The translations under genes and the position numbers were made by a program. This document shows, piece by piece, positions 1-64,000 of a stretch of DNA of 64,000 nucleotides. Positions within the stretch are counted from its first letter, which is position 1. Each line of letters opens with the position of its first letter. Source of the DNA: a virus (Duplodnaviria; Caudoviricetes); IMG/VR virus record IMGVR_UViG_3300046167_000724; one strand, written 5' to 3'. The notes below the pieces were generated by a model. That model was not told where the DNA came from, ran no database searches, and saw only the letters and a program-made list of their open reading frames with translations.

Positions 1-1
1 A

Positions 2-424
2 AATAGACCTGATAATTGTGAGGCACATAGAATTGCAATTTCTAATAAAGATAACGACGCTGTTCAAATTTCATATAAGCCTAATTGTCCGGGTGGTAGT
101 TCTATAATTAAATATGAAGATGGTATTTTACAAACTTGTATGACTATGACTGTAGATACTTTAATTAATAATGGTGTTATTGAACAACCTGATTTTATTA
201 AAATGGATATTGAAGGTGCTGAAGCATTAGCATTTGAAGGTATTTCAGATGATGTGTTACGTAAAACTAGATGTATTACTATGGAAATGCATGAAGATGT
301 TATTGGTAAAGAAGATTCTGATAAAATATATGATAGACTACGTGGTTTAGGATTTAAACCATTTACATTATACAACCCGGATAATAATAATATTGTTTGG
401 TTTACAAATAATAATTTAATATAA
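2..424 (+). CDS. FkbM-family SAM methyltransferase (5'-truncated by window edge)
   Basis: Frame is open from base 2; contains PDFIKMDIEGAE, the typical FkbM C-terminal motif. Confidence 0.8.
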   Translation, partial: NRPDNCEAHRIAISNKDNDAVQISYKPNCPGGSSIIKYEDGILQTCMTMTVDTLINNGVIEQPDFIKMDIEGAEALAFEGISDDVLRKTRCITMEMHEDVIGKEDSDKIYDRLRGLGFKPFTLYNPDNNNIVWFTNNNLI

Positions 425-428
425 AGTT

Positions 429-1067
429 ATGATTAATAAAGTAAAATTAGAAATACCCAGAGAGCTTGCAATAGTACAAAAGCTTAATGATATCAATGCT
501 AAAAATGCTGTTGAAGTTGGAGTGTTTAAGGCTCAATTTAGTAAACACTTATTAGAAAATTGGGGAGGTATTCTTTGGATGGTAGATCCTTGGAGAGCAT
601 TTGAAGAAGGTGAGGGTTATGTTGATGCATCAAACCACAAACAGCATCAAACAGCATACCTTGAAGCTATGCAAAATATTGAGGGTTATGAATCTAGAGC
701 TTTTATGTTACGTGGACTTAGTTCTGACATGGCAAGTAGATTTGAAGATGGTTCGCTAGACCTTGTTTATATAGATGGTAATCATGCATATGAATGGGTT
801 AAAGAAGACATTGAATTATGGTGGCCTAAATTAAGAAAAGGTGGTGTACTTGCTGGTCATGACTATTTAGATATGGATTGGGATAGTGGTACATTTGCAG
901 ATAATGGGAAAGATAAACACATTTGGATGACAGGTTCTGAACATGAAGAACATATTTATGCTGGTCTTTTCGGGGTTAACCCAGCTGTAGATGAGTTTGT
1001 AGAAAGAGAAGGATTGGAATTAACTTTAACTAGTGAATGGTTAGGTAGTTGGATTGTACAAAAATAA
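429..1067 (+). CDS. Class I SAM methyltransferase (Methyltransf_24-like)
   Basis: VEVGV motif I; LDLVYIDGNHAYE...LRKGGVLAGHDY. Confidence 0.85.
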   Translation: MINKVKLEIPRELAIVQKLNDINAKNAVEVGVFKAQFSKHLLENWGGILWMVDPWRAFEEGEGYVDASNHKQHQTAYLEAMQNIEGYESRAFMLRGLSSDMASRFEDGSLDLVYIDGNHAYEWVKEDIELWWPKLRKGGVLAGHDYLDMDWDSGTFADNGKDKHIWMTGSEHEEHIYAGLFGVNPAVDEFVEREGLELTLTSEWLGSWIVQK

Positions 1068-1076
1068 TTAAATATA

Positions 1077-1958
1077 ATGGCAAAAGTAATAGTAACAGGC
1101 GGTGCTGGTTTTATCGGTCACCATTTAGTAAACCTCCTTCTTGATGAAGGACATGAAGTTGATGTGTGGGATAATTTGAGTACTGGTAAACTTGAAAGAT
1201 TACCGTCACATTCAAAATGTACGTTTACAAATTTAGACCTTACGATTGATACACTACCAGATATTAAAGCTGATTGGGTATTTCACCTAGCCGCACCTGT
1301 ATCTGTACAAGAATCGTTAGAAAATCCTTACAAATACGAGCAGGGTTGTTTTATGGCAACTAAGCGTGTGTTAGACTGGTCACTAAAAGCCGGAGTTACT
1401 GATATCTCGTTTGCGAGTACTGCTGCGGTTTATGGTGACCGTGAAGATGTACCATTTACAGAAGACAGTGAGAAAAAACCTATGAGCCCGTATGCTGAAT
1501 GGAAATTAAACTCTGAGCATCTTATAAAAAACTTTACACAACGTTTTAATGTTAGGGCTACTGCACTTCGTTTCTTTAATGTGTTTGGTGAAGGCCAACA
1601 CGACTCAGGTTCTTATGCGCCCGCCGTTGCACTTTTCTTGAAACAATTTGAATCATTCCAACCTATTACAGTTACGGGAACAGGTACACAAACGCGAGAC
1701 TATATTTATGTTAAAGACATTTGTAACGCATTGTACAAATCTATGATACATCCGGCCCAAGAATTTAGAGTGATGAATGTTGGTACTGGTGAAGAAACTT
1801 CAGTACTTGATATTGCAGAAACTTTTGCGGGAGAGATTAAGTTTATACCTGCACGTAAAGAACCTATGAGAAGTTTAGCTGACAGTAGTTTAGCTCAAAA
1901 AAACTTAAACTGGGCACCTGGTAAGAATATCCTCCAATGGATCAATGAAGTAAAATAA
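1077..1958 (+). CDS. NAD-dependent nucleotide-sugar epimerase/dehydratase (extended SDR)
   Basis: TGGAGFIG Rossmann motif, YxxxK (YAEWK), LRFFNVFG, RDYIYVKD. Confidence 0.92.
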   Translation: MAKVIVTGGAGFIGHHLVNLLLDEGHEVDVWDNLSTGKLERLPSHSKCTFTNLDLTIDTLPDIKADWVFHLAAPVSVQESLENPYKYEQGCFMATKRVLDWSLKAGVTDISFASTAAVYGDREDVPFTEDSEKKPMSPYAEWKLNSEHLIKNFTQRFNVRATALRFFNVFGEGQHDSGSYAPAVALFLKQFESFQPITVTGTGTQTRDYIYVKDICNALYKSMIHPAQEFRVMNVGTGEETSVLDIAETFAGEIKFIPARKEPMRSLADSSLAQKNLNWAPGKNILQWINEVK

Positions 1959-1978
1959 ATATATAACGTATCATTAAA

Positions 1979-2006
1979 TAAACAAAACCTATCAGTTTTG
2001 TATAAT
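1979..2006 (+). promoter_or_regulatory. Class-2 promoter candidate (TAAACA-N16-TATAAT) upstream of glmS
   Basis: Same bipartite motif recurs upstream of about 9 genes. Confidence 0.5.
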
Positions 2007-2025
2007 TAAAAGAACATTATAAATT

Positions 2026-3888
2026 ATGTGCGGAATAGTAGGATACGTTGGTAAAAATAAAGAAGCTCGTGATGTAGTCATCAAGGGTTTAAGACGATTA
2101 GAATACCGCGGCTATGATTCTGCGGGAATCGCTGTAAAATTACAAGATAGTACGTCACGTGTTATTCGTGCAGTTGGTGGTGTTGATAACTTATATGATG
2201 CATTACCAGAAGATTTACAATCAGGTAGTATTGCAATTGGTCATACTCGCTGGGCGACTCACGGTGAACCAGCTGAAAGAAATGCACACCCACATACTTC
2301 GATGAATGGTGTAATTACACTTGTGCATAATGGTATTATTGAAAACTACGAAACACTCAAGAAAAAGTTAATTACTGAAGGGTATACCTTTGAATCAGAT
2401 ACAGATACTGAAGTTTTAGCAAATTGGATTGAATACATTTATTATAAGGTATTTTCGGCTGAAATGGGTGGCCTTAGTGAGATTGTACATACTGCATTAA
2501 AAGATGTTGTTGGAGCATATGCCATTTTAGTGGTTGATATGTATTCAGATGATGTTGTAATGGCGAAAAAGTCTTCACCTCTTGCGATTGGTATCGGTGA
2601 TGGTGAATTTATCATTGCATCAGATGCAACACCAATCGTTGAATACACTAAGGACATTATCTATTTAGAAGACGACCAGCTGGGCGTCATTGAAAACAAG
2701 GCAAACCTACGTATTATAGATTCTAACGCGATAGAGGTTGACCCGGTGGTTGAAACAGTTGAAATGGAGCTTGACCAACTAGAAAAGGGTGGTTACGACT
2801 CATTCATGCTTAAAGAAATTCACGAGCAGCCAGAAACTATCACAAATTGCATACGTGGTAGGCTAACTGAAGGCCTAGAACCCCTAATGATGGGCGGGCT
2901 AGAGCCAATTATGCCACAATTATTAAGAGCACAAAAGATTTTTATTGTAGCGTGTGGAACTTCTTGGCATGCAGCACTTGCAGGTAAGAATATGATTGAG
3001 ACTTTGGCTAGAATTCCCGTTGAAGTAGATTATGCTTCAGAATTCAGGTACAGAGACCCTATTATTCATCAAGGTGACGTTGTTATTGCAATTACACAAT
3101 CGGGTGAGACTGCAGATACCAAAGCCGCACTTGAAATGGCCAAAGAACGTGGTGCAACTTTATTTGGGATTGTAAATGCAGTGGGTTCATCTATTGCTAG
3201 AATGACAGATGCTGGTATTTATACACATTCAGGTGTTGAGGTTGGTGTAGCATCAACTAAAGCGTTTACAGGTCAAGTTGCAGCACTAGCACTTTTAGCT
3301 ATTAAACTAGGTCGTCAATTAGGTAACATCAACGATGACAGGTACTTACAACTAAAATCTTCATTACGTGGTATTCCAAGCAAGATTAAGAGCATTCTAG
3401 ACAAGTCTGATGACATATTAAAGATTGCAGATGCATACGCCAATGAAGACTATAAGGACTTCTTATACTTGGCTAGAGGTTTCAATTTTCCAATAGCACT
3501 AGAAGGTGCCTTAAAACTAAAAGAAATTTCATATGCACACGCTGAAGGATATCCAGCCGGTGAAATGAAACATGGTCCAATTGCATTGATTGATGAAAAT
3601 TGTCCTTCAGTTTTTATTATGCCGAATGACAGTAATTATGGTAAAGTCTTATCAAATATGCAAGAGGTTAAGGCTAGAAAGGGTAAAGTTATTGCTATTG
3701 TAAATGACGGTGAAGAAGTTGTTAAGACTATTGCAGATCATGTAATTGAAATTCCAGAAACTGACCCAATACTTGCACCAATGCTAACAGTTATACCAAT
3801 GCAATTAATTTCTTATCAAATTGCATCAAAACGTGGTAAAAACGTAGATAAACCTAGAAATTTAGCAAAAAGTGTCACTGTAGAATAA
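2026..3888 (+). CDS. glmS: Glutamine--fructose-6-phosphate aminotransferase
   Basis: N-terminal MCGIVG, LEYRGYDSAG, GHTRWATHG, SQ/TQSGETADT, C-terminal PRNLAKSVTVE. Confidence 0.98.
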   Translation: MCGIVGYVGKNKEARDVVIKGLRRLEYRGYDSAGIAVKLQDSTSRVIRAVGGVDNLYDALPEDLQSGSIAIGHTRWATHGEPAERNAHPHTSMNGVITLVHNGIIENYETLKKKLITEGYTFESDTDTEVLANWIEYIYYKVFSAEMGGLSEIVHTALKDVVGAYAILVVDMYSDDVVMAKKSSPLAIGIGDGEFIIASDATPIVEYTKDIIYLEDDQLGVIENKANLRIIDSNAIEVDPVVETVEMELDQLEKGGYDSFMLKEIHEQPETITNCIRGRLTEGLEPLMMGGLEPIMPQLLRAQKIFIVACGTSWHAALAGKNMIETLARIPVEVDYASEFRYRDPIIHQGDVVIAITQSGETADTKAALEMAKERGATLFGIVNAVGSSIARMTDAGIYTHSGVEVGVASTKAFTGQVAALALLAIKLGRQLGNINDDRYLQLKSSLRGIPSKIKSILDKSDDILKIADAYANEDYKDFLYLARGFNFPIALEGALKLKEISYAHAEGYPAGEMKHGPIALIDENCPSVFIMPNDSNYGKVLSNMQEVKARKGKVIAIVNDGEEVVKTIADHVIEIPETDPILAPMLTVIPMQLISYQIASKRGKNVDKPRNLAKSVTVE

Positions 3889-3937
3889 ACATTTTAAGAT
3901 TTTAATATATAAATAGTATAATTTAACTAATATAAAT

Positions 3938-4324
3938 ATGCAAATTGAAGTATCAAACGGCGAAATCATGGATAAGTATACTATCCTTGAAATTAAGCTG
4001 GAACAGATTAAAGACGAGGCTAAACTTATTAATGTTCGCAATGAACATAATTCATTAAAGCCAGTCGTTGCTCAAATTTATGCAAATAGCCCAGATGGCT
4101 TAGATGCACTACACCAAGATTTACTTAACGTTAATAAAACACTTTGGAACATTGAAGACCTTATTCGCGATTGTGAGCGTGAAAAGAACTTTGGTGAAGA
4201 TTTTGTTGAATTAGCACGTTCAGTATATTATACAAACGACGACAGAGCAGACGTCAAAAAACAAATCAATACCCTAACGGGTTCAGCATTAGTCGAAGAG
4301 AAATCTTACCAAGACTACGCTTAA
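3938..4324 (+). CDS. DUF6165-like protein
   Basis: IEVSNGEIMDKYTILEIK...LWNIEDLIR...ELARSVYYTND pattern, often found beside glycosylation genes. Confidence 0.65.
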   Translation: MQIEVSNGEIMDKYTILEIKLEQIKDEAKLINVRNEHNSLKPVVAQIYANSPDGLDALHQDLLNVNKTLWNIEDLIRDCEREKNFGEDFVELARSVYYTNDDRADVKKQINTLTGSALVEEKSYQDYA

Positions 4325-4345
4325 TTAAAAAAAGACAAATCTATT

Positions 4346-4630
4346 ATGTCAAGCGACGCAGATAAATTTTGTCACCTATTTTCTAATTTCAGTTTAGTGA
4401 TTAGATGTAAAGGTAAAGCATCGAGACATGCGGCAACTGAAGAAGATATTACTGATATCAGTAAAGCGCAATTGAAAACTTTACTTAAGAAAGCCATTGA
4501 AGAATACAAACAGGCTAAAAAGTTATACAAACATTACAAAATATCTAAAGAAGAACTTTATGATTATGAATGGCGTGTATTTGAACTTAAAACTGAAATA
4601 GACAGGTCAAGTAATGAAGGAGCGCTTTAA
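4346..4630 (+). CDS. Hypothetical protein
   Basis: 94-aa ORF followed by a hairpin. Confidence 0.6.
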   Translation: MSSDADKFCHLFSNFSLVIRCKGKASRHAATEEDITDISKAQLKTLLKKAIEEYKQAKKLYKHYKISKEELYDYEWRVFELKTEIDRSSNEGAL

Positions 4631-4640
4631 GCGCTCCTTC
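4616..4640 (+). terminator. Perfect 10-bp hairpin, probable terminator
   Basis: gaaggagcgc-tttaa-gcgctccttc; no clear U-tract. Confidence 0.5.
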
Positions 4641-4660
4641 GTTGATATATAATATAATAG

Positions 4661-4809
4661 TATTGATACACATATTTAGGCAACTGATTAAGTCGGCACA
4701 AATATGGCCTTCGCAATCCAATTAAATTGAATACATCAGATCAATCCAAGAGGCCCCCGTCTCTGATATAATTGTTCAATGTCGATTTACATCAGTTGCT
4801 GTATCAATA
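4661..4809 (+). ncRNA. Candidate structured non-coding RNA (long rod with possible pseudoknot)
   Basis: Nested pairings 4661-4670/4800-4809, 4680-4688/4791-4799, 4690-4698/4780-4788, 4726-4733/4773-4780, 4735-4740/4762-4767; GATATATAA motif at 4644; strand inferred from that motif. Confidence 0.5.
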
Positions 4810-4824
4810 AAAAAATAAACTATA

Positions 4825-5142
4825 GTGGAAAGTATTATTAATACATATTTTGGTGAATGGGGTGCTTGGGTAATAGGTGCTCTTTTAGCACTAGCAGTAA
4901 AAGACAGTGTTAGTCAATTATGGAGTGGATTTAGATTCCTAATGGGTACTGATTTTGATGTAGATGATATTGTATATCTTAATGGTACTAAGAAAGCACG
5001 TATTGTAAGACAAGGGATATATAAGACAACATTTTATTTGTACGACCACGAAAGAAAGTTTATTGTACCAAACAATAGACTTTGGTCATTGAATATAGAA
5101 AAACAACTTCCAAAATACGAAGAACATAAAGATGAGATTTAA
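4825..5142 (+). CDS. Small membrane protein, MscS-like beta-domain fragment
   Basis: GTG start; one TM helix then GFRFLMGTDFDVDDIVYLNG...IVRQGIYKTTF...IVPNNRL. Confidence 0.5.
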   Translation: MESIINTYFGEWGAWVIGALLALAVKDSVSQLWSGFRFLMGTDFDVDDIVYLNGTKKARIVRQGIYKTTFYLYDHERKFIVPNNRLWSLNIEKQLPKYEEHKDEI

Positions 5143-6541
5143 ATTATTTGAAGAATTTGTCAATGAAGGCATAAATGATCCAGGCATTCTTAAAGCCTTT
5201 TTCATGGCAGGCGGACCAGGTTCTGGTAAATCATATGTAGCATCAGAGCTATTTGGTTTTCCAAAAGCGGCGACATCATCAGTATCATATGCTACGGGCT
5301 TAAAGCTTGTTAATAATGATAATGCTTTTGAGAAAGCAATTAAAGATGCTGGTTATGACATAGGTAAACTAGCAGATTATGCAAAAGACCCTGAAGTATG
5401 GTCTAAAGTAATGGCGATTAGAGATAAAGCTAAAGGCTTAACTAGAAGAATGCAAGGTAATTATATTTCTGGTCGTTTAGGTCAGGTGATTGATGGTACT
5501 GGTAAAGACTTTAAAAAGATTGCGGGAATGCGTAAGATGTATGCTGACTTGGGTTATGATACTTATATGGTTTTTGTTAACACATCACTTGAAACTGCTT
5601 TAGAAAGAAATAGAATGAGACCTCGTAAACTAGACGATGGTATGGTTGAAAAGATGTGGAAAGCTGTTCAAGATAACTTAGGTAAGTTTCAAAAAGAGTT
5701 TGGTTCTGTCAATATGATTATTGTTGATAATAATGCAACTGATGATGAAGAAGGTATTTTAGACCAGATTGAAAAGCAAATTATGAAAAGAATCAAAGAT
5801 CCAGTTAATAACGTATTGGGTAAAAGATGGATTTCAGATAACTCACCAGAGAACAGAAATAAAAACCAACCATTTGGTGTTAGTGAATCTCTTAATGAGG
5901 GTCTAAAGATTACAGCTAAAATGCCAGCTACAATGAAGAAGTTTATTAACGACTTAGCTAAAGACAGACCGAATACTTGGTCAAACGAGTTAACAGATCT
6001 AGCTAACTCAATTATCGGTGCACACAGAGAGTACGACTTAGACCTAGCTGATTCAGACAAGGTTGGACCACAATACATTAATATTAGAGAGCTACCTGTT
6101 TCAGAGCTAACTCCAAGGTCAATTGACATGATCAATAAGTTATGGAATGACATGGGTGACCAAGCTAAAGAAACTATTTATGATGATTACTCACACTGGT
6201 TTAGAGTAAGTAAGAAAGACAGGCCTCTTTACGGTATGTACGAATCAGCAGTTAACGAAGCTAAGGTAACCAAAAAAGACTTTGATAAAGTAGTTAAGGT
6301 ATTAAGTAAATCAAAATACCCATTTACTATCATGCTTGTTCCAAAATGGAATGAAATCGATATTATTACAGGTCAAGATTCACCAGATGATATTGGTGAT
6401 GACATTATTAAAAGATTAGATTCAGCAGGTTTAAATTGGGGTGGAAACTCAGGTATTACTATTTCAGGAGATTCATCAAATTATTCTAGGAGAGAATATG
6501 ATGAGATTGCAAAAATAAACGGCGGGCACAAACATTATTAA
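5132..6541 (+). CDS. P-loop kinase (Zeta-toxin/AAA_33-like) fused to extra domains; N-terminal CTS-like tag
   Basis: KAFFMAGGPGSGKS Walker A, VIDGTG, VFVNTSLETALERN; begins MRFKLFEEFVNE. Confidence 0.75.
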   Translation: MRFKLFEEFVNEGINDPGILKAFFMAGGPGSGKSYVASELFGFPKAATSSVSYATGLKLVNNDNAFEKAIKDAGYDIGKLADYAKDPEVWSKVMAIRDKAKGLTRRMQGNYISGRLGQVIDGTGKDFKKIAGMRKMYADLGYDTYMVFVNTSLETALERNRMRPRKLDDGMVEKMWKAVQDNLGKFQKEFGSVNMIIVDNNATDDEEGILDQIEKQIMKRIKDPVNNVLGKRWISDNSPENRNKNQPFGVSESLNEGLKITAKMPATMKKFINDLAKDRPNTWSNELTDLANSIIGAHREYDLDLADSDKVGPQYINIRELPVSELTPRSIDMINKLWNDMGDQAKETIYDDYSHWFRVSKKDRPLYGMYESAVNEAKVTKKDFDKVVKVLSKSKYPFTIMLVPKWNEIDIITGQDSPDDIGDDIIKRLDSAGLNWGGNSGITISGDSSNYSRREYDEIAKINGGHKHY

Positions 6542-6543
6542 TT

Positions 6544-7083
6544 ATGAAACACATTAAACTATTTGAATCTTTTATAAATGAAGGTAAACTTACATATGGT
6601 GATGTATATAGTGAGCCTGGTTTTAATCTAATGCAAAAAGATTTAGAAGAAGTATTAGGCAAATACGCTTTTGATTACTTTATTGACAACCCAAAGTCAA
6701 AACAAGTAGAATACAAAATTGAAGGATTAGATGGTGGTGTTTCAGTAACCATATATAGAGATTACAGTAACTATTTTGGTAAATTCTATCTTTACATATA
6801 CTCTAAAAAGTTGAAGCCAAATACGCAAACGATAAAGTTAAAAGATAAAAACGAATTAAATGATATTTTAGGCAAAGTTGCTAAGTTGTTTAATGTAATG
6901 TCACCAAAGCAAGCTGCTATGAAAAAACAGCTTGATGAATTAAATTATAAGTTAGAAGACCTATTATACATGTATGGGGATTCTGATGAAGAGCAGAAAG
7001 CTGCTAGAAATACAAGTAAGTTCAAAAGTTTAGCGAAAAAGGTTGATGCATTACAAGCAAAATATAATAAAACATACGAATAA
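6544..7083 (+). CDS. Putative internal head protein (CTS-like tag)
   Basis: Begins MKHIKLFESFINE. Confidence 0.6.
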   Translation: MKHIKLFESFINEGKLTYGDVYSEPGFNLMQKDLEEVLGKYAFDYFIDNPKSKQVEYKIEGLDGGVSVTIYRDYSNYFGKFYLYIYSKKLKPNTQTIKLKDKNELNDILGKVAKLFNVMSPKQAAMKKQLDELNYKLEDLLYMYGDSDEEQKAARNTSKFKSLAKKVDALQAKYNKTYE

Positions 7084-7736
7084 TGAAGTATATTAAATTA
7101 TTTGAAGCTTTTGTAAATGAAGCTAATAACATGAGAACCTTAAAAGGTTTCTTAAAAGAACTTAAAAAAGAATACGGGCCAACCCCAACTGAACAGTCAT
7201 TAGCAGATTTTATCTATAATAACTACGAAGCTATTACCGGTGAAGATTTAGAAGATTCAAATCCAGCAGCTAATGATCATATTGCAGATATCGTTGCACA
7301 TTTTAAAATGGACGGTGAAGACTTTATGATTGCTTGGGAAGATAGAACAAATGAATCTTTTGTAAATGAAAGAACTGCAAAGGGTGTTGGTCGATACCAT
7401 TCGCCAGATTACAGTGAGTTAATGGACCTTTTAGATATGGCTAAAGAATATACAGACTCTAATCTTTTTAGAGGTAAAAACTTTAAGCTTTATTATAGCG
7501 ATGATTACATTATGTTTGACAACCCAAATGGCGCAGCTGTTGGTTATGACAAAAGAGACATTAGAAAGAAAGACATCTTCCCAGGTAAAAAGGAAGTGGT
7601 TCATACCTTTAAGAAAGCTAACTACAGTCCAGAAGAAACTAAGAAAGAAGTTGAAAAACGTTCTAAAGGTAAAATTTCAGTTGAGATGGCTAAGTGGCAG
7701 GGTGAAGTTACAGGTGTAAATTACATATTTAACTAA
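7083..7736 (+). CDS. Putative internal head protein (CTS-like tag), two segments
   Basis: Begins MKYIKLFEAFVNE; internal NESFVNE. Confidence 0.6.
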   Translation: MKYIKLFEAFVNEANNMRTLKGFLKELKKEYGPTPTEQSLADFIYNNYEAITGEDLEDSNPAANDHIADIVAHFKMDGEDFMIAWEDRTNESFVNERTAKGVGRYHSPDYSELMDLLDMAKEYTDSNLFRGKNFKLYYSDDYIMFDNPNGAAVGYDKRDIRKKDIFPGKKEVVHTFKKANYSPEETKKEVEKRSKGKISVEMAKWQGEVTGVNYIFN

Positions 7737-7739
7737 ACT

Positions 7740-8105
7740 ATGAAACGTGTTTATTTATTTGAAGAATTTATATCTGAAAAGGTCGACCTAGACAGGGTTG
7801 AAAAATACGCTGACGATATATTAGACCCGGTGGATGTAGAGTTTACAAAGCACTTTTTCGACAGACTAACAAGGGCTGAACACGATAAAGAGATTACAGA
7901 TGCTGAGCTTATCGGTTTCTTTAAGAGACTAGCTAAAAAGAAAAAGCAGTTTGACAAATTCATGAAACAATACGATGAGTTTGTTATAAAAGATGATAGA
8001 ACGGACATTAACATCCCGTTCAAAGCAAAGGTTGACCAAATCATTGCAAAAACAATTATGCGTAAAGACGATTTCAAAACGTCTGACCCAGAATATAAGA
8101 TATAA
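7740..8105 (+). CDS. Putative internal head protein; conserved T4-like phage protein
   Basis: Begins MKRVYLFEEFISE; DVEFTKHFFDRL motif. Confidence 0.55.
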   Translation: MKRVYLFEEFISEKVDLDRVEKYADDILDPVDVEFTKHFFDRLTRAEHDKEITDAELIGFFKRLAKKKKQFDKFMKQYDEFVIKDDRTDINIPFKAKVDQIIAKTIMRKDDFKTSDPEYKI

Positions 8106-8107
8106 TT

Positions 8108-9064
8108 ATGAAAAGAGTAAGACTTTTTGAATCATTCATTAATGAAAAAGGGGCAGTCCTAGGCAGAGGCCGTAAGAGTGTTCGTGTTGACTTTAACGAC
8201 AAAAGAAACATGAGATGGACTGTTCATGGAATGCAAGGTGATATTAGTAAAGGTATCGTTATCCTAATAGCTACTGAATACAAACAAGGCCAGCCAAGCT
8301 GGTGGAAACTTGCAACAGTTACAGGCGGTGAAATTAAATTCCAAGAATCAGAATTAGGTGAGATTCCAGAATGGTTAAAGAAAAAAGCTATCAAAGATGC
8401 TGGCAAATATGGATTCAAGAATCTTGAAGAAGTAAATGAATCTATTGAAGTAGTTAACGAAGCTGAAGGTAAGTTTGACAACACACTGCACAAGAAAGTA
8501 TTAAAGGCAATTGCATCTTCTAAAACTTACATGCAAGTTGAAGACGATAGTGATATGCGTGAAATCTTAATTGCTACTAGAGAAAACGGTGATGTTTATG
8601 ACGATACAGCGGGCGCAGATGATATTAAAGAAGCTCAAAGAGTTCAAAAGATTCTTATGAAGAAGTTTCCAGGAATCAAAGTTCAAGTTGAAACGGTTGA
8701 CGAATGGGTACACCTATCAATTAAAGCACCTAGAGTTGCTAATTTCAAATATGCGATAGAAATGTACGACGAGAATGAACCTAATGAATACCGTAGAGGA
8801 ATGGGTGGTTCAGAATTTGCTACATTCAAAGAGATGGTTCAAGCCCTTGAAAGAGAATACTTAAGGGGTGCAAAGGTTGATTTTAAATCTGTTGAAAAAG
8901 AACTAGAAGCTATCGACACGTATCCTAGAGACAGGTTCACTGGATGGCACCAGAGTAAAGGTATTAAAATCGCAAGTGGTGTAAAATGGGGTAGTACAAC
9001 AGTAGAAATCCAAGTAGCTAAAGAAACAGACGAGATAGACTATAAAACAAAGAAGGGTATTTAA
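8108..9064 (+). CDS. Putative internal head protein (CTS-like tag), multi-segment
   Basis: Begins MKRVRLFESFINE; internal VNESIEVVNEAE. Confidence 0.6.
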   Translation: MKRVRLFESFINEKGAVLGRGRKSVRVDFNDKRNMRWTVHGMQGDISKGIVILIATEYKQGQPSWWKLATVTGGEIKFQESELGEIPEWLKKKAIKDAGKYGFKNLEEVNESIEVVNEAEGKFDNTLHKKVLKAIASSKTYMQVEDDSDMREILIATRENGDVYDDTAGADDIKEAQRVQKILMKKFPGIKVQVETVDEWVHLSIKAPRVANFKYAIEMYDENEPNEYRRGMGGSEFATFKEMVQALEREYLRGAKVDFKSVEKELEAIDTYPRDRFTGWHQSKGIKIASGVKWGSTTVEIQVAKETDEIDYKTKKGI

Positions 9065-9072
9065 AGATAACC

Positions 9073-9687
9073 ATGATTAAAACATACGATGACTTCCTTT
9101 TGGAAAAGAACAGACCTTTTAGTGCAACGTCAATTACAGTTTTCGACCTAGATGATACATTAGTTATTACTGATGCAAAAATCAAGGTATGTAATATTGT
9201 AACAGGTGATTGCCATGAACTAACTCCTGAAGAATTCAATGAATATGAATCTAATCCAAATGACAAATTAGACTTTGATGATTTCAAATCACTTGAGATT
9301 ATGAAAGCTGGTGACCTTATTCATTATTACCTTAAAATCTTAGCAGAAGCTTATAAAATGAAAAGAGCAGTTGGTATCGTTACGGCGAGAGACGACCGTG
9401 AGATGATTTACAAGTGGCTTAAAGAGCACGTAGGCTTCCACATTGCTAAGGACCTTATTTATGCAATCAACGACCCTGTACACGGTCTAAAGGGTTCTAT
9501 AGCTGAGAAAAAGCAACAAGCATTCAGAGAATACATTGATATGGGATATAAGAAGATTCAGTTCTTCGATGACGATGATGCTAACCTAAGATTAGTTAAA
9601 GAATTACAGTCAGATTACCCGGATGTAGAAATTTCAGTATATAAAGCAGACAAGAGTAAGTTTAAAAGAATAGAAAAGAGAAAGTAA
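9073..9687 (+). CDS. HAD-superfamily phosphatase with CTS-like tag
   Basis: FDLDDTL motif I, IVTAR motif II, FFDDD motif IV; begins MIKTYDDFLLE. Confidence 0.75.
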   Translation: MIKTYDDFLLEKNRPFSATSITVFDLDDTLVITDAKIKVCNIVTGDCHELTPEEFNEYESNPNDKLDFDDFKSLEIMKAGDLIHYYLKILAEAYKMKRAVGIVTARDDREMIYKWLKEHVGFHIAKDLIYAINDPVHGLKGSIAEKKQQAFREYIDMGYKKIQFFDDDDANLRLVKELQSDYPDVEISVYKADKSKFKRIEKRK

Positions 9688-11693
9688 TGAGTACATTTGG
9701 TGACATTAGAGCAAGATTAGCTTCAGTACTTGAGTACGGCGTTTTTGAAGACGTTGAGATGAAAGACGAAGCTGGTTTGATTGATTATCTTAAAGGCCTT
9801 AAAACAGAGCCAAGACCTAATACTACATTTAAAGTAGCTGGTAGAACGATACCTAGACCTGAGATTGAAAAACTAATTGGTAAGGCAGGTATTACTTTTG
9901 GCGATGATAAATCTGAAACTACACTGGATGACAAGCAACTTAAAAAGATGGGTGACTATTCTGAAAAGATGTCTGCCGAATTTGATAAGATTGCTTTTGA
10001 AGGTGAAGACGAAGAAGTATTCAAGGCTGGTTTTGATAAACTAATGAAAGGTGGAAAAATCTCTAAAGAAGATGCAGAGATTGTTGCTAAATACGCTAAA
10101 ATTGGTGAAACAGAAAGCGGTAAGAAGCTTAAAGTTTATTTTGCTAATACAACGCCGGGTGAATTCAGACAAGGTGCAAGAGAAAAAGTACTAGATGTTA
10201 CTGATTCAGACGGTAGTTTACAAAAAGCACTTATGGATGCTGGTATGGAATCAACACCATCTACAACTGTAGGCGGTGGCGTAAAGCCAAAGATTGGCCC
10301 TAAAGCAATTAACCCTAATAAAATTATCGGTAAGAAGCGTAAGGTTGAGGTACAATCTGAAAAGACAGCCGACGGTAAAATCAAATCTGTTACTGTTGAC
10401 GGTAAGAAAATGAACCGTATTGAACCACCAGATGAAAAGGCACTTAACGAAAATACATTACAACTGGAAGCTGTTAAAAAGCAAAATCCAGACTTAACAG
10501 ATAAACAAGTTGACGCACTTGTACAAAGAACGCGTAGAGCAATCCAAAGACACAACGAGTCTCTAGAGAATCTTGCTAATTTGAAAGATGTTGAGTTCCT
10601 GGACCCTGTTGAAGGTCTAGAGGGCTTGAATCAAAAAGAACGTGGTGATAAGATTCAAAAAGAATACTCTATGGTCATTCATGGAAAGCTTAAAGAGCTA
10701 ATGGGTGATAACCCTACAAAAGCAGAACAAGATATTCTAGCAGACATTGAAAAGATGTCTACAATTGAAAGTCAAGAAGACTTTGATAATGCTGTTATTG
10801 AAACACTTCGTAAAATGGACAAAGTTGATTCAATCAGAAAAGGTTCCGCTGACTTGGCTGAATCATTTGTATACATGTCTCTTAATAAAAAAGGCCTTAG
10901 AACAGAACTTCCAGCTGGTGAGAACTTCCCAGTTGCTGACGTTATCTCTCTAGGTGGTGATATCGACATGAATGAACTAGACCCTAACGACCCTGAATAT
11001 GCTTCTAAGATTGCTATGCAAGGTCTACCTCTAGTAGTTAACCTTGAGATGGAGGGTGGTATCTCAGTAAAGAAAGACGGTGGTGCTGCATCTGCTGCAA
11101 AATCAAAACTCGGTGAATCAACGTTCAAAAACGAAAAGACGGCTGAGCAGCTTTACAAACTGGTAGATAACCATAATGCATTCTTAGGCACTCAATCGGA
11201 ACCAACAACTGATGAGACTATTAAAGAAGGTACTAAACAAATGGATGAGGTTGCAAACTGGGCAATTGATAACGGTGTCTTAACTAAAGAAGAGGTTGAT
11301 GGTTTAAATTACGGCGGTAGGTCACCTAAAGAATGGGCTAAAGATACATTAGATAAATGGGAAGACGAAGGTAAAGGTCCTTTTGCAGCTGCAACTCTTA
11401 AAGGTTTGGAAATGCACGCAAAACAAGCACTTCTTTTATCTGCAATACATAACTCTGAACTCACAGAACAAAGTTATGGTAATGTTAACGTCAGTACTAA
11501 AAAATCTGATGGTGGTATTCATGTTACAGATGGTATTACAAGTGCTTCATTAATGGGTACTTCTTTAAATCCAGGTTTCAAATTTGTTAAAGACAAAGAC
11601 GGTAATACTATTCCAAGACCGAACGCGGTTTATACTGCAAATCTTAAACATGCGGAATGGGACGCAGAGTCAGAACGTTTTACAACAAAATAA
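9687..11693 (+). CDS. Large hypothetical protein, possible C-terminal PD-(D/E)XK-like nuclease domain
   Basis: 668-aa ORF; AESFVY...LPAGENFPVADVI...ISVK spacing resembles a restriction-endonuclease core. Confidence 0.35.
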   Translation: MSTFGDIRARLASVLEYGVFEDVEMKDEAGLIDYLKGLKTEPRPNTTFKVAGRTIPRPEIEKLIGKAGITFGDDKSETTLDDKQLKKMGDYSEKMSAEFDKIAFEGEDEEVFKAGFDKLMKGGKISKEDAEIVAKYAKIGETESGKKLKVYFANTTPGEFRQGAREKVLDVTDSDGSLQKALMDAGMESTPSTTVGGGVKPKIGPKAINPNKIIGKKRKVEVQSEKTADGKIKSVTVDGKKMNRIEPPDEKALNENTLQLEAVKKQNPDLTDKQVDALVQRTRRAIQRHNESLENLANLKDVEFLDPVEGLEGLNQKERGDKIQKEYSMVIHGKLKELMGDNPTKAEQDILADIEKMSTIESQEDFDNAVIETLRKMDKVDSIRKGSADLAESFVYMSLNKKGLRTELPAGENFPVADVISLGGDIDMNELDPNDPEYASKIAMQGLPLVVNLEMEGGISVKKDGGAASAAKSKLGESTFKNEKTAEQLYKLVDNHNAFLGTQSEPTTDETIKEGTKQMDEVANWAIDNGVLTKEEVDGLNYGGRSPKEWAKDTLDKWEDEGKGPFAAATLKGLEMHAKQALLLSAIHNSELTEQSYGNVNVSTKKSDGGIHVTDGITSASLMGTSLNPGFKFVKDKDGNTIPRPNAVYTANLKHAEWDAESERFTTK

Positions 11694-11714
11694 TTTAAAA
11701 AAAACGGCATAATA

Positions 11715-11755
11715 TTTTTTTATGTCGTTTTTTTTGCTTATATTTATAATGTAAT
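11715..11755 (+). promoter_or_regulatory. Class-1 (early) promoter repeat
   Basis: ttttttatgtc...ttttgcttatatttataatgtaat. Confidence 0.65.
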
Positions 11756-11769
11756 TAAAAGAAAGCATT

Positions 11770-12003
11770 ATGGCTAAAGCAAAAAAGACAGTTGAAGTTC
11801 AGGAATTAAAACGTTGGGCTAATTCTATTTTGAGTACACCATTAGGTGAAGTTGAACACATTACTCGTGATTTCAAAGACGGGATTTGTGTGATGATTGA
11901 AAAAGTACTTCACGAAGCAAATGCATATAACGGTTATATGTTCTTGAATAATGAAGACAGTGAATACCAAACTTACGGTTACTTAACTCGCCAATACCTA
12001 TAA
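11770..12003 (+). CDS. Hypothetical early protein
   Basis: ORF directly after a class-1 repeat. Confidence 0.7.
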   Translation: MAKAKKTVEVQELKRWANSILSTPLGEVEHITRDFKDGICVMIEKVLHEANAYNGYMFLNNEDSEYQTYGYLTRQYL

Positions 12004-12005
12004 TT

Positions 12006-13073
12006 ATGGAATTAGTCATTGAAAAACCAATTGACGAATTATTAAGTAGGATTCCTTTAGACGCAAAGAAAGAGGTCCTAAAGTTTTTAGCTAAAGATGA
12101 AGTCGATGAAGAACATTTCATGGACCGTCTTGGCACATACGAATCTATACAAGAACTTCAAGCAAATTACCATCTTGAGATGGAAGATCAATTCTCAAGA
12201 GATGTATTCATCATTCAACCGAAAGGATTAGGTATGGGTGAGGTTTGGATTGCTTGGTTAGTTAAAGGTTCTGTTATCTCAGGTGGTGGTGAATCATTTG
12301 ATGTATTGTCTAATGGTACACAATATGAAGCCAAAGCATACAACTTCTTTCCACACTACAAGACCAAAGAATTACAACTTGGTAAATATGAAGGTGTATG
12401 GAGACTTGGTAACGCAGGTGCTATGAGTAACTTTACCTTTGTAAAGCACTTAACGCATGCCGTTGATTTGATTTCTGAATTATATGCAAATACAAACGCA
12501 CATATACCCGAATTAAAAAATGTACTCGATATCGTAAAAGATATTGAGCGATTAAGTCCAAAATACGGAATGGCTGCGGATTTCTCAAGAGGTGAAGTTA
12601 GTAAGAAGAAAATGCGAATGATGTTCAAGGTCATTGATATGTTGCACAATTATGTTGCAAAACATCATGGCGATTACGACATTGTTACATTTGCGGCGTC
12701 AACTCCTGGTAATCCCAACATAACATTTAAAATACAACCAGCGACAGCTAAAGAAATTAAAGAAGGTAAGATTAAGATTATAGCACCTATTAATGAATAT
12801 GACATAAGTGATGTATTTGTACTTAGACGTATGCTTGTCAAGTCAAAATACATTAGAGAAGGTGTAAGTGCTATTATAACCGACATTAATAAAGACTTAG
12901 ACCTTGTTGAAGCCAAATATGAAGGTATTAACTTTATTATCTTTAGAAAGAGTGGTATGAACATTACAAGCAAAATTAGACGTATTGAAGGTACTGCACT
13001 TGAAGACTTAAAAACTGCAGTTGGTGAAGTTTTTAATCTATCTTCAGCATCTGTTCGTGTTCGTGAGAAATAA
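12006..13073 (+). CDS. Putative PD-(D/E)XK endonuclease
   Basis: GMGEVW...GGGESFDV...YEAK active-site-like spacing. Confidence 0.5.
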   Translation: MELVIEKPIDELLSRIPLDAKKEVLKFLAKDEVDEEHFMDRLGTYESIQELQANYHLEMEDQFSRDVFIIQPKGLGMGEVWIAWLVKGSVISGGGESFDVLSNGTQYEAKAYNFFPHYKTKELQLGKYEGVWRLGNAGAMSNFTFVKHLTHAVDLISELYANTNAHIPELKNVLDIVKDIERLSPKYGMAADFSRGEVSKKKMRMMFKVIDMLHNYVAKHHGDYDIVTFAASTPGNPNITFKIQPATAKEIKEGKIKIIAPINEYDISDVFVLRRMLVKSKYIREGVSAIITDINKDLDLVEAKYEGINFIIFRKSGMNITSKIRRIEGTALEDLKTAVGEVFNLSSASVRVREK

Positions 13074-13182
13074 TTGAAAAAAACTTGTAAAAAGTTGCTA
13101 AATCTCGCAAACAAAGTGTGGTTTTTGATATATATAATATATGAGGAATAACTCCTTGTAAAATCAATATTCTTATAGTATT

Positions 13183-13353
13183 ATGGCTAATTACATTTCA
13201 GTGGTCACTCCTACTACTGAAATTAGTCTAGCCCCAGCAATAAGCATGAATGAGTATACGCTTGACATGGCAATTGAAGCCATTAATACCGTAGAAGAGC
13301 ATGCTGATGAATGCATGGATTGGGCGATGTTCGGTGTCGGTGGGCCATCTTAG
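13183..13353 (+). CDS. 56-aa small protein (not in ORF track)
   Basis: MANYISVVTPTTEISLAPAISMNEYTLDMAIEAINTVEEHADECMDWAMFGVGGPS; upstream GATATATATAA, downstream terminator. Confidence 0.55.
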   Translation: MANYISVVTPTTEISLAPAISMNEYTLDMAIEAINTVEEHADECMDWAMFGVGGPS

Positions 13354-13361
13354 AGAACATT

Positions 13362-13390
13362 AAGGGACGTGAGTTTTTGCGTCCCTTTTT
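13362..13390 (+). terminator. Intrinsic terminator
   Basis: aagggacg-loop-cgtccctt followed by T-run. Confidence 0.75.
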
Positions 13391-13393
13391 ATT

Positions 13394-13437
13394 TGAAACA
13401 ACATCTATATTCAATCGTATAATAATTAGATATATAA
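13394..13437 (+). promoter_or_regulatory. Tandem class-2 (TGAAACA-N17-TATAAT) and class-3 (GATATATAA) promoter candidates
   Basis: Both motifs seen directly upstream of ATG 13443. Confidence 0.55.
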
Positions 13438-13442
13438 TAAAT

Positions 13443-13970
13443 ATGAAGTTTATCAAAACATTTGAAGATTACGAGCAGGTTTCACCTGCATTAAAAGCAC
13501 ATATTGAAGAAGGTTTAGACTTAACTAACTCGTTCTTTAGATTAGGCTCAGACGCATACAGTGAACTGTTTGAAGAAGTTAAACAATACTGGGATAAAGG
13601 TAATGTTATATTAAAAGGACCTTCTGGTTGGATGGCAAAGAACTTACAAGTTGGTAAGAAAGCCGTGTACCAGGGTAAAGCTGTTAAGCTTGATTCACCA
13701 CAAAGAGGTGGTTCAAAGAAATTTATCGTATATCGTGCGTCTGAGAGAACTGATGCTGATGGTAACATAGTTGCTAAAAAAATCGAATGGGGTGATAAAA
13801 CGGGTTTATCTATCAAGAACGATGACCCAGGAAGAGCTGCAAGTTTTTGGGCTAGACACAAATGTGATTCAGCTGCAAAGATGGACCCTAATAAAGCGGG
13901 ATTCTGGGCATGTTATGCACCAACGCTTTTCGGAAAGCAAATTGGTATTAAATCAGACCAACCCTGGTAA
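13443..13970 (+). CDS. Conserved phage protein (DUF6321-like C-terminus) with CTS-like tag
   Basis: Start moved to MKFIKTFEDYE; KNDDPGRAASFWARHKC...KAGFWAC. Confidence 0.6.
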   Translation: MKFIKTFEDYEQVSPALKAHIEEGLDLTNSFFRLGSDAYSELFEEVKQYWDKGNVILKGPSGWMAKNLQVGKKAVYQGKAVKLDSPQRGGSKKFIVYRASERTDADGNIVAKKIEWGDKTGLSIKNDDPGRAASFWARHKCDSAAKMDPNKAGFWACYAPTLFGKQIGIKSDQPW

Positions 13971-14059
13971 TTAATGTTAATTCTAAAAATGATAAGTATA
14001 GTAATAATAGGTTGGATACTTATCAATAGAATTTTGTATTGGATGGATAAGCATATCAA

Positions 14060-14434
14060 ATGATTACAAATAAATTAGTTGACGTCACAGATCTAAAAAA
14101 AGAAGACTGCAAATGTAAAAATTGTGGTTGTGGTAAAATGACAATGGAAGAAATGGTCACAATGATAGATGACCAAACATTACCATTTGTACAAACTAAT
14201 CACGAGGGTTATATTACTAGAGAATTTGACGCAAGTGCACCTGAACATTTATTCAAATGGCATTTTGATGATGCTGACCGTGAAATCACAGCACTTAATG
14301 AAAATGATTGGAGGTTTCAATTTGACAATGAATTACCAATTCCAATGTCTAGTACTGTTTTTGTTAAAAAGGGTGAGTATCATAGACTTATTAAAGGCAC
14401 ATCACCACTTACTTTAAAAATAATTGAAAAATAA
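14060..14434 (+). CDS. Conserved phage protein, cupin-like
   Basis: KWHFD...DWRFQFDNELP...GEYHRLIKG. Confidence 0.55.
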   Translation: MITNKLVDVTDLKKEDCKCKNCGCGKMTMEEMVTMIDDQTLPFVQTNHEGYITREFDASAPEHLFKWHFDDADREITALNENDWRFQFDNELPIPMSSTVFVKKGEYHRLIKGTSPLTLKIIEK

Positions 14435-14486
14435 TTGCTAAAAAGTTTTTTTATATCAAATAAATTGCCTATATTTATATAGTAAT
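14431..14486 (+). promoter_or_regulatory. Class-1 (early) promoter repeat
   Basis: ttgctaaaaagtttttttatatc...ttgcctatatttatatagtaat. Confidence 0.7.
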
Positions 14487-14498
14487 TGAAAGTAGGAT

Positions 14499-14996
14499 AT
14501 GAAAAGAAAGATTTTACCAATTATCATTTTAACATCACCGCTGTTATTTAGTAACGGTAGTGCGTTTAATGATACACGACTATTTGAAACACCAATAGTA
14601 CTCACCAGTAAAGAAATCAAAGCGGTTCCCAGTGTTGACGTGGAATCTAAATTTATAAATGCATTGATTCAAGTAGAGTCAAGAGGTCGTGATTCAATTA
14701 TTGGTGATAAGCATCTTGTAGGTAATGAAGCCGTTGGTGCTCTTCAAATTCGACCTATAATGGTTCGTGAAGTAAATCGCATCTTGAAGATAAAGAAAAG
14801 TGATAAGCGATTTAAATTGAAAGACCGATTTTCACGTGAGAAATCTATTGAGATGTTCATGATTTGGAAAAACTATCATCATTCTGATGATGAGTTTGAA
14901 ACTATTGCTAGAAATTGGAATGGTGGTCCAAAAGGCTATAAGTCTAGTAGAACTGAAAAATACTGGGTAAAGGTACAACAAGAGCTAGATATATAA
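14499..14996 (+). CDS. Lysozyme-like/lytic transglycosylase with N-terminal signal
   Basis: IQVES catalytic Glu, GALQI, ARNWNGGP; hydrophobic N-terminus. Confidence 0.7.
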   Translation: MKRKILPIIILTSPLLFSNGSAFNDTRLFETPIVLTSKEIKAVPSVDVESKFINALIQVESRGRDSIIGDKHLVGNEAVGALQIRPIMVREVNRILKIKKSDKRFKLKDRFSREKSIEMFMIWKNYHHSDDEFETIARNWNGGPKGYKSSRTEKYWVKVQQELDI

Positions 14997-15017
14997 TAAA
15001 ATAATATATTCAAATAT

Positions 15018-15284
15018 ATGAAAAATCTAAGAACATTTGAATCATTTTTAAATGAAAAGAAGCCTAGTCACTATATGGCTGAGCTAGTTGATATGCTATC
15101 TAATTCAGATTCAATGGAAATGACACCAGATGAATTTAAAGACTATTGTGTTAAGGAATTTGGTATAGACCCAGATGATGCGCTTGACATTCTAGATGCT
15201 TACTGGACATTAGGTGCTAGAGACAGGTACCGCTTTAACGACGACCAATGGATTAAATGGTTAAACAAATTAGGTATTAAGTAA
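15018..15284 (+). CDS. Putative internal head protein (CTS-like tag)
   Basis: Begins MKNLRTFESFLNE. Confidence 0.6.
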   Translation: MKNLRTFESFLNEKKPSHYMAELVDMLSNSDSMEMTPDEFKDYCVKEFGIDPDDALDILDAYWTLGARDRYRFNDDQWIKWLNKLGIK

Positions 15285-15727
15285 TGAAGAATATTAAAAC
15301 ATTTGAAGCTTTTGTTAATGAAAGTATAGAATATGCTTCAACAAAGGTTAATGGTAAGAACGTTGTTTCATCATGGGCAGGTTCAGCAGATAGTGAAAGA
15401 GATTTCATTAAGATGATTAAAGACATGCCTGAAACTCTTGAATCAATCAGTGTACAGTCTGATGCGTCTGCATCATATTCGGCTTCCGAAGAATTTAAAG
15501 GTCCTATCAATTCATCTAAGAAAGCTAAAATCATTAAGCTTGTAAAAGATGTAACGAAAGCTTTTAAATCAGAAGGTGATGAAATTACATCATACGTATT
15601 AAGTTCGTTTGCACCAATTTATGTTAAGGACCATGATTCATCTAGGGCATATATCCAGTACAAAACCAAAAAGTCAGATAAATTTGGTAAAGATATGGCA
15701 TCTGGTAAATACGGACCGCTAGATTAG
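15284..15727 (+). CDS. Putative internal head protein (CTS-like tag)
   Basis: Begins MKNIKTFEAFVNE. Confidence 0.6.
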   Translation: MKNIKTFEAFVNESIEYASTKVNGKNVVSSWAGSADSERDFIKMIKDMPETLESISVQSDASASYSASEEFKGPINSSKKAKIIKLVKDVTKAFKSEGDEITSYVLSSFAPIYVKDHDSSRAYIQYKTKKSDKFGKDMASGKYGPLD

Positions 15728-15755
15728 TATAATTTAATTCAAATTAAATACAATT

Positions 15756-15788
15756 AAACCACTCTATTCATAATAGGGTGGTTTTTTT
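15756..15788 (+). terminator. Intrinsic terminator
   Basis: aaaccactctat-tcata-atagggtggttt then T-run. Confidence 0.7.
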
Positions 15789-15821
15789 GTTTGATATATA
15801 AAGAAAAAGTCACTTAACCTA

Positions 15822-16226
15822 ATGCAAACAGATCCATTTAATAACGAGAGAGATAGTAAAGCTATTGTTATGGAACTTCTTAACGCTTTTAATTCATTTA
15901 AACAGCGACTAGAAGACCCTAATTATATTCAAATGGAGAATGCTATTCGTCAAATGATGGAAGGTCAAAAAGATATGCGTTCTGACATTACTGAGTTAAA
16001 GAAACAATTATTGAATCCATTTGATGGTGTAATTGTTGAAACTAAGAAGAATACTGAATTTAGAGAATCTTCTGAAGAGAGTAAAGTGGAATATCTTAAG
16101 CTTATTGAAGAGCATAAATCTTTAATGAGATGGAAATCTAATGTTATCAAAATCGGGGTTGCATTATTAACATCTGCAGGTGCTATTGTTGCTTTTTTAT
16201 TAAGTGAATTTGTAATTGGTAAATAA
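15822..16226 (+). CDS. Coiled-coil protein with C-terminal TM helix
   Basis: Hydrophobic VIKIGVALLTSAGAIVAFLLSEFVI at the C-terminus. Confidence 0.6.
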   Translation: MQTDPFNNERDSKAIVMELLNAFNSFKQRLEDPNYIQMENAIRQMMEGQKDMRSDITELKKQLLNPFDGVIVETKKNTEFRESSEESKVEYLKLIEEHKSLMRWKSNVIKIGVALLTSAGAIVAFLLSEFVIGK

Positions 16227-16726
16227 TGGTAGCGGAAAGAATATCATTAGGTGCTATTTATACGACTTTTCTTCAATTAGAAATTAATGAAGGAAGGGTG
16301 TACGATATTGTATTGGATTACAAAATTGGTAATAGGACAATATCACCACCGGCTTTTAAAGACCTTGCGGCGCTTAAAAGTTTTATAAATACAAATTACC
16401 CATATATTAGACTAACGGGTACAGATATGATTTGTACGTGGCAACCATATATGCCGGTTAAATTTTGGGTTGAGAAAGAAAACGGAATTCAAGTGCAATT
16501 TAAACAAGCACTTAATACAACTAAAGGTAAATTATACAATTTATCAGAGAAAAGACTTAGGGAGCTGTATGGCTACATAAATAGTATCACTGGTTACATA
16601 CATTTTGATGACTATATATCTCCTACAACACCAACTTATGTTGAATGTGTATACATTGATGACATTATAGAAGATGGTGGTTATATTAAAGCAAATGAAG
16701 AATACAAAAAATACACCAAATTATAG
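16226..16726 (+). CDS. Hypothetical protein
   Basis: 166-aa ORF translationally coupled to its neighbours. Confidence 0.65.
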   Translation: MVAERISLGAIYTTFLQLEINEGRVYDIVLDYKIGNRTISPPAFKDLAALKSFINTNYPYIRLTGTDMICTWQPYMPVKFWVEKENGIQVQFKQALNTTKGKLYNLSEKRLRELYGYINSITGYIHFDDYISPTTPTYVECVYIDDIIEDGGYIKANEEYKKYTKL

Positions 16727-16728
16727 AT

Positions 16729-19700
16729 ATGTTTGATGATATCTCCGGCATTAATGATGGACCCAACGGTTCAAAACTGCCATTACTTAGAAAAATACTA
16801 AAGCGTCCTTTATCTCATGAAGAGATGGACTACAACCTAAGATTAATTCACAACATCTTGGACGATTACCCTATTTTAGGTGGTGGCGTTGAAGGTGAAG
16901 TTATTGCTTCTGATTTAGGTAAATCACTAGTACTTAAAGAATACCCGGCAAGTTCGGGTGATTGGGTATGGGTATTTGAAGATATTTCAGGTGGTAACGG
17001 TACATCAGGTGTTAATGGATCTGCTGGTTCTTCAGGTACTGATGGTACTTCGGGTTCTTCTGGTACAGATGGTACTTCAGGAACTTCAGGTTTGACACCA
17101 ACTGCAGGTGGTTCACCTTATACATATAGATATGAAATAAATAATCCAGTGGGTTCGCCTCAGGTAACTCCAACTGCGGCTACAATTTCATTTAATACAC
17201 AATCTGGTGAATTATACATACCATTCATTGATCAAAACGGTATCGACCATTCTAATAGAATATGGATGATATTAAATCAAGACGCATTTGATCTTGATAT
17301 TATTAGTTTTACGTCAGCTAATGTGTATGACCATTATGAATTTGGTGCTACTAATTACTACACAGCTAATTACGGTGGTTTTGATTTTTATGTTGTTGAA
17401 GTATTACAATTTAATGGTAGTGTTACTTCAAATCCAGGCGGTAATGCTTCTGGCTTCGCAAATCATGCGGGTACAATGCCACAGGGTATTGTAAATCCAG
17501 AATGTATTGTAACTTTTGATAAGTGGATTGATCCAGCACAGGGTGTTGCGGGTTCAGATGGTACTTCAGGTACAGACGGTTCTTCAGGTTCAAGTGGTTC
17601 ATCAGGTTCTTCAGGTACAGATGGTACTTCAGGTACAGACGGTTCATCGGGTTCTTCAGGGACAGATGGTACTTCAGGTACAGATGGTGCTACAGGTTCA
17701 TCGGGTTCAAGTGGTACAGATGGTACTTCAGGAACTGATGGTTCTTCAGGCTCATCAGGGACAGATGGTTCTTCAGGAACAGATGGTACTTCAGGTACAG
17801 ACGGTATAGACGGTTCTTCAGGTTCAAGTGGTACAGATGGTACTTCAGGGACAGATGGTATAGACGGTTCATCGGGTTCTTCAGGGACAGATGGTACTTC
17901 AGGTACAGATGGTACTTCAGGTACAGATGGTACTTCAGGTACAGATGGTGCTACAGGTTCATCAGGTTCTTCAGGTACAGATGGTACTTCAGGTACAGAT
18001 GGTGCTACAGGTTCATCAGGTTCTTCAGGTACAGATGGTACTTCAGGTACAGATGGTGCTACAGGTTCATCAGGTTCTTCAGGTACAGATGGTGCTACAG
18101 GTTCATCAGGTTCTTCAGGTACAGATGGTACTTCAGGTACAGATGGTGCTACAGGTTCATCAGGTTCTTCAGGTACAGATGGTACTTCAGGAACAGATGG
18201 TATAGACGGTTCTTCAGGTTCTTCGGGGACAGATGGTACTTCAGGGACAGATGGAACTAATGGTTCTTCAGGTACTTCTGGAACAAGTGGTGTAGACGGT
18301 GCAGATGGTGTAGGTTCTGGTAGAATTTACTACTTTAACGATTCAATTATAGAGGTAGCAAGTACTAAACAACTTTCAATGGATCCTACGTCAGGCGCTG
18401 AAAGAACAGTTAGTGTGTCAGCTATTCAAAATACAGATACAAAAATAGAAGAGTACATTTCAACTCCGTTTGATTTCACAGTCATACCCGGTGGTGTACA
18501 AAGATTCTTCTTATGGATGACTAAAGAGAATCAAAACGACGATATAGAAGTTTATGTGGTTCTTAAAGTAACTGATAACTCAGGTAACGTACTTGCAACA
18601 GCAGGTACGTCACAGGCTGTAAATATCGGTTGGAATAATAATAATACAACTCCAGTATTTACGGAAGTAGATATTACTCTTGCGTCGGCTCCAGTTGCTA
18701 TTGGCCAAAGAATGCTAGTAGAAGTATGGACTAAAAATAACGTAAATCAAGATCGTGATGTTACTTTCTATACAGAAGGTGCTGCACATTATTCATATGT
18801 AATAACGACACTTTCATTAATTTCAGGGACTTCAGGTACAAGTGGTACATCAGGGACTTCAGGGACTTCAGGGACTTCAGGTACAGATGGCGCTACAGGT
18901 TCATCAGGTTCTTCAGGGACAGATGGTACTTCAGGTACAGATGGTGCTACAGGTTCATCGGGTTCAAGTGGTACAGATGGTACTTCAGGAACTGATGGTT
19001 CTTCGGGGACAGATGGTACTTCGGGGACAGATGGTACTTCAGGTACAGATGGTATAGACGGTTCATCAGGTTCTTCAGGGACAGATGGTACTTCAGGTAC
19101 AGATGGTATAGACGGTTCTTCAGGTTCAAGTGGTACAGATGGTACTTCAGGTACAGATGGTACTTCAGGAACTGATGGTTCTTCAGGAACTGATGGTTCT
19201 TCAGGAACTGATGGAACTAATGGTACTTCGGGCACAGATGGTTCATCAGGCTCATCAGGCACAGATGGAACTAATGGTTCTTCAGGAACAGATGGTTCAT
19301 CAGGTTCTTCAGGTACTGATGGTACATCAGGTACTGATGGTGCTACAGGTTCATCGGGTTCAAGTGGTACAGATGGTACTTCAGGAACTGATGGTTCTTC
19401 AGGCTCATCAGGGACAGATGGTTCTTCAGGAACAGATGGTATAGACGGTTCTTCAGGAACAGATGGAACTAATGGTTCTTCAGGGACAGATGGTACTTCA
19501 GGTACAGATGGTATAGACGGTTCTTCAGGTTCAAGTGGTACAGATGGTACTTCAGGTACTGATGGTTCATCAGGTACTGATGGCTCGAGCGGCACGGATG
19601 GTACTTCAGGTACTGATGGTATAGATGGAACTTCAGGTACAGATGGTACTTCAGGTACATCGGGTACTTCAGGTACAGATGGTACTTCAGGTTCAAGCGG

Positions 19701-22700
19701 TACAGACGGTTCTTCAGGTACAGATGGTGCTACAGGTACTTCAGGTACAGATGGTACTTCAGGTACAGATGGAACTAATGGTTCTTCAGGGACAGATGGA
19801 ACTAATGGTTCTTCAGGAACAGATGGTATAGATGGTTCTTCAGGAACGGACGGAACTAATGGTTCTTCAGGAACGGACGGAACTAATGGTTCTTCAGGAA
19901 CAGATGGTTCTTCAGGAACGGACGGTACTTCAGGAACGGACGGTACTTCAGGTACAGATGGTTCAAGTGGTACGGATGGTACTTCAGGTACAGATGGTGT
20001 AGATGGTACTTCAGGTACTGATGGTACATCAGGAACTTCAGGCTCATCAGGAACAGATGGTTCTTCGGGTTCTTCAGGAACTAATGGTTCATCAGGAACA
20101 GATGGTTCTTCGGGTACTTCAGGTACAGATGGCTCAAGTGGTACGGATGGTACTTCAGGTACAGATGGTATAGATGGTACTTCAGGTACTGATGGTACAT
20201 CGGGCACTTCAGGTTCTTCAGGTACAAGCGGTACGGATGGTACTTCAGGTACAGATGGTACTTCAGGTTCAAGTGGTACTGATGGTACTTCAGGTACTTC
20301 AGGTACATCAGGTACAAACGGGACTTCTGGTACAGATGGTACATCGGGTACAAGTGGTACATCAGGTACATCAGGTACAGATGGTTCAAGCGGTACTGAT
20401 GGTACTTCAGGAACTTCAGGAACAGATGGAACTTCAGGCACGGACGGTACTTCAGGAACTTCAGGTTCAAGTGGTACATCAGGTTCAAGTGGTACATCAG
20501 GTACGTCAGGTACGGATGGAACTTCAGGAACGTCAGGTTCAAGTGGTACGGACGGTTCAAGTGGTACAGATGGCACAAGTGGTACAGATGGTACTTCAGG
20601 TACAGATGGCACTTCAGGTACATCAGGTTCTTCGGGAACAGATGGTACAAGTGGTACGTCAGGTTCTTCAGGAACAGATGGTACAAGTGGTACTGATGGT
20701 ACGAGTGGAACGGACGGTTCAAGTGGTACAAGCGGTACAGATGGTACTTCAGGTACAGATGGTACTTCAGGTACGTCAGGTACTGATGGTACTTCAGGTA
20801 CTTCAGGAACATCAGGTTCTTCAGGAACAGATGGTACGTCAGGAACAGATGGCTCTTCAGGCACATCAGGTACGGATGGAACTTCAGGAACAGATGGCAC
20901 ATCGGGTACATCAGGTACTGATGGTACATCGGGTACATCGGGTACATCGGGTACATCAGGTACATCAGGTTCTTCGGGAACAGATGGTACGTCGGGTACA
21001 GACGGTACATCAGGTACTTCAGGTACAGATGGTACAAGTGGAACATCAGGTTCTTCGGGAACAGATGGTTCTTCAGGTACGTCAGGAACTTCGGGTACGT
21101 CAGGATCTTCGGGTACGTCAGGTTCTTCTGGAACAGATGGGACTTCAGGTACTGATGGTACAAGTGGTACTTCAGGTTCTTCAGGCACAAGTGGTTCAAG
21201 CGGTACTGATGGTACTTCAGGTACTTCAGGGTCTTCAGGTACATCAGGTTCTTCTGGAACAGATGGGACTTCAGGTACAGATGGATCTTCGGGAACTTCA
21301 GGTACAGATGGTTCTTCAGGAACAGATGGTACATCAGGTACATCAGGTTCTTCAGGAACTTCAGGCTCATCAGGAACATCAGGCACATCAGGTTCTTCTG
21401 GAACAGATGGTACTTCTGGAACAGACGGTACTTCAGGAACTTCAGGTTCAAGTGGTACAGACGGAACAAGTGGTACATCAGGTTCTTCAGGGACTTCGGG
21501 AACATCAGGTTCTTCAGGAACTTCAGGTTCATCAGGTACAAGTGGCTCAAGCGGTACGGATGGTACTTCAGGAACTTCGGGTTCAAGTGGTACAGACGGA
21601 ACAAGTGGTACATCAGGTTCTTCAGGGACTTCGGGAACATCAGGTTCTTCAGGAACTTCAGGTTCTTCTGGAACGGATGGTACTTCAGGAACAGACGGCA
21701 CATCAGGAACAGACGGTACATCAGGAACAAGTGGTACTTCAGGTACTTCAGGTTCTTCAGGTACTTCAGGTACTGATGGTACTTCAGGAACTTCAGGTTC
21801 ATCGGGTACAAGTGGTTCAAGTGGTACGGATGGTACTTCAGGAACAGACGGTACGTCTGGTACAGATGGTACTTCAGGAACTTCAGGTTCTTCGGGAACA
21901 TCAGGAACATCAGGTTCATCAGGCACATCAGGAACATCAGGTTCATCAGGTACAGATGGTACAAGTGGTACAGACGGTACTTCAGGTACAAGTGGTTCTT
22001 CAGGAACTTCAGGTACTGACGGTACTTCGGGTACAAGTGGAACATCAGGAACATCAGGGACATCAGGAACATCAGGTTCATCAGGTACAGATGGTACTTC
22101 AGGTACAGATGGTACTTCAGGTACAAGTGGTTCATCAGGTACAAGTGGTTCATCGGGTACATCAGGTACATCAGGTACTAGCGGTTCATCGGGAACTTCA
22201 GGTTCATCAGGTACTTCAGGTACAGATGGTACTTCAGGTACAGATGGTACATCAGGAACTTCAGGCTCATCAGGAACAAGTGGTTCATCAGGAACTTCAG
22301 GTTCAAGTGGTACAAGTGGTTCATCGGGAACTTCAGGTTCATCAGGTACTTCAGGTACAGATGGTACTTCAGGTACAGATGGTACATCAGGAACTTCAGG
22401 TTCATCAGGAACAAGTGGTTCATCGGGTACATCAGGAACAAGTGGTACTTCAGGTTCTTCTGGTACTTCAGGTTCATCAGGAACAGATGGTACTTCAGGA
22501 ACGGATGGTACTTCAGGTACATCAGGTACTTCTGGTTCTTCAGGGACTAGCGGTTCTTCAGGAACATCAGGCACATCAGGCACTAGCGGTTCTTCTGGTA
22601 CTTCAGGTTCATCAGGAACAGATGGTACTTCAGGAACAGATGGTACATCAGGTACTTCTGGTTCTTCAGGGACTAGCGGTTCTTCAGGAACATCAGGCAC

Positions 22701-24771
22701 ATCAGGCACTAGCGGTTCATCGGGAACTTCAGGTTCATCAGGAACAGATGGTACTTCAGGAACGGATGGTACATCGGGTACTTCTGGCTCATCAGGCACA
22801 TCAGGTTCTTCTGGTACAAGTGGTTCTTCAGGAACTTCAGGTTCAAGTGGTACAAGTGGTACAAGTGGCTCATCGGGAACAGACGGAACTTCAGGAACAG
22901 ATGGAACTTCAGGTACAAGTGGCTCATCAGGAACATCAGGCTCATCAGGAACTTCAGGTTCAAGTGGTACGAGCGGTACATCAGGTTCATCAGGTACTTC
23001 AGGTACAGACGGTACATCAGGTACAAGTGGATCAAGCGGTACATCAGGTACTTCGGGTACTTCAGGTACTTCTGGGTCTTCAGGTACATCAGGTTCAAGT
23101 GGTACGAGTGGCACATCAGGTTCTTCAGGTACTGATGGTACTTCAGGCACAGACGGAACTTCAGGTACAGACGGAACTTCTGGAACATCAGGTTCATCTG
23201 GAACATCAGGTTCATCAGGGACTTCAGGTTCATCGGGAACTTCAGGAACATCAGGTTCAAGTGGTACAGATGGTACTTCAGGAACAAGTGGGTCATCAGG
23301 AACAAGTGGGTCATCAGGAACTTCAGGTACTTCAGGTACATCAGGTACAAGTGGCTCGAGCGGGACAAGTGGAACTTCAGGTACAAGTGGCACGGACGGT
23401 ACATCAGGTACTGATGGTACTTCAGGTACTGATGGTACATCAGGAACTTCAGGTTCTTCAGGAACTTCGGGTTCTTCGGGGACTTCAGGTTCATCAGGAA
23501 CTTCAGGTACTTCTGGTTCTTCAGGTACAGATGGTACTTCAGGAACTTCTGGTTCATCAGGAACTTCAGGTTCATCAGGAACTTCAGGAACTTCAGGCTC
23601 ATCAGGAACTTCAGGTTCTTCGGGAACTTCAGGTTCATCAGGTACAAGTGGTTCAAGTGGTACGGATGGTACATCAGGAACAGATGGTACTTCTGGAACG
23701 GACGGTACTTCAGGAACTTCAGGAACTTCAGGAACTTCAGGAACTTCAGGTACGGACGGCACTTCAGGGACGGATGGTTCATCAGGAACTTCTGGTACGT
23801 CTGGTACTTCTGGTACGGACGGCACATCAGGAACAAATGGCACATCAGGTACAAGTGGCACATCAGGTACAAGTGGTACATCAGGTACAAGTGGATCAAG
23901 CGGTACATCGGGTACTTCAGGTACAGATGGAACTTCTGGTACGTCTGGTACTTCTGGTACAAATGGTACTTCAGGAACGAGTGGTACATCGGGAACAAGC
24001 GGTACAAGTGGATCAAGCGGTACATCGGGTACTTCAGGTACATCAGGTGACCCGGGTGACCCAGGGACGTCAGGTACATCAGGAACATCAGGACTACCGG
24101 GTGATCCAGGTGACCCAGGAACATCAGGTACATCAGGTACTTCAGGTACAGAAGGAGATAATTGGACATCTTATGGATCAAATCCTGCCGGTCCTGGCGC
24201 AAATGTGGGTGACCAACATTTAAACACAACAACTGGTGAAGTATTCCAATGGAATGGAAGCGCGTGGGTATCAACTGGTAATATTAAAGGAGCTGATGGT
24301 AATAACGGTACATCAGGAACTTCAGGTACTTCAGGTACAGATGGTGTTTCATATACTGAAGTTTCTATTAATTCAATACCTGCTTCACTAAGTATAACTA
24401 ACTTTATTAATAATGGTAACTCATGGCGTGACGCGTTTGTAGTAGTACCTACAGAATATGATGGATGGTATATACATGGTTACGTTGTAGCATACGGTGA
24501 TGCATGGCCTTCAGCAAATAATACATTTACTGTTGAACTTAGAAATCAAGTTGCACCAACTGCTCAGGTTGTTGTAGCATCTTTTAATTATTCACACCCT
24601 TCAGCAACTAGGGCGTGGGGTGATTATATTACGCCAGTTCAAGTTACGGCTGGATATACTATAAACATTGCGTTTAATTCAAACGGTGGGATTCCTGCTG
24701 GTGGTAATGCTTCGGGTTATACTGCAACTTTATTATTACTTCCAACTTCTAATAACCCATTCACACCATAA
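16729..24771 (+). CDS. Giant collagen-like (Gly-X-Y) fibre protein
   Basis: 2680 aa; GTS/GSS/GTD/GAT/GID/GTN triplets separated by small globular domains; C-terminal beta-rich head. Confidence 0.85.
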   Translation: MFDDISGINDGPNGSKLPLLRKILKRPLSHEEMDYNLRLIHNILDDYPILGGGVEGEVIASDLGKSLVLKEYPASSGDWVWVFEDISGGNGTSGVNGSAGSSGTDGTSGSSGTDGTSGTSGLTPTAGGSPYTYRYEINNPVGSPQVTPTAATISFNTQSGELYIPFIDQNGIDHSNRIWMILNQDAFDLDIISFTSANVYDHYEFGATNYYTANYGGFDFYVVEVLQFNGSVTSNPGGNASGFANHAGTMPQGIVNPECIVTFDKWIDPAQGVAGSDGTSGTDGSSGSSGSSGSSGTDGTSGTDGSSGSSGTDGTSGTDGATGSSGSSGTDGTSGTDGSSGSSGTDGSSGTDGTSGTDGIDGSSGSSGTDGTSGTDGIDGSSGSSGTDGTSGTDGTSGTDGTSGTDGATGSSGSSGTDGTSGTDGATGSSGSSGTDGTSGTDGATGSSGSSGTDGATGSSGSSGTDGTSGTDGATGSSGSSGTDGTSGTDGIDGSSGSSGTDGTSGTDGTNGSSGTSGTSGVDGADGVGSGRIYYFNDSIIEVASTKQLSMDPTSGAERTVSVSAIQNTDTKIEEYISTPFDFTVIPGGVQRFFLWMTKENQNDDIEVYVVLKVTDNSGNVLATAGTSQAVNIGWNNNNTTPVFTEVDITLASAPVAIGQRMLVEVWTKNNVNQDRDVTFYTEGAAHYSYVITTLSLISGTSGTSGTSGTSGTSGTSGTDGATGSSGSSGTDGTSGTDGATGSSGSSGTDGTSGTDGSSGTDGTSGTDGTSGTDGIDGSSGSSGTDGTSGTDGIDGSSGSSGTDGTSGTDGTSGTDGSSGTDGSSGTDGTNGTSGTDGSSGSSGTDGTNGSSGTDGSSGSSGTDGTSGTDGATGSSGSSGTDGTSGTDGSSGSSGTDGSSGTDGIDGSSGTDGTNGSSGTDGTSGTDGIDGSSGSSGTDGTSGTDGSSGTDGSSGTDGTSGTDGIDGTSGTDGTSGTSGTSGTDGTSGSSGTDGSSGTDGATGTSGTDGTSGTDGTNGSSGTDGTNGSSGTDGIDGSSGTDGTNGSSGTDGTNGSSGTDGSSGTDGTSGTDGTSGTDGSSGTDGTSGTDGVDGTSGTDGTSGTSGSSGTDGSSGSSGTNGSSGTDGSSGTSGTDGSSGTDGTSGTDGIDGTSGTDGTSGTSGSSGTSGTDGTSGTDGTSGSSGTDGTSGTSGTSGTNGTSGTDGTSGTSGTSGTSGTDGSSGTDGTSGTSGTDGTSGTDGTSGTSGSSGTSGSSGTSGTSGTDGTSGTSGSSGTDGSSGTDGTSGTDGTSGTDGTSGTSGSSGTDGTSGTSGSSGTDGTSGTDGTSGTDGSSGTSGTDGTSGTDGTSGTSGTDGTSGTSGTSGSSGTDGTSGTDGSSGTSGTDGTSGTDGTSGTSGTDGTSGTSGTSGTSGTSGSSGTDGTSGTDGTSGTSGTDGTSGTSGSSGTDGSSGTSGTSGTSGSSGTSGSSGTDGTSGTDGTSGTSGSSGTSGSSGTDGTSGTSGSSGTSGSSGTDGTSGTDGSSGTSGTDGSSGTDGTSGTSGSSGTSGSSGTSGTSGSSGTDGTSGTDGTSGTSGSSGTDGTSGTSGSSGTSGTSGSSGTSGSSGTSGSSGTDGTSGTSGSSGTDGTSGTSGSSGTSGTSGSSGTSGSSGTDGTSGTDGTSGTDGTSGTSGTSGTSGSSGTSGTDGTSGTSGSSGTSGSSGTDGTSGTDGTSGTDGTSGTSGSSGTSGTSGSSGTSGTSGSSGTDGTSGTDGTSGTSGSSGTSGTDGTSGTSGTSGTSGTSGTSGSSGTDGTSGTDGTSGTSGSSGTSGSSGTSGTSGTSGSSGTSGSSGTSGTDGTSGTDGTSGTSGSSGTSGSSGTSGSSGTSGSSGTSGSSGTSGTDGTSGTDGTSGTSGSSGTSGSSGTSGTSGTSGSSGTSGSSGTDGTSGTDGTSGTSGTSGSSGTSGSSGTSGTSGTSGSSGTSGSSGTDGTSGTDGTSGTSGSSGTSGSSGTSGTSGTSGSSGTSGSSGTDGTSGTDGTSGTSGSSGTSGSSGTSGSSGTSGSSGTSGTSGSSGTDGTSGTDGTSGTSGSSGTSGSSGTSGSSGTSGTSGSSGTSGTDGTSGTSGSSGTSGTSGTSGTSGSSGTSGSSGTSGTSGSSGTDGTSGTDGTSGTDGTSGTSGSSGTSGSSGTSGSSGTSGTSGSSGTDGTSGTSGSSGTSGSSGTSGTSGTSGTSGSSGTSGTSGTSGTDGTSGTDGTSGTDGTSGTSGSSGTSGSSGTSGSSGTSGTSGSSGTDGTSGTSGSSGTSGSSGTSGTSGSSGTSGSSGTSGSSGTSGSSGTDGTSGTDGTSGTDGTSGTSGTSGTSGTSGTDGTSGTDGSSGTSGTSGTSGTDGTSGTNGTSGTSGTSGTSGTSGTSGSSGTSGTSGTDGTSGTSGTSGTNGTSGTSGTSGTSGTSGSSGTSGTSGTSGDPGDPGTSGTSGTSGLPGDPGDPGTSGTSGTSGTEGDNWTSYGSNPAGPGANVGDQHLNTTTGEVFQWNGSAWVSTGNIKGADGNNGTSGTSGTSGTDGVSYTEVSINSIPASLSITNFINNGNSWRDAFVVVPTEYDGWYIHGYVVAYGDAWPSANNTFTVELRNQVAPTAQVVVASFNYSHPSATRAWGDYITPVQVTAGYTINIAFNSNGGIPAGGNASGYTATLLLLPTSNNPFTP
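17545..18320 (+). repeat. 9-bp-period coding repeat block 1 (collagen-like)
   Basis: ggtacttca/ggtacagat/ggttcttca units. Confidence 0.9.
18826..24150 (+). repeat. 9-bp-period coding repeat block 2 (about 5.3 kb)
   Basis: Gly in every third position throughout as far as I read it. Confidence 0.9.
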
Positions 24772-24791
24772 TTAATATAAATAAATAACAT

Positions 24792-26339
24792 ATGAGCAAT
24801 TGGTTATCAGTATTTGGAAGGGATTATGGCGTACCAGACCCTTGTGTAGAAAATCTATACGGGGTCTGCTTCGACGGTGTAAGTAGTTATGCTATTAATA
24901 GTGCAGGTATACTAGGTCCAGATACAAGTGCCGGTGGTACTAAGAAAATGTGGGTTAGTGTATGGGTTAAAGATATGTCAACTGCTGCGACCGATGTCGG
25001 TGAATCTATATTTAGCCAAGGTATTTCAAGTAATACTAGTAACGATTGGTTTAGAATTACATATAGGGCTCAAGCTTCAGGTGGAGCGCCAAGAAACCAA
25101 ATTGAATTAGAATGGAGAGTTAACGGTACTACTAATAGAGCTAGAGAGTTTTATAGATTATATTCTAGCAATTCTACTATAACGGGTGCTTCTTCAGATA
25201 CTGATTATTGGATTGATGGTAATACTAACATAAATACCAATGCTGACGGGTTTGTACATCTTTTATGGATAATGGACTTACCTCAAACCGGTACTTCTAT
25301 AAATACAGGTACTACTGATTTTAATTTATATTGGAATGGCCAACTTATGACGGCAACTCATGCTATTAATATGACTGGTACTTCAGGAGTTACAAATATT
25401 GCTGGCTCTGAGTTATCTATAGGTAGAGATACAGCTAATAGTGGTTCATATTGGAAAGGTATGCTAGATGAACTTTTTGTTATAAGTAAGGACCAAAGCG
25501 CACCATTTATGACAGAATACGGATTAAGTACTAATCAAGATATTGCTGATTACCTTTGGAACACTGGATGTCCAGGTGATTTAGGTAACGATAATAGATG
25601 GAACTTTAACTGGTGGAGATTTGAAAATAGTTGGAGTGCTAGGTCGGGTACAAATGCATGGAATCCTATTAATTCACCTTCTTTTGGTTCTTTTCCGAAT
25701 GGATGTTCATTTGCTGCAGCAGCAATAACATGTACTGAGAACTTATATTTAGCAGATTTTTATCATGCATCAAATATTCAAGTAGCTTCTAATAGCAGTG
25801 CTGATGTTTATGCTAGAATATCTAATAATCCAAATGACTTTGATAATTATGTTGGTTCGATCAATGGTTTAATGACATGGCAAATGATAGGTGCTTCTTT
25901 TATAGATAATGGTACTACTGTTGATACATCAACCGGTGATATTTATCAAGGGTCTGACTATTGGGTTAGAATGAAAGTATTAGATGGTGATGGAAATTCA
26001 CAAGCAATACCTTCGGTTGCAGGCGGAACATCTAACCCTAACACTGTAACATTTGATGAAAAAGATCCAACATCAGGTCAACTTACTGGTAATTCTGTAA
26101 CCTTCCAATGTATACAAGACGGTGTTAGCATTACAACCTCAGGCGCGGCTCAATTTATATTTAAAGCTAGAGCTATATCACAAACTGGTTTTGGTTTTTC
26201 AACACCTGGATATACGTTTTATCCACCTGTTAGTTCTACAGGTAATACACAAGGTACATTTTGTACAGCTTGGAGTTCTAATACACCTATTTATAGTATA
26301 ACTGCAGAAAACTTCTATACAACTGATTTTAATTATTAA
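24792..26339 (+). CDS. LamG/concanavalin-A-like fibre or adhesin protein
   Basis: CFDGVSSY, WVSVWVK, LYWNG, WKGMLDELFV, WWRFE pattern. Confidence 0.65.
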   Translation: MSNWLSVFGRDYGVPDPCVENLYGVCFDGVSSYAINSAGILGPDTSAGGTKKMWVSVWVKDMSTAATDVGESIFSQGISSNTSNDWFRITYRAQASGGAPRNQIELEWRVNGTTNRAREFYRLYSSNSTITGASSDTDYWIDGNTNINTNADGFVHLLWIMDLPQTGTSINTGTTDFNLYWNGQLMTATHAINMTGTSGVTNIAGSELSIGRDTANSGSYWKGMLDELFVISKDQSAPFMTEYGLSTNQDIADYLWNTGCPGDLGNDNRWNFNWWRFENSWSARSGTNAWNPINSPSFGSFPNGCSFAAAAITCTENLYLADFYHASNIQVASNSSADVYARISNNPNDFDNYVGSINGLMTWQMIGASFIDNGTTVDTSTGDIYQGSDYWVRMKVLDGDGNSQAIPSVAGGTSNPNTVTFDEKDPTSGQLTGNSVTFQCIQDGVSITTSGAAQFIFKARAISQTGFGFSTPGYTFYPPVSSTGNTQGTFCTAWSSNTPIYSITAENFYTTDFNY

Positions 26340-26341
26340 TT

Positions 26342-27595
26342 ATGGCAAGAGCAAGAGACGCATCAAAGATAGTATTGACATGGACTCCACAAGTTGGCGT
26401 CTATGGGCAAACATTACAAAGAAGATTATTAGGCTCTTCTACATGGACTAATATATTTGGATCACAAGGGTCAGGTGTAAGTACATATACTGATACATTT
26501 GGCCCTGGACAAACGCACGAGGCTACTGATATGCCGCACACGTCTTATGAATATAGGATAAAGAATACAAATTACTATGCACCTGATACATTTACAAGTG
26601 TAGATACGGTTGTATGTAAAAACTGTCCAACTGCCGGGGTTACTAATATCTTTGGATTTAAAAACGAGACTAACGGAGGTGGTAATGTTTTAGATTTCAC
26701 GTGGTTTGACCCAGAAGCTGAATGGCTAAATAGCAACTGGAATACTAGTAAATCTACGGCTAGAAATATCACTATTTCTAGCCAATCATCTGGCAGTGAA
26801 ATTGAATTAAGTTGTCATAAATGCGGTGAGGATATTGACTATTCTTTAAATATGATGAGTGGTACAACAACAGTTAACGGTGATTTTTCTTATATGACTG
26901 ATTATATAAGTATCGCATCATGGCTTCCAACGCCTATACCAGCATTTGGTTTTAACTCTAACTCTAATATGGGTAATATAGTTAAAAAATTAGACGTCGT
27001 AAACACATCTTCAATTGCAGTTTCAAAATTTCAATTAGGCGTCGGAAACATATATAACTCTACATTCTATCCATTTACTGGTAAAAAAATGTCTGGATTC
27101 GGCAGCGCGACTACGCAACCTACATACGCATCAGCATATGGTGATTATAATTTTAAATATATTCCAAATACTACGAATAGTAATAATATATTTACGGGTA
27201 TTAGAATAGGGTCGAGTTACGGCTCGGCATTCGATAGTGCACTTGCAGCTATATCGGGTAATAGTACATATGTCGCGATTGTAGATGAACAGTTTACACA
27301 GAATGCTATAGCCGCGAATACTCCTTACAAATGCCATATGCACATGTATAAGCTTACTAGATGGAGCGCATGGGATTACAATAGCGGTTCGGGCTCTGGA
27401 TACCAATACAATTCTAGGGGATTCCAAATGCTATACCACAATACTTTGGTTATACCTATTTCAGGTTCAAATGATACTTATCGAATAAGTTCAACACTTC
27501 ACTCTGATGTTAATTTTTATACTGAAGATCCATCTACAACTAATGCAAACCTTAGAAATCAACCAACAGTATATCTAAAAATATTTACAGTATAA
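26342..27595 (+). CDS. Putative virion fibre/adhesin protein (FN3-like N-terminus)
   Basis: IVLTW...QRR...W...TYTDT...YEYRI; S/T/N/G-rich. Confidence 0.5.
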   Translation: MARARDASKIVLTWTPQVGVYGQTLQRRLLGSSTWTNIFGSQGSGVSTYTDTFGPGQTHEATDMPHTSYEYRIKNTNYYAPDTFTSVDTVVCKNCPTAGVTNIFGFKNETNGGGNVLDFTWFDPEAEWLNSNWNTSKSTARNITISSQSSGSEIELSCHKCGEDIDYSLNMMSGTTTVNGDFSYMTDYISIASWLPTPIPAFGFNSNSNMGNIVKKLDVVNTSSIAVSKFQLGVGNIYNSTFYPFTGKKMSGFGSATTQPTYASAYGDYNFKYIPNTTNSNNIFTGIRIGSSYGSAFDSALAAISGNSTYVAIVDEQFTQNAIAANTPYKCHMHMYKLTRWSAWDYNSGSGSGYQYNSRGFQMLYHNTLVIPISGSNDTYRISSTLHSDVNFYTEDPSTTNANLRNQPTVYLKIFTV

Positions 27596-27837
27596 TGAGA
27601 CTTTATGCAATAATATCTATTGAATACATCAATTTAATCAATTGGCTTGAGGTCATGGGTGAAAGAGATACTGTAAGAAAATCTTTAGATGGCACTAAGT
27701 TTTTAGTTTCATTCTTTAAAGAGTATCAAGCTGAATTAGAATCTTTAACTGACACTACATCTTACAATGGTATGGAAATTGAAAATATTATCAATACGCC
27801 AGAATGGACTATAGACGATGGTCTAGATGAAGAATAA
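27595..27837 (+). CDS. Small fibre-associated phage protein
   Basis: INWLEV...TVRKSLDGTK...PEWT motif, common after LamG fibre genes. Confidence 0.55.
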   Translation: MRLYAIISIEYINLINWLEVMGERDTVRKSLDGTKFLVSFFKEYQAELESLTDTTSYNGMEIENIINTPEWTIDDGLDEE

Positions 27838-27955
27838 AGGTTTACGTTAGTGAAATATACAACCATATACACGTATACGGTTGATTTTAAGGCACTTATT
27901 TAAAATAAATGATGGACTACACTATAATTAAAACATTTTTGGTGAGCAAAGAATT

Positions 27956-28135
27956 ATGAGGGACGCAATACCGGAGAAAGATTGGCTACATTGGGTAGAA
28001 ACGGGAGAGGCTTCCGAGCGTCTTTTAATGCAAGTTAGTTTAAAGATAAAAATGGGTCATGGATTAGGTGAACAAGAGGCATCTATATATGTTTTTCATG
28101 CCAGTGAAATTGAAGAAATACTTAAAAGAATTTAA
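27956..28135 (+). CDS. 59-aa hypothetical protein (not in ORF track)
   Basis: MRDAIPEKDWLHWVETG...EEILKRI. Confidence 0.5.
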   Translation: MRDAIPEKDWLHWVETGEASERLLMQVSLKIKMGHGLGEQEASIYVFHASEIEEILKRI

Positions 28136-28147
28136 TATATAAATTAT

Positions 28148-28303
28148 ATGGCATTATTTGAATTCACAAACCCAGATGGTTCAACTTTTAAAAAGGACCT
28201 TACATTAGCAAAAGCAACTGCAATTGCTGATGAGAAAAACTTAAGATTTGTAATGCTACACGGTGGCACGTCAGGTCATGGAATACCAGGTGAAGACTTT
28301 TAA
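28148..28303 (+). CDS. 51-aa hypothetical protein (not in ORF track)
   Basis: MALFEFTNPDGSTFKK...; AATATATAA upstream; TAATG overlap with next gene. Confidence 0.55.
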   Translation: MALFEFTNPDGSTFKKDLTLAKATAIADEKNLRFVMLHGGTSGHGIPGEDF

Positions 28304-28866
28304 TGAAATGGATATTAATCATATTCATATTCTTAACTTCTTGTATTACTGTTAATCAAGAAGCACCCAATCAACCGGGGGTGTACAATTATTCTGGAAC
28401 CATTTATAAATTAGATTTGAACATAGCAACTGCAATTCAAAAGCAGTTTGCACCAAATGCTACTATTTATATTGAATACGACCAACCTCTTGAGTATGGT
28501 ATAGTAGGTCTTGCTAATCAATTAGATGAGCACACGTATCTTATTCAACTCTCAAGGCAAAATCCACAACCACTTTATACATTATTACACGAGTTTGGTC
28601 ATATTATTGATGCCGAAAGGGGCGCACTTGGATTTAAAGAGCCATATACGTGGAATGGTAAAGTGTGTAATTTCAAACAGCCTTGGGATGAAAGACCATG
28701 GGAACAATCAGCAAACGTTTGGAGAGACAGTTTATTTAATGTATATGAAAATGGGCAATTAGAACATTACGATTATACAACCGAAAGGTTTCTAAAAGCC
28801 CTAAAATTCTTGAATTTTAAAACAATGCCTTTAAATAGCGTATTTAAAGATTCAATCTGCCAATAA
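28303..28866 (+). CDS. Lipoprotein zinc metallopeptidase-like protein
   Basis: Lipobox LTSC; HEFGH zincin motif; RPWE. Confidence 0.65.
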   Translation: MKWILIIFIFLTSCITVNQEAPNQPGVYNYSGTIYKLDLNIATAIQKQFAPNATIYIEYDQPLEYGIVGLANQLDEHTYLIQLSRQNPQPLYTLLHEFGHIIDAERGALGFKEPYTWNGKVCNFKQPWDERPWEQSANVWRDSLFNVYENGQLEHYDYTTERFLKALKFLNFKTMPLNSVFKDSICQ

Positions 28867-28868
28867 GT

Positions 28869-29192
28869 TTATGTAACTGGCTGGTTTGCAATAAGATGTA
28901 AGACCGTAGTCTCAAAATCTATCGATGACGTTTTTCCACCAATTGACCAAATATTAAGCTCTTCAACTGTATAACGCTCATCGTATGTTTTCCAATCATA
29001 GATTGTAAATGTTTCACCTTCAAAATCAAATACCCATTCTTTTTGAACCTTATCATCACCCGATGCTTCATCAAATACTGGCTTACCAAAAGTATTCTTA
29101 AGGTCCCAATAAGAAATTCCTGTCAATGAACCTACCTTGTAAGTTCCATGTATAAGGTCTAGTGCCTCTTCTGTATTTTTAATTACTTGCAT
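28869..29192 (-). CDS. Conserved hypothetical phage protein
   Basis: DDKVQKEW...FTIYDWK pattern. Confidence 0.7.
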   Translation of the reverse strand: MQVIKNTEEALDLIHGTYKVGSLTGISYWDLKNTFGKPVFDEASGDDKVQKEWVFDFEGETFTIYDWKTYDERYTVEELNIWSIGGKTSSIDFETTVLHLIANQPVT

Positions 29193-29203
29193 AATAAATT
29201 ATA

Positions 29204-29434
29204 TTATTTGTTTATCCATAAGTTATAAATATAGTCATAGCCAACTTCTAAAGAAGAAGCTAATTCAGTGAAACAACGTTCACGGACAATGCTGTCATCA
29301 ACACCAATGTATTTGTAGACATCATTACCTAAGTAAAGTTCATTCAAGAGACCTGCAAAGTGTGCGTTCTCGTTGATTTCTGGACCCAACTCGTCGGTTG
29401 GATACACATCACAATAAAAAGTTTGTAAATTCAT
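29204..29434 (-). CDS. Hypothetical early protein
   Basis: ORF after a class-1 repeat. Confidence 0.7.
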   Translation of the reverse strand: MNLQTFYCDVYPTDELGPEINENAHFAGLLNELYLGNDVYKYIGVDDSIVRERCFTELASSLEVGYDYIYNLWINK

Positions 29435-29456
29435 AATGTTTGTTTTAAGGGTTTCC

Positions 29457-29505
29457 CCGATTGATTACATAGTAAATATAGGCAAAATATACGACATAAA
29501 AAAAT
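29457..29505 (-). promoter_or_regulatory. Class-1 (early) promoter repeat
   Basis: Reverse complement reads ttttttatgtcg...ttttgcctatatttactatgtaatcaatcgg. Confidence 0.75.
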
Positions 29506-29524
29506 AAATGTGCAACTTTTTTGT

Positions 29525-29550
29525 AAAAAAAGAGCCCCGAAGGGCTCTTA
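29525..29550 (-). terminator. Intrinsic terminator (minus strand)
   Basis: A-run then gagccc-cgaa-gggctc. Confidence 0.7.
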
Positions 29551-29557
29551 AGTTACT

Positions 29558-30031
29558 TTACTTTGATAGTAACTCTACTATCTCCGTTAGACCTTGTTGT
29601 TCTGCAACGTACTTGATAGCCTTTAGTAGGTTAGCCAAGCGTAGGTCTTTATCACCACCTCTTTGAGTCACCCTGAAGTTGATACCTTCATAGTTTTTAC
29701 TCTCACTGATTCTTACGTGTTTGTAGTTACCACCGTGAAGTTCTTGCATCTTAACTGCAATTGCTTTCATAGTTTTGCGACTCCATAGCCTATCTACTAG
29801 CGTTTCAGCATATAGGTTATCGTGTTTAGTGTTTTTAGGGAGGTGAAGCTCCACTATTACACAGTCAGGCTTTACAGCCACACCGAGGTTAAGTGATACG
29901 TGAGGCTTTCTCACGCTAGTGGATAGGGCACACGCATGGTACTGACCTTTCCAGTTGATAGTGATACCCAAGTCACTTAGGTAAGCTGCACGCTCTGTGA
30001 GCTCAGGGTAGTTGTTCAAAACAGGTGCCAT
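29558..30031 (-). CDS. Hypothetical early protein
   Basis: 157-aa ORF between repeat and terminator. Confidence 0.7.
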   Translation of the reverse strand: MAPVLNNYPELTERAAYLSDLGITINWKGQYHACALSTSVRKPHVSLNLGVAVKPDCVIVELHLPKNTKHDNLYAETLVDRLWSRKTMKAIAVKMQELHGGNYKHVRISESKNYEGINFRVTQRGGDKDLRLANLLKAIKYVAEQQGLTEIVELLSK

Positions 30032-30096
30032 AGGCTTTCTTGTTTTTAGTTCCCCGGATTCGAGAAGATTGAGGTTCGCCGGGTCTTCCCCTCAAT

Positions 30097-30140
30097 CATT
30101 ACATAGTAAATATAGCAAAAAGATTTGACATAAAAAAATA
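30097..30140 (-). promoter_or_regulatory. Class-1 (early) promoter repeat
   Basis: attacatagtaaatatagcaaaa...gacataaaaaa. Confidence 0.7.
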
Positions 30141-30163
30141 AATGTCAAACTTTTTTAAAATAA

Positions 30164-30748
30164 TTAAGCCATCATTGCAATGGCTTTTTCACAATTCTTT
30201 TGAGTAGCCCCGAAACTCATTGCATGTCGCACTGCAGTTTCTAAGTCAACTTGACCAAAGACATAAGGACAATCTTCAGAAGTCATTTGACTCAACATGC
30301 GGTAAACATCTGGAAGAGTTGCATGCTTAGGACGGTCATTCACAAACAAGTACTTAACACCCATATCAATGTCATAAGTACCATTGTCACTACGGCGACC
30401 TTCTTTGATTTCATACATGTCAATCATACCATTGAAAGAGCCGTAAACGAACTGCTCACCAAAGCGATTAACATCTTGAATCATTTCTTTAGGCATTGGG
30501 TTACCTTTTTCGTCAGTTAAGTAAACATTCACAGAGTTACCCATTGAATAGCTATCAGAGCTAGTATAAACGGTAGCTTGTGGATAAGTCTTCTTAACAT
30601 ACTGCTTAATAATGTTAGCAGCGGCTGTTTGATTGATACGAAGAACAGGTTTTTCAAGTAGACCACCATTCCAGTTAGTGGTTTGAAGGTGTTTGTCTGA
30701 TACTTGGAAGGTAATGCCTTCGAGTTGGAAATTGATTTTTTTTGTCAT
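30164..30748 (-). CDS. LPD29-like (polyvalent-protein domain) early protein
   Basis: SSDSYSMGNSVNV...YGSFNGMIDMYE pattern. Confidence 0.5.
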   Translation of the reverse strand: MTKKINFQLEGITFQVSDKHLQTTNWNGGLLEKPVLRINQTAAANIIKQYVKKTYPQATVYTSSDSYSMGNSVNVYLTDEKGNPMPKEMIQDVNRFGEQFVYGSFNGMIDMYEIKEGRRSDNGTYDIDMGVKYLFVNDRPKHATLPDVYRMLSQMTSEDCPYVFGQVDLETAVRHAMSFGATQKNCEKAIAMMA

Positions 30749-30777
30749 AAAGCGTTTTTGTTTTAATGGGATAGACT

Positions 30778-30849
30778 CCCGATTGATTACATAGTAAATA
30801 TAGGCAAAATAAACGACATAAAAAAACTTTTAGTCAATTATTTTCAAAC
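30778..30849 (-). promoter_or_regulatory. Class-1 (early) promoter repeat, long form
   Basis: Full ~72-bp copy. Confidence 0.75.
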
Positions 30850-31179
30850 TAATTCAGTTTCTTTAATGGATTTGATGTGTTTGCAATCACCTCTACGGAA
30901 TTGACGAGCTGGACAGCTACAATCCCATTTATCATTACGTAAGGTTACTTTATAAAAGGCACCTTTACTACCTTCAACTTCCCAAGAATTGTCTTTACTC
31001 TCTACTTTGGGTTGAACTTGTTTAGGCGTAGGTTTGAATTTAAACTCAATTTGACTACGTGTTGTACCATTAGGCACTTCGTACCAACCTGGACACACAA
31101 AAGTCTTTCCATTAGTTTGAACTAAACCCCAACCAACTCGAGGTTCTTGTATATTACACGTTATCAAAGACATAATCAC
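30844..31179 (-). CDS. SWIM zinc-finger protein
   Basis: WDCSCP...CKH; true start may be 31173. Confidence 0.75.
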   Translation of the reverse strand: MIMSLITCNIQEPRVGWGLVQTNGKTFVCPGWYEVPNGTTRSQIEFKFKPTPKQVQPKVESKDNSWEVEGSKGAFYKVTLRNDKWDCSCPARQFRRGDCKHIKSIKETELV

Positions 31180-31642
31180 TAAATTGATTGGTTAAGTCAT
31201 TAAAGGGTAAACCTTCTTCAAGTGTCATTTGACGCAATCTCTTTGAATAAAGACGATTACAGTTTTCATTTAAGTTTTCTTGCACAAGAGACATATCTAA
31301 GATGATACAATACTCAGGTTGCATAGTTTCGTTATAGTCCCATTTGATAAATACCGCTTTATTAGCTGATTTAGTCTTGAGACCGCCATAAACATAATTA
31401 CGTGCAGTTGTACGAGTATGCTTGACTTCATACGTTTCACCTGTTACGGTGTTGCGTACGTCAAAGCCTTCAGTATTACCACCTAAGCATTCGTGTTCAT
31501 CACCTGTAAAATCGGTCATAAATCGAGTAAAGGCCAACTCACTAATTGCAGCCCAAGGGTTTTGATTAGTTGTACCTGTTACTTCTAAAAGCTTTTGCTC
31601 CAACTCTTGCTGAAGCAAAGCAATTTCATGTAAGTCTTCCAT
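31154..31642 (-). CDS. Putative PD-(D/E)XK endonuclease
   Basis: AISE...EGFDV...TYEVKH. Confidence 0.6.
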   Translation of the reverse strand: MEDLHEIALLQQELEQKLLEVTGTTNQNPWAAISELAFTRFMTDFTGDEHECLGGNTEGFDVRNTVTGETYEVKHTRTTARNYVYGGLKTKSANKAVFIKWDYNETMQPEYCIILDMSLVQENLNENCNRLYSKRLRQMTLEEGLPFNDLTNQFSDYVFDNV

Positions 31643-31926
31643 TATCCTAAACGCTTATATGTCTTGATAATTTCAAACTCATCGAATTCATCAACAAAGT
31701 TAATAGTATAGCCCATATTCTTAAGTGCAGTAAGCACCTCAGAAGCATCGCAGTCCTCTTCAAAATAAAAGAGACCTAACTTAGCATTGTAAAAGCTGTA
31801 CTGAGATTGCAAGGCTTTACAAGTTGCTACTTCGTTTACTAGATTCTTGTGGATTTGCACATAACCGTGAGACGGTGTGTGGTAATAACCCAAGGTAACT
31901 TCTTTAGTGATTGTTTGATAGTTCAT
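31642..31926 (-). CDS. Conserved hypothetical phage protein
   Basis: TPSHGY...YFEEDCD motif. Confidence 0.65.
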   Translation of the reverse strand: MNYQTITKEVTLGYYHTPSHGYVQIHKNLVNEVATCKALQSQYSFYNAKLGLFYFEEDCDASEVLTALKNMGYTINFVDEFDEFEIIKTYKRLG

Positions 31927-31937
31927 AATTCTTTATC

Positions 31938-31983
31938 ATTGATTACATAGTAAATATAGGCAAAATAAACGACATAAAAAAAT
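31938..31983 (-). promoter_or_regulatory. Class-1 (early) promoter repeat
   Basis: attgattacatagtaaatataggcaaaataaacgacataaaaaaa. Confidence 0.75.
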
Positions 31984-32018
31984 ATATTCCATCTTTTTTT
32001 AAATTTAATATATAATAT

Positions 32019-32774
32019 ATGTTAGCTAATAATTTTATAATATCAATAACTTCGGTTCCTTTTAGATTTAAAGATGAATTGGTTCAAGTTTTAAAAAGCT
32101 TAAGCGGAAATACATTAGGTATTAAAATTATTGTATCAATACCTAGGGTATACAGGAAGGGTTGGACGTATACTCAAGATGACTTATTAGAGTTATCTAA
32201 AATACCCGAAGTTGTTCTTAATATAATAGATGAGGATTATGGCCCCGCAACTAAACTTTTAGGTGGTATTGAATGGGTTAGAAATAATGGGCTAAATGTT
32301 ACAGGCATTATAACTATGGACGATGATATAATATTTCAAAATCCAGCAACTCAAATATTAAGTCTAGTCAAATTACATTTAGAACAACGAGAAAATGTAA
32401 TCACATTTCAAGGTCTTAAACTAATACACCCGCCATATTATTCAGGTAACGGGTTGCATGGTGTTAGAGAAGATTGGTGTCATGGTGTTGCTGGCTTTCT
32501 AGGTGTATTATACCCAAGTCATTTTTTTAAATCAAATGTTGTTTTTAATTTGTTTGAAGAACTTGACCCTAATTTCTATTCAGAAGATGATGCATATTTC
32601 GGTGCTGTTGCATCACGTTTAAATATTAAAATATGGTCATCTACTAATTTAAGTAAATGGTCTAGCATATCTAAAATATCCGCAGTAGATAAAATGTTAG
32701 AAGGTAAGCGACAAGTACGTGAATCTAAAATGTATAACGATCTCATATCTGCTGGCTTCTTTAAATTCTTATAA
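32019..32774 (+). CDS. Glycosyltransferase-like protein (GT-A, DxD)
   Basis: DYGPATKLLG, TMDDDII, DDAYF. Confidence 0.65.
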   Translation: MLANNFIISITSVPFRFKDELVQVLKSLSGNTLGIKIIVSIPRVYRKGWTYTQDDLLELSKIPEVVLNIIDEDYGPATKLLGGIEWVRNNGLNVTGIITMDDDIIFQNPATQILSLVKLHLEQRENVITFQGLKLIHPPYYSGNGLHGVREDWCHGVAGFLGVLYPSHFFKSNVVFNLFEELDPNFYSEDDAYFGAVASRLNIKIWSSTNLSKWSSISKISAVDKMLEGKRQVRESKMYNDLISAGFFKFL

Positions 32775-33335
32775 ATAATGCCCTATAGAAATACCAACAA
32801 ACTGAGTAGTACTATTAAGCTGAGCGTCATCTAACATGATATAGACATTCGCTTTCATATAGACATTATAGCTAATATGCTTCTTAAGTCTAAAGGAAGC
32901 AATGGCAGGAAAACTAGTATTTCTCTGCTCACTTGTACCAATGGCTAAACCACTTGATAAGTATAAATCAAACGGCTTAACTTTAAACTCACGAGCTAAT
33001 CCCATAAATACAAAGCTTACAGTAGGTGTCGGTTTATCAAACTCCCAATCACCTTCAAGACCTCTAAGCTGAACAATCCAATCTTGAGTAAACAACCAAT
33101 CGCTACCTGCAACAGGCTTTATACTTGCACTTAGACTACTAGCTATTAAACTGTAACCTTCCATGTTACTTTCAATCGGTATACCTACACCAACATCTAC
33201 CTGGCCAACCCAAGATTTATTAGGTTTAACCTTTGGTTTAGCTAAGTTAGTTTGAGTAAAGTTATAGCAATCGTCTTGACTAAATCCTTTAAATGGTAGA
33301 AGTACCACCAAGATTGTAATTAAAATATTCTTCAT
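32769..33335 (-). CDS. Secreted/outer-membrane beta-rich protein
   Basis: Signal peptide MKNILITILVVLLPFKGFS-QD; alternating beta pattern; aromatic C-terminus. Confidence 0.5.
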   Translation of the reverse strand: MKNILITILVVLLPFKGFSQDDCYNFTQTNLAKPKVKPNKSWVGQVDVGVGIPIESNMEGYSLIASSLSASIKPVAGSDWLFTQDWIVQLRGLEGDWEFDKPTPTVSFVFMGLAREFKVKPFDLYLSSGLAIGTSEQRNTSFPAIASFRLKKHISYNVYMKANVYIMLDDAQLNSTTQFVGISIGHYL

Positions 33336-33745
33336 TATCTTCTAATAAAATACAAGGTTCTTAACTGCTCGCCAACAATACCATATACCGTCTTATTCTC
33401 TACAACCAATGTATTAGGCCCTTGAGAAACAACATCCCACTCTTCATAAGATATAAACAAACTTGTATCTAAATATTGATAAGTATGCATATAACCATTA
33501 GAGTAGATAAATCCTATAATCTCTACAGGTTGTAAAGTACCATCTAGTATCGTATACACATTTACGCTATCAAAGTAAAATATAAGGTTATCAAATACCG
33601 TATCTGTTGTAAAGTTTAAACCAGGTAAGTAGTAGTCTTCAACAGATTCTAAACGGTTTAATTGCCATTCACCGTCTATTACAAACGGCTCTTCTTTATG
33701 GCATGTAAGAAGTAATAAAGGTAAGAGGTATAAGAGTCGTCGCAT
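33335..33745 (-). CDS. Lipoprotein, lipocalin-like
   Basis: LLLLTC lipobox-like; IDGEWQL GxW motif; LRTLYFIR end. Confidence 0.55.
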   Translation of the reverse strand: MRRLLYLLPLLLLTCHKEEPFVIDGEWQLNRLESVEDYYLPGLNFTTDTVFDNLIFYFDSVNVYTILDGTLQPVEIIGFIYSNGYMHTYQYLDTSLFISYEEWDVVSQGPNTLVVENKTVYGIVGEQLRTLYFIRR

Positions 33746-33749
33746 GCTA

Positions 33750-33779
33750 TTTATATGACCAGTTTCTACACTTGTTTCA
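33750..33779 (-). promoter_or_regulatory. Class-2 promoter candidate
   Basis: Reverse complement reads TGAAACA-N17-TATAAA. Confidence 0.55.
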
Positions 33780-34265
33780 CAAAAAAACCATTTTTCAATT
33801 ATTTCAGTTCCGCTTTCCAGAAACTATCCCCACAAGCCCATAAACACCATTTAAGAAACTAACACCCTCACGACTAACAACCAACCTAGATTACACCAAC
33901 CCTTCCACAAACACAATAATAATAATATAAGAGATAATAATAAGAATAATAAGAAGGATATAAGTAAGGATAACAATAAGAATACAAGTACACATATACA
34001 TGATACGAGTGTAAGAACAACTCTAAGTCTTAAGTATACAGGATATACACATTACATAAGTAACATAAGATATAAAGGATAAGCCCAACTCCATACCAAG
34101 CCCAGTAAGGGTTTAAAGAAAGCAACCGAACATCGTGAGGTATAAGGGTTAAGTTCCATGTTCATCCATGTTCATCCATGTTGCAGGGGCCGGGTTAAAC
34201 ACGAGGGCCAACTAACACACATTTCGCGGGGCGGTTTACCCCCAGCCACCAAGGGCCACTATCCC
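33780..34265. other. Non-coding, strand-biased spacer with ATAAG repeats
   Basis: No credible ORF; A/C-rich plus strand; ccatgttcat tandem near 34156. Confidence 0.6.
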
Positions 34266-34296
34266 AAAAAGAAGGGACCCCATTGCTGAGAGTCCC
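34265..34296 (-). terminator. Probable terminator (minus strand)
   Basis: A-run then agggac...gtccct. Confidence 0.5.
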
Positions 34297-34327
34297 TGAA
34301 GGGTAATCAATCCTTATGTTTGGTAGT

Positions 34328-35359
34328 TTAGAGTTCTACGCTATCTTTGGTGTCTTCTGTGACTTTGTCAAATCCGAATAGTCTGTCGAAAGCGGCGCCT
34401 TCGGTTTCCAGTTGTTTACGTTCTTCTTTGAGTAGTTCGTCGTTGGCTATATCTGTTTCGAATCGGGCTTCGTTAAATTGTATGCCTTCTTCAAATGAGA
34501 AGTAGAGTTTTTTGTTTACGTCACCTACACGGTTTTTTGAGAATTCTAGGAACCTACGGCCGTTCTCACCACCTTCCCAGTCTAGTTTCATCATTGAGGT
34601 GGTCATGTGTTTGAGTTTGTTTGAGCCTACGAACTGTCCTCCTTTAGAGAGTTGGAGTATTGTAACAAAGGCTGTGTGTGCTTGGGACTTGTTGTGTTGT
34701 GTCATTAGGTCTAGGAACCATTTTTCTGCTTTGCCTCGTGTCCAGCCTGTGTGTTCTTTAACGGTGTCGTTAACTTCGGTGTAGCTGTCGGTGAGTACTA
34801 CGTCGTATCCTTCTTCTAGAACTTTTTCTATTACTAGGTTGGCGTGGGATTCGTAGTTGTTCATGAAGAGGATGGGGAGTGTTGCCCAATTGGGGAATCG
34901 CTTAAGGTAGCGTGCCATATCCATCTCATTCATCTCTGCTGAAATAAAGAGTACTTTGTTACCGTTGGCTTGTAGGTGTGCAAGGTGGTCGAGTAGGATT
35001 GTGGTCTTACCAACCCCTGGGGCTCCGGCAGCCATGATGTTAGTTGCTGGAAGGATGCCACCGTCGTTTGATATAAGTTTATCAAAGATGGTATTGGCCT
35101 TCATAGGTACGAATAGGTCGGGGTTAATGTTAAGGTCCTCTAACTTGGTGAGGCTTACATTAATTTGAGGTGGTAGTGCATCTGATGTGGTAGACTTGAT
35201 CTTATGGTCAGACATACGGAAACCACGTGGAGGGCCTAGCCTTTCCTTTGGTGTTCCTTTACCGTCCCAATGCACAAAAGGCTTTGTGAACGTACCGATT
35301 AATTCAGGGCCATTGTTTACTGGGATGGCCTTCCCGTTTTCTACTTGATATACAAACAT
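34328..35359 (-). CDS. RadA/Sms-like RecA-fold ATPase
   Basis: GAPGVGKTT Walker A, VVLTDS Walker B, SKNRVG resembling RadA KNRFG; no Zn finger or Lon domain. Confidence 0.7.
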   Translation of the reverse strand: MFVYQVENGKAIPVNNGPELIGTFTKPFVHWDGKGTPKERLGPPRGFRMSDHKIKSTTSDALPPQINVSLTKLEDLNINPDLFVPMKANTIFDKLISNDGGILPATNIMAAGAPGVGKTTILLDHLAHLQANGNKVLFISAEMNEMDMARYLKRFPNWATLPILFMNNYESHANLVIEKVLEEGYDVVLTDSYTEVNDTVKEHTGWTRGKAEKWFLDLMTQHNKSQAHTAFVTILQLSKGGQFVGSNKLKHMTTSMMKLDWEGGENGRRFLEFSKNRVGDVNKKLYFSFEEGIQFNEARFETDIANDELLKEERKQLETEGAAFDRLFGFDKVTEDTKDSVEL

Positions 35360-35366
35360 AATTATT

Positions 35367-35440
35367 CCGATTGATTACTATGTAAATATAGGCAAAATAG
35401 TTGACATAAAAAAACTTTAGGTCAACTATTTTCAAACTAT
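35367..35440 (-). promoter_or_regulatory. Class-1 (early) promoter repeat, long form
   Basis: Full copy, TTACATAGTAA variant. Confidence 0.75.
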
Positions 35441-35845
35441 TTTACAGGGATAGGTCCGTCAGGAAGGGTGAAACTGTTTAAGTGCTCTTGGAAAACCTCA
35501 GGGCTCTCTTCAAACTCAAACTTGCTGAGGTCACCGTTGCCGATGATAGGAGCAAATCCGTAACGAGCCGCGCCGAACATGCCAACCTCATCGAATCCCA
35601 ATAGGGTATACATCTCACCGTCTTCAGTCTTCGCTACAAGCTCACAGCCGGCAGGAATACCACCGCGGTAGCCTTGCATATAGATAGGAAGGAACTCAAA
35701 GCCGATAAGGTCTGCTCGGACCCCATGCTTGCGCAGTGTCTTTTGGAAATTCACCAGGCATGCCCTTGAATGAGAATTCTTTACCGTTTTGTTTAGCAAT
35801 GAAGATAGCCTCGTTCATTAACTGAGTTGGAATTTGTACTTTCAT
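35437..35845 (-). pseudogene. Frameshifted early gene (one extra base near 35745) or assembly error
   Basis: ATG at 35845 (MKVQIPTQL...GEF) is one base out of frame with the downstream frame (QKTLRKHG...PVK); span 409 nt. Confidence 0.6.
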
Positions 35846-35867
35846 AAGTTGTTCTTTGTGGGCAGTG

Positions 35868-35941
35868 CCCGATTGATTACATAGTAAATATAGGCAAAAT
35901 AGTTGACATAAAAAAGTTTTTAGCCAACTATTTTCAAATTA
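35868..35941 (-). promoter_or_regulatory. Class-1 (early) promoter repeat, long form
   Basis: Full copy. Confidence 0.75.
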
Positions 35942-36327
35942 TTTTACTGCAACTGAATGTGCACCTAAACTACCTTTCCAAATTGGAGCGCCTTCATATA
36001 CACGTGAGGTCAACTTAAATTCAAAACGACGTGAGTGGCCAACTTCAGGATTCTCTTCAGCAATATCAATGATCTCGTATGCTTCAGCAACATATGTCGC
36101 AACCTTCTCACCATGTAAGATACCCGATACTGTTACAGGGTAAACCTTTTTCAAAGGCTTCTATTAATGCAGCCTCTTCTTCTTTATAGAAGTACCATGC
36201 CCGGGCAATACACCCTTTAAGGCTACGACCAGGTGAATTCACCTTTAGTGTTATAGCTACGATTGACACTAACGAAAATGTTAACACCTTCGTTAAACTT
36301 GTTTGGATTGTAAATAACTTTACTCAT
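35939..36327 (-). pseudogene. Frameshifted early gene (two extra bases) or assembly error
   Basis: MSKVIY...VNRSYNTKG / PGRSLKGCIARAW...FEKG / PVTVSGILHG...AVK lie in three successive frames; span 389 nt. Confidence 0.6.
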
Positions 36328-36348
36328 GATTATTTCTTTAGTAGGTTT

Positions 36349-36420
36349 CCCCGATTGATTACATATGTAATATAGGCAATTCCGGCGACATAAAAAAACT
36401 TTTAGGCAATTATTTTCAAA
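36349..36420 (-). promoter_or_regulatory. Class-1 promoter repeat, leftward member of the divergent pair
   Basis: Variant copy with TTACATATGTAA. Confidence 0.7.
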
Positions 36421-36490
36421 ATAAAATGCAAGTAAGTACCTTATATTATATTACAGAACTGAAAAAAGTTTCAAAAAAGTTTGCCTTTTA

Positions 36491-36540
36491 TTTTTTTATG
36501 TCAACTATTTTGCCTATATTTACTATGTAATCAATCGGGA
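36491..36540 (+). promoter_or_regulatory. Class-1 promoter repeat, rightward member of the divergent pair
   Basis: tttttttatgtcaactattttgcctatatttactatgtaatcaatcgg. Confidence 0.75.
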
Positions 36541-36565
36541 ATCACTCCCACTAAAAGAAAATCAT

Positions 36566-36883
36566 ATGACTAATAACGAACTTTGTGAACTGCTTGCCCA
36601 CGGAAACCTTCAAGAGGCTAAACCTATTATTGAAGACCGCAAGCAAATGCCTGAAAGTCGTCTTCTTATAATTCGTGAGATGTTAAGTGACTATCCACAT
36701 GTCTATATCGAACACGAACCAATGAGTGAAAGTAATTGGTACTACATATGGCGTAAAGAGAATATCAAAGGACCACACGATTGGAACCGTAGTGATTGCT
36801 TAATGCAGTTCTATTGGAAAGCTGGTAGCTATAACGCTGAAGGTGTTCACAATCTATACGACGAATGGGGCACAGCCCTTTAA
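36566..36883 (+). CDS. Hypothetical early protein
   Basis: ORF after repeat. Confidence 0.7.
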   Translation: MTNNELCELLAHGNLQEAKPIIEDRKQMPESRLLIIREMLSDYPHVYIEHEPMSESNWYYIWRKENIKGPHDWNRSDCLMQFYWKAGSYNAEGVHNLYDEWGTAL

Positions 36884-36960
36884 AATAATTTGAAAATAAA
36901 TGGCTAAAAACTTTTTTATGTCGTTTATTTTGCCTATATTTACTATGTAATCAATGGGGA
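36881..36960 (+). promoter_or_regulatory. Class-1 promoter repeat, long form
   Basis: Full ~80-bp copy. Confidence 0.75.
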
Positions 36961-36983
36961 TCACCCTGGAAATTAAAAATATT

Positions 36984-37199
36984 ATGAATAAAAGAAACCG
37001 TCATCCCAATTACGTCAATGGCTACGAAGAGAAGATTGGCTACTGGCTTTACAAGGTCAACCAAGCTGTTGAGCAAGGTAGTGCTGAGAATCTCGAGTAT
37101 GCTAACCAGCGTCTTGTGTACTTCTTACAACGCCAGGAGACCTGGAAGAAAGAGACTGGCAACTTAAATGAGTATAAAATCAAAACTATCTACGGGTAA
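36984..37199 (+). CDS. Hypothetical early protein
   Basis: Start moved to MNKRNRHP downstream of the repeat. Confidence 0.65.
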   Translation: MNKRNRHPNYVNGYEEKIGYWLYKVNQAVEQGSAENLEYANQRLVYFLQRQETWKKETGNLNEYKIKTIYG

Positions 37200-37438
37200 T
37201 GAACAAAGAATTATTAGCAATCGAAGAGGAGCTTAACCAAATCGTGGTTAACCTAAGGCTAGAGAGCCTATACGACGAACCAGTTGGTGGATACTTACTT
37301 AATGCAGGTAGCCCAGCAGCGGACTTCTTATTAGAGTCTACTCCAAGTGAGCGTGAATTCATCCTTCATAAATTGGCACCTGAGCTAATAGTAGAAGATG
37401 TATATGAAGGTAATCATATAATTCTAAATCTTAAATAA
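37199..37438 (+). CDS. Hypothetical early protein
   Basis: TAATG coupling. Confidence 0.65.
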   Translation: MNKELLAIEEELNQIVVNLRLESLYDEPVGGYLLNAGSPAADFLLESTPSEREFILHKLAPELIVEDVYEGNHIILNLK

Positions 37439-37441
37439 ATT

Positions 37442-37759
37442 ATGGCATTATTAAAAAATAACAAAGGAGAGTACAACTACCAGTTTAACTGGGTTGATGA
37501 GAACTACAGCGTATGTGGATTCAACAGCGTATGGGCTACTAACAAGCGTGAGGCCCTTAAGAAGGCTAAAGCTATGGAGACCGAAGCACATTGGGCACTA
37601 TACGACGGTAACAAGTATGTAACGGTACCTGAGGAGGTTATAGGCGAGGGCCATTGCTTCCGTATGAAAGGTATGTATGTTCAAGTGGAATCTATGTATA
37701 AGGCCACTGCAGAGCAACGTGACCGTATGGACGAGATTGGCTGGATGATGACGAACTAA
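37442..37759 (+). CDS. Hypothetical early protein
   Basis: 105-aa ORF. Confidence 0.7.
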   Translation: MALLKNNKGEYNYQFNWVDENYSVCGFNSVWATNKREALKKAKAMETEAHWALYDGNKYVTVPEEVIGEGHCFRMKGMYVQVESMYKATAEQRDRMDEIGWMMTN

Positions 37760-37774
37760 AATTGTTAGTAACTA

Positions 37775-37827
37775 TTAGGCTAAAAGCTTTTTTATATCAA
37801 CTATTTTGCCTATATTTATAGTATAAT
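37775..37827 (+). promoter_or_regulatory. Class-1 promoter repeat
   Basis: ggctaaaagctttttttatatc...ttttgcctatatttatagt. Confidence 0.7.
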
Positions 37828-37842
37828 AAAAGAGAAAGCAAT

Positions 37843-38151
37843 ATGAACATTAAAGAACAAATCGAAAACTGGATTCCAGTAGCCCAGGCTAAATGTAACA
37901 GCTATTACTCAGAACAGTGGCAATCACAAGCTCCCGAGCTCACTATCAAATATGGACGTAAGTATGCCAAGATTATGGATGATGGCTCAACATGGGGCTT
38001 CATAGCCTTAACAGATGATCCTAGTAAAGGACAAGTTACAGGGGACCTTTTAAAGCCGGCTTCGTGGGCAACACCCACAAGACACTCGAGAGGTAACATA
38101 TTAAACGGTACAGCAGTGTACGATCAGTACGGACCAGCTTACTTAAAATAA
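37843..38151 (+). CDS. Conserved hypothetical phage protein
   Basis: GRKYAKI...WGFI...GDLLKPASWATP...RGNI motif. Confidence 0.75.
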   Translation: MNIKEQIENWIPVAQAKCNSYYSEQWQSQAPELTIKYGRKYAKIMDDGSTWGFIALTDDPSKGQVTGDLLKPASWATPTRHSRGNILNGTAVYDQYGPAYLK

Positions 38152-38220
38152 TTTGAAAATAAATGACTAAAAGCTTTTTTATGTCAATTATTTTGCCTAT
38201 ATTTACTATGTAATCAATCG
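38146..38220 (+). promoter_or_regulatory. Class-1 promoter repeat, long form
   Basis: Full copy. Confidence 0.75.
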
Positions 38221-38228
38221 TAATAAAT

Positions 38229-38465
38229 ATGAACTATATCAAATCATTCATCAATCGTAACCAGGGTCTCACAACCTTAATGGCTACCTTAATCATTTTA
38301 GCAACTGGGTGTATTCTATTGCCTATTGCAGTAACCCTAGCATGTAAGGCTCTCTTATACATGATTAACCAACCAGCTAACTCATTATACATTATAGGTG
38401 CCTACCTATTTGGTATATTAAGTAATGAGCTTGCAGGTGCGCTTGATAAAAAAGTTTCAAAATAA
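38229..38465 (+). CDS. Small membrane protein (2 TM)
   Basis: Two hydrophobic stretches. Confidence 0.65.
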   Translation: MNYIKSFINRNQGLTTLMATLIILATGCILLPIAVTLACKALLYMINQPANSLYIIGAYLFGILSNELAGALDKKVSK

Positions 38466-38526
38466 TTGACTAAAAGTTTTTTTATGTCAATCTTTTTGCC
38501 TATATTTACTATGTAATCAATCGGGG
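38459..38526 (+). promoter_or_regulatory. Class-1 promoter repeat
   Basis: Full copy. Confidence 0.75.
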
Positions 38527-38551
38527 AAACCCACTAAACAAATAATCGCTT

Positions 38552-38968
38552 ATGGCAACTATCAAAGAATTCAACAAAAGCAACCTCAACAGCCTTCGTC
38601 AAGACATGAACGCAGCACTTGCTAAACTAGAAAAGCAGTACGGTATTCAAATCAATGTAGGTAATGCAAGATTTAGTGACAATGAAGTTACTTTCAAAAC
38701 TAAATGTAACACTATCGGTGAAGGTGGAAAAGCCCAAACTAAAGAAGCCCAAAACTGGAAGCTATATGCAGAGCTTAATGGTGTAAGCCAATTCTCTATC
38801 GGTGACCGTATCGCCATCCAAGGTAAAATCTTCTCTATCGAAGGCTGGAACACACGTGCTAAGAAAGCCCCAGTAATGATTAAAGAAGTTGGCTCAAACA
38901 AAACCTTTAAATGTAGCGTACGCACTATAGCAGGTAAACTCCCTATGGTCAAAGAAACCATTAAATAA
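38552..38968 (+). CDS. Conserved hypothetical phage protein
   Basis: GIQINVGNARFSDNEVTFK...GWNTRAKKAPV. Confidence 0.75.
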   Translation: MATIKEFNKSNLNSLRQDMNAALAKLEKQYGIQINVGNARFSDNEVTFKTKCNTIGEGGKAQTKEAQNWKLYAELNGVSQFSIGDRIAIQGKIFSIEGWNTRAKKAPVMIKEVGSNKTFKCSVRTIAGKLPMVKETIK

Positions 38969-38982
38969 ACAACCCCCACAGA

Positions 38983-39011
38983 AAGCCCTATATAAAGCCT
39001 ATATAGGGCTT
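38983..39011. repeat. Perfect 12-bp inverted repeat
   Basis: aagccctatata-aagcc-tatatagggctt. Confidence 0.7.
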
Positions 39012-39048
39012 CCCATAAACAACCAATAATTAAAGCAATATATAAACC

Positions 39049-39204
39049 ATGAGTAAAACATTTGTATTCACACTAGAAAGAGACAACGGGTATACTTATA
39101 CGTATGAAGGGACATTCGAATCCCTAGCCCGACACATCGCAGCGCAAGATAGCCCAATTAAGGTTAACGGCGATAAGACAGCTTTCAACACTAAAGAGGC
39201 TTAA
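39049..39204 (+). CDS. 51-aa hypothetical protein (not in ORF track)
   Basis: MSKTFVFTLERDNGYTYTYEG... Confidence 0.5.
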   Translation: MSKTFVFTLERDNGYTYTYEGTFESLARHIAAQDSPIKVNGDKTAFNTKEA

Positions 39205-39870
39205 AGGCCCAATCCCCCAATTAAGGGAATGTCAACCCCCCACCCACATGTGCCAATGCGCATACTCAAGGGCTCCGGGGGCAAGTCCCCAATTTATAAA
39301 TTTTTGTGTGCAAGGGTTAGGGTACCACATGACAACTAATAATAAGCAATAGGTGATAAAGAATGTGCAATATGCTAATTAACTATCACACCCCATGAAA
39401 GCTTAAAATTACCCTTGTAGGTAAATGAACCCAAGCAACGCTAATAGGAGACCCCCGATACTTAGAGCCTAGGGTTTCCCTGGAAAAAACTTAGAAAAAA
39501 AGAAGTCGCCCCTACAAAAAAAATTGGGCGCCCCGTAAAAGGGGTAAAATACCCCCGAAGCGACCGTGAACTAACGGTCGATACCCATACGATACTAGGA
39601 GCTACTCAGAGTACCCATAAACTACTGGAACCCAGAGTGTTAGACAAATACCCTCCGGTAAGTCCTCTAACCATCTGAACGGCCAGGGGCCCCTTAAAAC
39701 AGGCGAAGCCAATTGAGTTCCAGACCGATACTAAAAGAATTAAAAGAACCCAGAGTACTCAAAGCACTCAGAGTAACTGCCAGACCCACAGTACGGCGTG
39801 AAGCCAGGTCAGTGTGCTTGCAAGGGCCGAGTGCCCCTGAAACAAAAAATAATTAACCCGTATAATAAGG
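39205..39870. other. GC-richer non-coding block with hairpins and short direct repeats
   Basis: Hairpins at 39507-39530, 39541-39555 and 39561-39580; five AC(C/T)CA(G/C)AGT copies at 39604-39794. Confidence 0.6.
39838..39866 (+). promoter_or_regulatory. Class-2 promoter candidate
   Basis: TGAAACA-N16-TATAAT. Confidence 0.55.
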
Positions 39871-39907
39871 GTGTCCCAAAAGAGGCGACGCCGAAACTTA
39901 AAGTAGT

Positions 39908-40267
39908 ATGACAATAACACACGACAGTGATACCGGGCCGACACTAACAGGACCTATGAGTAGACAAGAGTTTTTAAAAACATTACAGACCCAGATAGGA
40001 CGTGTAGAGTTTATTGAAAGGAATAAGAGTAACAACCCGATACACCCTTATAGTAAACTCGGAGAGGGTTACATCATTATGCAACTGGGAGAGTTCTTCC
40101 CGGTACTATACGATAGTGTAAGAAACCCCGAGGCTTATATGTCAGCTACCGGTGGTTGGGGTATTGTAGTGGGCCGTCATAACGGTGCAGGGGATTTCTT
40201 TACGGTTCCTGTAAGTTGGGAGGGTGTGCTCTCGGTCATTGAAAGTAACTACAAGGCTCTCGGCTAA
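39908..40267 (+). CDS. Hypothetical protein
   Basis: 119-aa ORF after class-2 motif. Confidence 0.6.
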   Translation: MTITHDSDTGPTLTGPMSRQEFLKTLQTQIGRVEFIERNKSNNPIHPYSKLGEGYIIMQLGEFFPVLYDSVRNPEAYMSATGGWGIVVGRHNGAGDFFTVPVSWEGVLSVIESNYKALG

Positions 40268-40292
40268 GGGGGCCAATAATATTAGGCAAAAT

Positions 40293-40445
40293 ATGGATTG
40301 GTTTGAATCACTTGGTATGATGAATAAAATAGGCACTACAGTTATATTAGCGGCAATTGCATCTGTTACAGTTTGCATGGTAGTAGTATTAATTGATATA
40401 GTACAAAGCGGCTGGCGCTACTTAATGAATAAATTGAAAAAATAA
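40293..40445 (+). CDS. Small membrane protein
   Basis: Start moved to MDWFESLG; one TM helix. Confidence 0.5.
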   Translation: MDWFESLGMMNKIGTTVILAAIASVTVCMVVVLIDIVQSGWRYLMNKLKK

Positions 40446-40622
40446 AAAATTAAAAAAATCAATTATTTATTTAGGGTACAAAAATTTCCCTATGCAGAAA
40501 ATCTTAAGGTTTATTTAAATATCGGTACATTGTGTGTAAATGTGGCGGAGTTAATTGAAAAATTAAAAAATTAAAAAAATCAATTATTTATTTGGTGGTC
40601 TAAAATTTCCCTTCGCTGAAAT
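40437..40622. repeat. Two ~65-bp imperfect direct repeats, 120-bp period
   Basis: aaaaattaaaaaaatcaattatttattt...aaaatttccct at ~40437 and ~40557. Confidence 0.75.
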
Positions 40623-40666
40623 AATTTTTTTTAATTTTAAAAACTTAAAGAATCGGTGGACTGAGA

Positions 40667-40696
40667 TGAAACATTCTTTGTTTAATTAACTATAAC
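40667..40696 (+). promoter_or_regulatory. Class-2 promoter candidate
   Basis: TGAAACA-N17-TATAAC. Confidence 0.55.
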
Positions 40697-40723
40697 TATA
40701 ATAGTAATAACAATAAACATAAT

Positions 40724-40951
40724 ATGGAAGATAACATTAACGAAGTAAAAATTGTTCAAGGTGACGTTTTAGCGATGACCTTTTTAACAAAAGTTTTTAA
40801 CGAGGATGCGGAAACTGTTGCGGCAGTTTTAGCAGCGATGGCCGCGGGTGACCGTGATGAAATAATTAATCTAACAGTTGAGAAGAACCTAACCGATGAC
40901 CTAATTGAAAATGCAATTATGCAGTTTCATGCGACTAAAAAGAATTTATAA
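40724..40951 (+). CDS. Hypothetical protein
   Basis: 75-aa ORF. Confidence 0.65.
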   Translation: MEDNINEVKIVQGDVLAMTFLTKVFNEDAETVAAVLAAMAAGDRDEIINLTVEKNLTDDLIENAIMQFHATKKNL

Positions 40952-40973
40952 CGGTTAATATACTCTTAAAAGA

Positions 40974-41378
40974 ATGGTAGAAGTTAACTATACATATCAT
41001 GCAGAAGTTGTACGAGTTGTAGATGGTGATACTGTCATTGCTAACGTCGATGTTGGCTTTGATATGTGGAAGCGTTGTAATATTAGATTACATGGGATTA
41101 ATACACCTGAAACTAGAACACGTGATCTTGAAGAAAAAGAAGCTGGGTTAAAAGCTAAAGACCGTCTTATTGAATTATTACAGGCTACTGATAATAAATT
41201 TATATTAAAATCAATGGGGCTAGATAAGTATGGTAGATCTTTGGGTGTTATTTACGCGGGATATCAAGATATCAAACCGTGGGATGACTCTTCAGAATCG
41301 CGTCCAGTATTCCTTAGTTTAAATGAACTATTAATAACAGAAGGATTGGCCGTAGCATACTTCGGTGGAAAAAGATAA
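40974..41378 (+). CDS. Thermonuclease (SNase-like)
   Basis: VVRVVDGDT, IRLHGINTPE, DKYGRSL. Confidence 0.9.
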   Translation: MVEVNYTYHAEVVRVVDGDTVIANVDVGFDMWKRCNIRLHGINTPETRTRDLEEKEAGLKAKDRLIELLQATDNKFILKSMGLDKYGRSLGVIYAGYQDIKPWDDSSESRPVFLSLNELLITEGLAVAYFGGKR

Positions 41379-41397
41379 AAATTAAAAAAATAAAATT

Positions 41398-41799
41398 ATG
41401 GAATTTTTAAAAAAACTATTTAACTTCTCAGGTACTATTAGTGGTGTTGATTTTCTCATCAGATGGGTTTCTTCAATAATCCTACAATGGCCGGGTGGAT
41501 TTTTAATCGGATATGGTATTGTCTCTGGAATTATGGGACTTACAATGTTGGGCGTGCTTATAGCATGTGTTGGTATTGTATTACAATTTTCAACATTAAG
41601 AAAAAGAGCTAGGGCATTATTCACTGATAATAACGACCTACATTTTTATATTGTATATTTGATACTTAGTATTATACAAGGTTTTACAAACGATATGGAA
41701 CTTATAATTTCAATACCTATTAATATTTTAGTGTTGATTGTATTTAGTATAGCTTTGTTTAAAAACTCTGGTATTTCACCTGATTCACATTTAGGTTAA
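41398..41799 (+). CDS. DUF805-like inner-membrane protein
   Basis: FNFSGTIS, four hydrophobic segments, LRKRARAL. Confidence 0.6.
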   Translation: MEFLKKLFNFSGTISGVDFLIRWVSSIILQWPGGFLIGYGIVSGIMGLTMLGVLIACVGIVLQFSTLRKRARALFTDNNDLHFYIVYLILSIIQGFTNDMELIISIPINILVLIVFSIALFKNSGISPDSHLG

Positions 41800-41925
41800 T
41801 TAAATGACTATCAATAGAGGCAAAATGCAATATTATAATAAATTTTAAAATATTACAAGATATATAACATAACGAATTTGTTTCCACTCCGGTAAGAAAT
41901 ATATGTTCAAATATTTGTTCAAGTC

Positions 41926-41963
41926 AAAACCCTAACGCCAAACCCGTTAGGGTTTTCTTTTTT
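41926..41963 (+). terminator. Intrinsic terminator
   Basis: aaaaccctaacg-loop-cgttagggtttt then T-run. Confidence 0.8.
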
Positions 41964-41965
41964 TA

Positions 41966-41994
41966 TAAACAAAAATAACATTTCACCGTATAAC
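41966..41994 (+). promoter_or_regulatory. Class-2 promoter candidate
   Basis: TAAACA-N17-TATAAC. Confidence 0.5.
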
Positions 41995-42018
41995 ATTAGT
42001 AATTAAAAATATTATACT

Positions 42019-42687
42019 ATGAAATTCAATAAGCCCGATAAAGCAACTGATGCATGGCAAATCATGCGCATTCAAGCAGAATTTACAAAAGGCTTTGATA
42101 CCTTTAATAAATTAGGACCATGTGTATCTGTATTCGGTTCAGCAAGAACTTCAAAAAAAGATAAATGGTACAAAGAGGCACGTAAGTTTGGTGGCCTAAT
42201 GGCAGAATCAAATATTGGCGTTATCTCAGGTGGTGGTCCAGGTATTATGGAGGCTGTTAATCAAGGCTGCCAAGAAGCTGGTGGTGTTTCGGTTGGCGTG
42301 GGTATTGAATTACCATTTGAGGCTGAAATGAATCCTTATATTAATGTAGGTGTGGAGAATAGATACTTCTTTACACGTAAAGTCATGTTCATGAAATATT
42401 CTCAAGGATATGTAGTCTTTCCAGGCGGGCTCGGTACACTCGATGAGCTATTTGAAGCACTTACATTAATTCAATGTAGTCATATACAAACGCAACCAAT
42501 TGTACTTGTAGGTAAGAAATACTGGGAAGGTCTTATGGATTGGTTAATGAATATGGTTAATGCATCTGGTAGAATGAGCTTGAAAGACTTTGATTTATTC
42601 AGAATCGTGGATTCTGCTGAAGAAGCTGCTGAAAAGATTAATGAATATCATGATAAATTCAATCCGGAAAGTAGCGTAAACTTTTAA
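42019..42687 (+). CDS. LOG-family nucleotide phosphoribohydrolase (TIGR00730-like)
   Basis: VFGSAR, SGGGPGIMEA, FFTRK, PGGLGTLDE. Confidence 0.9.
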   Translation: MKFNKPDKATDAWQIMRIQAEFTKGFDTFNKLGPCVSVFGSARTSKKDKWYKEARKFGGLMAESNIGVISGGGPGIMEAVNQGCQEAGGVSVGVGIELPFEAEMNPYINVGVENRYFFTRKVMFMKYSQGYVVFPGGLGTLDELFEALTLIQCSHIQTQPIVLVGKKYWEGLMDWLMNMVNASGRMSLKDFDLFRIVDSAEEAAEKINEYHDKFNPESSVNF

Positions 42688-42690
42688 TCT

Positions 42691-43149
42691 ATGAAATTTA
42701 GGAGGCTTACAGATTCAGTGCAAATAAATCTAGGTGAATATTTAAAAAAATATATAGACGAAGTGGGTGCTGAAAATGTTAGACTTTATATTGGTTGTGA
42801 TAGCCAAAATAAAAAGTCATGGACAAGTTACGCAACTACGGTAGTTATACATATTGGCAACACGGGTTGTCATGTACTCTATCAACGTGAGCGTATATCA
42901 CCTAGAATAAATGACTTCTGGACCAGGCTATGGAGAGAAGTTGAACGTTCGGTTGAAGTTGCACTATACCTACAAGAATACAATATAATTGTAGACAATA
43001 TAGATTTAGACCTAAACTCAGACCCTAATATGAAATCACATAAGTTGGTTTCAGCAGCTCGTGGTTATGTTGAGTCATTAGGTATTAAGGCTAATATTAA
43101 ACCTGAATTATTACCAGCTATTTGCGCTGCTGATAATATAGTTAAATAA
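42691..43149 (+). CDS. RNase H-like YkuK/DUF458 family protein
   Basis: YIGCDSQ, RLWREVERS, DLDLN...KS, ICAAD. Confidence 0.8.
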   Translation: MKFRRLTDSVQINLGEYLKKYIDEVGAENVRLYIGCDSQNKKSWTSYATTVVIHIGNTGCHVLYQRERISPRINDFWTRLWREVERSVEVALYLQEYNIIVDNIDLDLNSDPNMKSHKLVSAARGYVESLGIKANIKPELLPAICAADNIVK

Positions 43150-43150
43150 A

Positions 43151-43178
43151 TAAACATAATCGGCTTTCGCCATATAAT
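43151..43178 (+). promoter_or_regulatory. Class-2 promoter candidate
   Basis: TAAACA-N16-TATAAT. Confidence 0.5.
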
Positions 43179-43201
43179 AATAAAATAAATTAAGCACATA
43201 T

Positions 43202-45211
43202 ATGAATCCAGATCCTTACGATAATAATAGTGGTAAAAAACCAATTAAAAAATTAGGTAAGACTCCATTTATTGATCAGTTTGGTGAAGACTTAACGGAA
43301 CTTGCAAAGAACGGTAAATTAGACCGCATCATTGGACGTGACGCTGAAATTCTTCGCATTTGTCAAATTCTTGCACGTCGCAAGAAAAACAACCCAATCA
43401 TCTTAGGTGAACCTGGTGTTGGTAAAACCGCTATTGTGGAAGCTATAGCTCAACGTATTATTGAAGGTAAAGTTGCGCGCACCCTTATTGGTAAGCGCCT
43501 TGTATCTCTTAATATGACAATCATTGTTGCAGGTACTAAATACCGTGGTGAGTTTGAAGAGCGCATGAAAAACATCGTTGATGAACTTAAGGCTAATCCT
43601 AACATTATTTGTTTCATCGATGAAATTCACACAATCGTTGGTGCAGGTGGTGTTTCAGGTTCATTAGATGCTTCGAACATTCTTAAGCCGGCTTTAGCAC
43701 GTGGTCAAGTACAATGTATTGGCGCAACTACTCTTGACGAGTACCGTGAGAATATTGAAGATGATGGTGCACTTACACGTCGCTTCCAAGAAGTATTCAT
43801 TGAATCACCTTCTGTTGAAGACACTATTGAAATTCTAAAACGCATTAAAGACAAGTATGAAGACCACCATGCGGTTGAGTACACTGAGGATGCCATTGAA
43901 GCATGTGCTAAGCTAACTGACCGTTATATTACCTCACGTGAATTACCGGACAAGGCAATTGACTTAATGGATGAAGCTGGTGCTAAATTACACTTAGAAG
44001 AAGTTAAGGTCCCTAATTCTATTAAGAAGATTGAAATTACTGCAGAAGAACTAAAAGAAAAGAAACTTAACAGTGTTAAAGAACAGGACTACGAAAAAGC
44101 AGCAACATTTCGTGACAAAGAAATGACAAAGCGTAAAGAGCTTGATAGTGCTATTGTAGCTTGGGAAAAGTCGCTGAATGAGAATCGCAAAAAAGTTACA
44201 TTCGATATTATTGCAGAAACACTATCACAACAAACTGGAATTCCACTTTCACGCCTTTCGGGCGATGAGCATAAAATGATTAAGCAATTAGGTATTGAAC
44301 TTAAAAAGCAAATTATTGGACAAGACCAAGCCGTTGAAGTATTATCAAATGTTATTAAGCGCTCACGTGCTGGTGTATCATCTTATAAGAAACCAATTGG
44401 TTCGTTTATGTTCTTAGGACCAACCGGTGTTGGTAAAACTGAAACGGTTAAAGCACTTACACGCTATATGTTTGGTACTGAAGATAGCATGATTAGAATT
44501 GATATGTCTGAATACCAAGAAAAACACAATGTTGCACGCTTAACCGGTGCGCCTCCGGGATATGTTGGGTTTGAAGATGGTGGCCAATTAACTGAGGCTG
44601 TGAGACGCAAGCCTTATTCTGTAGTCTTGTTTGATGAAATTGAGAAAGCTCACCCAGACACGTTTAATATACTTCTACAGGTACTTGATGATGGTCGCTT
44701 AACGGATTCTTTAGGTAGAGTTGTAGATTTCACAAATACTATTATTGTAATGACATCAAACGTAGGTGCTAAGAAAGCTGCTGAGTTTGGTTCAGGTATT
44801 GGATTCTCAAGTAAATCATCTATTGCATCTGATACTGCAAAAATTGAATCAATCATTGATAAAGAACTTAAGAATAAGTTTACACCTGAGTTTTTAAATA
44901 GACTTGACGAAACTGTTTTGTTTAATCAACTTTCAAGTGAAGATATGATTAAGATTGTAGATATCGAATTAGACCAAGTTAACGAAAGAATGCTTGAGCA
45001 AGATATTGAACTTAAATTCACTAAGGTTGCCAAGGAGTTTCTAATGACTGAGGGATATGACCCAGCATACGGTGCACGTCCTCTTAAAAGGGCAGTGCAG
45101 AAGTACGTTGAAGATATTGTAGCAGATGGTATTTTAGATGGTAAAATTCTTAGTGGAAACACATATACTATCACATATAAGAAAGGTTCTGATAAACTTT
45201 TTGTAAAATAA
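43202..45211 (+). CDS. clpC: ClpC-type AAA+ unfoldase lacking the N-terminal repeat domain
   Basis: Two Walker A motifs (GEPGVGKT, GPTGVGKT), YRGEFEER, UVR-like middle, GIGF ClpP-docking loop, YGARPL. Confidence 0.9.
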   Translation: MNPDPYDNNSGKKPIKKLGKTPFIDQFGEDLTELAKNGKLDRIIGRDAEILRICQILARRKKNNPIILGEPGVGKTAIVEAIAQRIIEGKVARTLIGKRLVSLNMTIIVAGTKYRGEFEERMKNIVDELKANPNIICFIDEIHTIVGAGGVSGSLDASNILKPALARGQVQCIGATTLDEYRENIEDDGALTRRFQEVFIESPSVEDTIEILKRIKDKYEDHHAVEYTEDAIEACAKLTDRYITSRELPDKAIDLMDEAGAKLHLEEVKVPNSIKKIEITAEELKEKKLNSVKEQDYEKAATFRDKEMTKRKELDSAIVAWEKSLNENRKKVTFDIIAETLSQQTGIPLSRLSGDEHKMIKQLGIELKKQIIGQDQAVEVLSNVIKRSRAGVSSYKKPIGSFMFLGPTGVGKTETVKALTRYMFGTEDSMIRIDMSEYQEKHNVARLTGAPPGYVGFEDGGQLTEAVRRKPYSVVLFDEIEKAHPDTFNILLQVLDDGRLTDSLGRVVDFTNTIIVMTSNVGAKKAAEFGSGIGFSSKSSIASDTAKIESIIDKELKNKFTPEFLNRLDETVLFNQLSSEDMIKIVDIELDQVNERMLEQDIELKFTKVAKEFLMTEGYDPAYGARPLKRAVQKYVEDIVADGILDGKILSGNTYTITYKKGSDKLFVK

Positions 45212-45244
45212 TCATATAATAAGTGATTATAATAACAACACAAT

Positions 45245-46087
45245 ATGTTTAACGATACATTCAAAAAAATTATTAAAGATATCAAACAAGATGGTCAACT
45301 CTCTCAACCTCGCGATATGCAGGTTAGAGAGTTAACTATTGACCAGCGAGAGTTTGACCCTAAATTCACAATTGCAGATTTCAAATCACGCGCATTTAAT
45401 TACAAGTACTTTGCAGGCGAACTTGCGTGGTACCTAATGAAAGACCGTGACATTGATTACATCTCAAAGTTCTCAGGCTTCTGGAAACACATCACAAACC
45501 CAGACACTAACGAAATTAATTCAAACTATGGTTCACTAATTTTCAATGACCAACTACAATGGGTTATTGATTCACTTAAAGCTGATAAGAATACACGTCA
45601 AGCGATTGCATTCTTAAATCAACCTAAGTACCAATTTGAAGGTAATAAAGATTTCGTATGTACAATGTATCTTAATTTCTTTATTCGCAATAACAAGTTA
45701 AATATGAAAGTGCAAATGCGCTCAAATGATATCTTTTATGGATTGACATTTGATGCACCTTTCTTTTCTTTTGTATACCAGCATGTTCTTATGGAACTAC
45801 AGGTAAATTATCCAAATCTAGACTTTGGTACTTATTACCATTGTGCTGATAATATTCACTTCTATGAGCGTCACTTTGAATTAGCTGATAAGATTTTAGA
45901 TGAAGGTCGATATGATATTAACCCAACAGAGGTTAGAGTTAAATTGCCGTTATTCAAAATAGAAAATGGTGAATGTATTATAACACACGTTGGCAATGAA
46001 TACATTAAAGAAGTAAACGCTTTAGTTGAAGCTGAAGCAACGCAAGAACAATATAAAGAATTATTATACAAATACGTACTAGCATAA
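45245..46087 (+). CDS. Thymidylate synthase-family enzyme, possibly dCMP (hydroxy)methylase
   Basis: NSNYG, TRQA, VCT catalytic Cys, MRSNDIFYGLTFDA, NIHFYERH. Confidence 0.8.
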   Translation: MFNDTFKKIIKDIKQDGQLSQPRDMQVRELTIDQREFDPKFTIADFKSRAFNYKYFAGELAWYLMKDRDIDYISKFSGFWKHITNPDTNEINSNYGSLIFNDQLQWVIDSLKADKNTRQAIAFLNQPKYQFEGNKDFVCTMYLNFFIRNNKLNMKVQMRSNDIFYGLTFDAPFFSFVYQHVLMELQVNYPNLDFGTYYHCADNIHFYERHFELADKILDEGRYDINPTEVRVKLPLFKIENGECIITHVGNEYIKEVNALVEAEATQEQYKELLYKYVLA

Positions 46088-46440
46088 TGGAACCAGAATT
46101 TTATACAGACAATTGGGAAGATGATAGTCATATCCCACGAATTGAAATAGAAGATTTTCAAACTATCAAGGATGTTGAATTAGAACTAGTAACTAACCAC
46201 GACGTATTTTATCGCAGAATTATAACATATGTAATTGACGTAATTGAGAATAAATTACCAGCCGACGAACCTCTTGCTATTTTAATAGATGAAAACGGCA
46301 TGGAGTATGATATGGACCTACCAGTTGATGGCTTTATTAAATCACTTACAAAATGCATGGAATATTTTACTACAATAGAAGAATATGAAACATGTACCCT
46401 AATTAAAGACTTAATTAAAATAACCGAACAAGGATTATAA
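46087..46440 (+). CDS. Hypothetical protein with UVR-like C-terminus
   Basis: EEYETCTLIKDLI; lies just before clpP. Confidence 0.6.
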   Translation: MEPEFYTDNWEDDSHIPRIEIEDFQTIKDVELELVTNHDVFYRRIITYVIDVIENKLPADEPLAILIDENGMEYDMDLPVDGFIKSLTKCMEYFTTIEEYETCTLIKDLIKITEQGL

Positions 46441-46441
46441 T

Positions 46442-47107
46442 ATGAACTACGGAAACGAATTTAAAAAATACGCGATGAGTGACTTCAACCTCAGCTCATC
46501 AAACATGGACTACTACCAAAAGCAAATCGAAGGTTCTATGACACCTTACATTCTTGAAGAGCGTGAAATGAGAATGACACAGATGGATATCTTCTCTAGA
46601 TTGATGCGTGATCGCATTCTTTGGGTTGCAGGTCCTGTAAATGATAACATGTCAACTGTTGTACAGGCTCAACTTATGTTCTTAGACAACGCCAGTAAAG
46701 ATGACATTACGATGCACATTGATTCACCGGGTGGTTCTGTTAAATCAGGTCTATCAATGGTTGACGTTATGGAATACATCCCAACAGATATTCGCACGGT
46801 CAACACTGGAATGGCGGCTTCTATGGGCTCTGTGCTTTTAGGTGCGGGTACCAAAGGAAAGCGTGCATCACTAAGACACTCTCGTACTATGTTACACCAA
46901 TCTTCTGGTGGGTTCTCTGGAAACATTCAAGATGCTGAAGTAGATTGGAAAGAATGGCAAAAGATTAACAAAGAATTGTTTATCTTATTAGGTGAGTATT
47001 GTGGTAAGACTGCTGCAAAAGTTGCAAAGGATGCTACTCGTGATTTCTGGTTGACCGCAGATGAAGCGTTGAATTACGGTATTATTGATGAAGTTATTAG
47101 ACGATAA
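46442..47107 (+). CDS. clpP: ATP-dependent Clp protease proteolytic subunit
   Basis: DIFSRLMRDRI, IDSPGGSV, AASMGS (Ser), MLHQ (His), RDFWL. Confidence 0.97.
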   Translation: MNYGNEFKKYAMSDFNLSSSNMDYYQKQIEGSMTPYILEEREMRMTQMDIFSRLMRDRILWVAGPVNDNMSTVVQAQLMFLDNASKDDITMHIDSPGGSVKSGLSMVDVMEYIPTDIRTVNTGMAASMGSVLLGAGTKGKRASLRHSRTMLHQSSGGFSGNIQDAEVDWKEWQKINKELFILLGEYCGKTAAKVAKDATRDFWLTADEALNYGIIDEVIRR

Positions 47108-47127
47108 AATATTAAACTCTAAACATT

Positions 47128-47160
47128 AAAAGACCCGAGGCATTTGTCTTGGGTCTTTTA
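47128..47160 (+). terminator. Intrinsic terminator
   Basis: aaagacccgag-loop-cttgggtctttt. Confidence 0.75.
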
Positions 47161-47163
47161 TAT

Positions 47164-47193
47164 TGAAACAATAACATATTATAAGCGTATAAT
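47164..47193 (+). promoter_or_regulatory. Class-2 promoter candidate
   Basis: TGAAACA-N17-TATAAT. Confidence 0.6.
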
Positions 47194-47209
47194 AATAAAA
47201 TAATAACAC

Positions 47210-47515
47210 ATGAATATATTAGAAGAAGCTAACAAGATTATCAATCAACGTTCTGAAGAGAAAGAACGTATGTATGGACCCTTTGAAGATGGTATGGACC
47301 GTGCAGCTATGATTGCATCAGGAATGACCGGTAAAGATTTTACAGGTGCTGATATGTACGCGGCATTGATTGCTCTCAAGTTTAGCCGTCACTCTTATAA
47401 TTATAAAGAAGATAACCTACTTGACGCCGCAGCTTATATTGGTGGACTTGATAATTACATCAAGAAAAATGGCTATAATGATTACGGTGCTGATAATACA
47501 GCAACTGAAGAATAA
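47210..47515 (+). CDS. DUF6378-like (nucleotide pyrophosphohydrolase-like) protein
   Basis: ILEEA...R...YG...LIALKFSR...DNLLDAAAY. Confidence 0.7.
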   Translation: MNILEEANKIINQRSEEKERMYGPFEDGMDRAAMIASGMTGKDFTGADMYAALIALKFSRHSYNYKEDNLLDAAAYIGGLDNYIKKNGYNDYGADNTATEE

Positions 47516-48405
47516 TGAGTAAGGGTCCGTTTTCATATAGCGGAAATAAAACCAGGATTTACAATGCGTATCTTAAACCTATTATGCGAAAGTACAATAG
47601 GATTCATGAACCCTTTGTAGGTTCTGGTGTTTGTATGTACAATGCTAATAATGGTGGAATGTCAACTGATGTTGACCCCGCCGTTGTTGCAATGCACAAC
47701 GCGCTTTTAGACAGCGAATTACCCAATAGAATGCAAGCCTGTTACAATAAGTTTTTTGCAACAGGTCATACTAAAGAATCGTACAACACCTTGCGAGAAG
47801 CGTTTAATACTGACTGGATGCTTAATGGTATCACACCTAAAAATGTACACCAGCTTTATGTCTTAGCCCAAATCTCTTTCAATTCGCTTATAAGGTTTAG
47901 TAAAAATGGTTTCAATGTACCGTTTGGTGAAAAGCCATTAGATATAGAGCGTATCAAATTGCACGTTACAATATACAAGACTAAAGATATTCAAGTTACA
48001 CTATCAGGATATAATACTATAGACCTTAATAAGGTTGACAAAGATAGAGATATTATTTATCTAGACCCGCCTTATATTGCAAGTAAGTTTCAATATGGTG
48101 GTTGGGGTAAAAAAGATGAAAAGGAACTCTTGGATTTTATAACTAAATTAGACCAGCTTGGTTATAACTTTATTTTATCAAACACGTTTTCACATAAGGG
48201 TGAGATTAACACAGCACTTATAGACTGGGCAAAAGACTACAATGCATACTTGATTGACATGAGCTACAACGCGTGGTCTGCTCGTGTTACTTCTGTAGAG
48301 CGAGAAGACCAAACCGTTGAAGTACTTATTACAAACTTACAAGACGGTTTTAATGATCTTGCAAACGCGAATGCAAATAAATTATCAACAACTGAACTTT
48401 TTTAG
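47515..48405 (+). CDS. Dam-like N6-adenine DNA methyltransferase
   Basis: PFSYSGNK, EPFVGSG, FNVPFG, YLDPPY, EVLITN. Confidence 0.9.
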   Translation: MSKGPFSYSGNKTRIYNAYLKPIMRKYNRIHEPFVGSGVCMYNANNGGMSTDVDPAVVAMHNALLDSELPNRMQACYNKFFATGHTKESYNTLREAFNTDWMLNGITPKNVHQLYVLAQISFNSLIRFSKNGFNVPFGEKPLDIERIKLHVTIYKTKDIQVTLSGYNTIDLNKVDKDRDIIYLDPPYIASKFQYGGWGKKDEKELLDFITKLDQLGYNFILSNTFSHKGEINTALIDWAKDYNAYLIDMSYNAWSARVTSVEREDQTVEVLITNLQDGFNDLANANANKLSTTELF

Positions 48406-48410
48406 TTTTA

Positions 48411-48446
48411 TATTTTTTTATGTCAAATCTTTTTTGTATATTTACA
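48411..48446 (+). promoter_or_regulatory. Class-1 promoter repeat (short variant)
   Basis: ttttttatgtc...tttttgtatatttac. Confidence 0.6.
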
Positions 48447-48448
48447 AC

Positions 48449-48592
48449 ATGTCAGAAGAACTAATGGTAATGCAGGTACAGTACGACGATGCTGTCAATG
48501 CTGGAAATACTAAAGAAGCTAAAGAGCTTCTTAAAATTATTAATGGTATGCAACACACACATACTAAAGGTAAATATAAATACAATGATTAA
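48449..48592 (+). CDS. 47-aa hypothetical protein
   Basis: Start moved to MSEELMV after the repeat. Confidence 0.55.
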   Translation: MSEELMVMQVQYDDAVNAGNTKEAKELLKIINGMQHTHTKGKYKYND

Positions 48593-48995
48593 AATAACGG
48601 GTAAACGTACACATAAAACTGCTATTAACAAAAAGGTTAAAGCGATTGCAGATGCACTTGGTATTACATGTGATGTTAACGTTTATTTTATGGACCATAC
48701 GTCACCTGATAAGTATGGGTTTGCCGCTGAAATAATGGGTAGTCAATACGTTTGTATTTTTAAAGACTGTCCAGAAGATAAACTCGGTGACGTTATTTCA
48801 CATGAAATGGTACATATATTACAAACTTTAAGAGGTGATCTTAAACATGATTATATGAATCGTACTTTTTATTGGAAGGGTGAAAAATGGGACAATGAAA
48901 GATGTGAGTCTGTTAACTATTATGATAGACCTTGGGAAGCTGAAGCAAAAAAACTTGAAAAAAAGTTAGCCGAAAACTTTTTTATGTCAAATTAA
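48585..48995 (+). CDS. Zinc metallopeptidase-like protein
   Basis: Start moved to MIKITG; HEMVH; YYDRPWEAEA. Confidence 0.7.
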   Translation: MIKITGKRTHKTAINKKVKAIADALGITCDVNVYFMDHTSPDKYGFAAEIMGSQYVCIFKDCPEDKLGDVISHEMVHILQTLRGDLKHDYMNRTFYWKGEKWDNERCESVNYYDRPWEAEAKKLEKKLAENFFMSN

Positions 48996-49020
48996 TTGCC
49001 TATATTTACATAGTAATCAG
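48965..49020 (+). promoter_or_regulatory. Class-1 promoter repeat
   Basis: Full copy overlapping the end of the upstream ORF. Confidence 0.75.
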
Positions 49021-49054
49021 TTGAGAATATATAATTAAAATAAATCAAAAGACA

Positions 49055-49294
49055 ATGGCAAAGAAAAAGATTTCAGACGCAGACTTAATCGACGCACTAG
49101 AAGGACTAGATACGACGTATGACCGTCTAAGTACAGATGGTCAAAAGACAATGGATGCATTTTTTACAAAAGCAGAAAAGTCAATTAATCAAAGAGACTT
49201 AGATAAGTTTATTAAAGACTTAGAGTATGATGTACAACGCATGAATTCAGACGGTGTATATTACTATGAAATTCTTAAAAACGCAAAGTTATAA
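49055..49294 (+). CDS. Hypothetical early protein
   Basis: ORF after repeat. Confidence 0.65.
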   Translation: MAKKKISDADLIDALEGLDTTYDRLSTDGQKTMDAFFTKAEKSINQRDLDKFIKDLEYDVQRMNSDGVYYYEILKNAKL

Positions 49295-49298
49295 TATT

Positions 49299-49318
49299 AG
49301 GACCTTAGGGTCCTTTTA
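49299..49318 (+). terminator. Intrinsic terminator
   Basis: aggacc-ttag-ggtcct-ttt. Confidence 0.6.
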
Positions 49319-49326
49319 TTATTTTG

Positions 49327-49396
49327 AAAATAATTTGAAAATAATTGGCTAAAAGTTTTTTTATGTCGTAAACTTTGCCTATATTTATAGTATAAC
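49327..49396 (+). promoter_or_regulatory. Class-1 promoter repeat, long form
   Basis: Full copy. Confidence 0.75.
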
Positions 49397-49435
49397 AATG
49401 AGACAATGCTGTCTCTCTTAATTTAATTAACAAAC

Positions 49436-50569
49436 ATGGTAACATTATCAGACAACGCAATCCAATCGCGCAAGTTGGAAACATTAAACGCACAAGCACT
49501 ACGCAGAACAGTAGCAGCTCGTGAAATTGAAGTTATTGACGAGAAGACAATCTTCTACAATGGCTCTCAAATCAGAATTACTAGTGAGGCTTTTAAATCA
49601 CTAATGAAAATGACGGGAATGAGTCAAACATTCATTAAGAAGTTTGAACAACTCTTCAACCCTAAAGCTAAGGCGCAATTCATTAATACAATGAAAAACG
49701 CAATGGCTTCTAACGCAGGTAGTATGCCAAACATTACAATGGTACTTAATCCTGTTAACAAAGTAATTGTTGCATTCACAAAAGATGCTTCAGAACTTAT
49801 TTCTAACTCAAACTTTGTTGAGAATGCAGAACGTATTCTTAATGGTGGTAACTTTGGTGTTACAAACTGGACGACAGACCCAACTACGGGTATTGTAACT
49901 CTTAACGCCATTAAAGAAGGTGCAACATTCTCAGTTGCAGGTGATGAGAAAGATGTATTTACTGCGGGTATTACAATGAAGAACTCACCTATTACTGGAT
50001 TTCAAGTTTCACCTTACGTAAATCGTCTTTGGTGTACTAATGGTCTTACTACCGCACTCGCACAAGACAAGTACAATATGACAAACCTAAGTGAAAAATC
50101 GCTTACTCAATTCAACGAGTACATTCAAGGACTCACACGTCGCAACTTTGTGCCTGCTGAATTTAATGAATTAGTAAACAAAGCACGTAAAACACCGGCT
50201 TCTTTAAATGAGCTTAATCGTGCAACTAACGCAATTAAAAGTGCAGGTGCTGGTGATAGATCTGGACAGTGGATACCTCTTCACGAAAACCTACTTGAAT
50301 ACTCACGTGCAGGTATTGATACTAAAGATTTCAATAATGCAGAACTTAAGAATGCAGAATCTGACCAATCGGTTTGGAGTGTTGTAAATTCAATGACTCA
50401 CTTTGCGTCACATGGTGAAGACTTAGTTGATGGCTTTGAAAGTCACAAAGGTACTGACCTTATGGTTAGAGCTGGAAACTTATTAGGTCGTGCATGGGAC
50501 TTAGGTAATCGTGTTGCGTCACCTTTCAAAGGTTTGAATTCATACCAACATGGTGAAGTACTTAATTAA
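49436..50569 (+). CDS. DUF932-like early protein
   Basis: RLWCTNG motif; SVWSVVNSMTHFASH C-terminal helix. Confidence 0.55.
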   Translation: MVTLSDNAIQSRKLETLNAQALRRTVAAREIEVIDEKTIFYNGSQIRITSEAFKSLMKMTGMSQTFIKKFEQLFNPKAKAQFINTMKNAMASNAGSMPNITMVLNPVNKVIVAFTKDASELISNSNFVENAERILNGGNFGVTNWTTDPTTGIVTLNAIKEGATFSVAGDEKDVFTAGITMKNSPITGFQVSPYVNRLWCTNGLTTALAQDKYNMTNLSEKSLTQFNEYIQGLTRRNFVPAEFNELVNKARKTPASLNELNRATNAIKSAGAGDRSGQWIPLHENLLEYSRAGIDTKDFNNAELKNAESDQSVWSVVNSMTHFASHGEDLVDGFESHKGTDLMVRAGNLLGRAWDLGNRVASPFKGLNSYQHGEVLN

Positions 50570-50593
50570 TATAGTGCTATCATAATATAATAT

Positions 50594-50622
50594 AAGGGGT
50601 GTGCGGAAGTATACCCCTTTTT
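50594..50622 (+). terminator. Intrinsic terminator
   Basis: aaggggtgt-loop-atacccctttt. Confidence 0.7.
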
Positions 50623-50625
50623 ATT

Positions 50626-50690
50626 TTAAAATAATTGGCTAAAAGTTTTTTTATGTCGTTTATTTTGCCTATATTTACATAGTAATCAAA
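50626..50690 (+). promoter_or_regulatory. Class-1 promoter repeat
   Basis: Full copy. Confidence 0.75.
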
Positions 50691-50718
50691 TGGAAGTATT
50701 AACCTTAAATTTTATATT

Positions 50719-50952
50719 ATGCCTATTACTTATTTAGACCGTAAACCCTTTTTCAACGGAATGCAAATCGACGACATCGAAATCGATGGAGTAGACACTC
50801 GTGACTATCCTGATTTTTGCGATGCTTACATTAACAACTTTTGGCTTGTTGATGGCGATGAGGTTCGTGAAGCTACTGAGGCTGAACTCGATGATATTAA
50901 TGATAACGAACAAGACTTCGTTTACGAACAAGTCTGGGACTCTTTATTCTAA
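50719..50952 (+). CDS. Conserved acidic hypothetical phage protein
   Basis: IEIDGVDTRDYPDFCDAYI...EAELD. Confidence 0.75.
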   Translation: MPITYLDRKPFFNGMQIDDIEIDGVDTRDYPDFCDAYINNFWLVDGDEVREATEAELDDINDNEQDFVYEQVWDSLF

Positions 50953-51104
50953 TGGCTAAAAAGAAACCAAATAAAGTTGACGGTTATAGTGAACGTCATT
51001 TAAGTCAACTTATTCGTCGGCGCATGATTCAAAAAGATCATGGAGATGACAATAAGTATTCGCGTAAAGATAAACATAAAAAAGATTATGGCAAAGAAGA
51101 GTAA
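50952..51104 (+). CDS. 50-aa basic protein (not in ORF track)
   Basis: MAKKKPNKVDG...YSRKDKHKKDY; TAATG coupling. Confidence 0.6.
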   Translation: MAKKKPNKVDGYSERHLSQLIRRRMIQKDHGDDNKYSRKDKHKKDYGKEE

Positions 51105-51282
51105 AAGTGTAAAGGATGCTGTTTGTGCACGTTGTATAGGTAGCTTCAAGTTTAAAGAGCTTAATCGCGTTTATATACAAATGCATAGGCATGACCCTAA
51201 TAGTGGTTATTATGGTGTTTATGTGTGTGATAAATGTGAACCTAAGTTTGAATTAGATAGACGCGAACCAACACAGGAATAA
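51088..51282 (+). CDS. Small CxxC...CxxC zinc-ribbon protein
   Basis: CARC...CDKC; start moved to MAKKSKS. Confidence 0.6.
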   Translation: MAKKSKSVKDAVCARCIGSFKFKELNRVYIQMHRHDPNSGYYGVYVCDKCEPKFELDRREPTQE

Positions 51283-51283
51283 T

Positions 51284-51487
51284 ATGCCACATAAGAAAAA
51301 GCGTACAACCAGTGTTGAAGTATTTATACACGAGGGTCAATCTTATACAACAATACACAAAGACGATAATTCAGCTTGGATTATAGAATACGATATTAAA
51401 AAAAGATTTGCAAGTGGTGGCGTAAAAAAAGTAGACAAAAGTTTTTTATTGTCAAAAAAAATCACTATATTAGCTAGTAATACTTAA
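51284..51487 (+). CDS. Hypothetical protein
   Basis: 67-aa ORF. Confidence 0.5.
   Translation: MPHKKKRTTSVEVFIHEGQSYTTIHKDDNSAWIIEYDIKKRFASGGVKKVDKSFLLSKKITILASNT
51437..51481 (+). promoter_or_regulatory. Degenerate class-1 promoter repeat
   Basis: aaaagttttttattgtc...ctatattagctagtaat. Confidence 0.45.
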
Positions 51488-51495
51488 TAACAGAT

Positions 51496-51957
51496 ATGAA
51501 ACAAACTATTTATATTGACCTTGACGGGGTCGTTGTTGATATTGAAAGATATATCAATGAAACATTTAGCCCAGATTATATTAAAAAATATGGCATTGGT
51601 ACTATAATCGATATGCATCCTCAAATATTCTATGATGCAAAACCTATGCCAGGTGCAATCGCTGCATTTCGTGAACTTGCTGACAAGCATGATGTTTATA
51701 TTCTATCAACTGCACCTTGGGATAATCCAGAATCTTGGAAAGCAAAGCGTATTTGGGTTGAAAAGCATTTGGGCGATTCAGCATACAAAAGATTAATACT
51801 ATCACATAATAAAGGTTTACTTAGAGGTGACTTCTTAGTTGATGACCGTATTAAAAATGGTGTCGCAGAATTTGAAGGAACTCATATTCACTTTGGTACA
51901 CATGACATTCCAAACTGGGATAGCGTTTTAGAACTATTTAAAATGATTCAAGAGTAA
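51496..51957 (+). CDS. 5'(3')-deoxyribonucleotidase (NT5C-like HAD)
   Basis: YIDLDGVVVD, ILSTAPW, KGLLRGDFLVDD. Confidence 0.9.
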   Translation: MKQTIYIDLDGVVVDIERYINETFSPDYIKKYGIGTIIDMHPQIFYDAKPMPGAIAAFRELADKHDVYILSTAPWDNPESWKAKRIWVEKHLGDSAYKRLILSHNKGLLRGDFLVDDRIKNGVAEFEGTHIHFGTHDIPNWDSVLELFKMIQE

Positions 51958-52181
51958 TGACAATTGTAGTATTCAGAAAAACCAAAAGATCCCAACCTCA
52001 AATGGCAGTGTTTACCAAAAGTAGCATTACCGTTGATGTTGTATTAGATAGTGCTAAACGTAAACCACCAATTCCACATAGATGGATTATTGAAGACGTA
52101 GGTGTAGGTGGTGAAGGTTTAATAGGGTATTACAAAAAAAAGTACAAAAATATTAAAGTTTTTATTGATAAAACTTTTTAA
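51957..52181 (+). CDS. Hypothetical protein
   Basis: TAATG coupling. Confidence 0.6.
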   Translation: MTIVVFRKTKRSQPQMAVFTKSSITVDVVLDSAKRKPPIPHRWIIEDVGVGGEGLIGYYKKKYKNIKVFIDKTF

Positions 52182-52215
52182 TGTCAATTATTTTGCCTAT
52201 ATTAGTATAGTAATT
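52165..52215 (+). promoter_or_regulatory. Class-1 promoter repeat
   Basis: aaaactttttaatgtcaattattttgcctatattagtatagtaat. Confidence 0.65.
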
Positions 52216-52227
52216 AAAAACAAGCAC

Positions 52228-52410
52228 ATGAAAAAGAAACTTAAATCAAAACTATTAACTTATTTGTTTACCGACTGGGTTGCAACTGAGTCAGATGTTG
52301 AAACTCTTAATATGACAAAACAAATGATTGAAAATCGTAAAAACCAAGTGATTGGTTATGTACCAACAATCGGCTTCAAAACAAACAACTCAACCCTTAA
52401 CATAAAATAA
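52228..52410 (+). CDS. Hypothetical protein
   Basis: Start moved to MKKKLKS. Confidence 0.6.
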   Translation: MKKKLKSKLLTYLFTDWVATESDVETLNMTKQMIENRKNQVIGYVPTIGFKTNNSTLNIK

Positions 52411-52411
52411 A

Positions 52412-52849
52412 ATGACAAATTTAAAATTTAACGCAAGCGAAGTAACTTGTAACGGTAATATTGGCGGTAGTGCTTTGATTCTTAATGATGATAATAAAGC
52501 TAAAATTAAAGCATTTATGATGACTCATTTTATGATGACTGACCGTCGAATTATTTTACAAGAAATGCAAGACTCAGGTATGCTTGAAGATAGCTGGATA
52601 GTTGGTTCACGTGTTAATAGTATTGATTCGATATATTGTCGTTTTACTAGTGGTCTTTTATCATACGCTCTTAAAAAGTTTGGTGTAAATGGCGGAACAT
52701 ATAAAGCTCAACGTGAGCTTTCTGAAATGTGGATAAACTCTCAAATTAAAATGATGAGTGCTAAAGATATCATTATTGTATTAGAAAAAGCATTGGCTGA
52801 TTGTGCACGCGCTGATTACTATTACACTTATGAAAAAGATTGGGTATAA
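52412..52849 (+). CDS. Hypothetical protein
   Basis: 145-aa ORF. Confidence 0.7.
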   Translation: MTNLKFNASEVTCNGNIGGSALILNDDNKAKIKAFMMTHFMMTDRRIILQEMQDSGMLEDSWIVGSRVNSIDSIYCRFTSGLLSYALKKFGVNGGTYKAQRELSEMWINSQIKMMSAKDIIIVLEKALADCARADYYYTYEKDWV

Positions 52850-53076
52850 TGCAACTCGATAGACATCGACTTGAAAGATTACAGGACGAACGGCATTGTG
52901 TAGATATTGACACGTCTGATGTTTACTTTATTGTAGACTTACAAATTGTCAATGAAGAGATTTGGGTAGTAACTAATACTAGGGTATTTAAAGACACTCA
53001 AATACTTACACTACAAGAAGCATCGGATGCCGAACGTGAATTTATACGAATGCGAAAAGAAAATAACATTGGATAA
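52840..53076 (+). CDS. Hypothetical protein
   Basis: 78-aa ORF. Confidence 0.55.
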   Translation: MGIMQLDRHRLERLQDERHCVDIDTSDVYFIVDLQIVNEEIWVVTNTRVFKDTQILTLQEASDAEREFIRMRKENNIG

Positions 53077-53077
53077 T

Positions 53078-53992
53078 ATGCAAACAAATTACGGATACTG
53101 CTGTATCAACATGACACTTAAAGAAGAGAGCAATACTTATATAGGTCGCTCTATGATTAAACGTACATTTACCGAAAAGGGTATTAAATATGCTAGTGAA
53201 CTTGCACTTGCTAATGTACGTGACCTTGTTGAAATTATTAAGTGGAATGAAAAGAAAGGTATTAAACTGTACCGTATGTCTAGTGATATGTTTCCTTGGA
53301 TGTCTGAATACGAACTCAAAGACTTACCTGACTATAAAAAGATTTCAACTATACTTAAGGGTGTTGGTAATCTAGCTAAAAAGTATGGTCAACGTCTTAC
53401 ATTTCACCCTGGTCCATTTGACGTGTTAGCTTCTATAAATCCAAATGTAGTTACAAAAACAATACGAGACCTTAATCAACATGGTGAAATCATGGACCTT
53501 ATTGGTATACCTCGTACACCATATGCCGCGATTAATATTCACGTCAACACAACACAAGGCGGTAAAGAAGAAGCTTGTAAGCGATTCTGTACTAACTTTG
53601 AATTACTAGATGATTCTGTTAAGACCCGTCTTGTTGTTGAAAATGATGATAAAGAAAAGCAATACGCGGTAGAAGACTTGTATGAAGAAATTCATATGGC
53701 TATTGGTATTCCAATTACATTTGACTACCACCACCATTGGTGTCACCCTGGTATCCTAACACAAAAAGAAGCACTACGTCTTGCAGCTTCTACTTGGGGC
53801 AATACTAAACAACTTGTACACTTCTCATCTTGTAAAACAATACACGAAGATGCTACACAAACAAACAAGCGTGCCCATGCAGATTACATTTATGATTTTA
53901 TTGAAACACATGGTCTTTCACTTGATGTTGAAATTGAAGCTAAAGCTAAAGAGTTAGCAGTACAGAAATATATGAAAGAATTCTTAAGTTAA
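53078..53992 (+). CDS. uvsE: UV-damage endonuclease
   Basis: GYCCIN, LYRMSS, RLTFHPG, LVVENDD, FDYHHH, HAD, EIEAKAKE; start moved to MQTNYG. Confidence 0.93.
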   Translation: MQTNYGYCCINMTLKEESNTYIGRSMIKRTFTEKGIKYASELALANVRDLVEIIKWNEKKGIKLYRMSSDMFPWMSEYELKDLPDYKKISTILKGVGNLAKKYGQRLTFHPGPFDVLASINPNVVTKTIRDLNQHGEIMDLIGIPRTPYAAINIHVNTTQGGKEEACKRFCTNFELLDDSVKTRLVVENDDKEKQYAVEDLYEEIHMAIGIPITFDYHHHWCHPGILTQKEALRLAASTWGNTKQLVHFSSCKTIHEDATQTNKRAHADYIYDFIETHGLSLDVEIEAKAKELAVQKYMKEFLS

Positions 53993-54002
53993 TATATATT
54001 AT

Positions 54003-54182
54003 ATGAAAAATAACAATACAGGTACTAAACAATTGAAGTGTATGAACTCACACGTTGAATCTAGTAAATGGTGGAAATATGCACCTATAGGCGGGTGTGA
54101 TGAAATTGTACAAGTTGATATAAAAACTGAAAAAGTTTTATGTTGGAGATGTACATTACGTTCAACTAGTGGTGTAAAATAA
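54003..54182 (+). CDS. 59-aa Cys-containing protein (not in ORF track)
   Basis: C...C...CWRC; followed by a terminator. Confidence 0.6.
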   Translation: MKNNNTGTKQLKCMNSHVESSKWWKYAPIGGCDEIVQVDIKTEKVLCWRCTLRSTSGVK

Positions 54183-54183
54183 T

Positions 54184-54205
54184 AAGAGGCTTCGGCCTCT
54201 TTTTT
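54184..54205 (+). terminator. Intrinsic terminator
   Basis: aagaggc-ttcg-gcctcttttt. Confidence 0.85.
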
Positions 54206-54221
54206 ATTGAATATATAACTA

Positions 54222-54572
54222 ATGAAACACGTCAAAGCCTTTGAATCATTTATTTCTGTAAATGAAAAGTACATTATGTCCGACTTGGAAAATGAGTTAG
54301 GTATCGTACTAGACCTATGGGATAATGGTGACCACTTAGAATTAGGTAAAATTGAAGTTCCTAAAAGGTTAAGGGGTTCTGGTGTAGGGACTGAAGCGAT
54401 GGAACGTATTATTGCGTTTGCAGACAAAGAGGGTAAAGACATTAGACTCACACCATCAAAAGATTTTGGTGCATCTTCTGTAGCTAGACTTGAAAAGTTC
54501 TATAAGGGTTTTGACTTTGTTAAGAATAAAGATTTAAAGTATAAGGACACTATGGTCCGCTATGCTAAATAA
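54222..54572 (+). CDS. GNAT acetyltransferase with CTS-like tag
   Basis: IEVPKRLRGSGVGT acetyl-CoA motif, LEKFYKGFDF; begins MKHVKAFESFISVNE. Confidence 0.8.
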   Translation: MKHVKAFESFISVNEKYIMSDLENELGIVLDLWDNGDHLELGKIEVPKRLRGSGVGTEAMERIIAFADKEGKDIRLTPSKDFGASSVARLEKFYKGFDFVKNKDLKYKDTMVRYAK

Positions 54573-54573
54573 C

Positions 54574-55272
54574 ATGAATAACATATTTAATTTTACAGAT
54601 TTTGTTAATGAGGGTAGAAGCTCTTATGATAGTATTGCATCTAAACTAGTTAAGCACACTTTTAAGAAGTGGGTAAACGGTTATAAAGGTGGTGAAGCTA
54701 CACTTAACTTTACAGAAAGCTTAGTTTTAAACAGACTAGAATTTGATGTTGATTTCAACCTACATGTTACCAAGCGTGTTAAAGGTTTTGAAATACTTAA
54801 TAGCACGGGTGCTGATTCAAGAACAACTGATGATGAAGGTGACGAGCAAGACCCGTATATTATTATAGACTTCGCTGTTAATCCTGATTGGATTCCTGGT
54901 GAATGGTCTACTATTTATTTTTATTTAGCAGATGTTGTAAGACATGAGATTGAGCATATCACACAAGGTGGTGAGGATATTGGTAATTACAGAATAGGTA
55001 AACCAAATGAAGATGATGGTATGTTAAGACAGATGATTAAGATTGGTCTATTACCAAAAGCACAATATTTCATGCTACCTAAAGAGGTTGATGCAAACAT
55101 ACAGGGTCTTAGATATGAGGCTAAAAAAAGAAAAGAGTCGATGGCCGATGCTGTTAATAGATATCTAGACACGCAAGAACAATCTGGTGAAATAAATGGA
55201 AAAGAGCGTGAAGACATTCTTACACTTTGGAAAAGACGTGCAAAACAAATAGGAGGTATACCTAAATTTTAA
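54574..55272 (+). CDS. Zincin-like (HExxH) protein with CTS-like tag
   Basis: RHEIEH, YFMLPKEVDA; begins MNNIFNFTDFVNE. Confidence 0.65.
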   Translation: MNNIFNFTDFVNEGRSSYDSIASKLVKHTFKKWVNGYKGGEATLNFTESLVLNRLEFDVDFNLHVTKRVKGFEILNSTGADSRTTDDEGDEQDPYIIIDFAVNPDWIPGEWSTIYFYLADVVRHEIEHITQGGEDIGNYRIGKPNEDDGMLRQMIKIGLLPKAQYFMLPKEVDANIQGLRYEAKKRKESMADAVNRYLDTQEQSGEINGKEREDILTLWKRRAKQIGGIPKF

Positions 55273-55276
55273 AATT

Positions 55277-56398
55277 ATGAAACATTTAAAACTATACGAG
55301 GATTTTATTAATGAAGCAAGTCGTGATACTGAAATGGTTGATGGCATTGTTGATTTACTATTAAAGGTAGACGATATAGATAACCGTAAAGAAATGGCTA
55401 TTGAAACTATTGCAGACTTTGATACTGAAGGCGTTGAATACAACAAGGGTGAATTCCTTAGCAAAATTGGTTTAAGTGAACTAGAACTTAATGAAGCAAG
55501 GCCTGAGTTCCATGATTCAGATGCACCAGATGCATATGGTAGATTCAGGGACTTAAGCATTAAGGATTTAGCTAAGTGGTTAATTGATACACGTAACGGT
55601 GACGTTAAAAAGATTTCATCTTCACTTACACAACAAATTGTATTTAATAGAAATGATGACCCTGAATATGCTACTAAGATGGAAAAAACACGTAAAGAGG
55701 TTTATAAGCAACTTGGTAGAGAAGACTTATTAGAAGGTGATGCTAAACCAGGTCCGGACAAATATATGACTGGGCTTGATAAAGAAGACGAAACCGATAA
55801 AGAAGATCAAATCAAAAAGCAGCGTGAAATGGATGATGATGATTCATCAGCTTATAAAGAAATGCCAGGTGACGAAGAGGCTAGAGAGAAGGGTCAAGTT
55901 AAAACATCTAAGCATGTTAAGAAATACCATGAGCTTTATGGTGACGAAAAGAACGAAGCGGTATCTGAATTACAACTTGATGAAGCTGTAAAATTAGGTT
56001 GCACTGAATGTGACGAAGTTAATACACTTACTAAGTGGCAAAAGAATGGCGGTTACTGTCCATCTTGTAAAACGTCTTCATCAGCTGTTGAAGAAGGTAA
56101 GGTTAACGAAGAAAAGGCTGAAGGTGATAGAAGCAAATTAGATAACGCTGATATTGAAACAGCTCTTGCTAAAAAAGCAGAAGAGACGGGCGTACCAATT
56201 GGTCTTATTAGAATTATCATGAGACGTGGTATGGCGGCTTGGAAAACAGGTCATAGGCCAGGTGCTGGCCAAGAACAATGGGGATATGCTAGGGTTAACG
56301 CGTTCCTTACTAAAGGTGCTGGTACTTGGGGTGATGCTGATAAAGATGTTGCTAAAGAAGTTAGAGACGGTGGTTACGATAAAAACCTTAAATCATAA
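55277..56398 (+). CDS. Multi-segment protein with DUF5824-like C-terminus and CTS-like tag
   Basis: RRGMAAWKTGHRPGAGQEQWGYARVNAFL; begins MKHLKLYEDFINE; CxxC-CxxC insert. Confidence 0.65.
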   Translation: MKHLKLYEDFINEASRDTEMVDGIVDLLLKVDDIDNRKEMAIETIADFDTEGVEYNKGEFLSKIGLSELELNEARPEFHDSDAPDAYGRFRDLSIKDLAKWLIDTRNGDVKKISSSLTQQIVFNRNDDPEYATKMEKTRKEVYKQLGREDLLEGDAKPGPDKYMTGLDKEDETDKEDQIKKQREMDDDDSSAYKEMPGDEEAREKGQVKTSKHVKKYHELYGDEKNEAVSELQLDEAVKLGCTECDEVNTLTKWQKNGGYCPSCKTSSSAVEEGKVNEEKAEGDRSKLDNADIETALAKKAEETGVPIGLIRIIMRRGMAAWKTGHRPGAGQEQWGYARVNAFLTKGAGTWGDADKDVAKEVRDGGYDKNLKS

Positions 56399-57036
56399 TG
56401 AAGAATTTATTTTTATTTGAAGAGTATATCAGGAACAATAAGATTAGTGGTGAGGCTCATCACGTATCGTATGACCCTATTGATAACGAGTCTTTGTATG
56501 AAGTTGTGAATTCTATTATGGGTGGTGAGCTTACAGAATCAGAGGTCCAAGACCTACTTGATGAAGGCTTATTCTCGTGGTTGGGTTCTTTATTTTCAAA
56601 TCCAAAAAAGAAGCGTGAGTTAGATAAGTTAGCACAAAAACTTGTTGAGGTTAGAGTTGATATTGCGAAAGTTAATATCGAAGCTGAAAATATTGAAGCA
56701 TTTGAAGAAGAGTTAAACGCAAAAGAAGATATGTATGCAAATACACTTCCAGCTAAAGCTATAAAATCAAACAAGACTTCAATGACTGACCTTAAAGGTG
56801 CGCAGTTAAAAGAACTCGAAAGTGATGTTATAATGCGAATGGATGTTATTGGTGAAGAGAATGATAAGCTTAAAACATATGTTAATAAGGTAAAGCTTGA
56901 CTCTAGAATACAATCAACTGAAAAAATTATGCGTATGGCAGACGGCCAAATTAAAAAAGTACTTTCTAAAATGGCGATGCAAGATAAAAAGAAAGATAGA
57001 GAACTAACAAAAGAACTTAAGGTTCAAATGAATTAA
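56398..57036 (+). CDS. Coiled-coil putative head protein (CTS-like tag)
   Basis: Begins MKNLFLFEEYI. Confidence 0.55.
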   Translation: MKNLFLFEEYIRNNKISGEAHHVSYDPIDNESLYEVVNSIMGGELTESEVQDLLDEGLFSWLGSLFSNPKKKRELDKLAQKLVEVRVDIAKVNIEAENIEAFEEELNAKEDMYANTLPAKAIKSNKTSMTDLKGAQLKELESDVIMRMDVIGEENDKLKTYVNKVKLDSRIQSTEKIMRMADGQIKKVLSKMAMQDKKKDRELTKELKVQMN

Positions 57037-57039
57037 ATT

Positions 57040-57270
57040 ATGAAAAGAGTAAAATTATTCGAAGCTTTTACAAAAAGCCAAGGTGAAGAGATTAGCAAAG
57101 ATCAATTTAAGAATATTGCTAAGGGTTCAAACGTTACATATATGGGTGATGATTTTGAAGTTGCAGAGTCAGACGATACACTTCTAATATTAAAGCATAT
57201 AAAGTCTGGTAAAAAGATTCATGTTAATTACAATATGTTTAATAAAAAAGGTGCTATTTCATCTAAATAA
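57040..57270 (+). CDS. Small putative head protein (CTS-like tag)
   Basis: Begins MKRVKLFEAF. Confidence 0.55.
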   Translation: MKRVKLFEAFTKSQGEEISKDQFKNIAKGSNVTYMGDDFEVAESDDTLLILKHIKSGKKIHVNYNMFNKKGAISSK

Positions 57271-57322
57271 AATTAAAAAACAAATAAATATCTTTACAAG
57301 ATATATAAATAAATAAAATATT

Positions 57323-57514
57323 ATGTATTTTTTAATTATTACATTAACGATTGCCGCGGTTTTATTCATTGATTATAAATTTATTAAATCAAAAAAAACT
57401 AAAACAGTTGGTGCGTCTAAAGACAAGGTTATCGTTGTAGATAAAAGGCCTACTAATATTTCGGTTAATAGAATTACTGATAATATAATTCCCACTAAGG
57501 AAGAAATGGACTAA
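57323..57514 (+). CDS. Small membrane protein
   Basis: N-terminal TM helix then a basic stretch. Confidence 0.6.
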   Translation: MYFLIITLTIAAVLFIDYKFIKSKKTKTVGASKDKVIVVDKRPTNISVNRITDNIIPTKEEMD

Positions 57515-57553
57515 AATATTATTAGATATATAATAAAATAATAACATATTAAA

Positions 57554-58234
57554 ATGGCTAAATTAAAATCATTCGAAGAGTACGTTGCTGACATTGACAC
57601 GGCTGAAGAAATCGAAAACACAGAAGTTGAAATGGGCGAACCTACGGAAGCAGAAGGTGAAGAAGAAGTTGTTACAGACGAACAAGGTGAAGATGACGTT
57701 GAAGTAAAAGACAATGTTGAAGGTGAAGAAGCCGGTGAAGAAGCTGAAGAACTTGAAGCAGACACTAAAGAAGTTTCATCTGAAGAAGACAAAGGTATTG
57801 TAGATTCAGCTGATGATGAAGCACCATCTGAAGAAGATGCTATGACTGAATCTGAGGATTCTGACGACGAAGATGAAGACGATTCTGACGACGAAGATGA
57901 AGACGATTCTGACGACGAAGATGAAGACGATTCTGTAGAAGTTGTAGCGGTTGCTGAAATGCTTAAAGAGGCATATGAGGCTTGTAAAAACGAAGCTAAA
58001 GTTTGGGAAGAAGATATGCACGATGAGCATACTATTGAATCTTACCTAAAAGAAAATGCGGCATTAGTTGCTATGATGGCAGTTAATACATTAAAAGAAA
58101 TGAAAGAAGACATGACCCTTGAAATGTACGAGGCTACATGTAATGAATTAAAAGAATCTTACGCTAAGAAGATTGACGAGATGAAAGAAGCTTGGTCTGC
58201 TGAAGGTGAAGAGGTTGAAAGCGACGAAGAGTAA
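57554..58234 (+). CDS. Highly acidic protein with CTS-like tag (candidate prohead core/scaffold)
   Basis: Begins MAKLKSFEEYVAD; D/E-dominated. Confidence 0.6.
   Translation: MAKLKSFEEYVADIDTAEEIENTEVEMGEPTEAEGEEEVVTDEQGEDDVEVKDNVEGEEAGEEAEELEADTKEVSSEEDKGIVDSADDEAPSEEDAMTESEDSDDEDEDDSDDEDEDDSDDEDEDDSVEVVAVAEMLKEAYEACKNEAKVWEEDMHDEHTIESYLKENAALVAMMAVNTLKEMKEDMTLEMYEATCNELKESYAKKIDEMKEAWSAEGEEVESDEE
57857..57935 (+). repeat. In-frame 24-bp tandem repeat x3 (DSDDEDED)
   Basis: gattctgacgacgaagatgaagac. Confidence 0.9.
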
Positions 58235-58250
58235 GCGATTCATAATTTCT

Positions 58251-58292
58251 TGAAACATTTATTAAAGGTCCGTGTATAATATGCACGGACTT
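58251..58292 (+). promoter_or_regulatory. Class-2 promoter whose TATAAT lies in a terminator-like hairpin
   Basis: TGAAACA-N17-TATAAT; gtccgtgt-ataatat-gcacggac then T-run. Confidence 0.55.
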
Positions 58293-58303
58293 TTATATTT
58301 TAT

Positions 58304-58804
58304 ATGCCTAGATTAAAGATTGAATCAGTGTACATGGAGATTGCATACTCAATTGCGAAACTGAGTTATGCTGAACGACGTAAAGTTGGATGTGTCATTG
58401 TAAAAGACGAACAGATTGTTTCGTTTGGTTACAATGGAACACCCCACGGTTTTGACAATACATGTGAAGAAGAACAGGTTAGATATGTAGATAACCCAGA
58501 CCACTTGCAAATCCTAATAGATAAAGGGTATGATTGTGAAGAAGATTGCTGTAGTAAAACGGTAACCAAGGTTGAGGTGTTACATGCTGAATCGAATGCG
58601 TTGAGTAAATTAGCTAAATCAACCCTGTCATCGGACGGTGCTACGTTATACACAACGACTTCACCATGTTTTGAATGTGCAAAATTAATCATTCAATCAG
58701 GTATTACTAAAGTATATTACAACGAAAGCTACCGAGATATGGGTGGTGTTGAATTATTAAATAAAGCTAACATTGAAGTAATACAAACAAATGTCATTCA
58801 TTAA
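58304..58804 (+). CDS. dCMP deaminase (ComEB/DctD family)
   Basis: VGCVIV, GYNG, HAESNA, SPCFEC. Confidence 0.93.
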   Translation: MPRLKIESVYMEIAYSIAKLSYAERRKVGCVIVKDEQIVSFGYNGTPHGFDNTCEEEQVRYVDNPDHLQILIDKGYDCEEDCCSKTVTKVEVLHAESNALSKLAKSTLSSDGATLYTTTSPCFECAKLIIQSGITKVYYNESYRDMGGVELLNKANIEVIQTNVIH

Positions 58805-59000
58805 AAAATATTTGCAACCTGTAGAAGATATTATTGAATCTATAGAATCAAATCCTAAATTATTTTATCTTAACAATATTAAAGTTGATGCCTATATTGG
58901 ACCTTCAAAATCAATGCAATTATTAGATGAATTTATTACAGCGTATCAAGAAGACGATAGTCAAGACTTCTCGAAAATTACCTCAAAATACAAAAACTAA
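58791..59000 (+). CDS. Hypothetical protein
   Basis: 69-aa ORF. Confidence 0.6.
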   Translation: MSFIKKYLQPVEDIIESIESNPKLFYLNNIKVDAYIGPSKSMQLLDEFITAYQEDDSQDFSKITSKYKN

Positions 59001-59001
59001 A

Positions 59002-59556
59002 ATGGAAGAAACAATCATGGCTAAAGACAGAGAGCTACAAAAGTATCAATGGGTTAAATCAGAAAGAACCACCGAAGTTGTTCAAGTTGCTGAAGAGCAA
59101 CCGGATGCTAATTGGTTATACTTTACAGACGGTACACGTATTAATCCATCTTTAATTAGTGAATTTTTAATGGAGGTTCCGGCTTCAACTAAAATAGGTG
59201 GCTTTATTGATGTTGAGACAAAGCCGCTTCAAACTGGTCCTATTCAAAATGAAGGAAATGTAGTCGCTACAAATTCATCAGACACCATAGTTACACAACA
59301 AGAACCGGTAAAAGAACCAACGGTTATGGGTAAAATGATTATGAAAATGAGCAAAAAGAATGTTGTTAATGTTCCTGTTCAAATTAATATTAATATACCA
59401 ACACCACAATTACATGCAATGTTGTCTGAAGGCATGGAAGATGCGGACTTAAATGAAGAAATCATGGAAGTGGCCCTTCAACAAATTGAGATAAATAAAC
59501 TAAAGGAATACATTACAGCTAATGTATCCGAATTTCTATCAGAATATTATTCATAA
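59002..59556 (+). CDS. Hypothetical protein
   Basis: Start moved to MEETIMAK. Confidence 0.7.
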   Translation: MEETIMAKDRELQKYQWVKSERTTEVVQVAEEQPDANWLYFTDGTRINPSLISEFLMEVPASTKIGGFIDVETKPLQTGPIQNEGNVVATNSSDTIVTQQEPVKEPTVMGKMIMKMSKKNVVNVPVQININIPTPQLHAMLSEGMEDADLNEEIMEVALQQIEINKLKEYITANVSEFLSEYYS

Positions 59557-59568
59557 ATTAAATACAAA

Positions 59569-59919
59569 ATGAACAGAAGTCAAAGAAGATTGCAGTTAAA
59601 ATCTGCTGGAATGTTACGTGTAAAAAACATGTATGGTCCGTTCACTGAAGTTGGTAAACTTTGGTATGCTAAGACCGCAAAAGAAGGTGCTAAATTACAT
59701 TTACAGAATGTAGAGGCTAATGAAAAAAGACAATCTGAATACTTTGCTCAAAAAGAAGCAAGCATTAAAGCATCACATGAAGCTAATGGCTACAGTGCTG
59801 AAAAAGTAGAAGTATTATTAGAAGCTTGGAGATGTACGATTGTTAAAGACAAAGAAACTTATCGTGCTGACCGTAAAGAGTCTATTGCCTTATACCAAAA
59901 GGCGGCTCAAATGAAATAA
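59569..59919 (+). CDS. Hypothetical protein
   Basis: Begins MNRSQRR. Confidence 0.7.
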   Translation: MNRSQRRLQLKSAGMLRVKNMYGPFTEVGKLWYAKTAKEGAKLHLQNVEANEKRQSEYFAQKEASIKASHEANGYSAEKVEVLLEAWRCTIVKDKETYRADRKESIALYQKAAQMK

Positions 59920-59931
59920 GGTATATACACT

Positions 59932-60258
59932 ATGCAAGTAATTACTATTGAAATTGCCGATAATGGTATTATCAAAACTATTGTTGACGATAATATTAAT
60001 GGGGCCGGTGAAAAGTTTGAATCTAAAACAGTTTATGATTTAGAAAGACATGATTCAATAGACAGTAAAATTGAATTATTGTGGACACTTGCTGAAGACA
60101 TGGGTGTAGATTTAGGTAATTCCAAACAAGCTGAACAAATTAAAATTATCAGTGAATGGGGTGAAAACTATACACCTTCTAAAAAAGAGGCAACTGAAGC
60201 TATTAAAGAATTACAAAATAATATTGATAGCCTTCAAAAGATTGTTGATGCTAAGTAA
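59932..60258 (+). CDS. Hypothetical protein
   Basis: 108-aa ORF. Confidence 0.7.
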   Translation: MQVITIEIADNGIIKTIVDDNINGAGEKFESKTVYDLERHDSIDSKIELLWTLAEDMGVDLGNSKQAEQIKIISEWGENYTPSKKEATEAIKELQNNIDSLQKIVDAK

Positions 60259-60668
60259 TGAATATTAAAATAGAATGTATTTGGTGTAATAGTAAAATGG
60301 AATTTAACCGCTATGTGAGAAACTACGGTGCACCCAGCTATACCATAAATTACATCGATATTTCTAATAAATTAATGAAGGCCGATAAGTCTATCAGAAA
60401 ACCGTCTGACAGATTAATCGGTCTTCATATTCATAGTCAATTAAAAATGTATAATTCTAAATTAGATAAATTTGAAAATCACCCCAAAGTTATTGTGTAT
60501 CTAATTAAAAACCTTAATAAACAAACAATTTCAGGATTGAGAAGTACACTTGATAATGTATTGGAAAGCCATGAGATTGATATTGATCTAACGGTTATCA
60601 ATAGAACTGACTTTCCAACAAAAGGTGTACTTAGCCAATTCGGTTCGGTTAAGTTCATCGACACATGA
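60258..60668 (+). CDS. Hypothetical protein
   Basis: 136-aa ORF, coupled. Confidence 0.65.
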   Translation: MNIKIECIWCNSKMEFNRYVRNYGAPSYTINYIDISNKLMKADKSIRKPSDRLIGLHIHSQLKMYNSKLDKFENHPKVIVYLIKNLNKQTISGLRSTLDNVLESHEIDIDLTVINRTDFPTKGVLSQFGSVKFIDT

Positions 60669-61249
60669 TACATCACAGATTATTCCCTAAGGGCGAATAC
60701 TGTCATGCATTAATCGCTTCAAAATCCAACCCCAATATTTTATTTCAAGTTCGAGGTCTTATCTATGACGTTAAGATGGACGAACATAACCCACAATACC
60801 TTATAAAGATTATAAAGTTTTATGATGACTTAAACTTTATTAAACGTCACTTTATTGGGGAGCGCTTCCAGAAAGATTTTTCAGGACATGACTTTCATTT
60901 TAAAATGAAGCGTAGTCAATTTCAAACCCGCGAAGAGTTTGAAAAATATATGAGCAAAGATAAGTATATGCTTGTTGCTGATTCAGTTATGTGTACAAAG
61001 ACACTCGGTGACTCCACTGTGTTGTACAACACTATCCAATCATTTATAATAGAGAAGTCCATACGTGACATCTATGACGCATCTACTAGAGCACAATACA
61101 GAACAGGTAAATATCACTTTAATAATCAAGACGAATTTAAAACATCACTTAAAAAATTCTTAAAGGGTAAAGTTGATGTTACTGAAGAATACCTAGATGA
61201 TTTATTAAGTAGACCTTCTTTTAATGATTTAGATGATATTAAAGCCTGA
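60665..61249 (+). CDS. Hypothetical protein
   Basis: 194-aa ORF. Confidence 0.7.
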   Translation: MIHHRLFPKGEYCHALIASKSNPNILFQVRGLIYDVKMDEHNPQYLIKIIKFYDDLNFIKRHFIGERFQKDFSGHDFHFKMKRSQFQTREEFEKYMSKDKYMLVADSVMCTKTLGDSTVLYNTIQSFIIEKSIRDIYDASTRAQYRTGKYHFNNQDEFKTSLKKFLKGKVDVTEEYLDDLLSRPSFNDLDDIKA

Positions 61250-61277
61250 TATATAGTATAAATAATTATATCAATAG

Positions 61278-63110
61278 ATGAGTTCAGAAAAGAGCTGGTG
61301 GGATAATGCTGCAGATTCAATAAATCAATTGACTGGAGATTCTAAAGAATTTGTTAAGGATTCTCAAGATGCGGTTAAAAATTCAAAAGATGCTAAAAAT
61401 ATTACTAGTCAATTTGATAACCTTATTGATCAATCATCTGGTGGTGTTACTAGATTTTATGATGCTTTAACCGGTCAAGTTGTTGAAGGTCAAGCTGCCG
61501 AAAAAATTAAAACTATTAAAGCCTCTATTAAGGGGCCTACATCTGTAAGTACAAATACAATAAACCCAACATCTGTTGAACCTATTGTTGGTTCTATTAA
61601 CCCAATATATACTGGTTTAGGTGATGCTGAAAGTTATACAATAGAAACTGCAGGTAAAGCTAATAGTGGTAATAGTACTGATAGTGCTGGTACTTTAGTA
61701 CCGGGTCCCAAGCAGATTCCATTTTCTTTATTCAATCACTGGTCACTTATGAACTACAAGGGTGGACCGCTTGATAATTTAGATAAGGAGGCCTACAACG
61801 CCCCGCTATTTGCCGGCGCTGATAAAATTGAATATAGAAACCCGACAGCTACAAAAATTATACAAACATTAAATGAAAAAGACCACCCTGGTTACAAATA
61901 TTCATTTTCTGATTTTGCATTAGCTAAATATTACGGTAAAATATCAAACAACTTCATGGTAACTCTTAGAAGATTTCCTATGCCGGTTGAAGATGATATT
62001 ATTAATCCTAGAATTTTAGGACCTGATGGTAAATCTATTGTTGATAATGCAATGCCTGATTTAGCAAGAGCTGTAACGTGGATGTCTGAAACTACTGGTA
62101 ATAAACTAAATGATTTATTAAAGTTTGATGTAAGTACCACTTGGAAAGAAGTTGAATCTGCAATTCAAGAAAGAAGCGGCGGTGGTGAAGGTGGTGCTTT
62201 AGGTAGCGCAATTGGCGGTAACTTTTTTGCATCAGCGGCTGTTGGTGCTGCAAACGGTATGGATGCACAAGGCGTTGCTAATGCTAAAAGTGGATATGAT
62301 GCAACCAAAGGTACTTATCCAAATCACATTTTTGGGCCTATTAATGTTATTAAAAAGGTATCTATCCGTGACGCTGGTTTAAACTTCACAGGGGATATGG
62401 AACTTACATTTCATTATAGCCTAAGACAGCTTGAAGGTGTTTCACCTAAAATCGCGTTCTTAGATATGCTATCAAATATGTTAGTTCTTACATATAATAA
62501 TGGTAATTTCTGGGGTGGTTCATCAAGGTATGTTGGCGGTTCTGGTAAAATGTCTAGGCCGTTTGGTGACTTTAGTAAATTAAAGTCTGGTAATTTTGGT
62601 GAATTCTTAGGTTCAATCGTTGGTGACATTGCTGGTGCTGCTGGTAATATGTTAAATGATATAAAAGAGAATGGTCTTACTGGTTCTAAACTTGGTAAAA
62701 ACCTTATTGGTGGTGGTCTTATGAAATTATTCGGAACACCACAGGGTTCTGAAGCACTTAATGCTTTTTTAACAGGTGACCCAACCGGTCAATACCATGT
62801 TACTATTGGTAATCCATTAAACCCTATTGCAGTTATTGGTAATTTATATTGTGATAAGGCTGATTTCCAATTTGGTGGTGAACTATCTTATGAAGGTTTC
62901 CCAACAGAACTTACAGTTAAAGTTTCACTTAAACCGGCTAGACCAAGGGATAAAGCTGATATCGAAAGAATGTTTAATGGTGGAAGACAAAGAATGTATC
63001 TAACACCTGAAAATGGTGTTAACACTAATAACAGTACAAATACATCAGCATACGGTAATGCGGATAGCCCAGAACAGGCTGACATATATAGAAAAATGAC
63101 TGGAGGATAA
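61278..63110 (+). CDS. Putative virion structural protein (tail/baseplate associated)
   Basis: 610 aa, Gly-rich C-half, upstream GATATATAG, adjacent to baseplate-like genes. Confidence 0.45.
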   Translation: MSSEKSWWDNAADSINQLTGDSKEFVKDSQDAVKNSKDAKNITSQFDNLIDQSSGGVTRFYDALTGQVVEGQAAEKIKTIKASIKGPTSVSTNTINPTSVEPIVGSINPIYTGLGDAESYTIETAGKANSGNSTDSAGTLVPGPKQIPFSLFNHWSLMNYKGGPLDNLDKEAYNAPLFAGADKIEYRNPTATKIIQTLNEKDHPGYKYSFSDFALAKYYGKISNNFMVTLRRFPMPVEDDIINPRILGPDGKSIVDNAMPDLARAVTWMSETTGNKLNDLLKFDVSTTWKEVESAIQERSGGGEGGALGSAIGGNFFASAAVGAANGMDAQGVANAKSGYDATKGTYPNHIFGPINVIKKVSIRDAGLNFTGDMELTFHYSLRQLEGVSPKIAFLDMLSNMLVLTYNNGNFWGGSSRYVGGSGKMSRPFGDFSKLKSGNFGEFLGSIVGDIAGAAGNMLNDIKENGLTGSKLGKNLIGGGLMKLFGTPQGSEALNAFLTGDPTGQYHVTIGNPLNPIAVIGNLYCDKADFQFGGELSYEGFPTELTVKVSLKPARPRDKADIERMFNGGRQRMYLTPENGVNTNNSTNTSAYGNADSPEQADIYRKMTGG

Positions 63111-63595
63111 TGGATTTTAAATCATTACATAATAAAAATATAGTTGACGGTAAAGTTATAATGACTGAACCATCAATGCTATTTATCGACCTTCAAGATG
63201 TTGATACAATAGTTGAACATGTTATTGATGGTGACCAAGCTGGTAGACCCGACCTAATAGCGCTTAAGTACTATAGCGACCAATCATTAACCGATATGCT
63301 TTTAAAATTTAATGGCGTATCTAATCCATTTTCTTTAAACCAAGGTGACATTATTGATGTTCCAGTTAATCAGGAAAGATTTAAAAAGTTTATTAAACCT
63401 AAAAGGAATAATGATGAAACTCAAAAAGAAAAGTTCTTAAAGCAACGTAGAATGACTGAAAAAGATAAGAAGCGTTTTGAGTTCCTACAGTCACTCGCAC
63501 AAGTTGAAGCACTTCCACCAAATAGACTTAAGACTGGTCAAACTAATAAAGATATATCTGGTGTTATTACTGATTTAAATCCTAGTCAATCTTAA
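63110..63595 (+). CDS. Baseplate wedge protein, T4 gp53/LysM-like
   Basis: GRPDLIALKYY...LLKFNGVSNPFSLNQGDII. Confidence 0.7.
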   Translation: MDFKSLHNKNIVDGKVIMTEPSMLFIDLQDVDTIVEHVIDGDQAGRPDLIALKYYSDQSLTDMLLKFNGVSNPFSLNQGDIIDVPVNQERFKKFIKPKRNNDETQKEKFLKQRRMTEKDKKRFEFLQSLAQVEALPPNRLKTGQTNKDISGVITDLNPSQS

Positions 63596-63597
63596 TT

Positions 63598-64000
63598 ATG
63601 GCATTAAATAGTCATGTATATACAATACTCGAACCTAGCATTAAACTAGACGAGATGAAATTACCAGGTGCTGGTGAAAGACATACAGGTGATGGCTTTT
63701 CTGACATGAGTGGTGGTCCCGAACCATACATAAAAGTTAATGATTATCCATTTGCGCCAAAAGACATATTAAAATTTACATTAGACTTAAATAGTAAATA
63801 TCCAGAAGTAACTGCAATGCTTTCTGATAGCCAGAACTTTTTTACAGTTGATAGGTTTCCAAGAGATGGTGATTTATTAAATATTAGAATACAACTGGAT
63901 GAGGCTGGTACATATAAAGATATCAGAATGGACTTTACTATTTTAGAATTCAGGGGACTACCAGCATCATCAACTGAAAAAGTAGATGGTGGTCAAATTT
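63598..64000 (+). CDS. Putative baseplate hub protein (3'-truncated by window edge)
   Basis: ATG 63598 open to the end; P.IK.N.Y...FP.DGD pattern after the gp53-like gene. Confidence 0.45.
   Translation, partial: MALNSHVYTILEPSIKLDEMKLPGAGERHTGDGFSDMSGGPEPYIKVNDYPFAPKDILKFTLDLNSKYPEVTAMLSDSQNFFTVDRFPRDGDLLNIRIQLDEAGTYKDIRMDFTILEFRGLPASSTEKVDGGQI

Follow-up and report, generated by a model that had tools for sequence, protein, structure and literature searches.

The window analysed here, a stretch of 64,000 nucleotides taken at its full length, belongs to an uncultured marine T4-like myophage, and the sequencing runs that contain the stretch are seawater metagenomes. By the AAA_33 protein alone, its nearest named relatives are Pelagibacter phage HTVC008M and Methylophilales phage Melnitz. 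Gene order around the locus was read from contigs carrying homologues of an MscS-like protein, and it is fixed: GlmS, DUF6165, a 94-aa gene, a variable slot, the MscS-like gene and an AAA_33 kinase-like gene. The slot of the window contains no gene; it holds an element that is flanked as follows.

4613-4643, plus strand: upstream hairpin at the end of the 94-aa gene, an inverted repeat with 15-nt arms, 93% complementary
4645-4652, plus strand: ATATATAA motif, a putative promoter element, perhaps of late type; 8 nt separate it from P0, the outermost helix of the element
4661-4809, plus strand: the element, 149 nt, between two genes
4810-4824, plus strand: A-rich spacer of 15 nt from the hairpin base to the GTG, with no Shine-Dalgarno-like sequence visible
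4825-5142, plus strand: MscS-like gene, 105 aa, GTG start, MscS beta-domain (PF00924, E = 5.8e-05)

The start of the MscS-like gene agrees with that in the relative L009, and it overlaps the stop of the slot gene whenever a slot gene exists. Its product has 122 homologues and is conserved across more than 120 marine phage contig clusters; made up of a single hydrophobic stretch at the N-terminus and the MscS beta-domain alone, it is too short for the usual channel. At the other edge of the slot, the hairpin at 4613-4643 carries the TAA stop of the 94-aa gene (4628-4630) in its loop. This hairpin is present in every relative, with a C-G to U-A compensatory change in L051; it is terminator-like without a U tract and was not called by the terminator scan. 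An earlier note on this DNA had described the element as beginning just after a hairpin and a motif, and both are there, the motif as GATATATAA at 4644-4652.

In the relatives the slot (window 4631-4824) is hypervariable and is occupied by PAP2, Amidase_2, DUF5675, PAP2 plus amidase, PAP2 plus DUF5675, or no gene at all. Its contents were compared in L009, L053, L060, L064, L068, L165, L171 and L253-L261, and the slot of L009 consists of two genes. The element stands alone in the slot in the window, in L048-L050 and L150 (about 98% identity), and in L051, L052 and L057-L059 (89%).

According to the predicted fold, the element is a rod of the order P0-P1-P2-P2b-P3, with about 42 bp in 149 nt and the following parts.

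4661-4670 with 4800-4809, plus strand: P0, the outermost helix, 5' arm tattgataca and 3' arm tgtatcaata, 10 bp
4680-4688 with 4791-4799, plus strand: P1, 5' arm GCAACUGAU, 9 bp
4690-4698 with 4780-4788, plus strand: P2, 5' arm AAGUCGGCA, 9 bp, two of them G-U
4699-4725, plus strand: one-sided 5' bulge of 27 nt between P2 and P2b
4726-4733 with 4773-4780, plus strand: P2b, 5' arm AUUGAAUA, 8 bp including one U-G
4735-4740 with 4762-4767, plus strand: P3, 5' arm AUCAGA, 6 bp
4741-4761, plus strand: apical loop of 21 nt, with the invariant block AAGAGGCCCCCGUC at 4748-4761
4762-4809, plus strand: all 3' arms, from P3 to P0

All five nested helices claimed by the earlier note are found in the sequence, and the start of P0 puts the start of the element at 4661. 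T4780 is common to P2 and P2b, so one of these two helices is one pair shorter. The plus-strand RNA fold of 4661-4809 has an energy of -42.4 kcal/mol versus -24.4 +/- 3.6 in 200 dinucleotide shuffles, none of which is as stable (z = -4.99); for the minus-strand fold, z is -2.9. The tip differs in the single-sequence MFE structure (AUCA/UGAU plus GAGGC/GUCUC), but comparative data support the atcaga/tctgat helix, P3, as its probable form. As previously claimed, no ORF is encoded: stops occur in all three plus-strand frames, and 1-nt indels relative to L051 exclude a conserved ORF on either strand. A minus-strand ORF of 44 aa (4587-4721) was discarded, being broken by these 1-nt indels in L051.

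Homologues were picked via the block GGCCCCCGT upstream of the MscS-like gene, in many loci. The 18 distinct sequences belong to a single clade of uncultured marine myophages and lie at the same locus every time; from P1 to P1 they fall into length classes of 91, 94, 97, 100, 114, 118, 120 and 123 nt. Folded individually, every one of them forms P1, P2 and P3. P2b occurs in L164 and is missing in the 91-100-nt classes, while P0, which retains nine of its ten pairs in L051, is confined to the non-coding, window-type form. A first model, R1, built from the 91-nt class, was too narrow and missed the window copy; with the model R2, used instead, the 64-kb window gives one match and no fetched relative locus gives more than one.

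The covariation test was run on a MAFFT alignment of the 18 sequences (A6) with P1, P2 and P3 as the structure (22 pairs). Standard pairs fill 93.3% of the cells versus 79.2% +/- 1.1 in column shuffles, where cell counts overstate the independent events, the sequences being related and from one narrow clade; the control in which partners are slid by 1-3 columns preserves relatedness and is still clear, with pairing down to 20-42% of the cells. Double-sided changes are seen at 15 of the 22 pairs, and the covariation score is 0.538 versus 0.274, with none of 500 shuffles reaching 0.538. In P1, 99.4% of the cells pair and five of nine pairs change on both sides (e.g. C-G/U-A, A-U/G-C, U-A/C-G/A-U); in P3, 94% of the cells pair, with double-sided changes at five of seven pairs; the equivalents of P2 in the shorter classes covary as well. 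The earlier note had itself named compensatory changes in homologues as the test of its proposal, and the outcome is positive for P1, P2 and P3. At the level of sequence comparison, we regard a real, covarying phage RNA structure outside all Rfam families as supported.

The only unpaired block conserved throughout the 18 sequences is the apical loop. Its columns AAG-N-GGCCCCCGUC are invariant in 18 of 18, coding and non-coding copies alike, and abut the 3' arm of P3 directly (in L171 they lie one base before it). A 10-nt C-rich apical stretch is invariant and shown on a covarying stem, within a conserved block of 14 nt in all; GGCCCCCGTC has a single occurrence in the 64-kb window. The 5' bulge of the window copy contains GGCC (4706-4709) and CGCAAU (4712-4717), and the latter motif, CGCAA(U/C) in J2/3, is present in 11 of the 18 members and absent from seven sequences of 91 nt. 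A pseudoknot had been proposed between GGCCUU in the bulge (4706-4711) and GAGGCC in the terminal loop (4750-4755). Both lie where they were said to lie, but the six-pair contact is present in the window lineage only; across the family, just a 3-bp core of GCC in the bulge with GGC in the loop is compatible, in 16-18 of 18 members via C-to-U changes, and these changes are one-sided, with the loop side invariant and no double-sided change.

Database searches agree with the statement in the earlier note that the element cannot be assigned to a known family. Rfam 15 gave no match at gathering score across the 64 kb, and at E <= 10 on 4300-5200 only sub-threshold, chance-level matches were obtained; the sole one to overlap the element is the snoRNA RF01505 on the opposite strand (13.6 bits versus a gathering score of 40 bits, E = 9.5), the others falling on the neighbouring hairpin or genes. 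No tRNA or tmRNA was found. Neither the locus nor the MscS-like protein had a match among INPHARED phages by blastn and tblastn, and pattern scans of IMG/VR with the P1 arms or the loop block returned only chance matches in unrelated, mostly GC-rich contigs. A scan of genome contigs for CGCAA...AAGNGGCCCCCGTC gave at least 120 matches, with no true homologue among the matches listed and hence no hint of a host. Two publications on pelagimyophages and Melnitz mention neither the element nor the PAP2 gene nor the motif. Some members contain a Twister-like UCCCAAGC; as it is neither retained family-wide nor backed by Rfam, the resemblance was set aside.

The specific identities that had been suggested fare less well. 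6S RNA has a long helix with a large two-sided bubble resembling an open promoter, and is a discrete transcript of about 180 nt. The element resembles it in its rod shape, its length of about 150 nt and the presence of an unpaired region inside the rod; unlike 6S RNA, its bulge is one-sided with a continuous 3' strand, no terminator follows or flanks it, and in relatives it lies inside ORFs. A 6S-like decoy is further disfavoured by the lack of an Rfam 6S match at E <= 10, and at the same threshold no Rfam model of a ribozyme or riboswitch gives a match. It is unusual for a riboswitch family to be confined to one locus and one clade. A new riboswitch or small ribozyme, acting on a ligand or on itself in the leader, would account for a structured leader with conserved unpaired nucleotides and no known family, and for a possible bulge-loop contact with a compatible 3-bp core. 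We consider it highly improbable nonetheless: the element is a simple rod without a multi-helix junction, its conserved unpaired part is an apical loop rather than a multi-helix ligand pocket, CGCAAU in J2/3 is lost in the 91-nt class (7 of 18), there is no expression platform in the form of a terminator or a sequestered start codon, and the element tolerates translation.

The origin of the element is revealed by L164 and L165, where the homologous 123 nt sit inside an intact ORF of 220 aa. This ORF encodes a PAP2 phosphatase (PF01569, E = 3.5e-10; KX6RP, PSGH and SRX5HX3D present) with 46% identity to the L009 orthologue. Here the element encodes 'YYRQLVKEAKYIILAIKYKFNRPRPYQAAPVLGIDLNVSQTPTA', and GGCCCCCGUC reads as Ala-Pro-Val right after motif 1 (KX6RP). 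Aligned with the L164 PAP2 segment ('YYRQLV...QAAPV'), the window element has a local score of 48, against 18.1 +/- 2.4 and a maximum of 29 in 500 shuffles; read as protein, the window copy yields RQLIK, AFAIQLN and QEAPV, each in a different frame. These results show that the element is a frameshifted relic of the middle of a PAP2 gene, over the KX6RP codons. A functional PAP2 gene in the window is ruled out, since about 150 nt are left, stops occur in all plus-strand frames, and the PSGH and SRX5HX3D regions are missing.

An intact PAP2 gene of about 220 aa fills the same slot in about 40 more distant relatives. Over the length of the segment, the L164 protein can be aligned gap-free with 39 orthologues, so the segment is not an insertion. 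In these 39 other intact genes, which lack the hairpin, z ranges from -2.6 to +1.8 and is mostly about -0.5, versus -3.8 for L164; R2 has no match in any of them, and none uses the GC-rich loop codons of the element, Ala-Pro-Val being encoded by AT-rich codons. With the hairpin and the GC-rich codons both missing from the orthologues, the structure and its loop are derived, and arose in one PAP2 lineage before the gene was reduced.

In most other relatives nothing but the hairpin segment is left of PAP2; it extends an amidase or DUF5675 gene at the N-terminus and is translated with it. These translated relics make up the 91-100-nt and 114-nt classes; they start with an ATG or TTG a few bases past ATATATA, and the frame is open through the hairpin into the enzyme domain. 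The lengths of 91, 94, 97 and 100 nt are separated by multiples of 3. Otherwise unrelated Amidase_2 and DUF5675 enzymes share an N-terminal extension of about 40 aa (L068:698-1501, L064:896-1501, L171:1162-2001 and similar), which is a translated PAP2 relic, in part out of the PAP2 frame. In L060 the start chosen by the gene caller falls after this extension, as sometimes happens. The 5' arm of P1, GCAGUUGG, gives Ser-Ser-Trp in L060 and, in another frame, Arg-Gln-Leu in L164; the Lys-Pro-Ser/Thr codons vary synonymously in the translated copies.

The non-coding lineage of the window has retained more of the PAP2 flank and the P2b region, and shares the upstream sequence 'ATATT(A)TAGGCA' with L164. 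On account of these retained flanks and the shared upstream sequence, it looks like a separate reduction of the PAP2 gene. Its helices are longer than those of L164 (P0 10 bp, P2 9 bp, P2b 8 bp). Near-identical elements also precede different genes, an amidase in L068 and a DUF5675 gene in L160, with the junction about 12 nt 3' of P1; this pattern shows frequent module exchange at a point just 3' of P1.

Selection on the non-coding copy was assessed against L051. Over its 149 nt the element shows 10 substitutions (6.8%) and, in addition, two 1-nt indels, whereas 93 of 297 four-fold sites in four flanking genes differ (31%; Fisher p = 1e-9); the element thus changes at a rate about 4.5-fold below that of four-fold sites nearby. 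At third positions of the flanking genes, 20-33% differ, and divergent coding sequence starts right at both edges of the intergenic block. All six stem substitutions, five in P2 (with a C-G to U-A among them) and one in P2b (a U-A to U-G), preserve pairing, where about 25% would be expected to do so at random; over both helices, G-U to A-U and U-A to U-G are each seen twice, and the remaining differences lie in bulges and loop. Mosaic recombination could contribute to the low divergence, but a recombination tract would not make substitutions respect the structure. Taken together, the comparison shows a non-coding window copy that is under purifying selection.

These figures bear on a rival explanation, namely that the element is a decaying PAP2 fragment without function, whose peptide is selected in the relatives and whose hairpin is incidental or driven by recombination. 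A frameshifted PAP2 fragment is indeed what the window contains, the frame is open in relatives with indels in multiples of 3, and the variation in the KP(S/T) codons is of synonymous type. Yet we find this explanation decidedly improbable: the non-coding copy diverges by 6.8% versus 31% at neutral-like sites, every stem substitution preserves pairing, and the non-coding form exceeds the gene in the length of its helices. In addition, covarying changes alter amino acids, and part of the element stands in different frames across members. In the loop, GCC-CCC-GUC has zero synonymous variation, whereas the 39 PAP2 orthologues are AT-rich there. The invariance of the loop in coding and non-coding copies, the lack of synonymous variation and the frame differences in P1 indicate constraint at the level of nucleotides, not of protein.

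Another rival reading is at the level of DNA. The element might be a single-stranded or cruciform structure, or a protein-binding palindrome, that serves recombination, replication or cassette exchange; we judge this quite unlikely. The changing contents of the slot (PAP2, Amidase_2, DUF5675, two genes or none) and the near-identical copies before the amidase of L068 and the DUF5675 gene of L160 would suit such a role, as would the window copy taken alone, both strands of which fold about equally well. Against it, the plus-strand fold is more stable than the minus-strand fold in 13 of 18 members, by a mean of 3.1 kcal/mol, and among the non-Watson-Crick cells of P1 and P3, G-U predominates over C-A. 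Conserved flanks that recombine by homology suffice to account for the exchange of cassettes, with no need of a special site, and the element is not repeated, as R2 recovers it once in the 64-kb window and at most once in each fetched locus. The neighbouring genes are all on the plus strand. Plus-strand stability, the excess of G-U and the plus-strand genes together favour a sense RNA over a DNA-level reading.

A possible start for such an RNA is offered by the motif ATATATAA, often (T)TGATATATAA, which has 17 copies on the plus strand versus none on the minus strand of the 64-kb window. Almost all copies are intergenic, upstream of plus-strand genes, and often stand just after a hairpin; plus-strand sites include 1959, 3905, 4645, 13130, 15794, 32008, 41860, 49027, 54211, 57301 and 57526. 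Past the upstream hairpin, ATATATA is conserved 20-27 nt before P1 in the 16 variants whose element comes directly behind the 94-aa gene; in L165 it stands ahead of the start codon of PAP2. Against a promoter role, the ATG of several genes lies just 3-6 nt past ATATATAA, so that their mRNAs would be leaderless. We take ATATATAA for a promoter-like element, perhaps the pelagimyophage late promoter. A scan for sigma-70 promoters and terminators gave sites no more numerous than in shuffles. Late promoters of pelagimyophages were sought in a published study without success (PMC7029224).

Metatranscriptome runs X15-X18 offer sparse, low-depth contigs, one of which spans 4756-4906 and none of which lies over 4615-4755. 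RNA contig ends in these sparse runs fall at 4614 (a stop) and at 4756 and 4809 (starts), with no agreement between studies. The MscS-like gene is probably the first gene of the hairpin-bearing transcript.

Our preferred interpretation, to which we give an even chance, is a cis-acting sense RNA structure in the 5' leader of a late mRNA transcribed from ATATATAA, with a loop that is read by a factor. Transcription would start a few bases after ATATATAA (4645-4652), and the hairpin would stand at the very 5' end of the message that carries the MscS-like gene and the genes behind it. Acting in cis, it may protect this 5' end or define a processing site, and/or present its loop to an RNA-binding factor of phage or host that would set downstream expression. 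In L164 and L165 the hairpin lies about 330 nt inside the PAP2 gene, not at a 5' end. Because of this mid-gene position in a relative with intact PAP2, a single role as a 5'-end cap cannot cover all members, and loop recognition or processing is the more likely conserved activity, rather than mere 5' capping.

The earlier note had favoured a standalone ncRNA. Here the evidence fits a cis-acting element better, as most relatives translate the element inside an ORF, and a promoter-like motif and a start codon 15 nt away accompany it. In its most specific form, the standalone reading is a trans-acting sRNA, released by processing or made as a short primary transcript, whose C-rich loop would pair with a G-rich target (a ribosome-binding site or another mRNA) or titrate a protein as a decoy. 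An invariant loop on a covarying stem is typical of seed loops, and the 10-nt C-rich loop is of this kind; in the window lineage the element is moreover non-coding and next to a promoter-like motif. We hold a trans-acting sRNA to be unlikely all the same. No terminator follows the hairpin, an A run following on the plus strand instead, and most relatives carry the element inside a translated ORF (91, 94, 97 and 100 nt). Furthermore, a search for the complement of the loop in the 64-kb window found partners at chance level only, and Rfam gave no 6S or sRNA match.

A related interpretation, fairly unlikely in our opinion, is that an RNA born in a gene has become a free-standing regulatory or anti-host RNA, with the C-rich loop as the recognition site of a specific factor. 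Candidates for this factor would be RNA polymerase (for processive antitermination in a late operon), an RNase, or a defence protein that is decoyed. If this free-standing, recognition-loop reading were true, the element would represent a new class of phage RNA whose birth from coding sequence can be traced.

As a kind, the cis-acting mRNA hairpin of phages is not new. In T4, mRNA hairpins gate late genes (gene e lysozyme, soc and gene 49), and the ompA leader forms a stabilising stem-loop at the 5' terminus; McPheeters et al. in 1986 and Emory, Bouvet and Belasco in 1992 are said to have described such T4 hairpins and stabilising 5' stem-loops. The element shares with them a place near a proposed transcript start, beside a promoter-like motif, in a T4-like phage. 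Like the T4 late-gene hairpins, it stands in a locus of cell-wall-type genes (amidase, DUF5675) and would act in cis, on translation or stability. Unlike those hairpins, it ends 15 nt before the GTG and sequesters neither start codon nor ribosome-binding site; it is also far longer than the T4 and ompA hairpins, and its invariant 14-nt loop block suggests a specific partner. We know of no sequence similarity between the element and either of them.

The put RNAs of HK022, two short stem-loops of about 70 nt, bring about processive antitermination close to the promoter. By description only, the element can be set beside put as a proposed promoter-proximal, cis-acting structured RNA with conserved stem-loops at the head of a long operon; unlike put, it does not consist of two short stem-loops of about 70 nt. 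To our knowledge, T4-type late transcription makes no use of antitermination RNAs like put. Palindromic elements of Rickettsia, reportedly described by Ogata et al. in 2000, are said to be palindromic repeats translated inside genes. The element recalls them as a hairpin segment of about 100-150 nt translated in frame within proteins, but it is no insertion relative to 39 orthologues, gives a single R2 match per window or locus, and occupies one locus always.

The unusual feature is that a path can be documented which leads from coding sequence, through a segment both translated and structured, to a free non-coding element. The stages are visible in the relatives: a hairpin in an intact PAP2 gene, a translated extension of unrelated enzymes, and a free non-coding hairpin. 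Few cases are on record of a functional RNA element that, like this one, was born in coding sequence and outlived its gene; the series also cautions that odd N-terminal extensions and 'intergenic relics' may owe their retention to their RNA. The structured RNAs of the very abundant marine pelagiphage-like myophages are, as far as we know, almost unexplored, and the invariant loop offers a ready handle for pull-downs and reporter assays.

Finally, PeSL, or promoter-early stem-loops, are reported, by Arbiol et al. in 2010, to flank shuffled genes in T4-type phages. The small hairpin followed by a promoter-like motif (4613-4652), before a hyperplastic slot with shuffled genes, resembles this arrangement. 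However, the PeSL-like part is the upstream hairpin with its motif and not the 149-nt element, and ATATATAA is not a sigma-70 early promoter. A second intergenic cassette of the window, ...GGCTAAAAG(C/T)TTTTTTATGTCAA...TTTTGCCTATATTTAC(T/A)ATGTAATCAAT, appears more PeSL-like. It has about 10 copies, located before short genes at about 35390-38500 and 48410-50720 (e.g. 36491-36539, 38156-38195 and 38458-38497), and it has the look of a mobile regulatory cassette of the early-promoter or PeSL type. A GC island is seen at 18000-24000, with 44-48% versus about 35% for the genome.

Follow-up and report, generated by a model that had tools for sequence, protein, structure and literature searches.

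Why would at least 14 otherwise unrelated proteins of one phage begin with nearly the same 13 residues? The window (the whole 64-kb stretch of DNA analysed here) belongs to an uncultivated lineage of marine jumbo phages related to Tenacibaculum phage PTm1, and the shared N-terminal tag follows the consensus M-K-x-[IV]-K-[LT]-[FY]-E-x-[FY]-[IVL]-N-E. A preliminary description had listed nine tagged starts between 5132 and 15727, and all nine coordinates agree with the open reading frames; eight are the first ATG of their ORF, and the start at 13443 is the second ATG of an ORF opening at 13311. A nine-column PSSM of the tag, scored over the 93 window ORFs, gave 12 N-terminal matches and one internal match, compared with 0.08 in total in residue-shuffled control proteins. 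Five additional tagged ORFs (54222, 55277, 56398, 57040 and 57554) lie within 54222-58234. The ORF at 9687 (MSTFGDIRARLASVLE), put forward as a weak tenth member, reached no tag-level PSSM score and has a different N-terminal motif, common to one gene of a relative.

The first cluster (5132-15727, with all tagged genes on the plus strand) opens with a tagged three-module protein of 469 aa (5132..6541), in which the tag MRFKLFEEFVNE occupies residues 1-12. A P-loop kinase extends to about residue 250. Two junctions separate the modules: SESLNE, whose last residue is 256 (nt 5899), precedes the middle one, and YESAVNE, whose last residue is 376 (nt 6259), precedes the C-terminal one. Four tagged proteins come next: a basic protein (179 aa, pI 8.9, 6544..7083, MKHIKLFESFINE) whose body has no assigned function and for which no homolog was found in five related genomes; a 217-aa protein (7083..7736, MKYIKLFEAFVNE) in which NESFVNE, a remnant of the tag, occurs internally up to residue 96 (nt 7370); a 121-aa protein (7740..8105, MKRVYLFEEFISE) matching phrog_23027, which has no assigned function; and a 318-aa protein (8108..9064, MKRVRLFESFINE) that contains NESIEVVNE internally, up to residue 118 (nt 8461). 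The most T4-like tag of the window, MIKTYDDFLLE, begins a 204-aa HAD-type phosphatase with a DLDDT motif (9073..9687), which matches phrog_415 'polynucleotide kinase' (E = 1.1e-9) and has untagged orthologs in G004 and G007. The tag-like start MKFIKTFEDYE of a 175-aa protein (13443..13970) is kept in G002, G003 and G004, and its cleavage is doubtful because the leader lacks an [ILV]-N-E end. The cluster closes with a small tagged protein of 88 aa (15018..15284, MKNLRTFESFLNE) and a tagged protein of 147 aa (15284..15727, MKNIKTFEAFVNE).

The second cluster (54222..58234, plus strand) contains five tagged genes, encoding a GNAT acetyltransferase (54222), a DUF5824 protein (55277) and the products of 56398, 57040 and 57554, the last of which has a net charge of about -80, is conserved across relatives and looks like a scaffold or prohead-core component. 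Across both clusters, the bodies behind the tag comprise an AAA_33/zeta-like P-loop kinase, a HAD/PNK-type phosphatase, GNAT and DUF5824 proteins and several without a family, and orthologs occur with and without the tag; this comparison supports the proposal of a portable tag, which is carried by unrelated domains that include enzymes. Six of the nine tagged genes of the first cluster lack a homolog in five relatives, which matches the high turnover of T4 internal-protein genes.

Conservation of the tag is at the protein level, since codons within the tag vary at synonymous sites and comparison of the DNA 5' of the window's tagged ATGs revealed no conservation. Two F/Y residues three apart are present in 14/14 window tags. 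In nine of these, [IVL]-x-E directly follows the second aromatic (as [IVL]-[NS]-E in eight), and the tag at 54222 is a tenth with the processing motif, its V-N-E lying two residues further on; the leaders at 13443, 56398, 57040 and 57554 lack the Glu or the [ILV] of this motif. A DNA pattern of the tag matched >120 IMG/VR stretches. Among 61 distinct tags, the two positions left free by the search pattern were V/I/L in 47 and E in 42; the aromatic positions were preset by that pattern, so their 100% conservation in these counts is circular.

The tag's closest known counterpart is the capsid targeting sequence (CTS) of phage T4, reportedly studied by Mullaney and Black in 1996. As the preliminary description had stated, T4 ipII and ipIII begin MKTYQEFIAE, and ipI begins MKTFKEFTSTTTPVSTITE. 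The CTS is carried by IPI, IPII, IPIII and Alt propeptides and is removed by the prohead protease gp21 (PMC9026906, PMC3012670); targeting maps to residues 4 and 7 (Tyr, Phe) and processing to residues 8 and 10 (PMC9026906). Both the CTS and the tag are short N-terminal leaders on otherwise unrelated proteins, with two aromatics three apart and then [ILV]-x-E, and alignment of the tag as K-[LT]-[FY]-E-x-[FY]-[IVL]-N-E to MKTYQEFIAE shows agreement at the four mapped positions (two aromatics, I and E). Unlike the 10-residue CTS, the leader has 13 residues, with three extra after the initiator Met, and Asn at P2.

A T4-type head module is present in tag-bearing relatives. In G004, a T4-type portal lies at the contig end, and in the loci found by means of this portal a tagged ORF stands between the portal gene and the protease-scaffold gene, with the capsid protein gene coming last; the T4 gene order of the module is present in L039 and G007. 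Pfam scores in L039 exceed the curated cut-offs (Portal_T4, 243.7 bits; Peptidase_S77, 45.9 bits; Gp23, 152.5 bits), and PTm1 also matches the T4-type head-module families. The lineage resembles T4 in having a gp20 portal, a gp21-type S77 protease, a gp22-like scaffold and a gp23 capsid protein, but protease and scaffold form a single fused ORF in the tag-bearing relatives, unlike in T4. Alignment of the relatives' protease with T4 gp21 (27% identity, E = 5e-12) spans the GELxHP and SSR motifs, its GELDHP and ISSR being in register with gp21; we take these motifs to hold the catalytic residues, His and Ser. RVNE-S, which immediately follows the protease domain, is invariant in 22/22 distinct sequences, and gp22-like H[IV]AEK repeats come after it. 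The capsid protein starts MA-x-LINE and retains a T4-like N-terminal propeptide, so that this start cannot be used to derive the cleavage rule. The window's own protease and capsid genes are predicted from those of its relatives. An S77 protease is encoded by 17 of 23 large tag-bearing IMG/VR contigs, including both 100%-complete ones; the six contigs with no S77 match are rated 35-81% complete. A search of PAU, MaF61, pT24 and MA9V-1 with the tag pattern gave no tags, a separate scan of PTm1 found no tag family, and no cultured phage bearing the tag was found among those scanned, these five included.

The kinase gene at 5132 illustrates how the tag and its processing half are distributed. Its product matches Pfam AAA_33 and Zeta_toxin, and the closest PDB folds to its AlphaFold model (pLDDT 88) are bacterial polynucleotide kinase and zeta toxin; residues 1-10 have a pLDDT of 47 and lie outside the kinase fold. 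The kinase is tagged and alone in G007, stands behind another tagged module in G002 and has extra C-terminal modules in the window, and module order differs between relatives. The C-terminal module of the window protein is a standalone tagged gene in G004, and one junction coincides exactly with the start of a standalone tagged gene in that relative. What remains of the tag at junctions in fused cargo is its processing half, ES-x-[ILV]NE; of the four matched junctions, three have lost both aromatics and NESFVNE (7083) retains one. Inside the 12 tagged proteins of the window, the pattern ES-x(0,1)-[ILV]NE occurs three times (0.03 in shuffled sequences), and a search of the 81 untagged window proteins returned none. 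Kinase homologs carry several distinct leader classes (among the best 120 of >7,700 clusters), and in a 45-sequence alignment spanning these classes the Glu that ends each leader and the Gly next to it are both invariant. The homolog from the T4-like phage Melnitz begins MKTFAELQE-G.

Promoter-like motifs suggest when the tagged genes are expressed, the labels 'early' and 'late' resting on short AT-rich motifs. The late-like motif GATATATA (4644..4651, plus strand) lies upstream of the gene block 4825-11693, and further copies are at 5016, 13127, 13429, 14988, 15793, 54210 (AATATATA), 57300, 57525 and 61248; in L039, L047 and L103 this motif stands ahead of the portal and protease genes and of post-capsid genes. 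An early-type element, TTTTTTATGTC-N12-TTGCTTATATTTA (11720..11765, plus strand), heads the untagged genes 11770 and 12006, and the SLT-like gene 14499, also untagged, is headed by the element's second copy, at 14451. The preliminary description had placed several tagged genes behind the late-like motif, and this motif is in fact the nearest one upstream of 13/13 assigned tagged genes (Fisher p = 0.003). Equal frequency of the tag on early genes had been named as evidence against packaging; 0/15 genes directly behind the early-type element are tagged. The tagged genes are thus predicted to be made late, with the head proteins.

We propose, with a probability of about 0.7, that the tag is the counterpart, in this lineage, of the T4 CTS. 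Its match to the T4 tag at the positions that matter makes it probable that the proteins bearing it form a large set packaged in the head and predictable from sequence. Tagged proteins would be produced late in infection alongside head proteins, and the amphipathic leader, through its two aromatics three apart, would dock them onto the scaffold core while the prohead assembles. There the gp21-type serine protease, fused to the gp22-like scaffold, would cut after the Glu of [IVL]-N-E and free the mature protein within the head, and multi-module cargo would undergo further cuts at its internal ES-x-[ILV]-N-E junctions. The retention of such junctions and the invariance of RVNE-S behind the protease domain lend indirect support to cleavage after Glu. 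The mature proteins would reside in the virion, and the kinase, phosphatase and acetyltransferase, with many fast-evolving small proteins, would probably be expelled with the DNA into the host, by analogy with T4, which ejects Alt and its CTS-bearing internal proteins (PMC9026906). The earlier reading of a capsid-packaged, injected effector system is supported in part, by the likeness to the T4 CTS, the T4-type head genes with an S77 protease and the tagged gene in the relatives' head module. The label of injected effectors is too broad for the whole set, because the acidic 57554 product and the product of the tagged gene between portal and protease in relatives look more like core or scaffold parts.

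These two proteins also speak for an alternative in which the tag is a docking and cleavage signal of the prohead core and the proteins bearing it function in building the head or condensing DNA, being degraded or retained with no host-directed payload: the tagged gene between portal and protease occupies the position of gp67/gp68, and the 57554 product is conserved in relatives and as extremely acidic as scaffold proteins. We consider this unlikely, as a P-loop kinase, a HAD phosphatase and a GNAT protein have no obvious assembly role, most tagged genes turn over quickly between relatives, unlike assembly genes, and T4 ejects its CTS-bearing proteins. A non-capsid address is less probable still. 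The window encodes a two-ring Clp-type AAA+ protein, and the tag might direct proteins to this ClpA/B-like unfoldase (43202-45211) for timed turnover, or to a cytoplasmic hub for an enzyme complex; a short amphipathic helix could bind many partners, and packaging is itself something we infer. Such an address would leave unexplained the position-by-position match to T4, the tagged gene within the head module, the co-occurrence with S77 and the [ILV]NE junctions retained in fused proteins.

Two further explanations, which invoke no common address, appear very improbable, and to the same degree. The AT-rich codons, dense gene arrays and clearly shuffled modules would fit a nucleotide-level origin with no protein-level function, either as an initiation optimum in a host without Shine-Dalgarno sites or as homology for cassette shuffling; yet residues are kept while synonymous sites vary and upstream DNA is unconserved, highly expressed head genes are untagged, the motif recurs within and at the ends of proteins, and related phages keep the residue pattern with other codons and residues (for example, KEYEEF in LR756500.1). 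Descent of all tagged genes from a single ancestor, with the N-terminus as the sole recognisable remnant, would suit clustered genes of which many lack a detectable family, but it is at odds with the unrelated folds behind the tag (P-loop kinase, HAD, GNAT) and with the same domain being found both tagged and untagged.

The proposed system is an enlarged form of a mechanism already known. In the T4 literature, the CTS has been suggested as a general loading route for varied proteins in T4-like phages. As in T4, the tagged genes turn over fast. The expectation of a cargo set larger than T4's holds, with 14 distinct tagged genes in the window and 17-18 in one complete related genome, against a handful in T4. 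Unlike in T4, several enzymes are among the proposed cargo, as are multi-module proteins in which cleavage-type junctions occur internally, and mature cargo pI spans 4.0 to 9.4, whereas T4 internal proteins are uniformly basic. The carriers also differ, being uncultivated jumbo phages related to phages of Flavobacteriia and known here from sequence alone. The ejection-protein propeptides of phiKZ and SPN3US are long and dissimilar, with the cleavage motif S/A/G-x-E, and we know of no short, portable, near-identical address tag reported for these phages. Similarity lies in their large heads with many internal proteins, which are reportedly processed after Glu by a prohead protease related to that of T4 and later ejected (PMC5694885, PMC7411985, PMC10052503). 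No sequence likeness links the Dar anti-restriction proteins of phage P1 to the present system. They are loaded by ordered protein-protein incorporation and are not known to use a shared cleavable decapeptide. Like the proposed cargo, they are packaged in the head and injected, and they protect incoming DNA (PMC9024508, PMC12810830).

Tentatively, the tag might go further and denote a sequence-readable, multi-enzyme capsid payload of dozens of proteins per genome that share one loading address, some of them polyproteins divided into modules by the head protease within the capsid, with a kinase/phosphatase-like pair acting before phage expression; we regard this as possible rather than probable. 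If true, the products of 5132 and 9073 would constitute a split polynucleotide kinase/phosphatase-like pair that could, for example, undo RNA-cleaving defences in the host. Hundreds of contigs from uncultivated jumbo phages carry the tag or relatives of it, which would then allow injected phage proteins to be listed from metagenomes in general.

The tag, a near-identical N-terminus of about 13 residues (M-K-x-[IV]-K-[LT]-[FY]-E-x-[FY]-[IVL]-N-E), heads 14 ORFs in the window, where genes lie close together, most of them on the same strand, at ~35% G+C. The nine ORFs for which the preliminary description had claimed such a start do begin where it placed them, with the tag or a close variant; the start is the first ATG of the frame in eight of the nine, that at 13443 being the second ATG of an ORF that opens at 13311. 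Five further tagged ORFs lie at 54222-58234. A 9-column PSSM gave 12 N-terminal matches and one internal match among 93 window ORFs, as against 0.08 in shuffled proteins. The proteins behind the tag are indeed unrelated, with bodies including an AAA_33/zeta-like P-loop kinase (5132), a HAD phosphatase that matches a 'polynucleotide kinase' PHROG (9073), a GNAT (54222) and a protein carrying DUF5824 (55277); no family was found for the remaining tagged bodies. Tag codons differ at synonymous sites and the DNA 5' of the tag differs as well, which argues for selection on the peptide. These tagged proteins ('cargo') range in pI from 4.0 to 9.4; T4 internal proteins are basic. The tagged product of 57554-58234 (+), conserved in all relatives with a net charge of about -80 and a pI of 4.05, resembles a scaffold or core component, or else a DNA mimic, more than it does an enzyme.

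The ORF at 9687, previously offered as a weak tenth member, does not score as tagged, and its start is common to one gene of a relative only. This second N-terminal motif, M-x-T-x-G-D-I-[KR]-A-R-[LF]-A-S, opens window 9687-11693 (+) and 83112-84248 (-) of the related genome G007 in front of different bodies, that of the G007 protein resembling window 12006-13073.

Judging by sequence, we consider the tag a probable functional equivalent (roughly 70%) of the T4 capsid targeting sequence (CTS). T4 ipII and ipIII start with MKTYQEFIAE, as the preliminary description stated, and ipI with MKTFKEFTSTTTPVSTITE. Only the first 10 residues are needed for loading of IPIII, with targeting depending mainly on residues 4 and 7 and processing on residues 8 and 10 (PMC9026906). 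Set beside the T4 leader, the tag has F/Y at positions 4 and 7, V/I/L at 8 and E at 10, and still nearer to T4 are MIKTYDDFLLE (window 9073) and MKLFTYQEFLNE (from the related contig G003). At the positions left free by our search pattern, 47 of 61 distinct tags had V/I/L and 42 had E; the pattern itself dictated the aromatic positions, hence their conservation is no evidence. When the tag (40 residues) was modelled in complex with the protease domain (200 residues) from a related locus, L039, the score was 0.00 and the mark 0.34, evidence neither way. A tag-like motif also forms the C-terminal end (...MMTFEQFINNQDI) of a 629-aa protein at 29120-27231 (-) of the related contig G004; T4 Alt has a C-terminal propeptide as well (PMC9026906).

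Window ORF 61278 matches PAU, Tenacibaculum phages PTm1/PTm5/pT24, Chryseobacterium MA9V, Flavobacterium MaF61 and Lak phages. Of the cultured relatives, PTm1 has the best annotation. Its head module is T4-type (Portal_T4, Peptidase_S77 and Gp23 all pass the Pfam cut-offs). PTm1 lacks a tag family and shows no more than isolated CTS-like starts (MKLFETINE, for example), and its virion data are therefore uninformative on the proposed role of the tag. Among uncultivated relatives in IMG/VR, the DNA of G001 is ~90% identical to window 33.6-64 kb, and G002, G003 and G004 (175 kb) have cargo genes in common with the window. All four bear the same tags, and CheckV completeness implies genomes of ~260-280 kb. 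A near-identity DNA search of GenBank phages with the tagged region gave no match, as did tblastn with a 21-residue tag query.

No Pfam S77 or Gp23 match was found in these four pieces, which are 17-66% complete, G004 stopping inside a T4-type portal gene. With this portal as query we retrieved 381 IMG/VR loci and, where the DNA extends 3', the order is a gp2-like gene, portal, a tagged ORF (for example, starting MKHVKLFEQFVNEAKT...), a protease-scaffold ORF of 600-830 aa, capsid protein and an ORF starting MIDKFENWFNKINE (Portal_T4 243.7 bits, Peptidase_S77 45.9 bits, Gp23 152.5 bits). The protease is 27% identical to T4 gp21 (E 5e-12), with coverage of the GELxHP and SSR motifs, which we take to hold the catalytic His and Ser. 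In T4, a Glu-to-Asp change at P1 blocks cutting. An RVNE-S sequence 3' of the protease domain is invariant (22/22 distinct sequences) and is followed by H[IV]AEK repeats, much like T4 gp22. The tagged ORF between portal and protease occupies the position of T4 core genes 67 and 68 and looks like a core or scaffold part. The capsid start MA-x-LINE might have seemed to follow the cleavage rule too; we rejected this on alignment with T4 gp23, which shows that MA-x-LINE opens a T4-like propeptide (AE-L/I-x-x-x-W-x-P-L/I-L/I-E). The same head module is present in G007, a complete genome of 256,444 bp with terminal repeats and 17-18 tagged genes, 13 of them within one 7-kb block. At locus L036, with a portal 97% identical to that of G004, the gene that follows the portal is tagged (at least 1315 aa, MKHISLFEQFTAIAVELVNE..., 11618-15562 (+)) and is cut off by the locus end.

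The tag is widespread in metagenomes. A degenerate DNA pattern for M-K-x-x-K-x-F-E-x-F-x-N-E matched >120 IMG/VR stretches, a lower bound, with up to nine copies in 15 kb and some on a 482-kb contig among the matches listed. Among those matches, 17 of 23 large tag-bearing contigs encode S77, including both rated 100% complete, and the six without it have completeness of 35-81%. A relaxed pattern occurs 17 times in G007, always on the gene strand (control pattern, one match), and eight times in LR756500.1, a 462-kb uncultured phage in GenBank, where six of seven copies inspected start ORFs as MK[YF][IL]K[ES]YE-x-F-[IVL]-x-E. The tag pattern was absent from MaF61, pT24 and MA9V-1, and its single match in PAU did not exceed the control pattern; Melnitz, HTVC008M and T4 had none. 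The T4 leader has Gln where the pattern requires Glu. No cultured phage among those scanned was found to carry the tag.

The kinase stands alone behind a tag in G007; in G002 and G003 it follows a 72-residue tagged module, which the window encodes as a tagged gene of its own (57040). The window kinase is itself followed by two extra modules, the last of which is a standalone tagged gene in G004. Fusion points retain tag remnants (SESEINE-G, SESLNE-G, YESAVNE-A), with similar remnants in 7083 (NESFVNE-R) and 8108 (IEVVNE-A), in which [ILV]-N-E is kept and the aromatics are mostly lost. This is what the T4 mapping predicts if an address is needed by the first module alone and a cut site by every module. 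Inside 12 tagged window proteins there are three copies of ES-x(0,1)-[ILV]NE, compared with 0.03 in shuffles and 0 in 81 untagged proteins. We did not take the raw [ILV]NE count in tagged proteins as support, as it is only about twice background; enrichment is clear only for the longer motif. Two large cargo-locus proteins of G004, at 27197-24171 (-) and 36282-34042 (-), contain three and two internal ES-V-[VI]-NE-A repeats, respectively, and have the appearance of polyprotein cargo. Turnover of tagged genes is rapid: of the nine at 5132-15727, six lack a homolog in five relatives, and 3/18 tagged genes of G007 have a homolog in G004 versus 119/318 untagged genes.

The kinase at 5132 belongs to a family of >7,700 clusters, and its 120 best homologs carry several leaders, namely this tag, M..LLRxLIRExLLNE, MKELLSEI...FIEMITE and a bare MNE. 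In a 45-sequence alignment across leader classes, an invariant Glu-Gly pair stands ahead of the first strand of the fold, with the Glu closing each leader; homologs in T4-like phages start MKTFAELQE-G (Melnitz) and MIPFILKE-G (HTVC008M). Different phage lineages may each place their own address on the same cargo (at least four leader classes among homologs P0001-P0120). An AlphaFold model (pLDDT 88) puts the first ten residues outside the domain, at low confidence, and the nearest solved folds, at modest TM-scores, are bacterial polynucleotide kinase and zeta toxin. In PDB sequence searches with the HAD phosphatase and a kinase profile, the strongest result was a weak match to L-seryl-tRNA(Sec) kinase. 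The kinase at 5132 may form a split Pnkp-like pair with the 9073 phosphatase, which is a reasonable hypothesis; orthologs of the phosphatase in G004 and G007 have no tag.

The window contains two promoter-like elements. Element 1 (TTTTTTATGTC-N12-TTGCCTATATTTA), a long motif, precedes small-gene cassettes and a DnaB-like helicase gene, and element 2 ([AG]ATATATA) lies in relatives just 5' of portal, protease and post-capsid genes. The preliminary description put several tagged genes behind a late-like motif; element 2 is the nearest upstream motif for 13/13 motif-assigned tagged genes, versus 0/15 tagged among genes directly behind element 1 (Fisher p = 0.003). Within 5132-15727, the untagged 11770/12006 and 14499 are exactly those headed by element 1. 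We infer the 'early' and 'late' labels from motif context, with element 1 as a probable family of early promoters. Element 1 (TTTTTTATGTC-N12-TTGCCTATATTTAC..., 45-100 nt) has at least 18 copies at 35340-52223, 11720, 14451 and 29499-31977, each co-oriented with a downstream gene cassette and none preceding a tagged gene. The untagged 14499-14996 (+), behind one copy, opens with a signal-peptide-like segment and matches SLT transglycosylase weakly (E 0.004).

Elsewhere in the window, genes at 429-3888 (+), just 5' of the tagged block, encode a DNA methyltransferase-like protein, a nucleotide-sugar epimerase and a full-length GlmS homolog (glutamine-fructose-6-phosphate aminotransferase), and suggest phage-directed sugar metabolism. 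A 2680-aa ORF at 16729-24771 (+), nearly all collagen triple-helix repeats (Pfam Collagen, 891 bits), probably encodes a giant fibre protein; the stretch is G+C-rich (0.44-0.48), with long ORFs open in several frames. At 43202-45211 (+) lies a two-ring ClpA/ClpB-type AAA+ protein (AAA_2, AAA_lid_9, ClpB_D2-small) with best phage matches in 630-640-kb uncultured phages, and at 53027-53992 (+) a homolog of the UV-damage endonuclease UvdE (Pfam, 197 bits).

Phage proteins injected with the DNA act ahead of any phage gene expression, and those of T4 include counter-defence factors. We put the chance that much of the cargo reaches the host at about even. Our literature searches found CTSs reported for T4 and its close relatives alone, with analogies in P1 and SPN3US, and nothing on this lineage; the CTS has been suggested as a way for T4-like phages to load varied proteins (PMC9026906). 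The mechanism we propose is the known T4 one. Several features are new relative to the T4 literature: the lineage consists of uncultivated jumbo phages related to those of Flavobacteriia, with marine Flavobacteriia as likely hosts; the tagged set is larger than in T4; the cargo includes enzymes; protease and scaffold are fused in one ORF; multi-module proteins retain predicted cut sites; and the tag is spread broadly across metagenomes. Injected proteins are hard to find because they have no common fold. If the tag functions as in T4, the injected or head-internal proteins of an abundant uncultivated marine jumbo-phage group could be listed from sequence, and that list would take in enzymes and polyprotein-like cargo. 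Foreign proteins are already loaded into T4 heads by means of the T4 CTS, and the tags would be natural variants of it; the T4 address and protease rule would then have survived a very deep divergence within the T4-like head lineage.

Follow-up and report, generated by a model that had tools for sequence, protein, structure and literature searches.

Promoter-early stem-loops (PeSLs), in which reiterated early promoters are regarded as recombination joints, have been described in the T4-type phages RB49/phi1, T4/PST and KVP40/nt-1 (Arbiol et al., 2010, PMC2839356; Comeau et al., 2014, PMC4122927). The promoters of Bacteroidota follow rules of their own: those read by the primary sigma factor are composed of (i) a -33 TTTG; and (ii) a -7 TAnnTTTG, later refined to TAHHTTTG, in which the G at -5 is almost invariant in F. 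johnsoniae (PMC6847099). In these bacteria, leaders are A-rich and devoid of a Shine-Dalgarno site (PMC6847099, PMC2483708).

The window studied here, i.e., the whole stretch of 64,000 nt that was analysed, contains 19 copies of a repeat of ~76 bp and one degenerate copy, as established by a profile search together with a looser scan of the window (Table 1). The repeat put forward in the original prediction is real, with matches well above the shuffled expectation: its 31-nt core has 9 matches at ≤3 mismatches (5 of them exact) vs 0 expected in 100 shuffles, and its 40-nt upstream half has 6 at ≤3 mismatches vs 0 expected. Twelve copies, lying within 10 kb of ORFans, form a divergent array with the same counts as predicted (7 minus-strand and 5 plus-strand copies). 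The innermost two copies stand back to back, 131 bp apart, and the array turns at ~36445 (predicted, about 36450). Eight outlying copies had also been claimed: seven were recovered by the profile, while the eighth, near 51437, is degenerate and falls under the profile threshold. All the copies in 48385..52221, the degenerate one included, front a plus-strand gene. Upstream ORFs do end inside the repeat, as had been noticed (..VK-stop at 35939 and 35437, ..SK-stop at 38465, ..EK-stop at 14434 and ..FFMSN-stop at 48995). Thus placed, the unit fronts about twenty small genes of the phage. Overall, 161 copies were collected over 45 marine contigs.

Table 1. Copies of the ~76-bp repeat and associated features in the window (anchor, position of TTGCC).
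Feature	Position	Strand	Remarks
Outlying variant repeat copy	11687..11762	+	anchor 11734
Outlying variant repeat copy	14418..14493	+	anchor 14465; precedes ORF 14499-14996
Left-arm cargo	28869..33745	-	small genes of unknown function
Repeat copy	29457..29532	-	anchor 29485; precedes ORF 29204-29434
Intrinsic-terminator hairpin	29530-29549		directly upstream of repeat copy 29457..29532
Repeat copy, diverged core	30091..30166	-	anchor 30119; precedes ORF 29558-30031
Repeat copy	30779..30854	-	anchor 30807; precedes ORF 30164-30748
Repeat copy	31935..32010	-	anchor 31963; precedes three-gene unit 31642-31926, 31154-31642, 30844-31179
RecA-fold ATPase domain protein, 343 aa	34328..35359	-	domain nearest RadA/Sms
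Repeat copy	35367..35442	-	anchor 35395; precedes RadA-like ATPase gene
Repeat copy	35869..35944	-	anchor 35897; precedes gene 35437-35845 (split in window)
Innermost minus-strand repeat copy	36351..36426	-	anchor 36379; precedes 'u1' 35939-36330 (split in window)
Innermost plus-strand repeat copy	36463..36538	+	anchor 36510; precedes ORF 36566-36883
Right-arm cargo	36566..39204	+	eight small ORFs, 51-138 aa, unknown function
Repeat copy	36883..36958	+	anchor 36930; precedes ORF 36954/36984-37199
Variant repeat copy, TTAT..ATAA form	37759..37834	+	anchor 37806; precedes ORF 37843-38151
Repeat copy	38146..38221	+	anchor 38193; precedes ORF 38229-38465
Repeat copy	38449..38524	+	anchor 38496; precedes ORFs 38552-38968 and 39049-39204
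Five more repeat copies	48385..52221	+	anchors 48432, 48996, 49375, 50665, 52193
Degenerate repeat copy	near 51437	+	within 48385..52221

The conservation profile was built from 129 unique copies out of the 45 contigs. In this set, two near-invariant blocks (1.7-2.0 bits) flank a low-information spacer of 7 nt between ATGTC and TTGCC, which corrects the five positions initially assigned to it (N5 plus TT). From upstream to downstream, the unit comprises (i) an A-tract at -54 to -49; (ii) the upstream invariant block, T-run/ATGTC, of 11 nt at -35 to -25; (iii) the spacer; (iv) the downstream invariant block, which contains TATATTTA at -12 to -5; and (v) a conserved start region. Conservation spans about 45 positions. 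The invariant core also holds a dyad, TTAC-N3-GTAA, which spans the predicted start site; its arms are 4 nt long, its centre reads TAT in 58/129 copies and, in the other orientation, ATA in 42/129, and its arms co-vary to TTAT..ATAA in 14 copies, a compensatory change.

After the core, a GGG-loop-CCC hairpin is present in 49/129 copies vs 1.9% of random windows, with at least 15 different loops and a fourth pair that can be C-G, A-T or T-A. Terminator-like hairpins lie directly upstream of only 3 of the 12 array copies and, by a crude test, of ~4 of the 129. The leader that follows the repeat is A-rich and has no Shine-Dalgarno site, and a co-oriented ORF with an ATG start begins 20-130 nt downstream in 135 of the 161 copies (median box-to-ATG distance, 39 nt).

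Regarding the cargo, the proposal of anti-host or anti-defence functions found no backing: the products are ORFans, with an LPD29 match under the threshold as the sole hint. The left-arm cargo includes one opposite-strand ORF (32019-32774), which occupies a variable slot. RadA/Sms proteins carry a zinc finger at the N-terminus and a Lon-like domain at the C-terminus, on either side of a RecA-like ATPase. In the predicted RadA-like ATPase of the array, which is conserved among relatives, only the ATPase domain (residues about 90-292) matches RadA/Sms (PDB RadA chains at E 6e-07), and both the zinc finger and the Lon-like domain are missing; the TIGR00416 score is 48 bits vs a cut-off of 403. 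What stands is only a RecA-fold ATPase domain nearest RadA/Sms, and nothing ties the gene to shuffling.

As far as its sequence tells, the phage is an uncultured, marine, giant (jumbo) phage related to T4. This kinship is sustained by (i) a Gp23-family capsid gene (PF07068, E 2.7e-45) in relative G002 (about 90% identical to the window); and (ii) the T4 late consensus TATAAATA directly before the ORFs at 3938, 24792 and 61278. The TATAAATA sites appear to be a promoter class separate from the ~76-bp repeat. The host probably belongs to the Bacteroidota. The nearest cellular clusters of a ClpC-like protein are mostly from this phylum; a Shine-Dalgarno-like core precedes only 3 of 51 genes and A occupies -3 in 30 of 51; and sigma-70-type sites are not enriched (33 found vs 34 expected).

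The bipartite conservation of the repeat and its constant position and orientation before ORFs speak for a promoter-like element, as originally proposed. In our opinion, the ~76-bp unit is probably a shared early-class promoter which doubles as a recombination homology patch, following the PeSL principle. The A-tract would sit in the UP-element position, the unit would most likely be read soon after infection by the RNA polymerase of the host and its primary sigma factor, and every small gene or short group of genes would form a transcription unit of its own, firing outwards from the central point. Here, promoter activity, early timing, and the reading polymerase and sigma factor are inferred. 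The box fits the Bacteroidota -7 element at 7 of 8 positions and departs from the TAHHTTTG rule at -5, where almost all 129 copies have A (1.8 bits; consensus TATATTTA) instead of the near-invariant G; in addition, no TTTG was found in the repeat copies at the usual -33 spacing (19-21 nt).

In T4, MotA and AsiA redirect the host polymerase. The 11-nt near-invariant block, centred near -30, is located where the T4 MotA box sits and could be an activator box, in which case the class may be middle, not early. Such a 'PmSL'-like promoter, with the T-run/ATGTC block as the box of a phage-encoded activator and with genes that are not immediate-early, would agree with the missing -33 TTTG and the deviation from the host consensus at -5 (PMC6847099), and middle-promoter PeSL-like elements are known in phage nt-1 (PMC4122927). 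Nevertheless, we consider it rather improbable: the block is unlike the MotA box TGCTT, and a divergent block of small ORFans, like the cargo here, is what early regions typically contain. The ~45 conserved positions, far beyond typical host promoters, and the absence of the motif from 185,579 prokaryote species genomes might instead suggest that the promoter is read by an RNA polymerase or sigma factor which the phage itself encodes, as in phiKZ-like, N4-like and crAss-like phages. This is very improbable for a T4-related phage with the T4 late-promoter motif, and no polymerase gene appears among the annotated ORFs of the window (an annotation that is not exhaustive). T4-type phages are known to rely on the host polymerase throughout. 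Furthermore, long early promoters are also found in T4 (PMC2839356).

Gene order is not fixed across relatives, and the analogy with PeSLs drawn beforehand proved apt. Cassettes are (i) inserted; (ii) deleted; (iii) replaced by diverged alleles; and (iv) moved between arms, with junctions usually inside the repeat. For instance, an extra cassette in G001/G002 lies exactly at a repeat, where the alignments overlap over the 76-nt repeat; repeat copy 35869..35944 is a place at which a relative has an extra cassette; and in L061 and L068 the genes behind the two central promoters have switched sides, with chimeric repeats left. Cassettes that change arm are always inverted together with it. For a single gene family, the number of different neighbours among relatives reaches 5. 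The upstream half of the repeat travels with the upstream gene (86% identity vs 49% background) and the leader with the downstream gene (85% vs 37%), while the spacer goes either way. Between the window and G002, neighbouring cassettes range from 99% to 49% protein identity, and a particular cassette reaches 90-97% identity between lineages with a likeness of 47-72% elsewhere. Relatives keep collinearity over the flanking blocks (41.8-49 kb).

Some events took place elsewhere. Four relatives lack the promoter-plus-ORF unit 29552-30154 (ORF 29558-30031), and the junction lies between two terminators; five lack ORF 36954-37199, lost from the repeat end to the next start codon; and several boundaries without a repeat are variable too. 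Alternative neighbours per boundary number about 2.1 at repeats vs 0.9 otherwise, an enrichment that is no proof of causation. Transcription-unit boundaries tolerate rearrangement better than others. All relatives are short-read metagenome contigs and, in public contigs, the joints at repeats are ambiguous, since their sides reach just 23-42 nt within repeated sequence. The same arrangements recur across independent assemblies and separate samples. During metagenome assembly, strains may be mis-joined at repeats, an artefact that such recurrence speaks against without excluding it.

Since 30-45 nt are nearly identical from copy to copy and both orientations occur, the copies would serve as homology patches for the general recombination system of the phage. 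If crossing over takes place inside the repeat, be it in a single genome or between relatives that co-infect a cell, cassettes would be inserted, deleted, replaced or flipped and, at the same time, every gene would stay behind a working promoter. The repeats may cause the exchanges rather than merely tolerate them. Alternatively, the repeat could be a promoter only, the mosaic order resulting from ordinary illegitimate or homologous exchange anywhere, with selection keeping intact promoter-gene units, and partly, maybe, from assembly chimeras. The events that end outside repeats or between terminators, the variable repeat-less boundaries, the short-read origin of the relatives and the short sides of the public joints fit this possibility, which we deem unlikely, if far from negligible: junctions commonly fall within conserved blocks with no foreign sequence left, junction repeats are chimeric with a spacer that segregates with either side, arm-changing cassettes are invariably inverted, and arrangements recur in separate samples.

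The integron-like system originally envisaged, with a dedicated recombinase acting on a core site such as the TTAC-N3-GTAA dyad, would account for a dyad in the invariant core with a centre in both orientations and compensatory arm change. It is, however, scarcely credible: (i) the search for an integrase or an attC-like site gave nothing, and none of the scanned ORFs of 28.3-48.4 kb, in or beside the array, matched a recombinase family; (ii) crossovers fall on both sides of the spacer, not at one point; (iii) known recombinase sites have longer arms; and (iv) in contrast to those of integrons, all cassettes here come with a promoter-like unit of their own. It is improbable, too, that the dyad is the site of a dedicated dimeric protein, whether an off-switch regulator of the early class or a nuclease or recombination helper by which cassette exchange is actively started; possible partners of such a protein are the RadA-like ATPase and a nearby DprA-like protein. 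If true, active exchange would represent a programmed gene-shuffling device in phages of Bacteroidota.

With the ~76-bp unit read as promoter and homology patch, the PeSL idea would reach beyond T4-type phages of Proteobacteria and take in a marine jumbo lineage whose hosts are probably Bacteroidota, with quite different promoters and translation signals. If the host assignment is true, the arrangement would be a general strategy of T4-like genomes and no quirk of sigma-70 promoters. In practical terms, about 130 natural variants of a putative strong phage promoter could guide promoter design in marine Flavobacteriia, and roughly 40 fast-turnover families of small genes constitute a pool in which to seek putative host-takeover or counter-defence functions.

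Compared with Bacteroidota primary-sigma promoters, the phage unit agrees at T-12, A-11, T-8, T-7 and T-6, is AT-rich upstream of the box, has no Shine-Dalgarno site, and shows TAAA(A) in the leader, often with A at -3. It differs in its A at -5 and the lack of TTTG 19-21 nt away, and its 11-nt invariant block and conserved start region have no counterpart in that consensus.

As in integrons, small exchangeable single-gene cassettes are split by a recurring element. But while integron cassettes are promoterless, end in attC and depend on one common promoter, the phage cassettes have their own promoter-like units and two orientations, no integrase (IntI-type tyrosine recombinase) was found among the scanned ORFs of 28.3-48.4 kb, attC and attI are absent, and exchange looks like general homologous recombination.

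The likeness to PeSLs includes (i) a T4-related phage with many near-identical, putative early-type promoter units that have an AT-rich upstream part; (ii) units that precede small ORFans in a hyperplastic region; (iii) insertions, deletions, replacements and displacements between relatives at or in the units; and (iv) G-run/C-run stem-loops that belong to the cassette. On the other hand, the putative promoter here is not sigma-70-like, being a variant of the Bacteroidota-style -7 box without a -35 hexamer or a Shine-Dalgarno site; instead of being an upstream terminator, the stem-loop belongs to the 5' leader, on the downstream side; and the array is two-armed and divergent, with cassettes that switch arms by inversion. 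The PeSL model also includes mini-circles formed by recombination between neighbouring elements, while the phage array is known from contigs. In any case, the array matches the published PeSL model and, on sequence grounds, would correspond to PeSL-type shuffling cassettes in a new variant, not to an integron.

The repeat that precedes the small genes, a promoter-like unit of about 76 nt, forms the array described in the original prediction, and its copies are found far above the shuffled expectation. In the window, the 31-nt core has 9 matches with three or fewer mismatches, 5 of them exact (0 in 100 shuffles), while the 40-nt upstream half has 6 matches versus 0 expected. A looser scan, together with a profile made from the copies, gives 19 copies in the window, plus one degenerate copy (see table). 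Twelve of them constitute the array, with a left arm (seven minus-strand copies) and a right arm (five plus-strand copies); each copy and its gene or genes will be termed a cassette. The innermost two copies are placed back to back, 131 bp apart, which sets the point from which transcription would diverge at about 36445. The ends previously quoted for ORFs at the repeats are also correct.

Repeat copies, conserved blocks of the repeat (numbered with the first T of TATATTTA as -12) and genes to the right of the array
Feature	Position	Strand or place	Remark
Array copies	29485, 30119, 30807, 31963, 35395, 35897, 36379	minus	TTGCC anchor
Array copies	36510, 36930, 37806, 38193, 38496	plus	TTGCC anchor
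Outlying copies	11734, 14465, 48432, 48996, 49375, 50665, 52193	plus	TTGCC anchor
Degenerate copy	near 51437		eighth outlying copy of the original prediction
A-tract	-54 to -49	position of UP element	information content
T-run + ATGTC	-35 to -25	near-invariant	information content
Spacer, 7 nt	between the two near-invariant blocks	poorly conserved	information content
TTGCC + TATATTTA	-17 to -5	near-invariant	information content
GTAAT.AAT	across expected start	conserved	information content
Endonuclease-like gene	40974-41378	right of array	
DprA-like recombination mediator	42019-42687	right of array	
ClpC-like ATPase	43202-45211	right of array	
Thymidylate synthase	45245-46087	right of array	
ClpP-like protease	46442-47107	right of array	

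A scan of metagenomes with a 23-base pattern yielded 43 marine contigs. When the window and the viral contigs are added to these, the total is 161 copies; the information content is based on the 129 that are unique and in register. Conservation among these 129 copies is slight past +9. Since a free spacer is flanked by invariant blocks, selection appears to be position-specific, as at a protein-binding site, which argues against blanket homogenisation of the copies. In 135 of the 161 copies, a co-oriented ATG ORF begins 20-130 nt downstream (median box-to-ATG distance, 39 nt), and the intervening leaders are A-rich, with frequent TAAA(A). After the core, a GGG-loop-CCC hairpin is present in 49 of 129 copies, the frequency in random windows being 1.9%; its loops are of at least 15 kinds, and its fourth pair may be C-G, A-T or T-A. 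This frequency and this variation point to a 5' leader hairpin that is selected but optional. A convincing intrinsic terminator stands immediately upstream in only three of the 12 array copies. Searches for tRNAs and Rfam families across the entire window gave no match and, hence, the core is not explained by any known RNA family.

The invariant core also contains a dyad, TTAC-N3-GTAA (window 36940-36950, at the same place in every copy). Of the 129 copies, 58 have the 11-mer with TAT at its centre and 42 have it in the other orientation, with ATA; in 14 copies, the arms are compensated, as TTAT..ATAA. The dyad might be bound by a dimeric protein or have arisen by chance. Two other candidates were dropped: (i) a start-stop mini-ORF (ATG-TAA) in the core, as ATAG is found there in 42 of 129 copies; and (ii) a second -7-like box made of the spacer and TTG, the spacer being poorly conserved.

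Rightwards from about 33.6-34.2 kb, the window has 85-94% identity with two IMG/VR contigs (72 and 125 kb), whose CheckV completeness (23% and 41%) points to a genome of about 300 kb. The larger of the two contains a gene for a major capsid protein of the Gp23 family (E 2.7e-45). In the window, the ORFs that start at 3938, 24792 and 61278 are each immediately preceded by the T4 late-promoter consensus TATAAATA, which is found near 57324 as well. Taken together, the capsid match and these sites indicate that the phage is related to T4 and, as TATAAATA precedes other ORFs, that the repeat is a promoter class separate from the late class. The TATAAATA sites (window 3908-3938, 24776, 57304 and 61257) are located a few bases ahead of plus-strand start codons, a placement suggesting that this lineage has late transcription of the gp55 type. 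Megablast of 28-40 kb against phage GenBank records gave no match, and a protein search among viral contigs found no relatives of ORF 26342-27595.

Regarding the host, Bacteroidota mRNAs are without Shine-Dalgarno sites and Bacteroidota promoters carry TTTG at -33 and TAnnTTTG at -7 (PMC6847099, PMC2483708). In this phage, a Shine-Dalgarno-like core precedes only 3 of 51 genes, A occupies -3 in 30 of 51, sigma-70-type promoters are not enriched (33 found, 34 expected), and the nearest cellular clusters of its ClpC-like ATPase are mostly from Bacteroidota. All four observations fit a Bacteroidota host, but do not prove it. The -7 box of the repeat has A at -5, against a nearly invariant G in the Bacteroidota consensus, and no TTTG was found in the repeat at the usual -33 spacing. 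Neither the extended motif nor the 23-nt core occurs in any of 185,579 prokaryote species genomes; these provide no host copy of the promoter and no clue to the host.

For the comparison of gene order, ORFs were called in all contigs, proteins were clustered and maps were drawn. Gene order is not fixed across relatives: insertion, arm swap and reshuffling were all seen. The two IMG/VR relatives, G001 and G002, carry an extra cassette, a diverged allele of ORF 30164-30748, inserted exactly at copy 35897, where the alignments of the two flanks overlap across the 76-nt repeat. In two marine relatives (L061, L068), the genes that follow the two central divergent promoters are on swapped sides, the central spacer and both upstream promoter halves being unmoved, and all four junction repeats are chimeric (upstream half of one copy, leader of another). 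In four others (L041, L067, L073, L036), many cassettes lie on the opposite arm, always inverted with the arm. One gene family has up to five different neighbours across relatives.

The repeats themselves retain traces of these exchanges. Copy pairs with only the upstream context in common are 86% identical in the upstream half of the repeat (background, 49%), and those with only the downstream gene in common are 85% identical in the leader (37%); the 7-nt spacer segregates with either side. Switch points thus lie inside the conserved blocks. The proteins, too, form a marked mosaic: between the window and G002, protein identity of neighbouring cassettes varies from 99% to 49%. Furthermore, within one allele class of the 30164 family, identity is 90-97% between lineages that are 47-72% alike in their remaining cassettes, and the right arm of L061 is 97-99% like that of G002, its central genes being closest to L068.

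The explanation considered best, and held to be fairly probable, is that the repeat combines a shared early-class promoter unit with a recombination patch, following the principle of PeSLs (promoter-early stem-loops, the gene-shuffling cassettes of T4-type phages). One main rival is that the repeat is a promoter only. Transcription-unit borders are more tolerant of change in any case, and the number of alternative neighbours per boundary (about 2.1 at repeats versus 0.9 without a repeat) comes from a small sample of non-independent lineages. Some events are not crossovers between repeats: copy 30119 and ORF 29558-30031 are missing in four relatives, with a junction between two terminators, and the loss of ORF 36954-37199 spans from the repeat end to the next start codon. 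To be weighed against a promoter alone are the chimeric junction repeats. The other main rival is a middle-class promoter with a phage activator. MotA (PF09158) and AsiA (PF09010) had no match in the two relatives, but these are 41% complete at best and the control genomes were likewise without a match, so that this negative carries no weight.

When metagenomes are assembled from short reads, different strains can be wrongly joined at repeats, and contigs from public runs do break there. Several arrangements recur in separate samples (L039/L062/L065, L041/L067/L073, L032/L034/L068 and G001/G002). Twelve joints in DNA contigs, mostly at repeat copies (e.g., 35395 to 35903, or 30795 to 38455 on opposite strands), have a shorter side of 23-42 nt within repeated sequence; being ambiguous, they were counted neither as recombinant junctions nor as circles. 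In one study, contigs from RNA libraries match several cassettes in part, with 90-95% likeness, a coverage that indicates neither transcription units nor timing.

The cargo genes are ORFans with no confident family for their products: the matches of ORFs 30164-30748 (LPD29), 38552-38968 (HicB-like PHROG) and 37843-38151 (DUF7717) are all below threshold. The anti-defence function attributed to them is a conjecture. The 343-aa protein encoded at 34328-35359 has a RecA-fold ATPase domain nearest to RadA/Sms, without the other domains of RadA and with a score far under the family cut-off; nothing connects it to the shuffling. Genes 35437-35845 and 35939-36330 (behind copies 35897 and 36379) are each in two frames in the window and single ORFs of 128-148 aa in relatives. 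Comparison of public DNA contigs with the window gives 1-nt deletions at 35718/35720, 36138 and 36231/36232; the splits are probably indel errors of the window assembly, or else real frameshifts. The slot 31984-32782 is variable: it is occupied in the window by an ORF on the opposite strand (32019-32774; 251 aa) that belongs to no known family, in L040 by some 30 bp, and in L039, L062 and L065 by two other small genes.

Other features surround the cassettes. After the terminator of the ATPase gene comes an ORF-free stretch of 580 bp (33746-34327), whose minus strand is rich in G+T and contains pyrimidine-rich runs and a short CATGGATGAA repeat in tandem. The two IMG/VR contigs end in it (equivalent to window 33627 and 34202), and its conservation in L039, L040 and L073 is 70-79%. 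This stretch may be a site of replication or packaging, or else a point at which assemblies break. A palindrome at 38975-39019 (stem of about 20 bp), directly after ORF 38552-38968, could be a two-way terminator. The 39.2-41 kb region, also variable among relatives, has no copy of the main repeat but contains another A-rich direct repeat, unrelated to it and 93 nt long (40427-40519 and 40548-40640; 78% identity, 121-bp period). The genes to the right of the array are comparatively large. A ClpC/ClpP pair and DprA are unusual in T4-like phages.

Among known systems, integrons are unlike this array, in which each cassette has its own promoter and no recombinase family was found in or beside it. 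The original prediction stands as regards PeSL-type promoter-cassette shuffling, but not as regards integron likeness, anti-defence cargo or a role for the ATPase. Of the systems described so far, the PeSL of T4-type phages comes nearest. In those phages, a strong early promoter, AT-rich in its upstream part and accompanied by a stem-loop, is reiterated, with a concentration in hyperplastic regions; insertions, deletions, replacements and displacements are associated with these units, and their mini-circles have been demonstrated by inverse PCR (PMC2839356, PMC4122927). The repeat differs from PeSLs in that (i) it is not a sigma-70 promoter; (ii) it has no Shine-Dalgarno site; (iii) its stem-loop is downstream, in the leader, instead of being an upstream terminator; and (iv) it forms a two-armed array with inversion between arms. 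In any case, so far as sequence comparison tells, both would operate alike.
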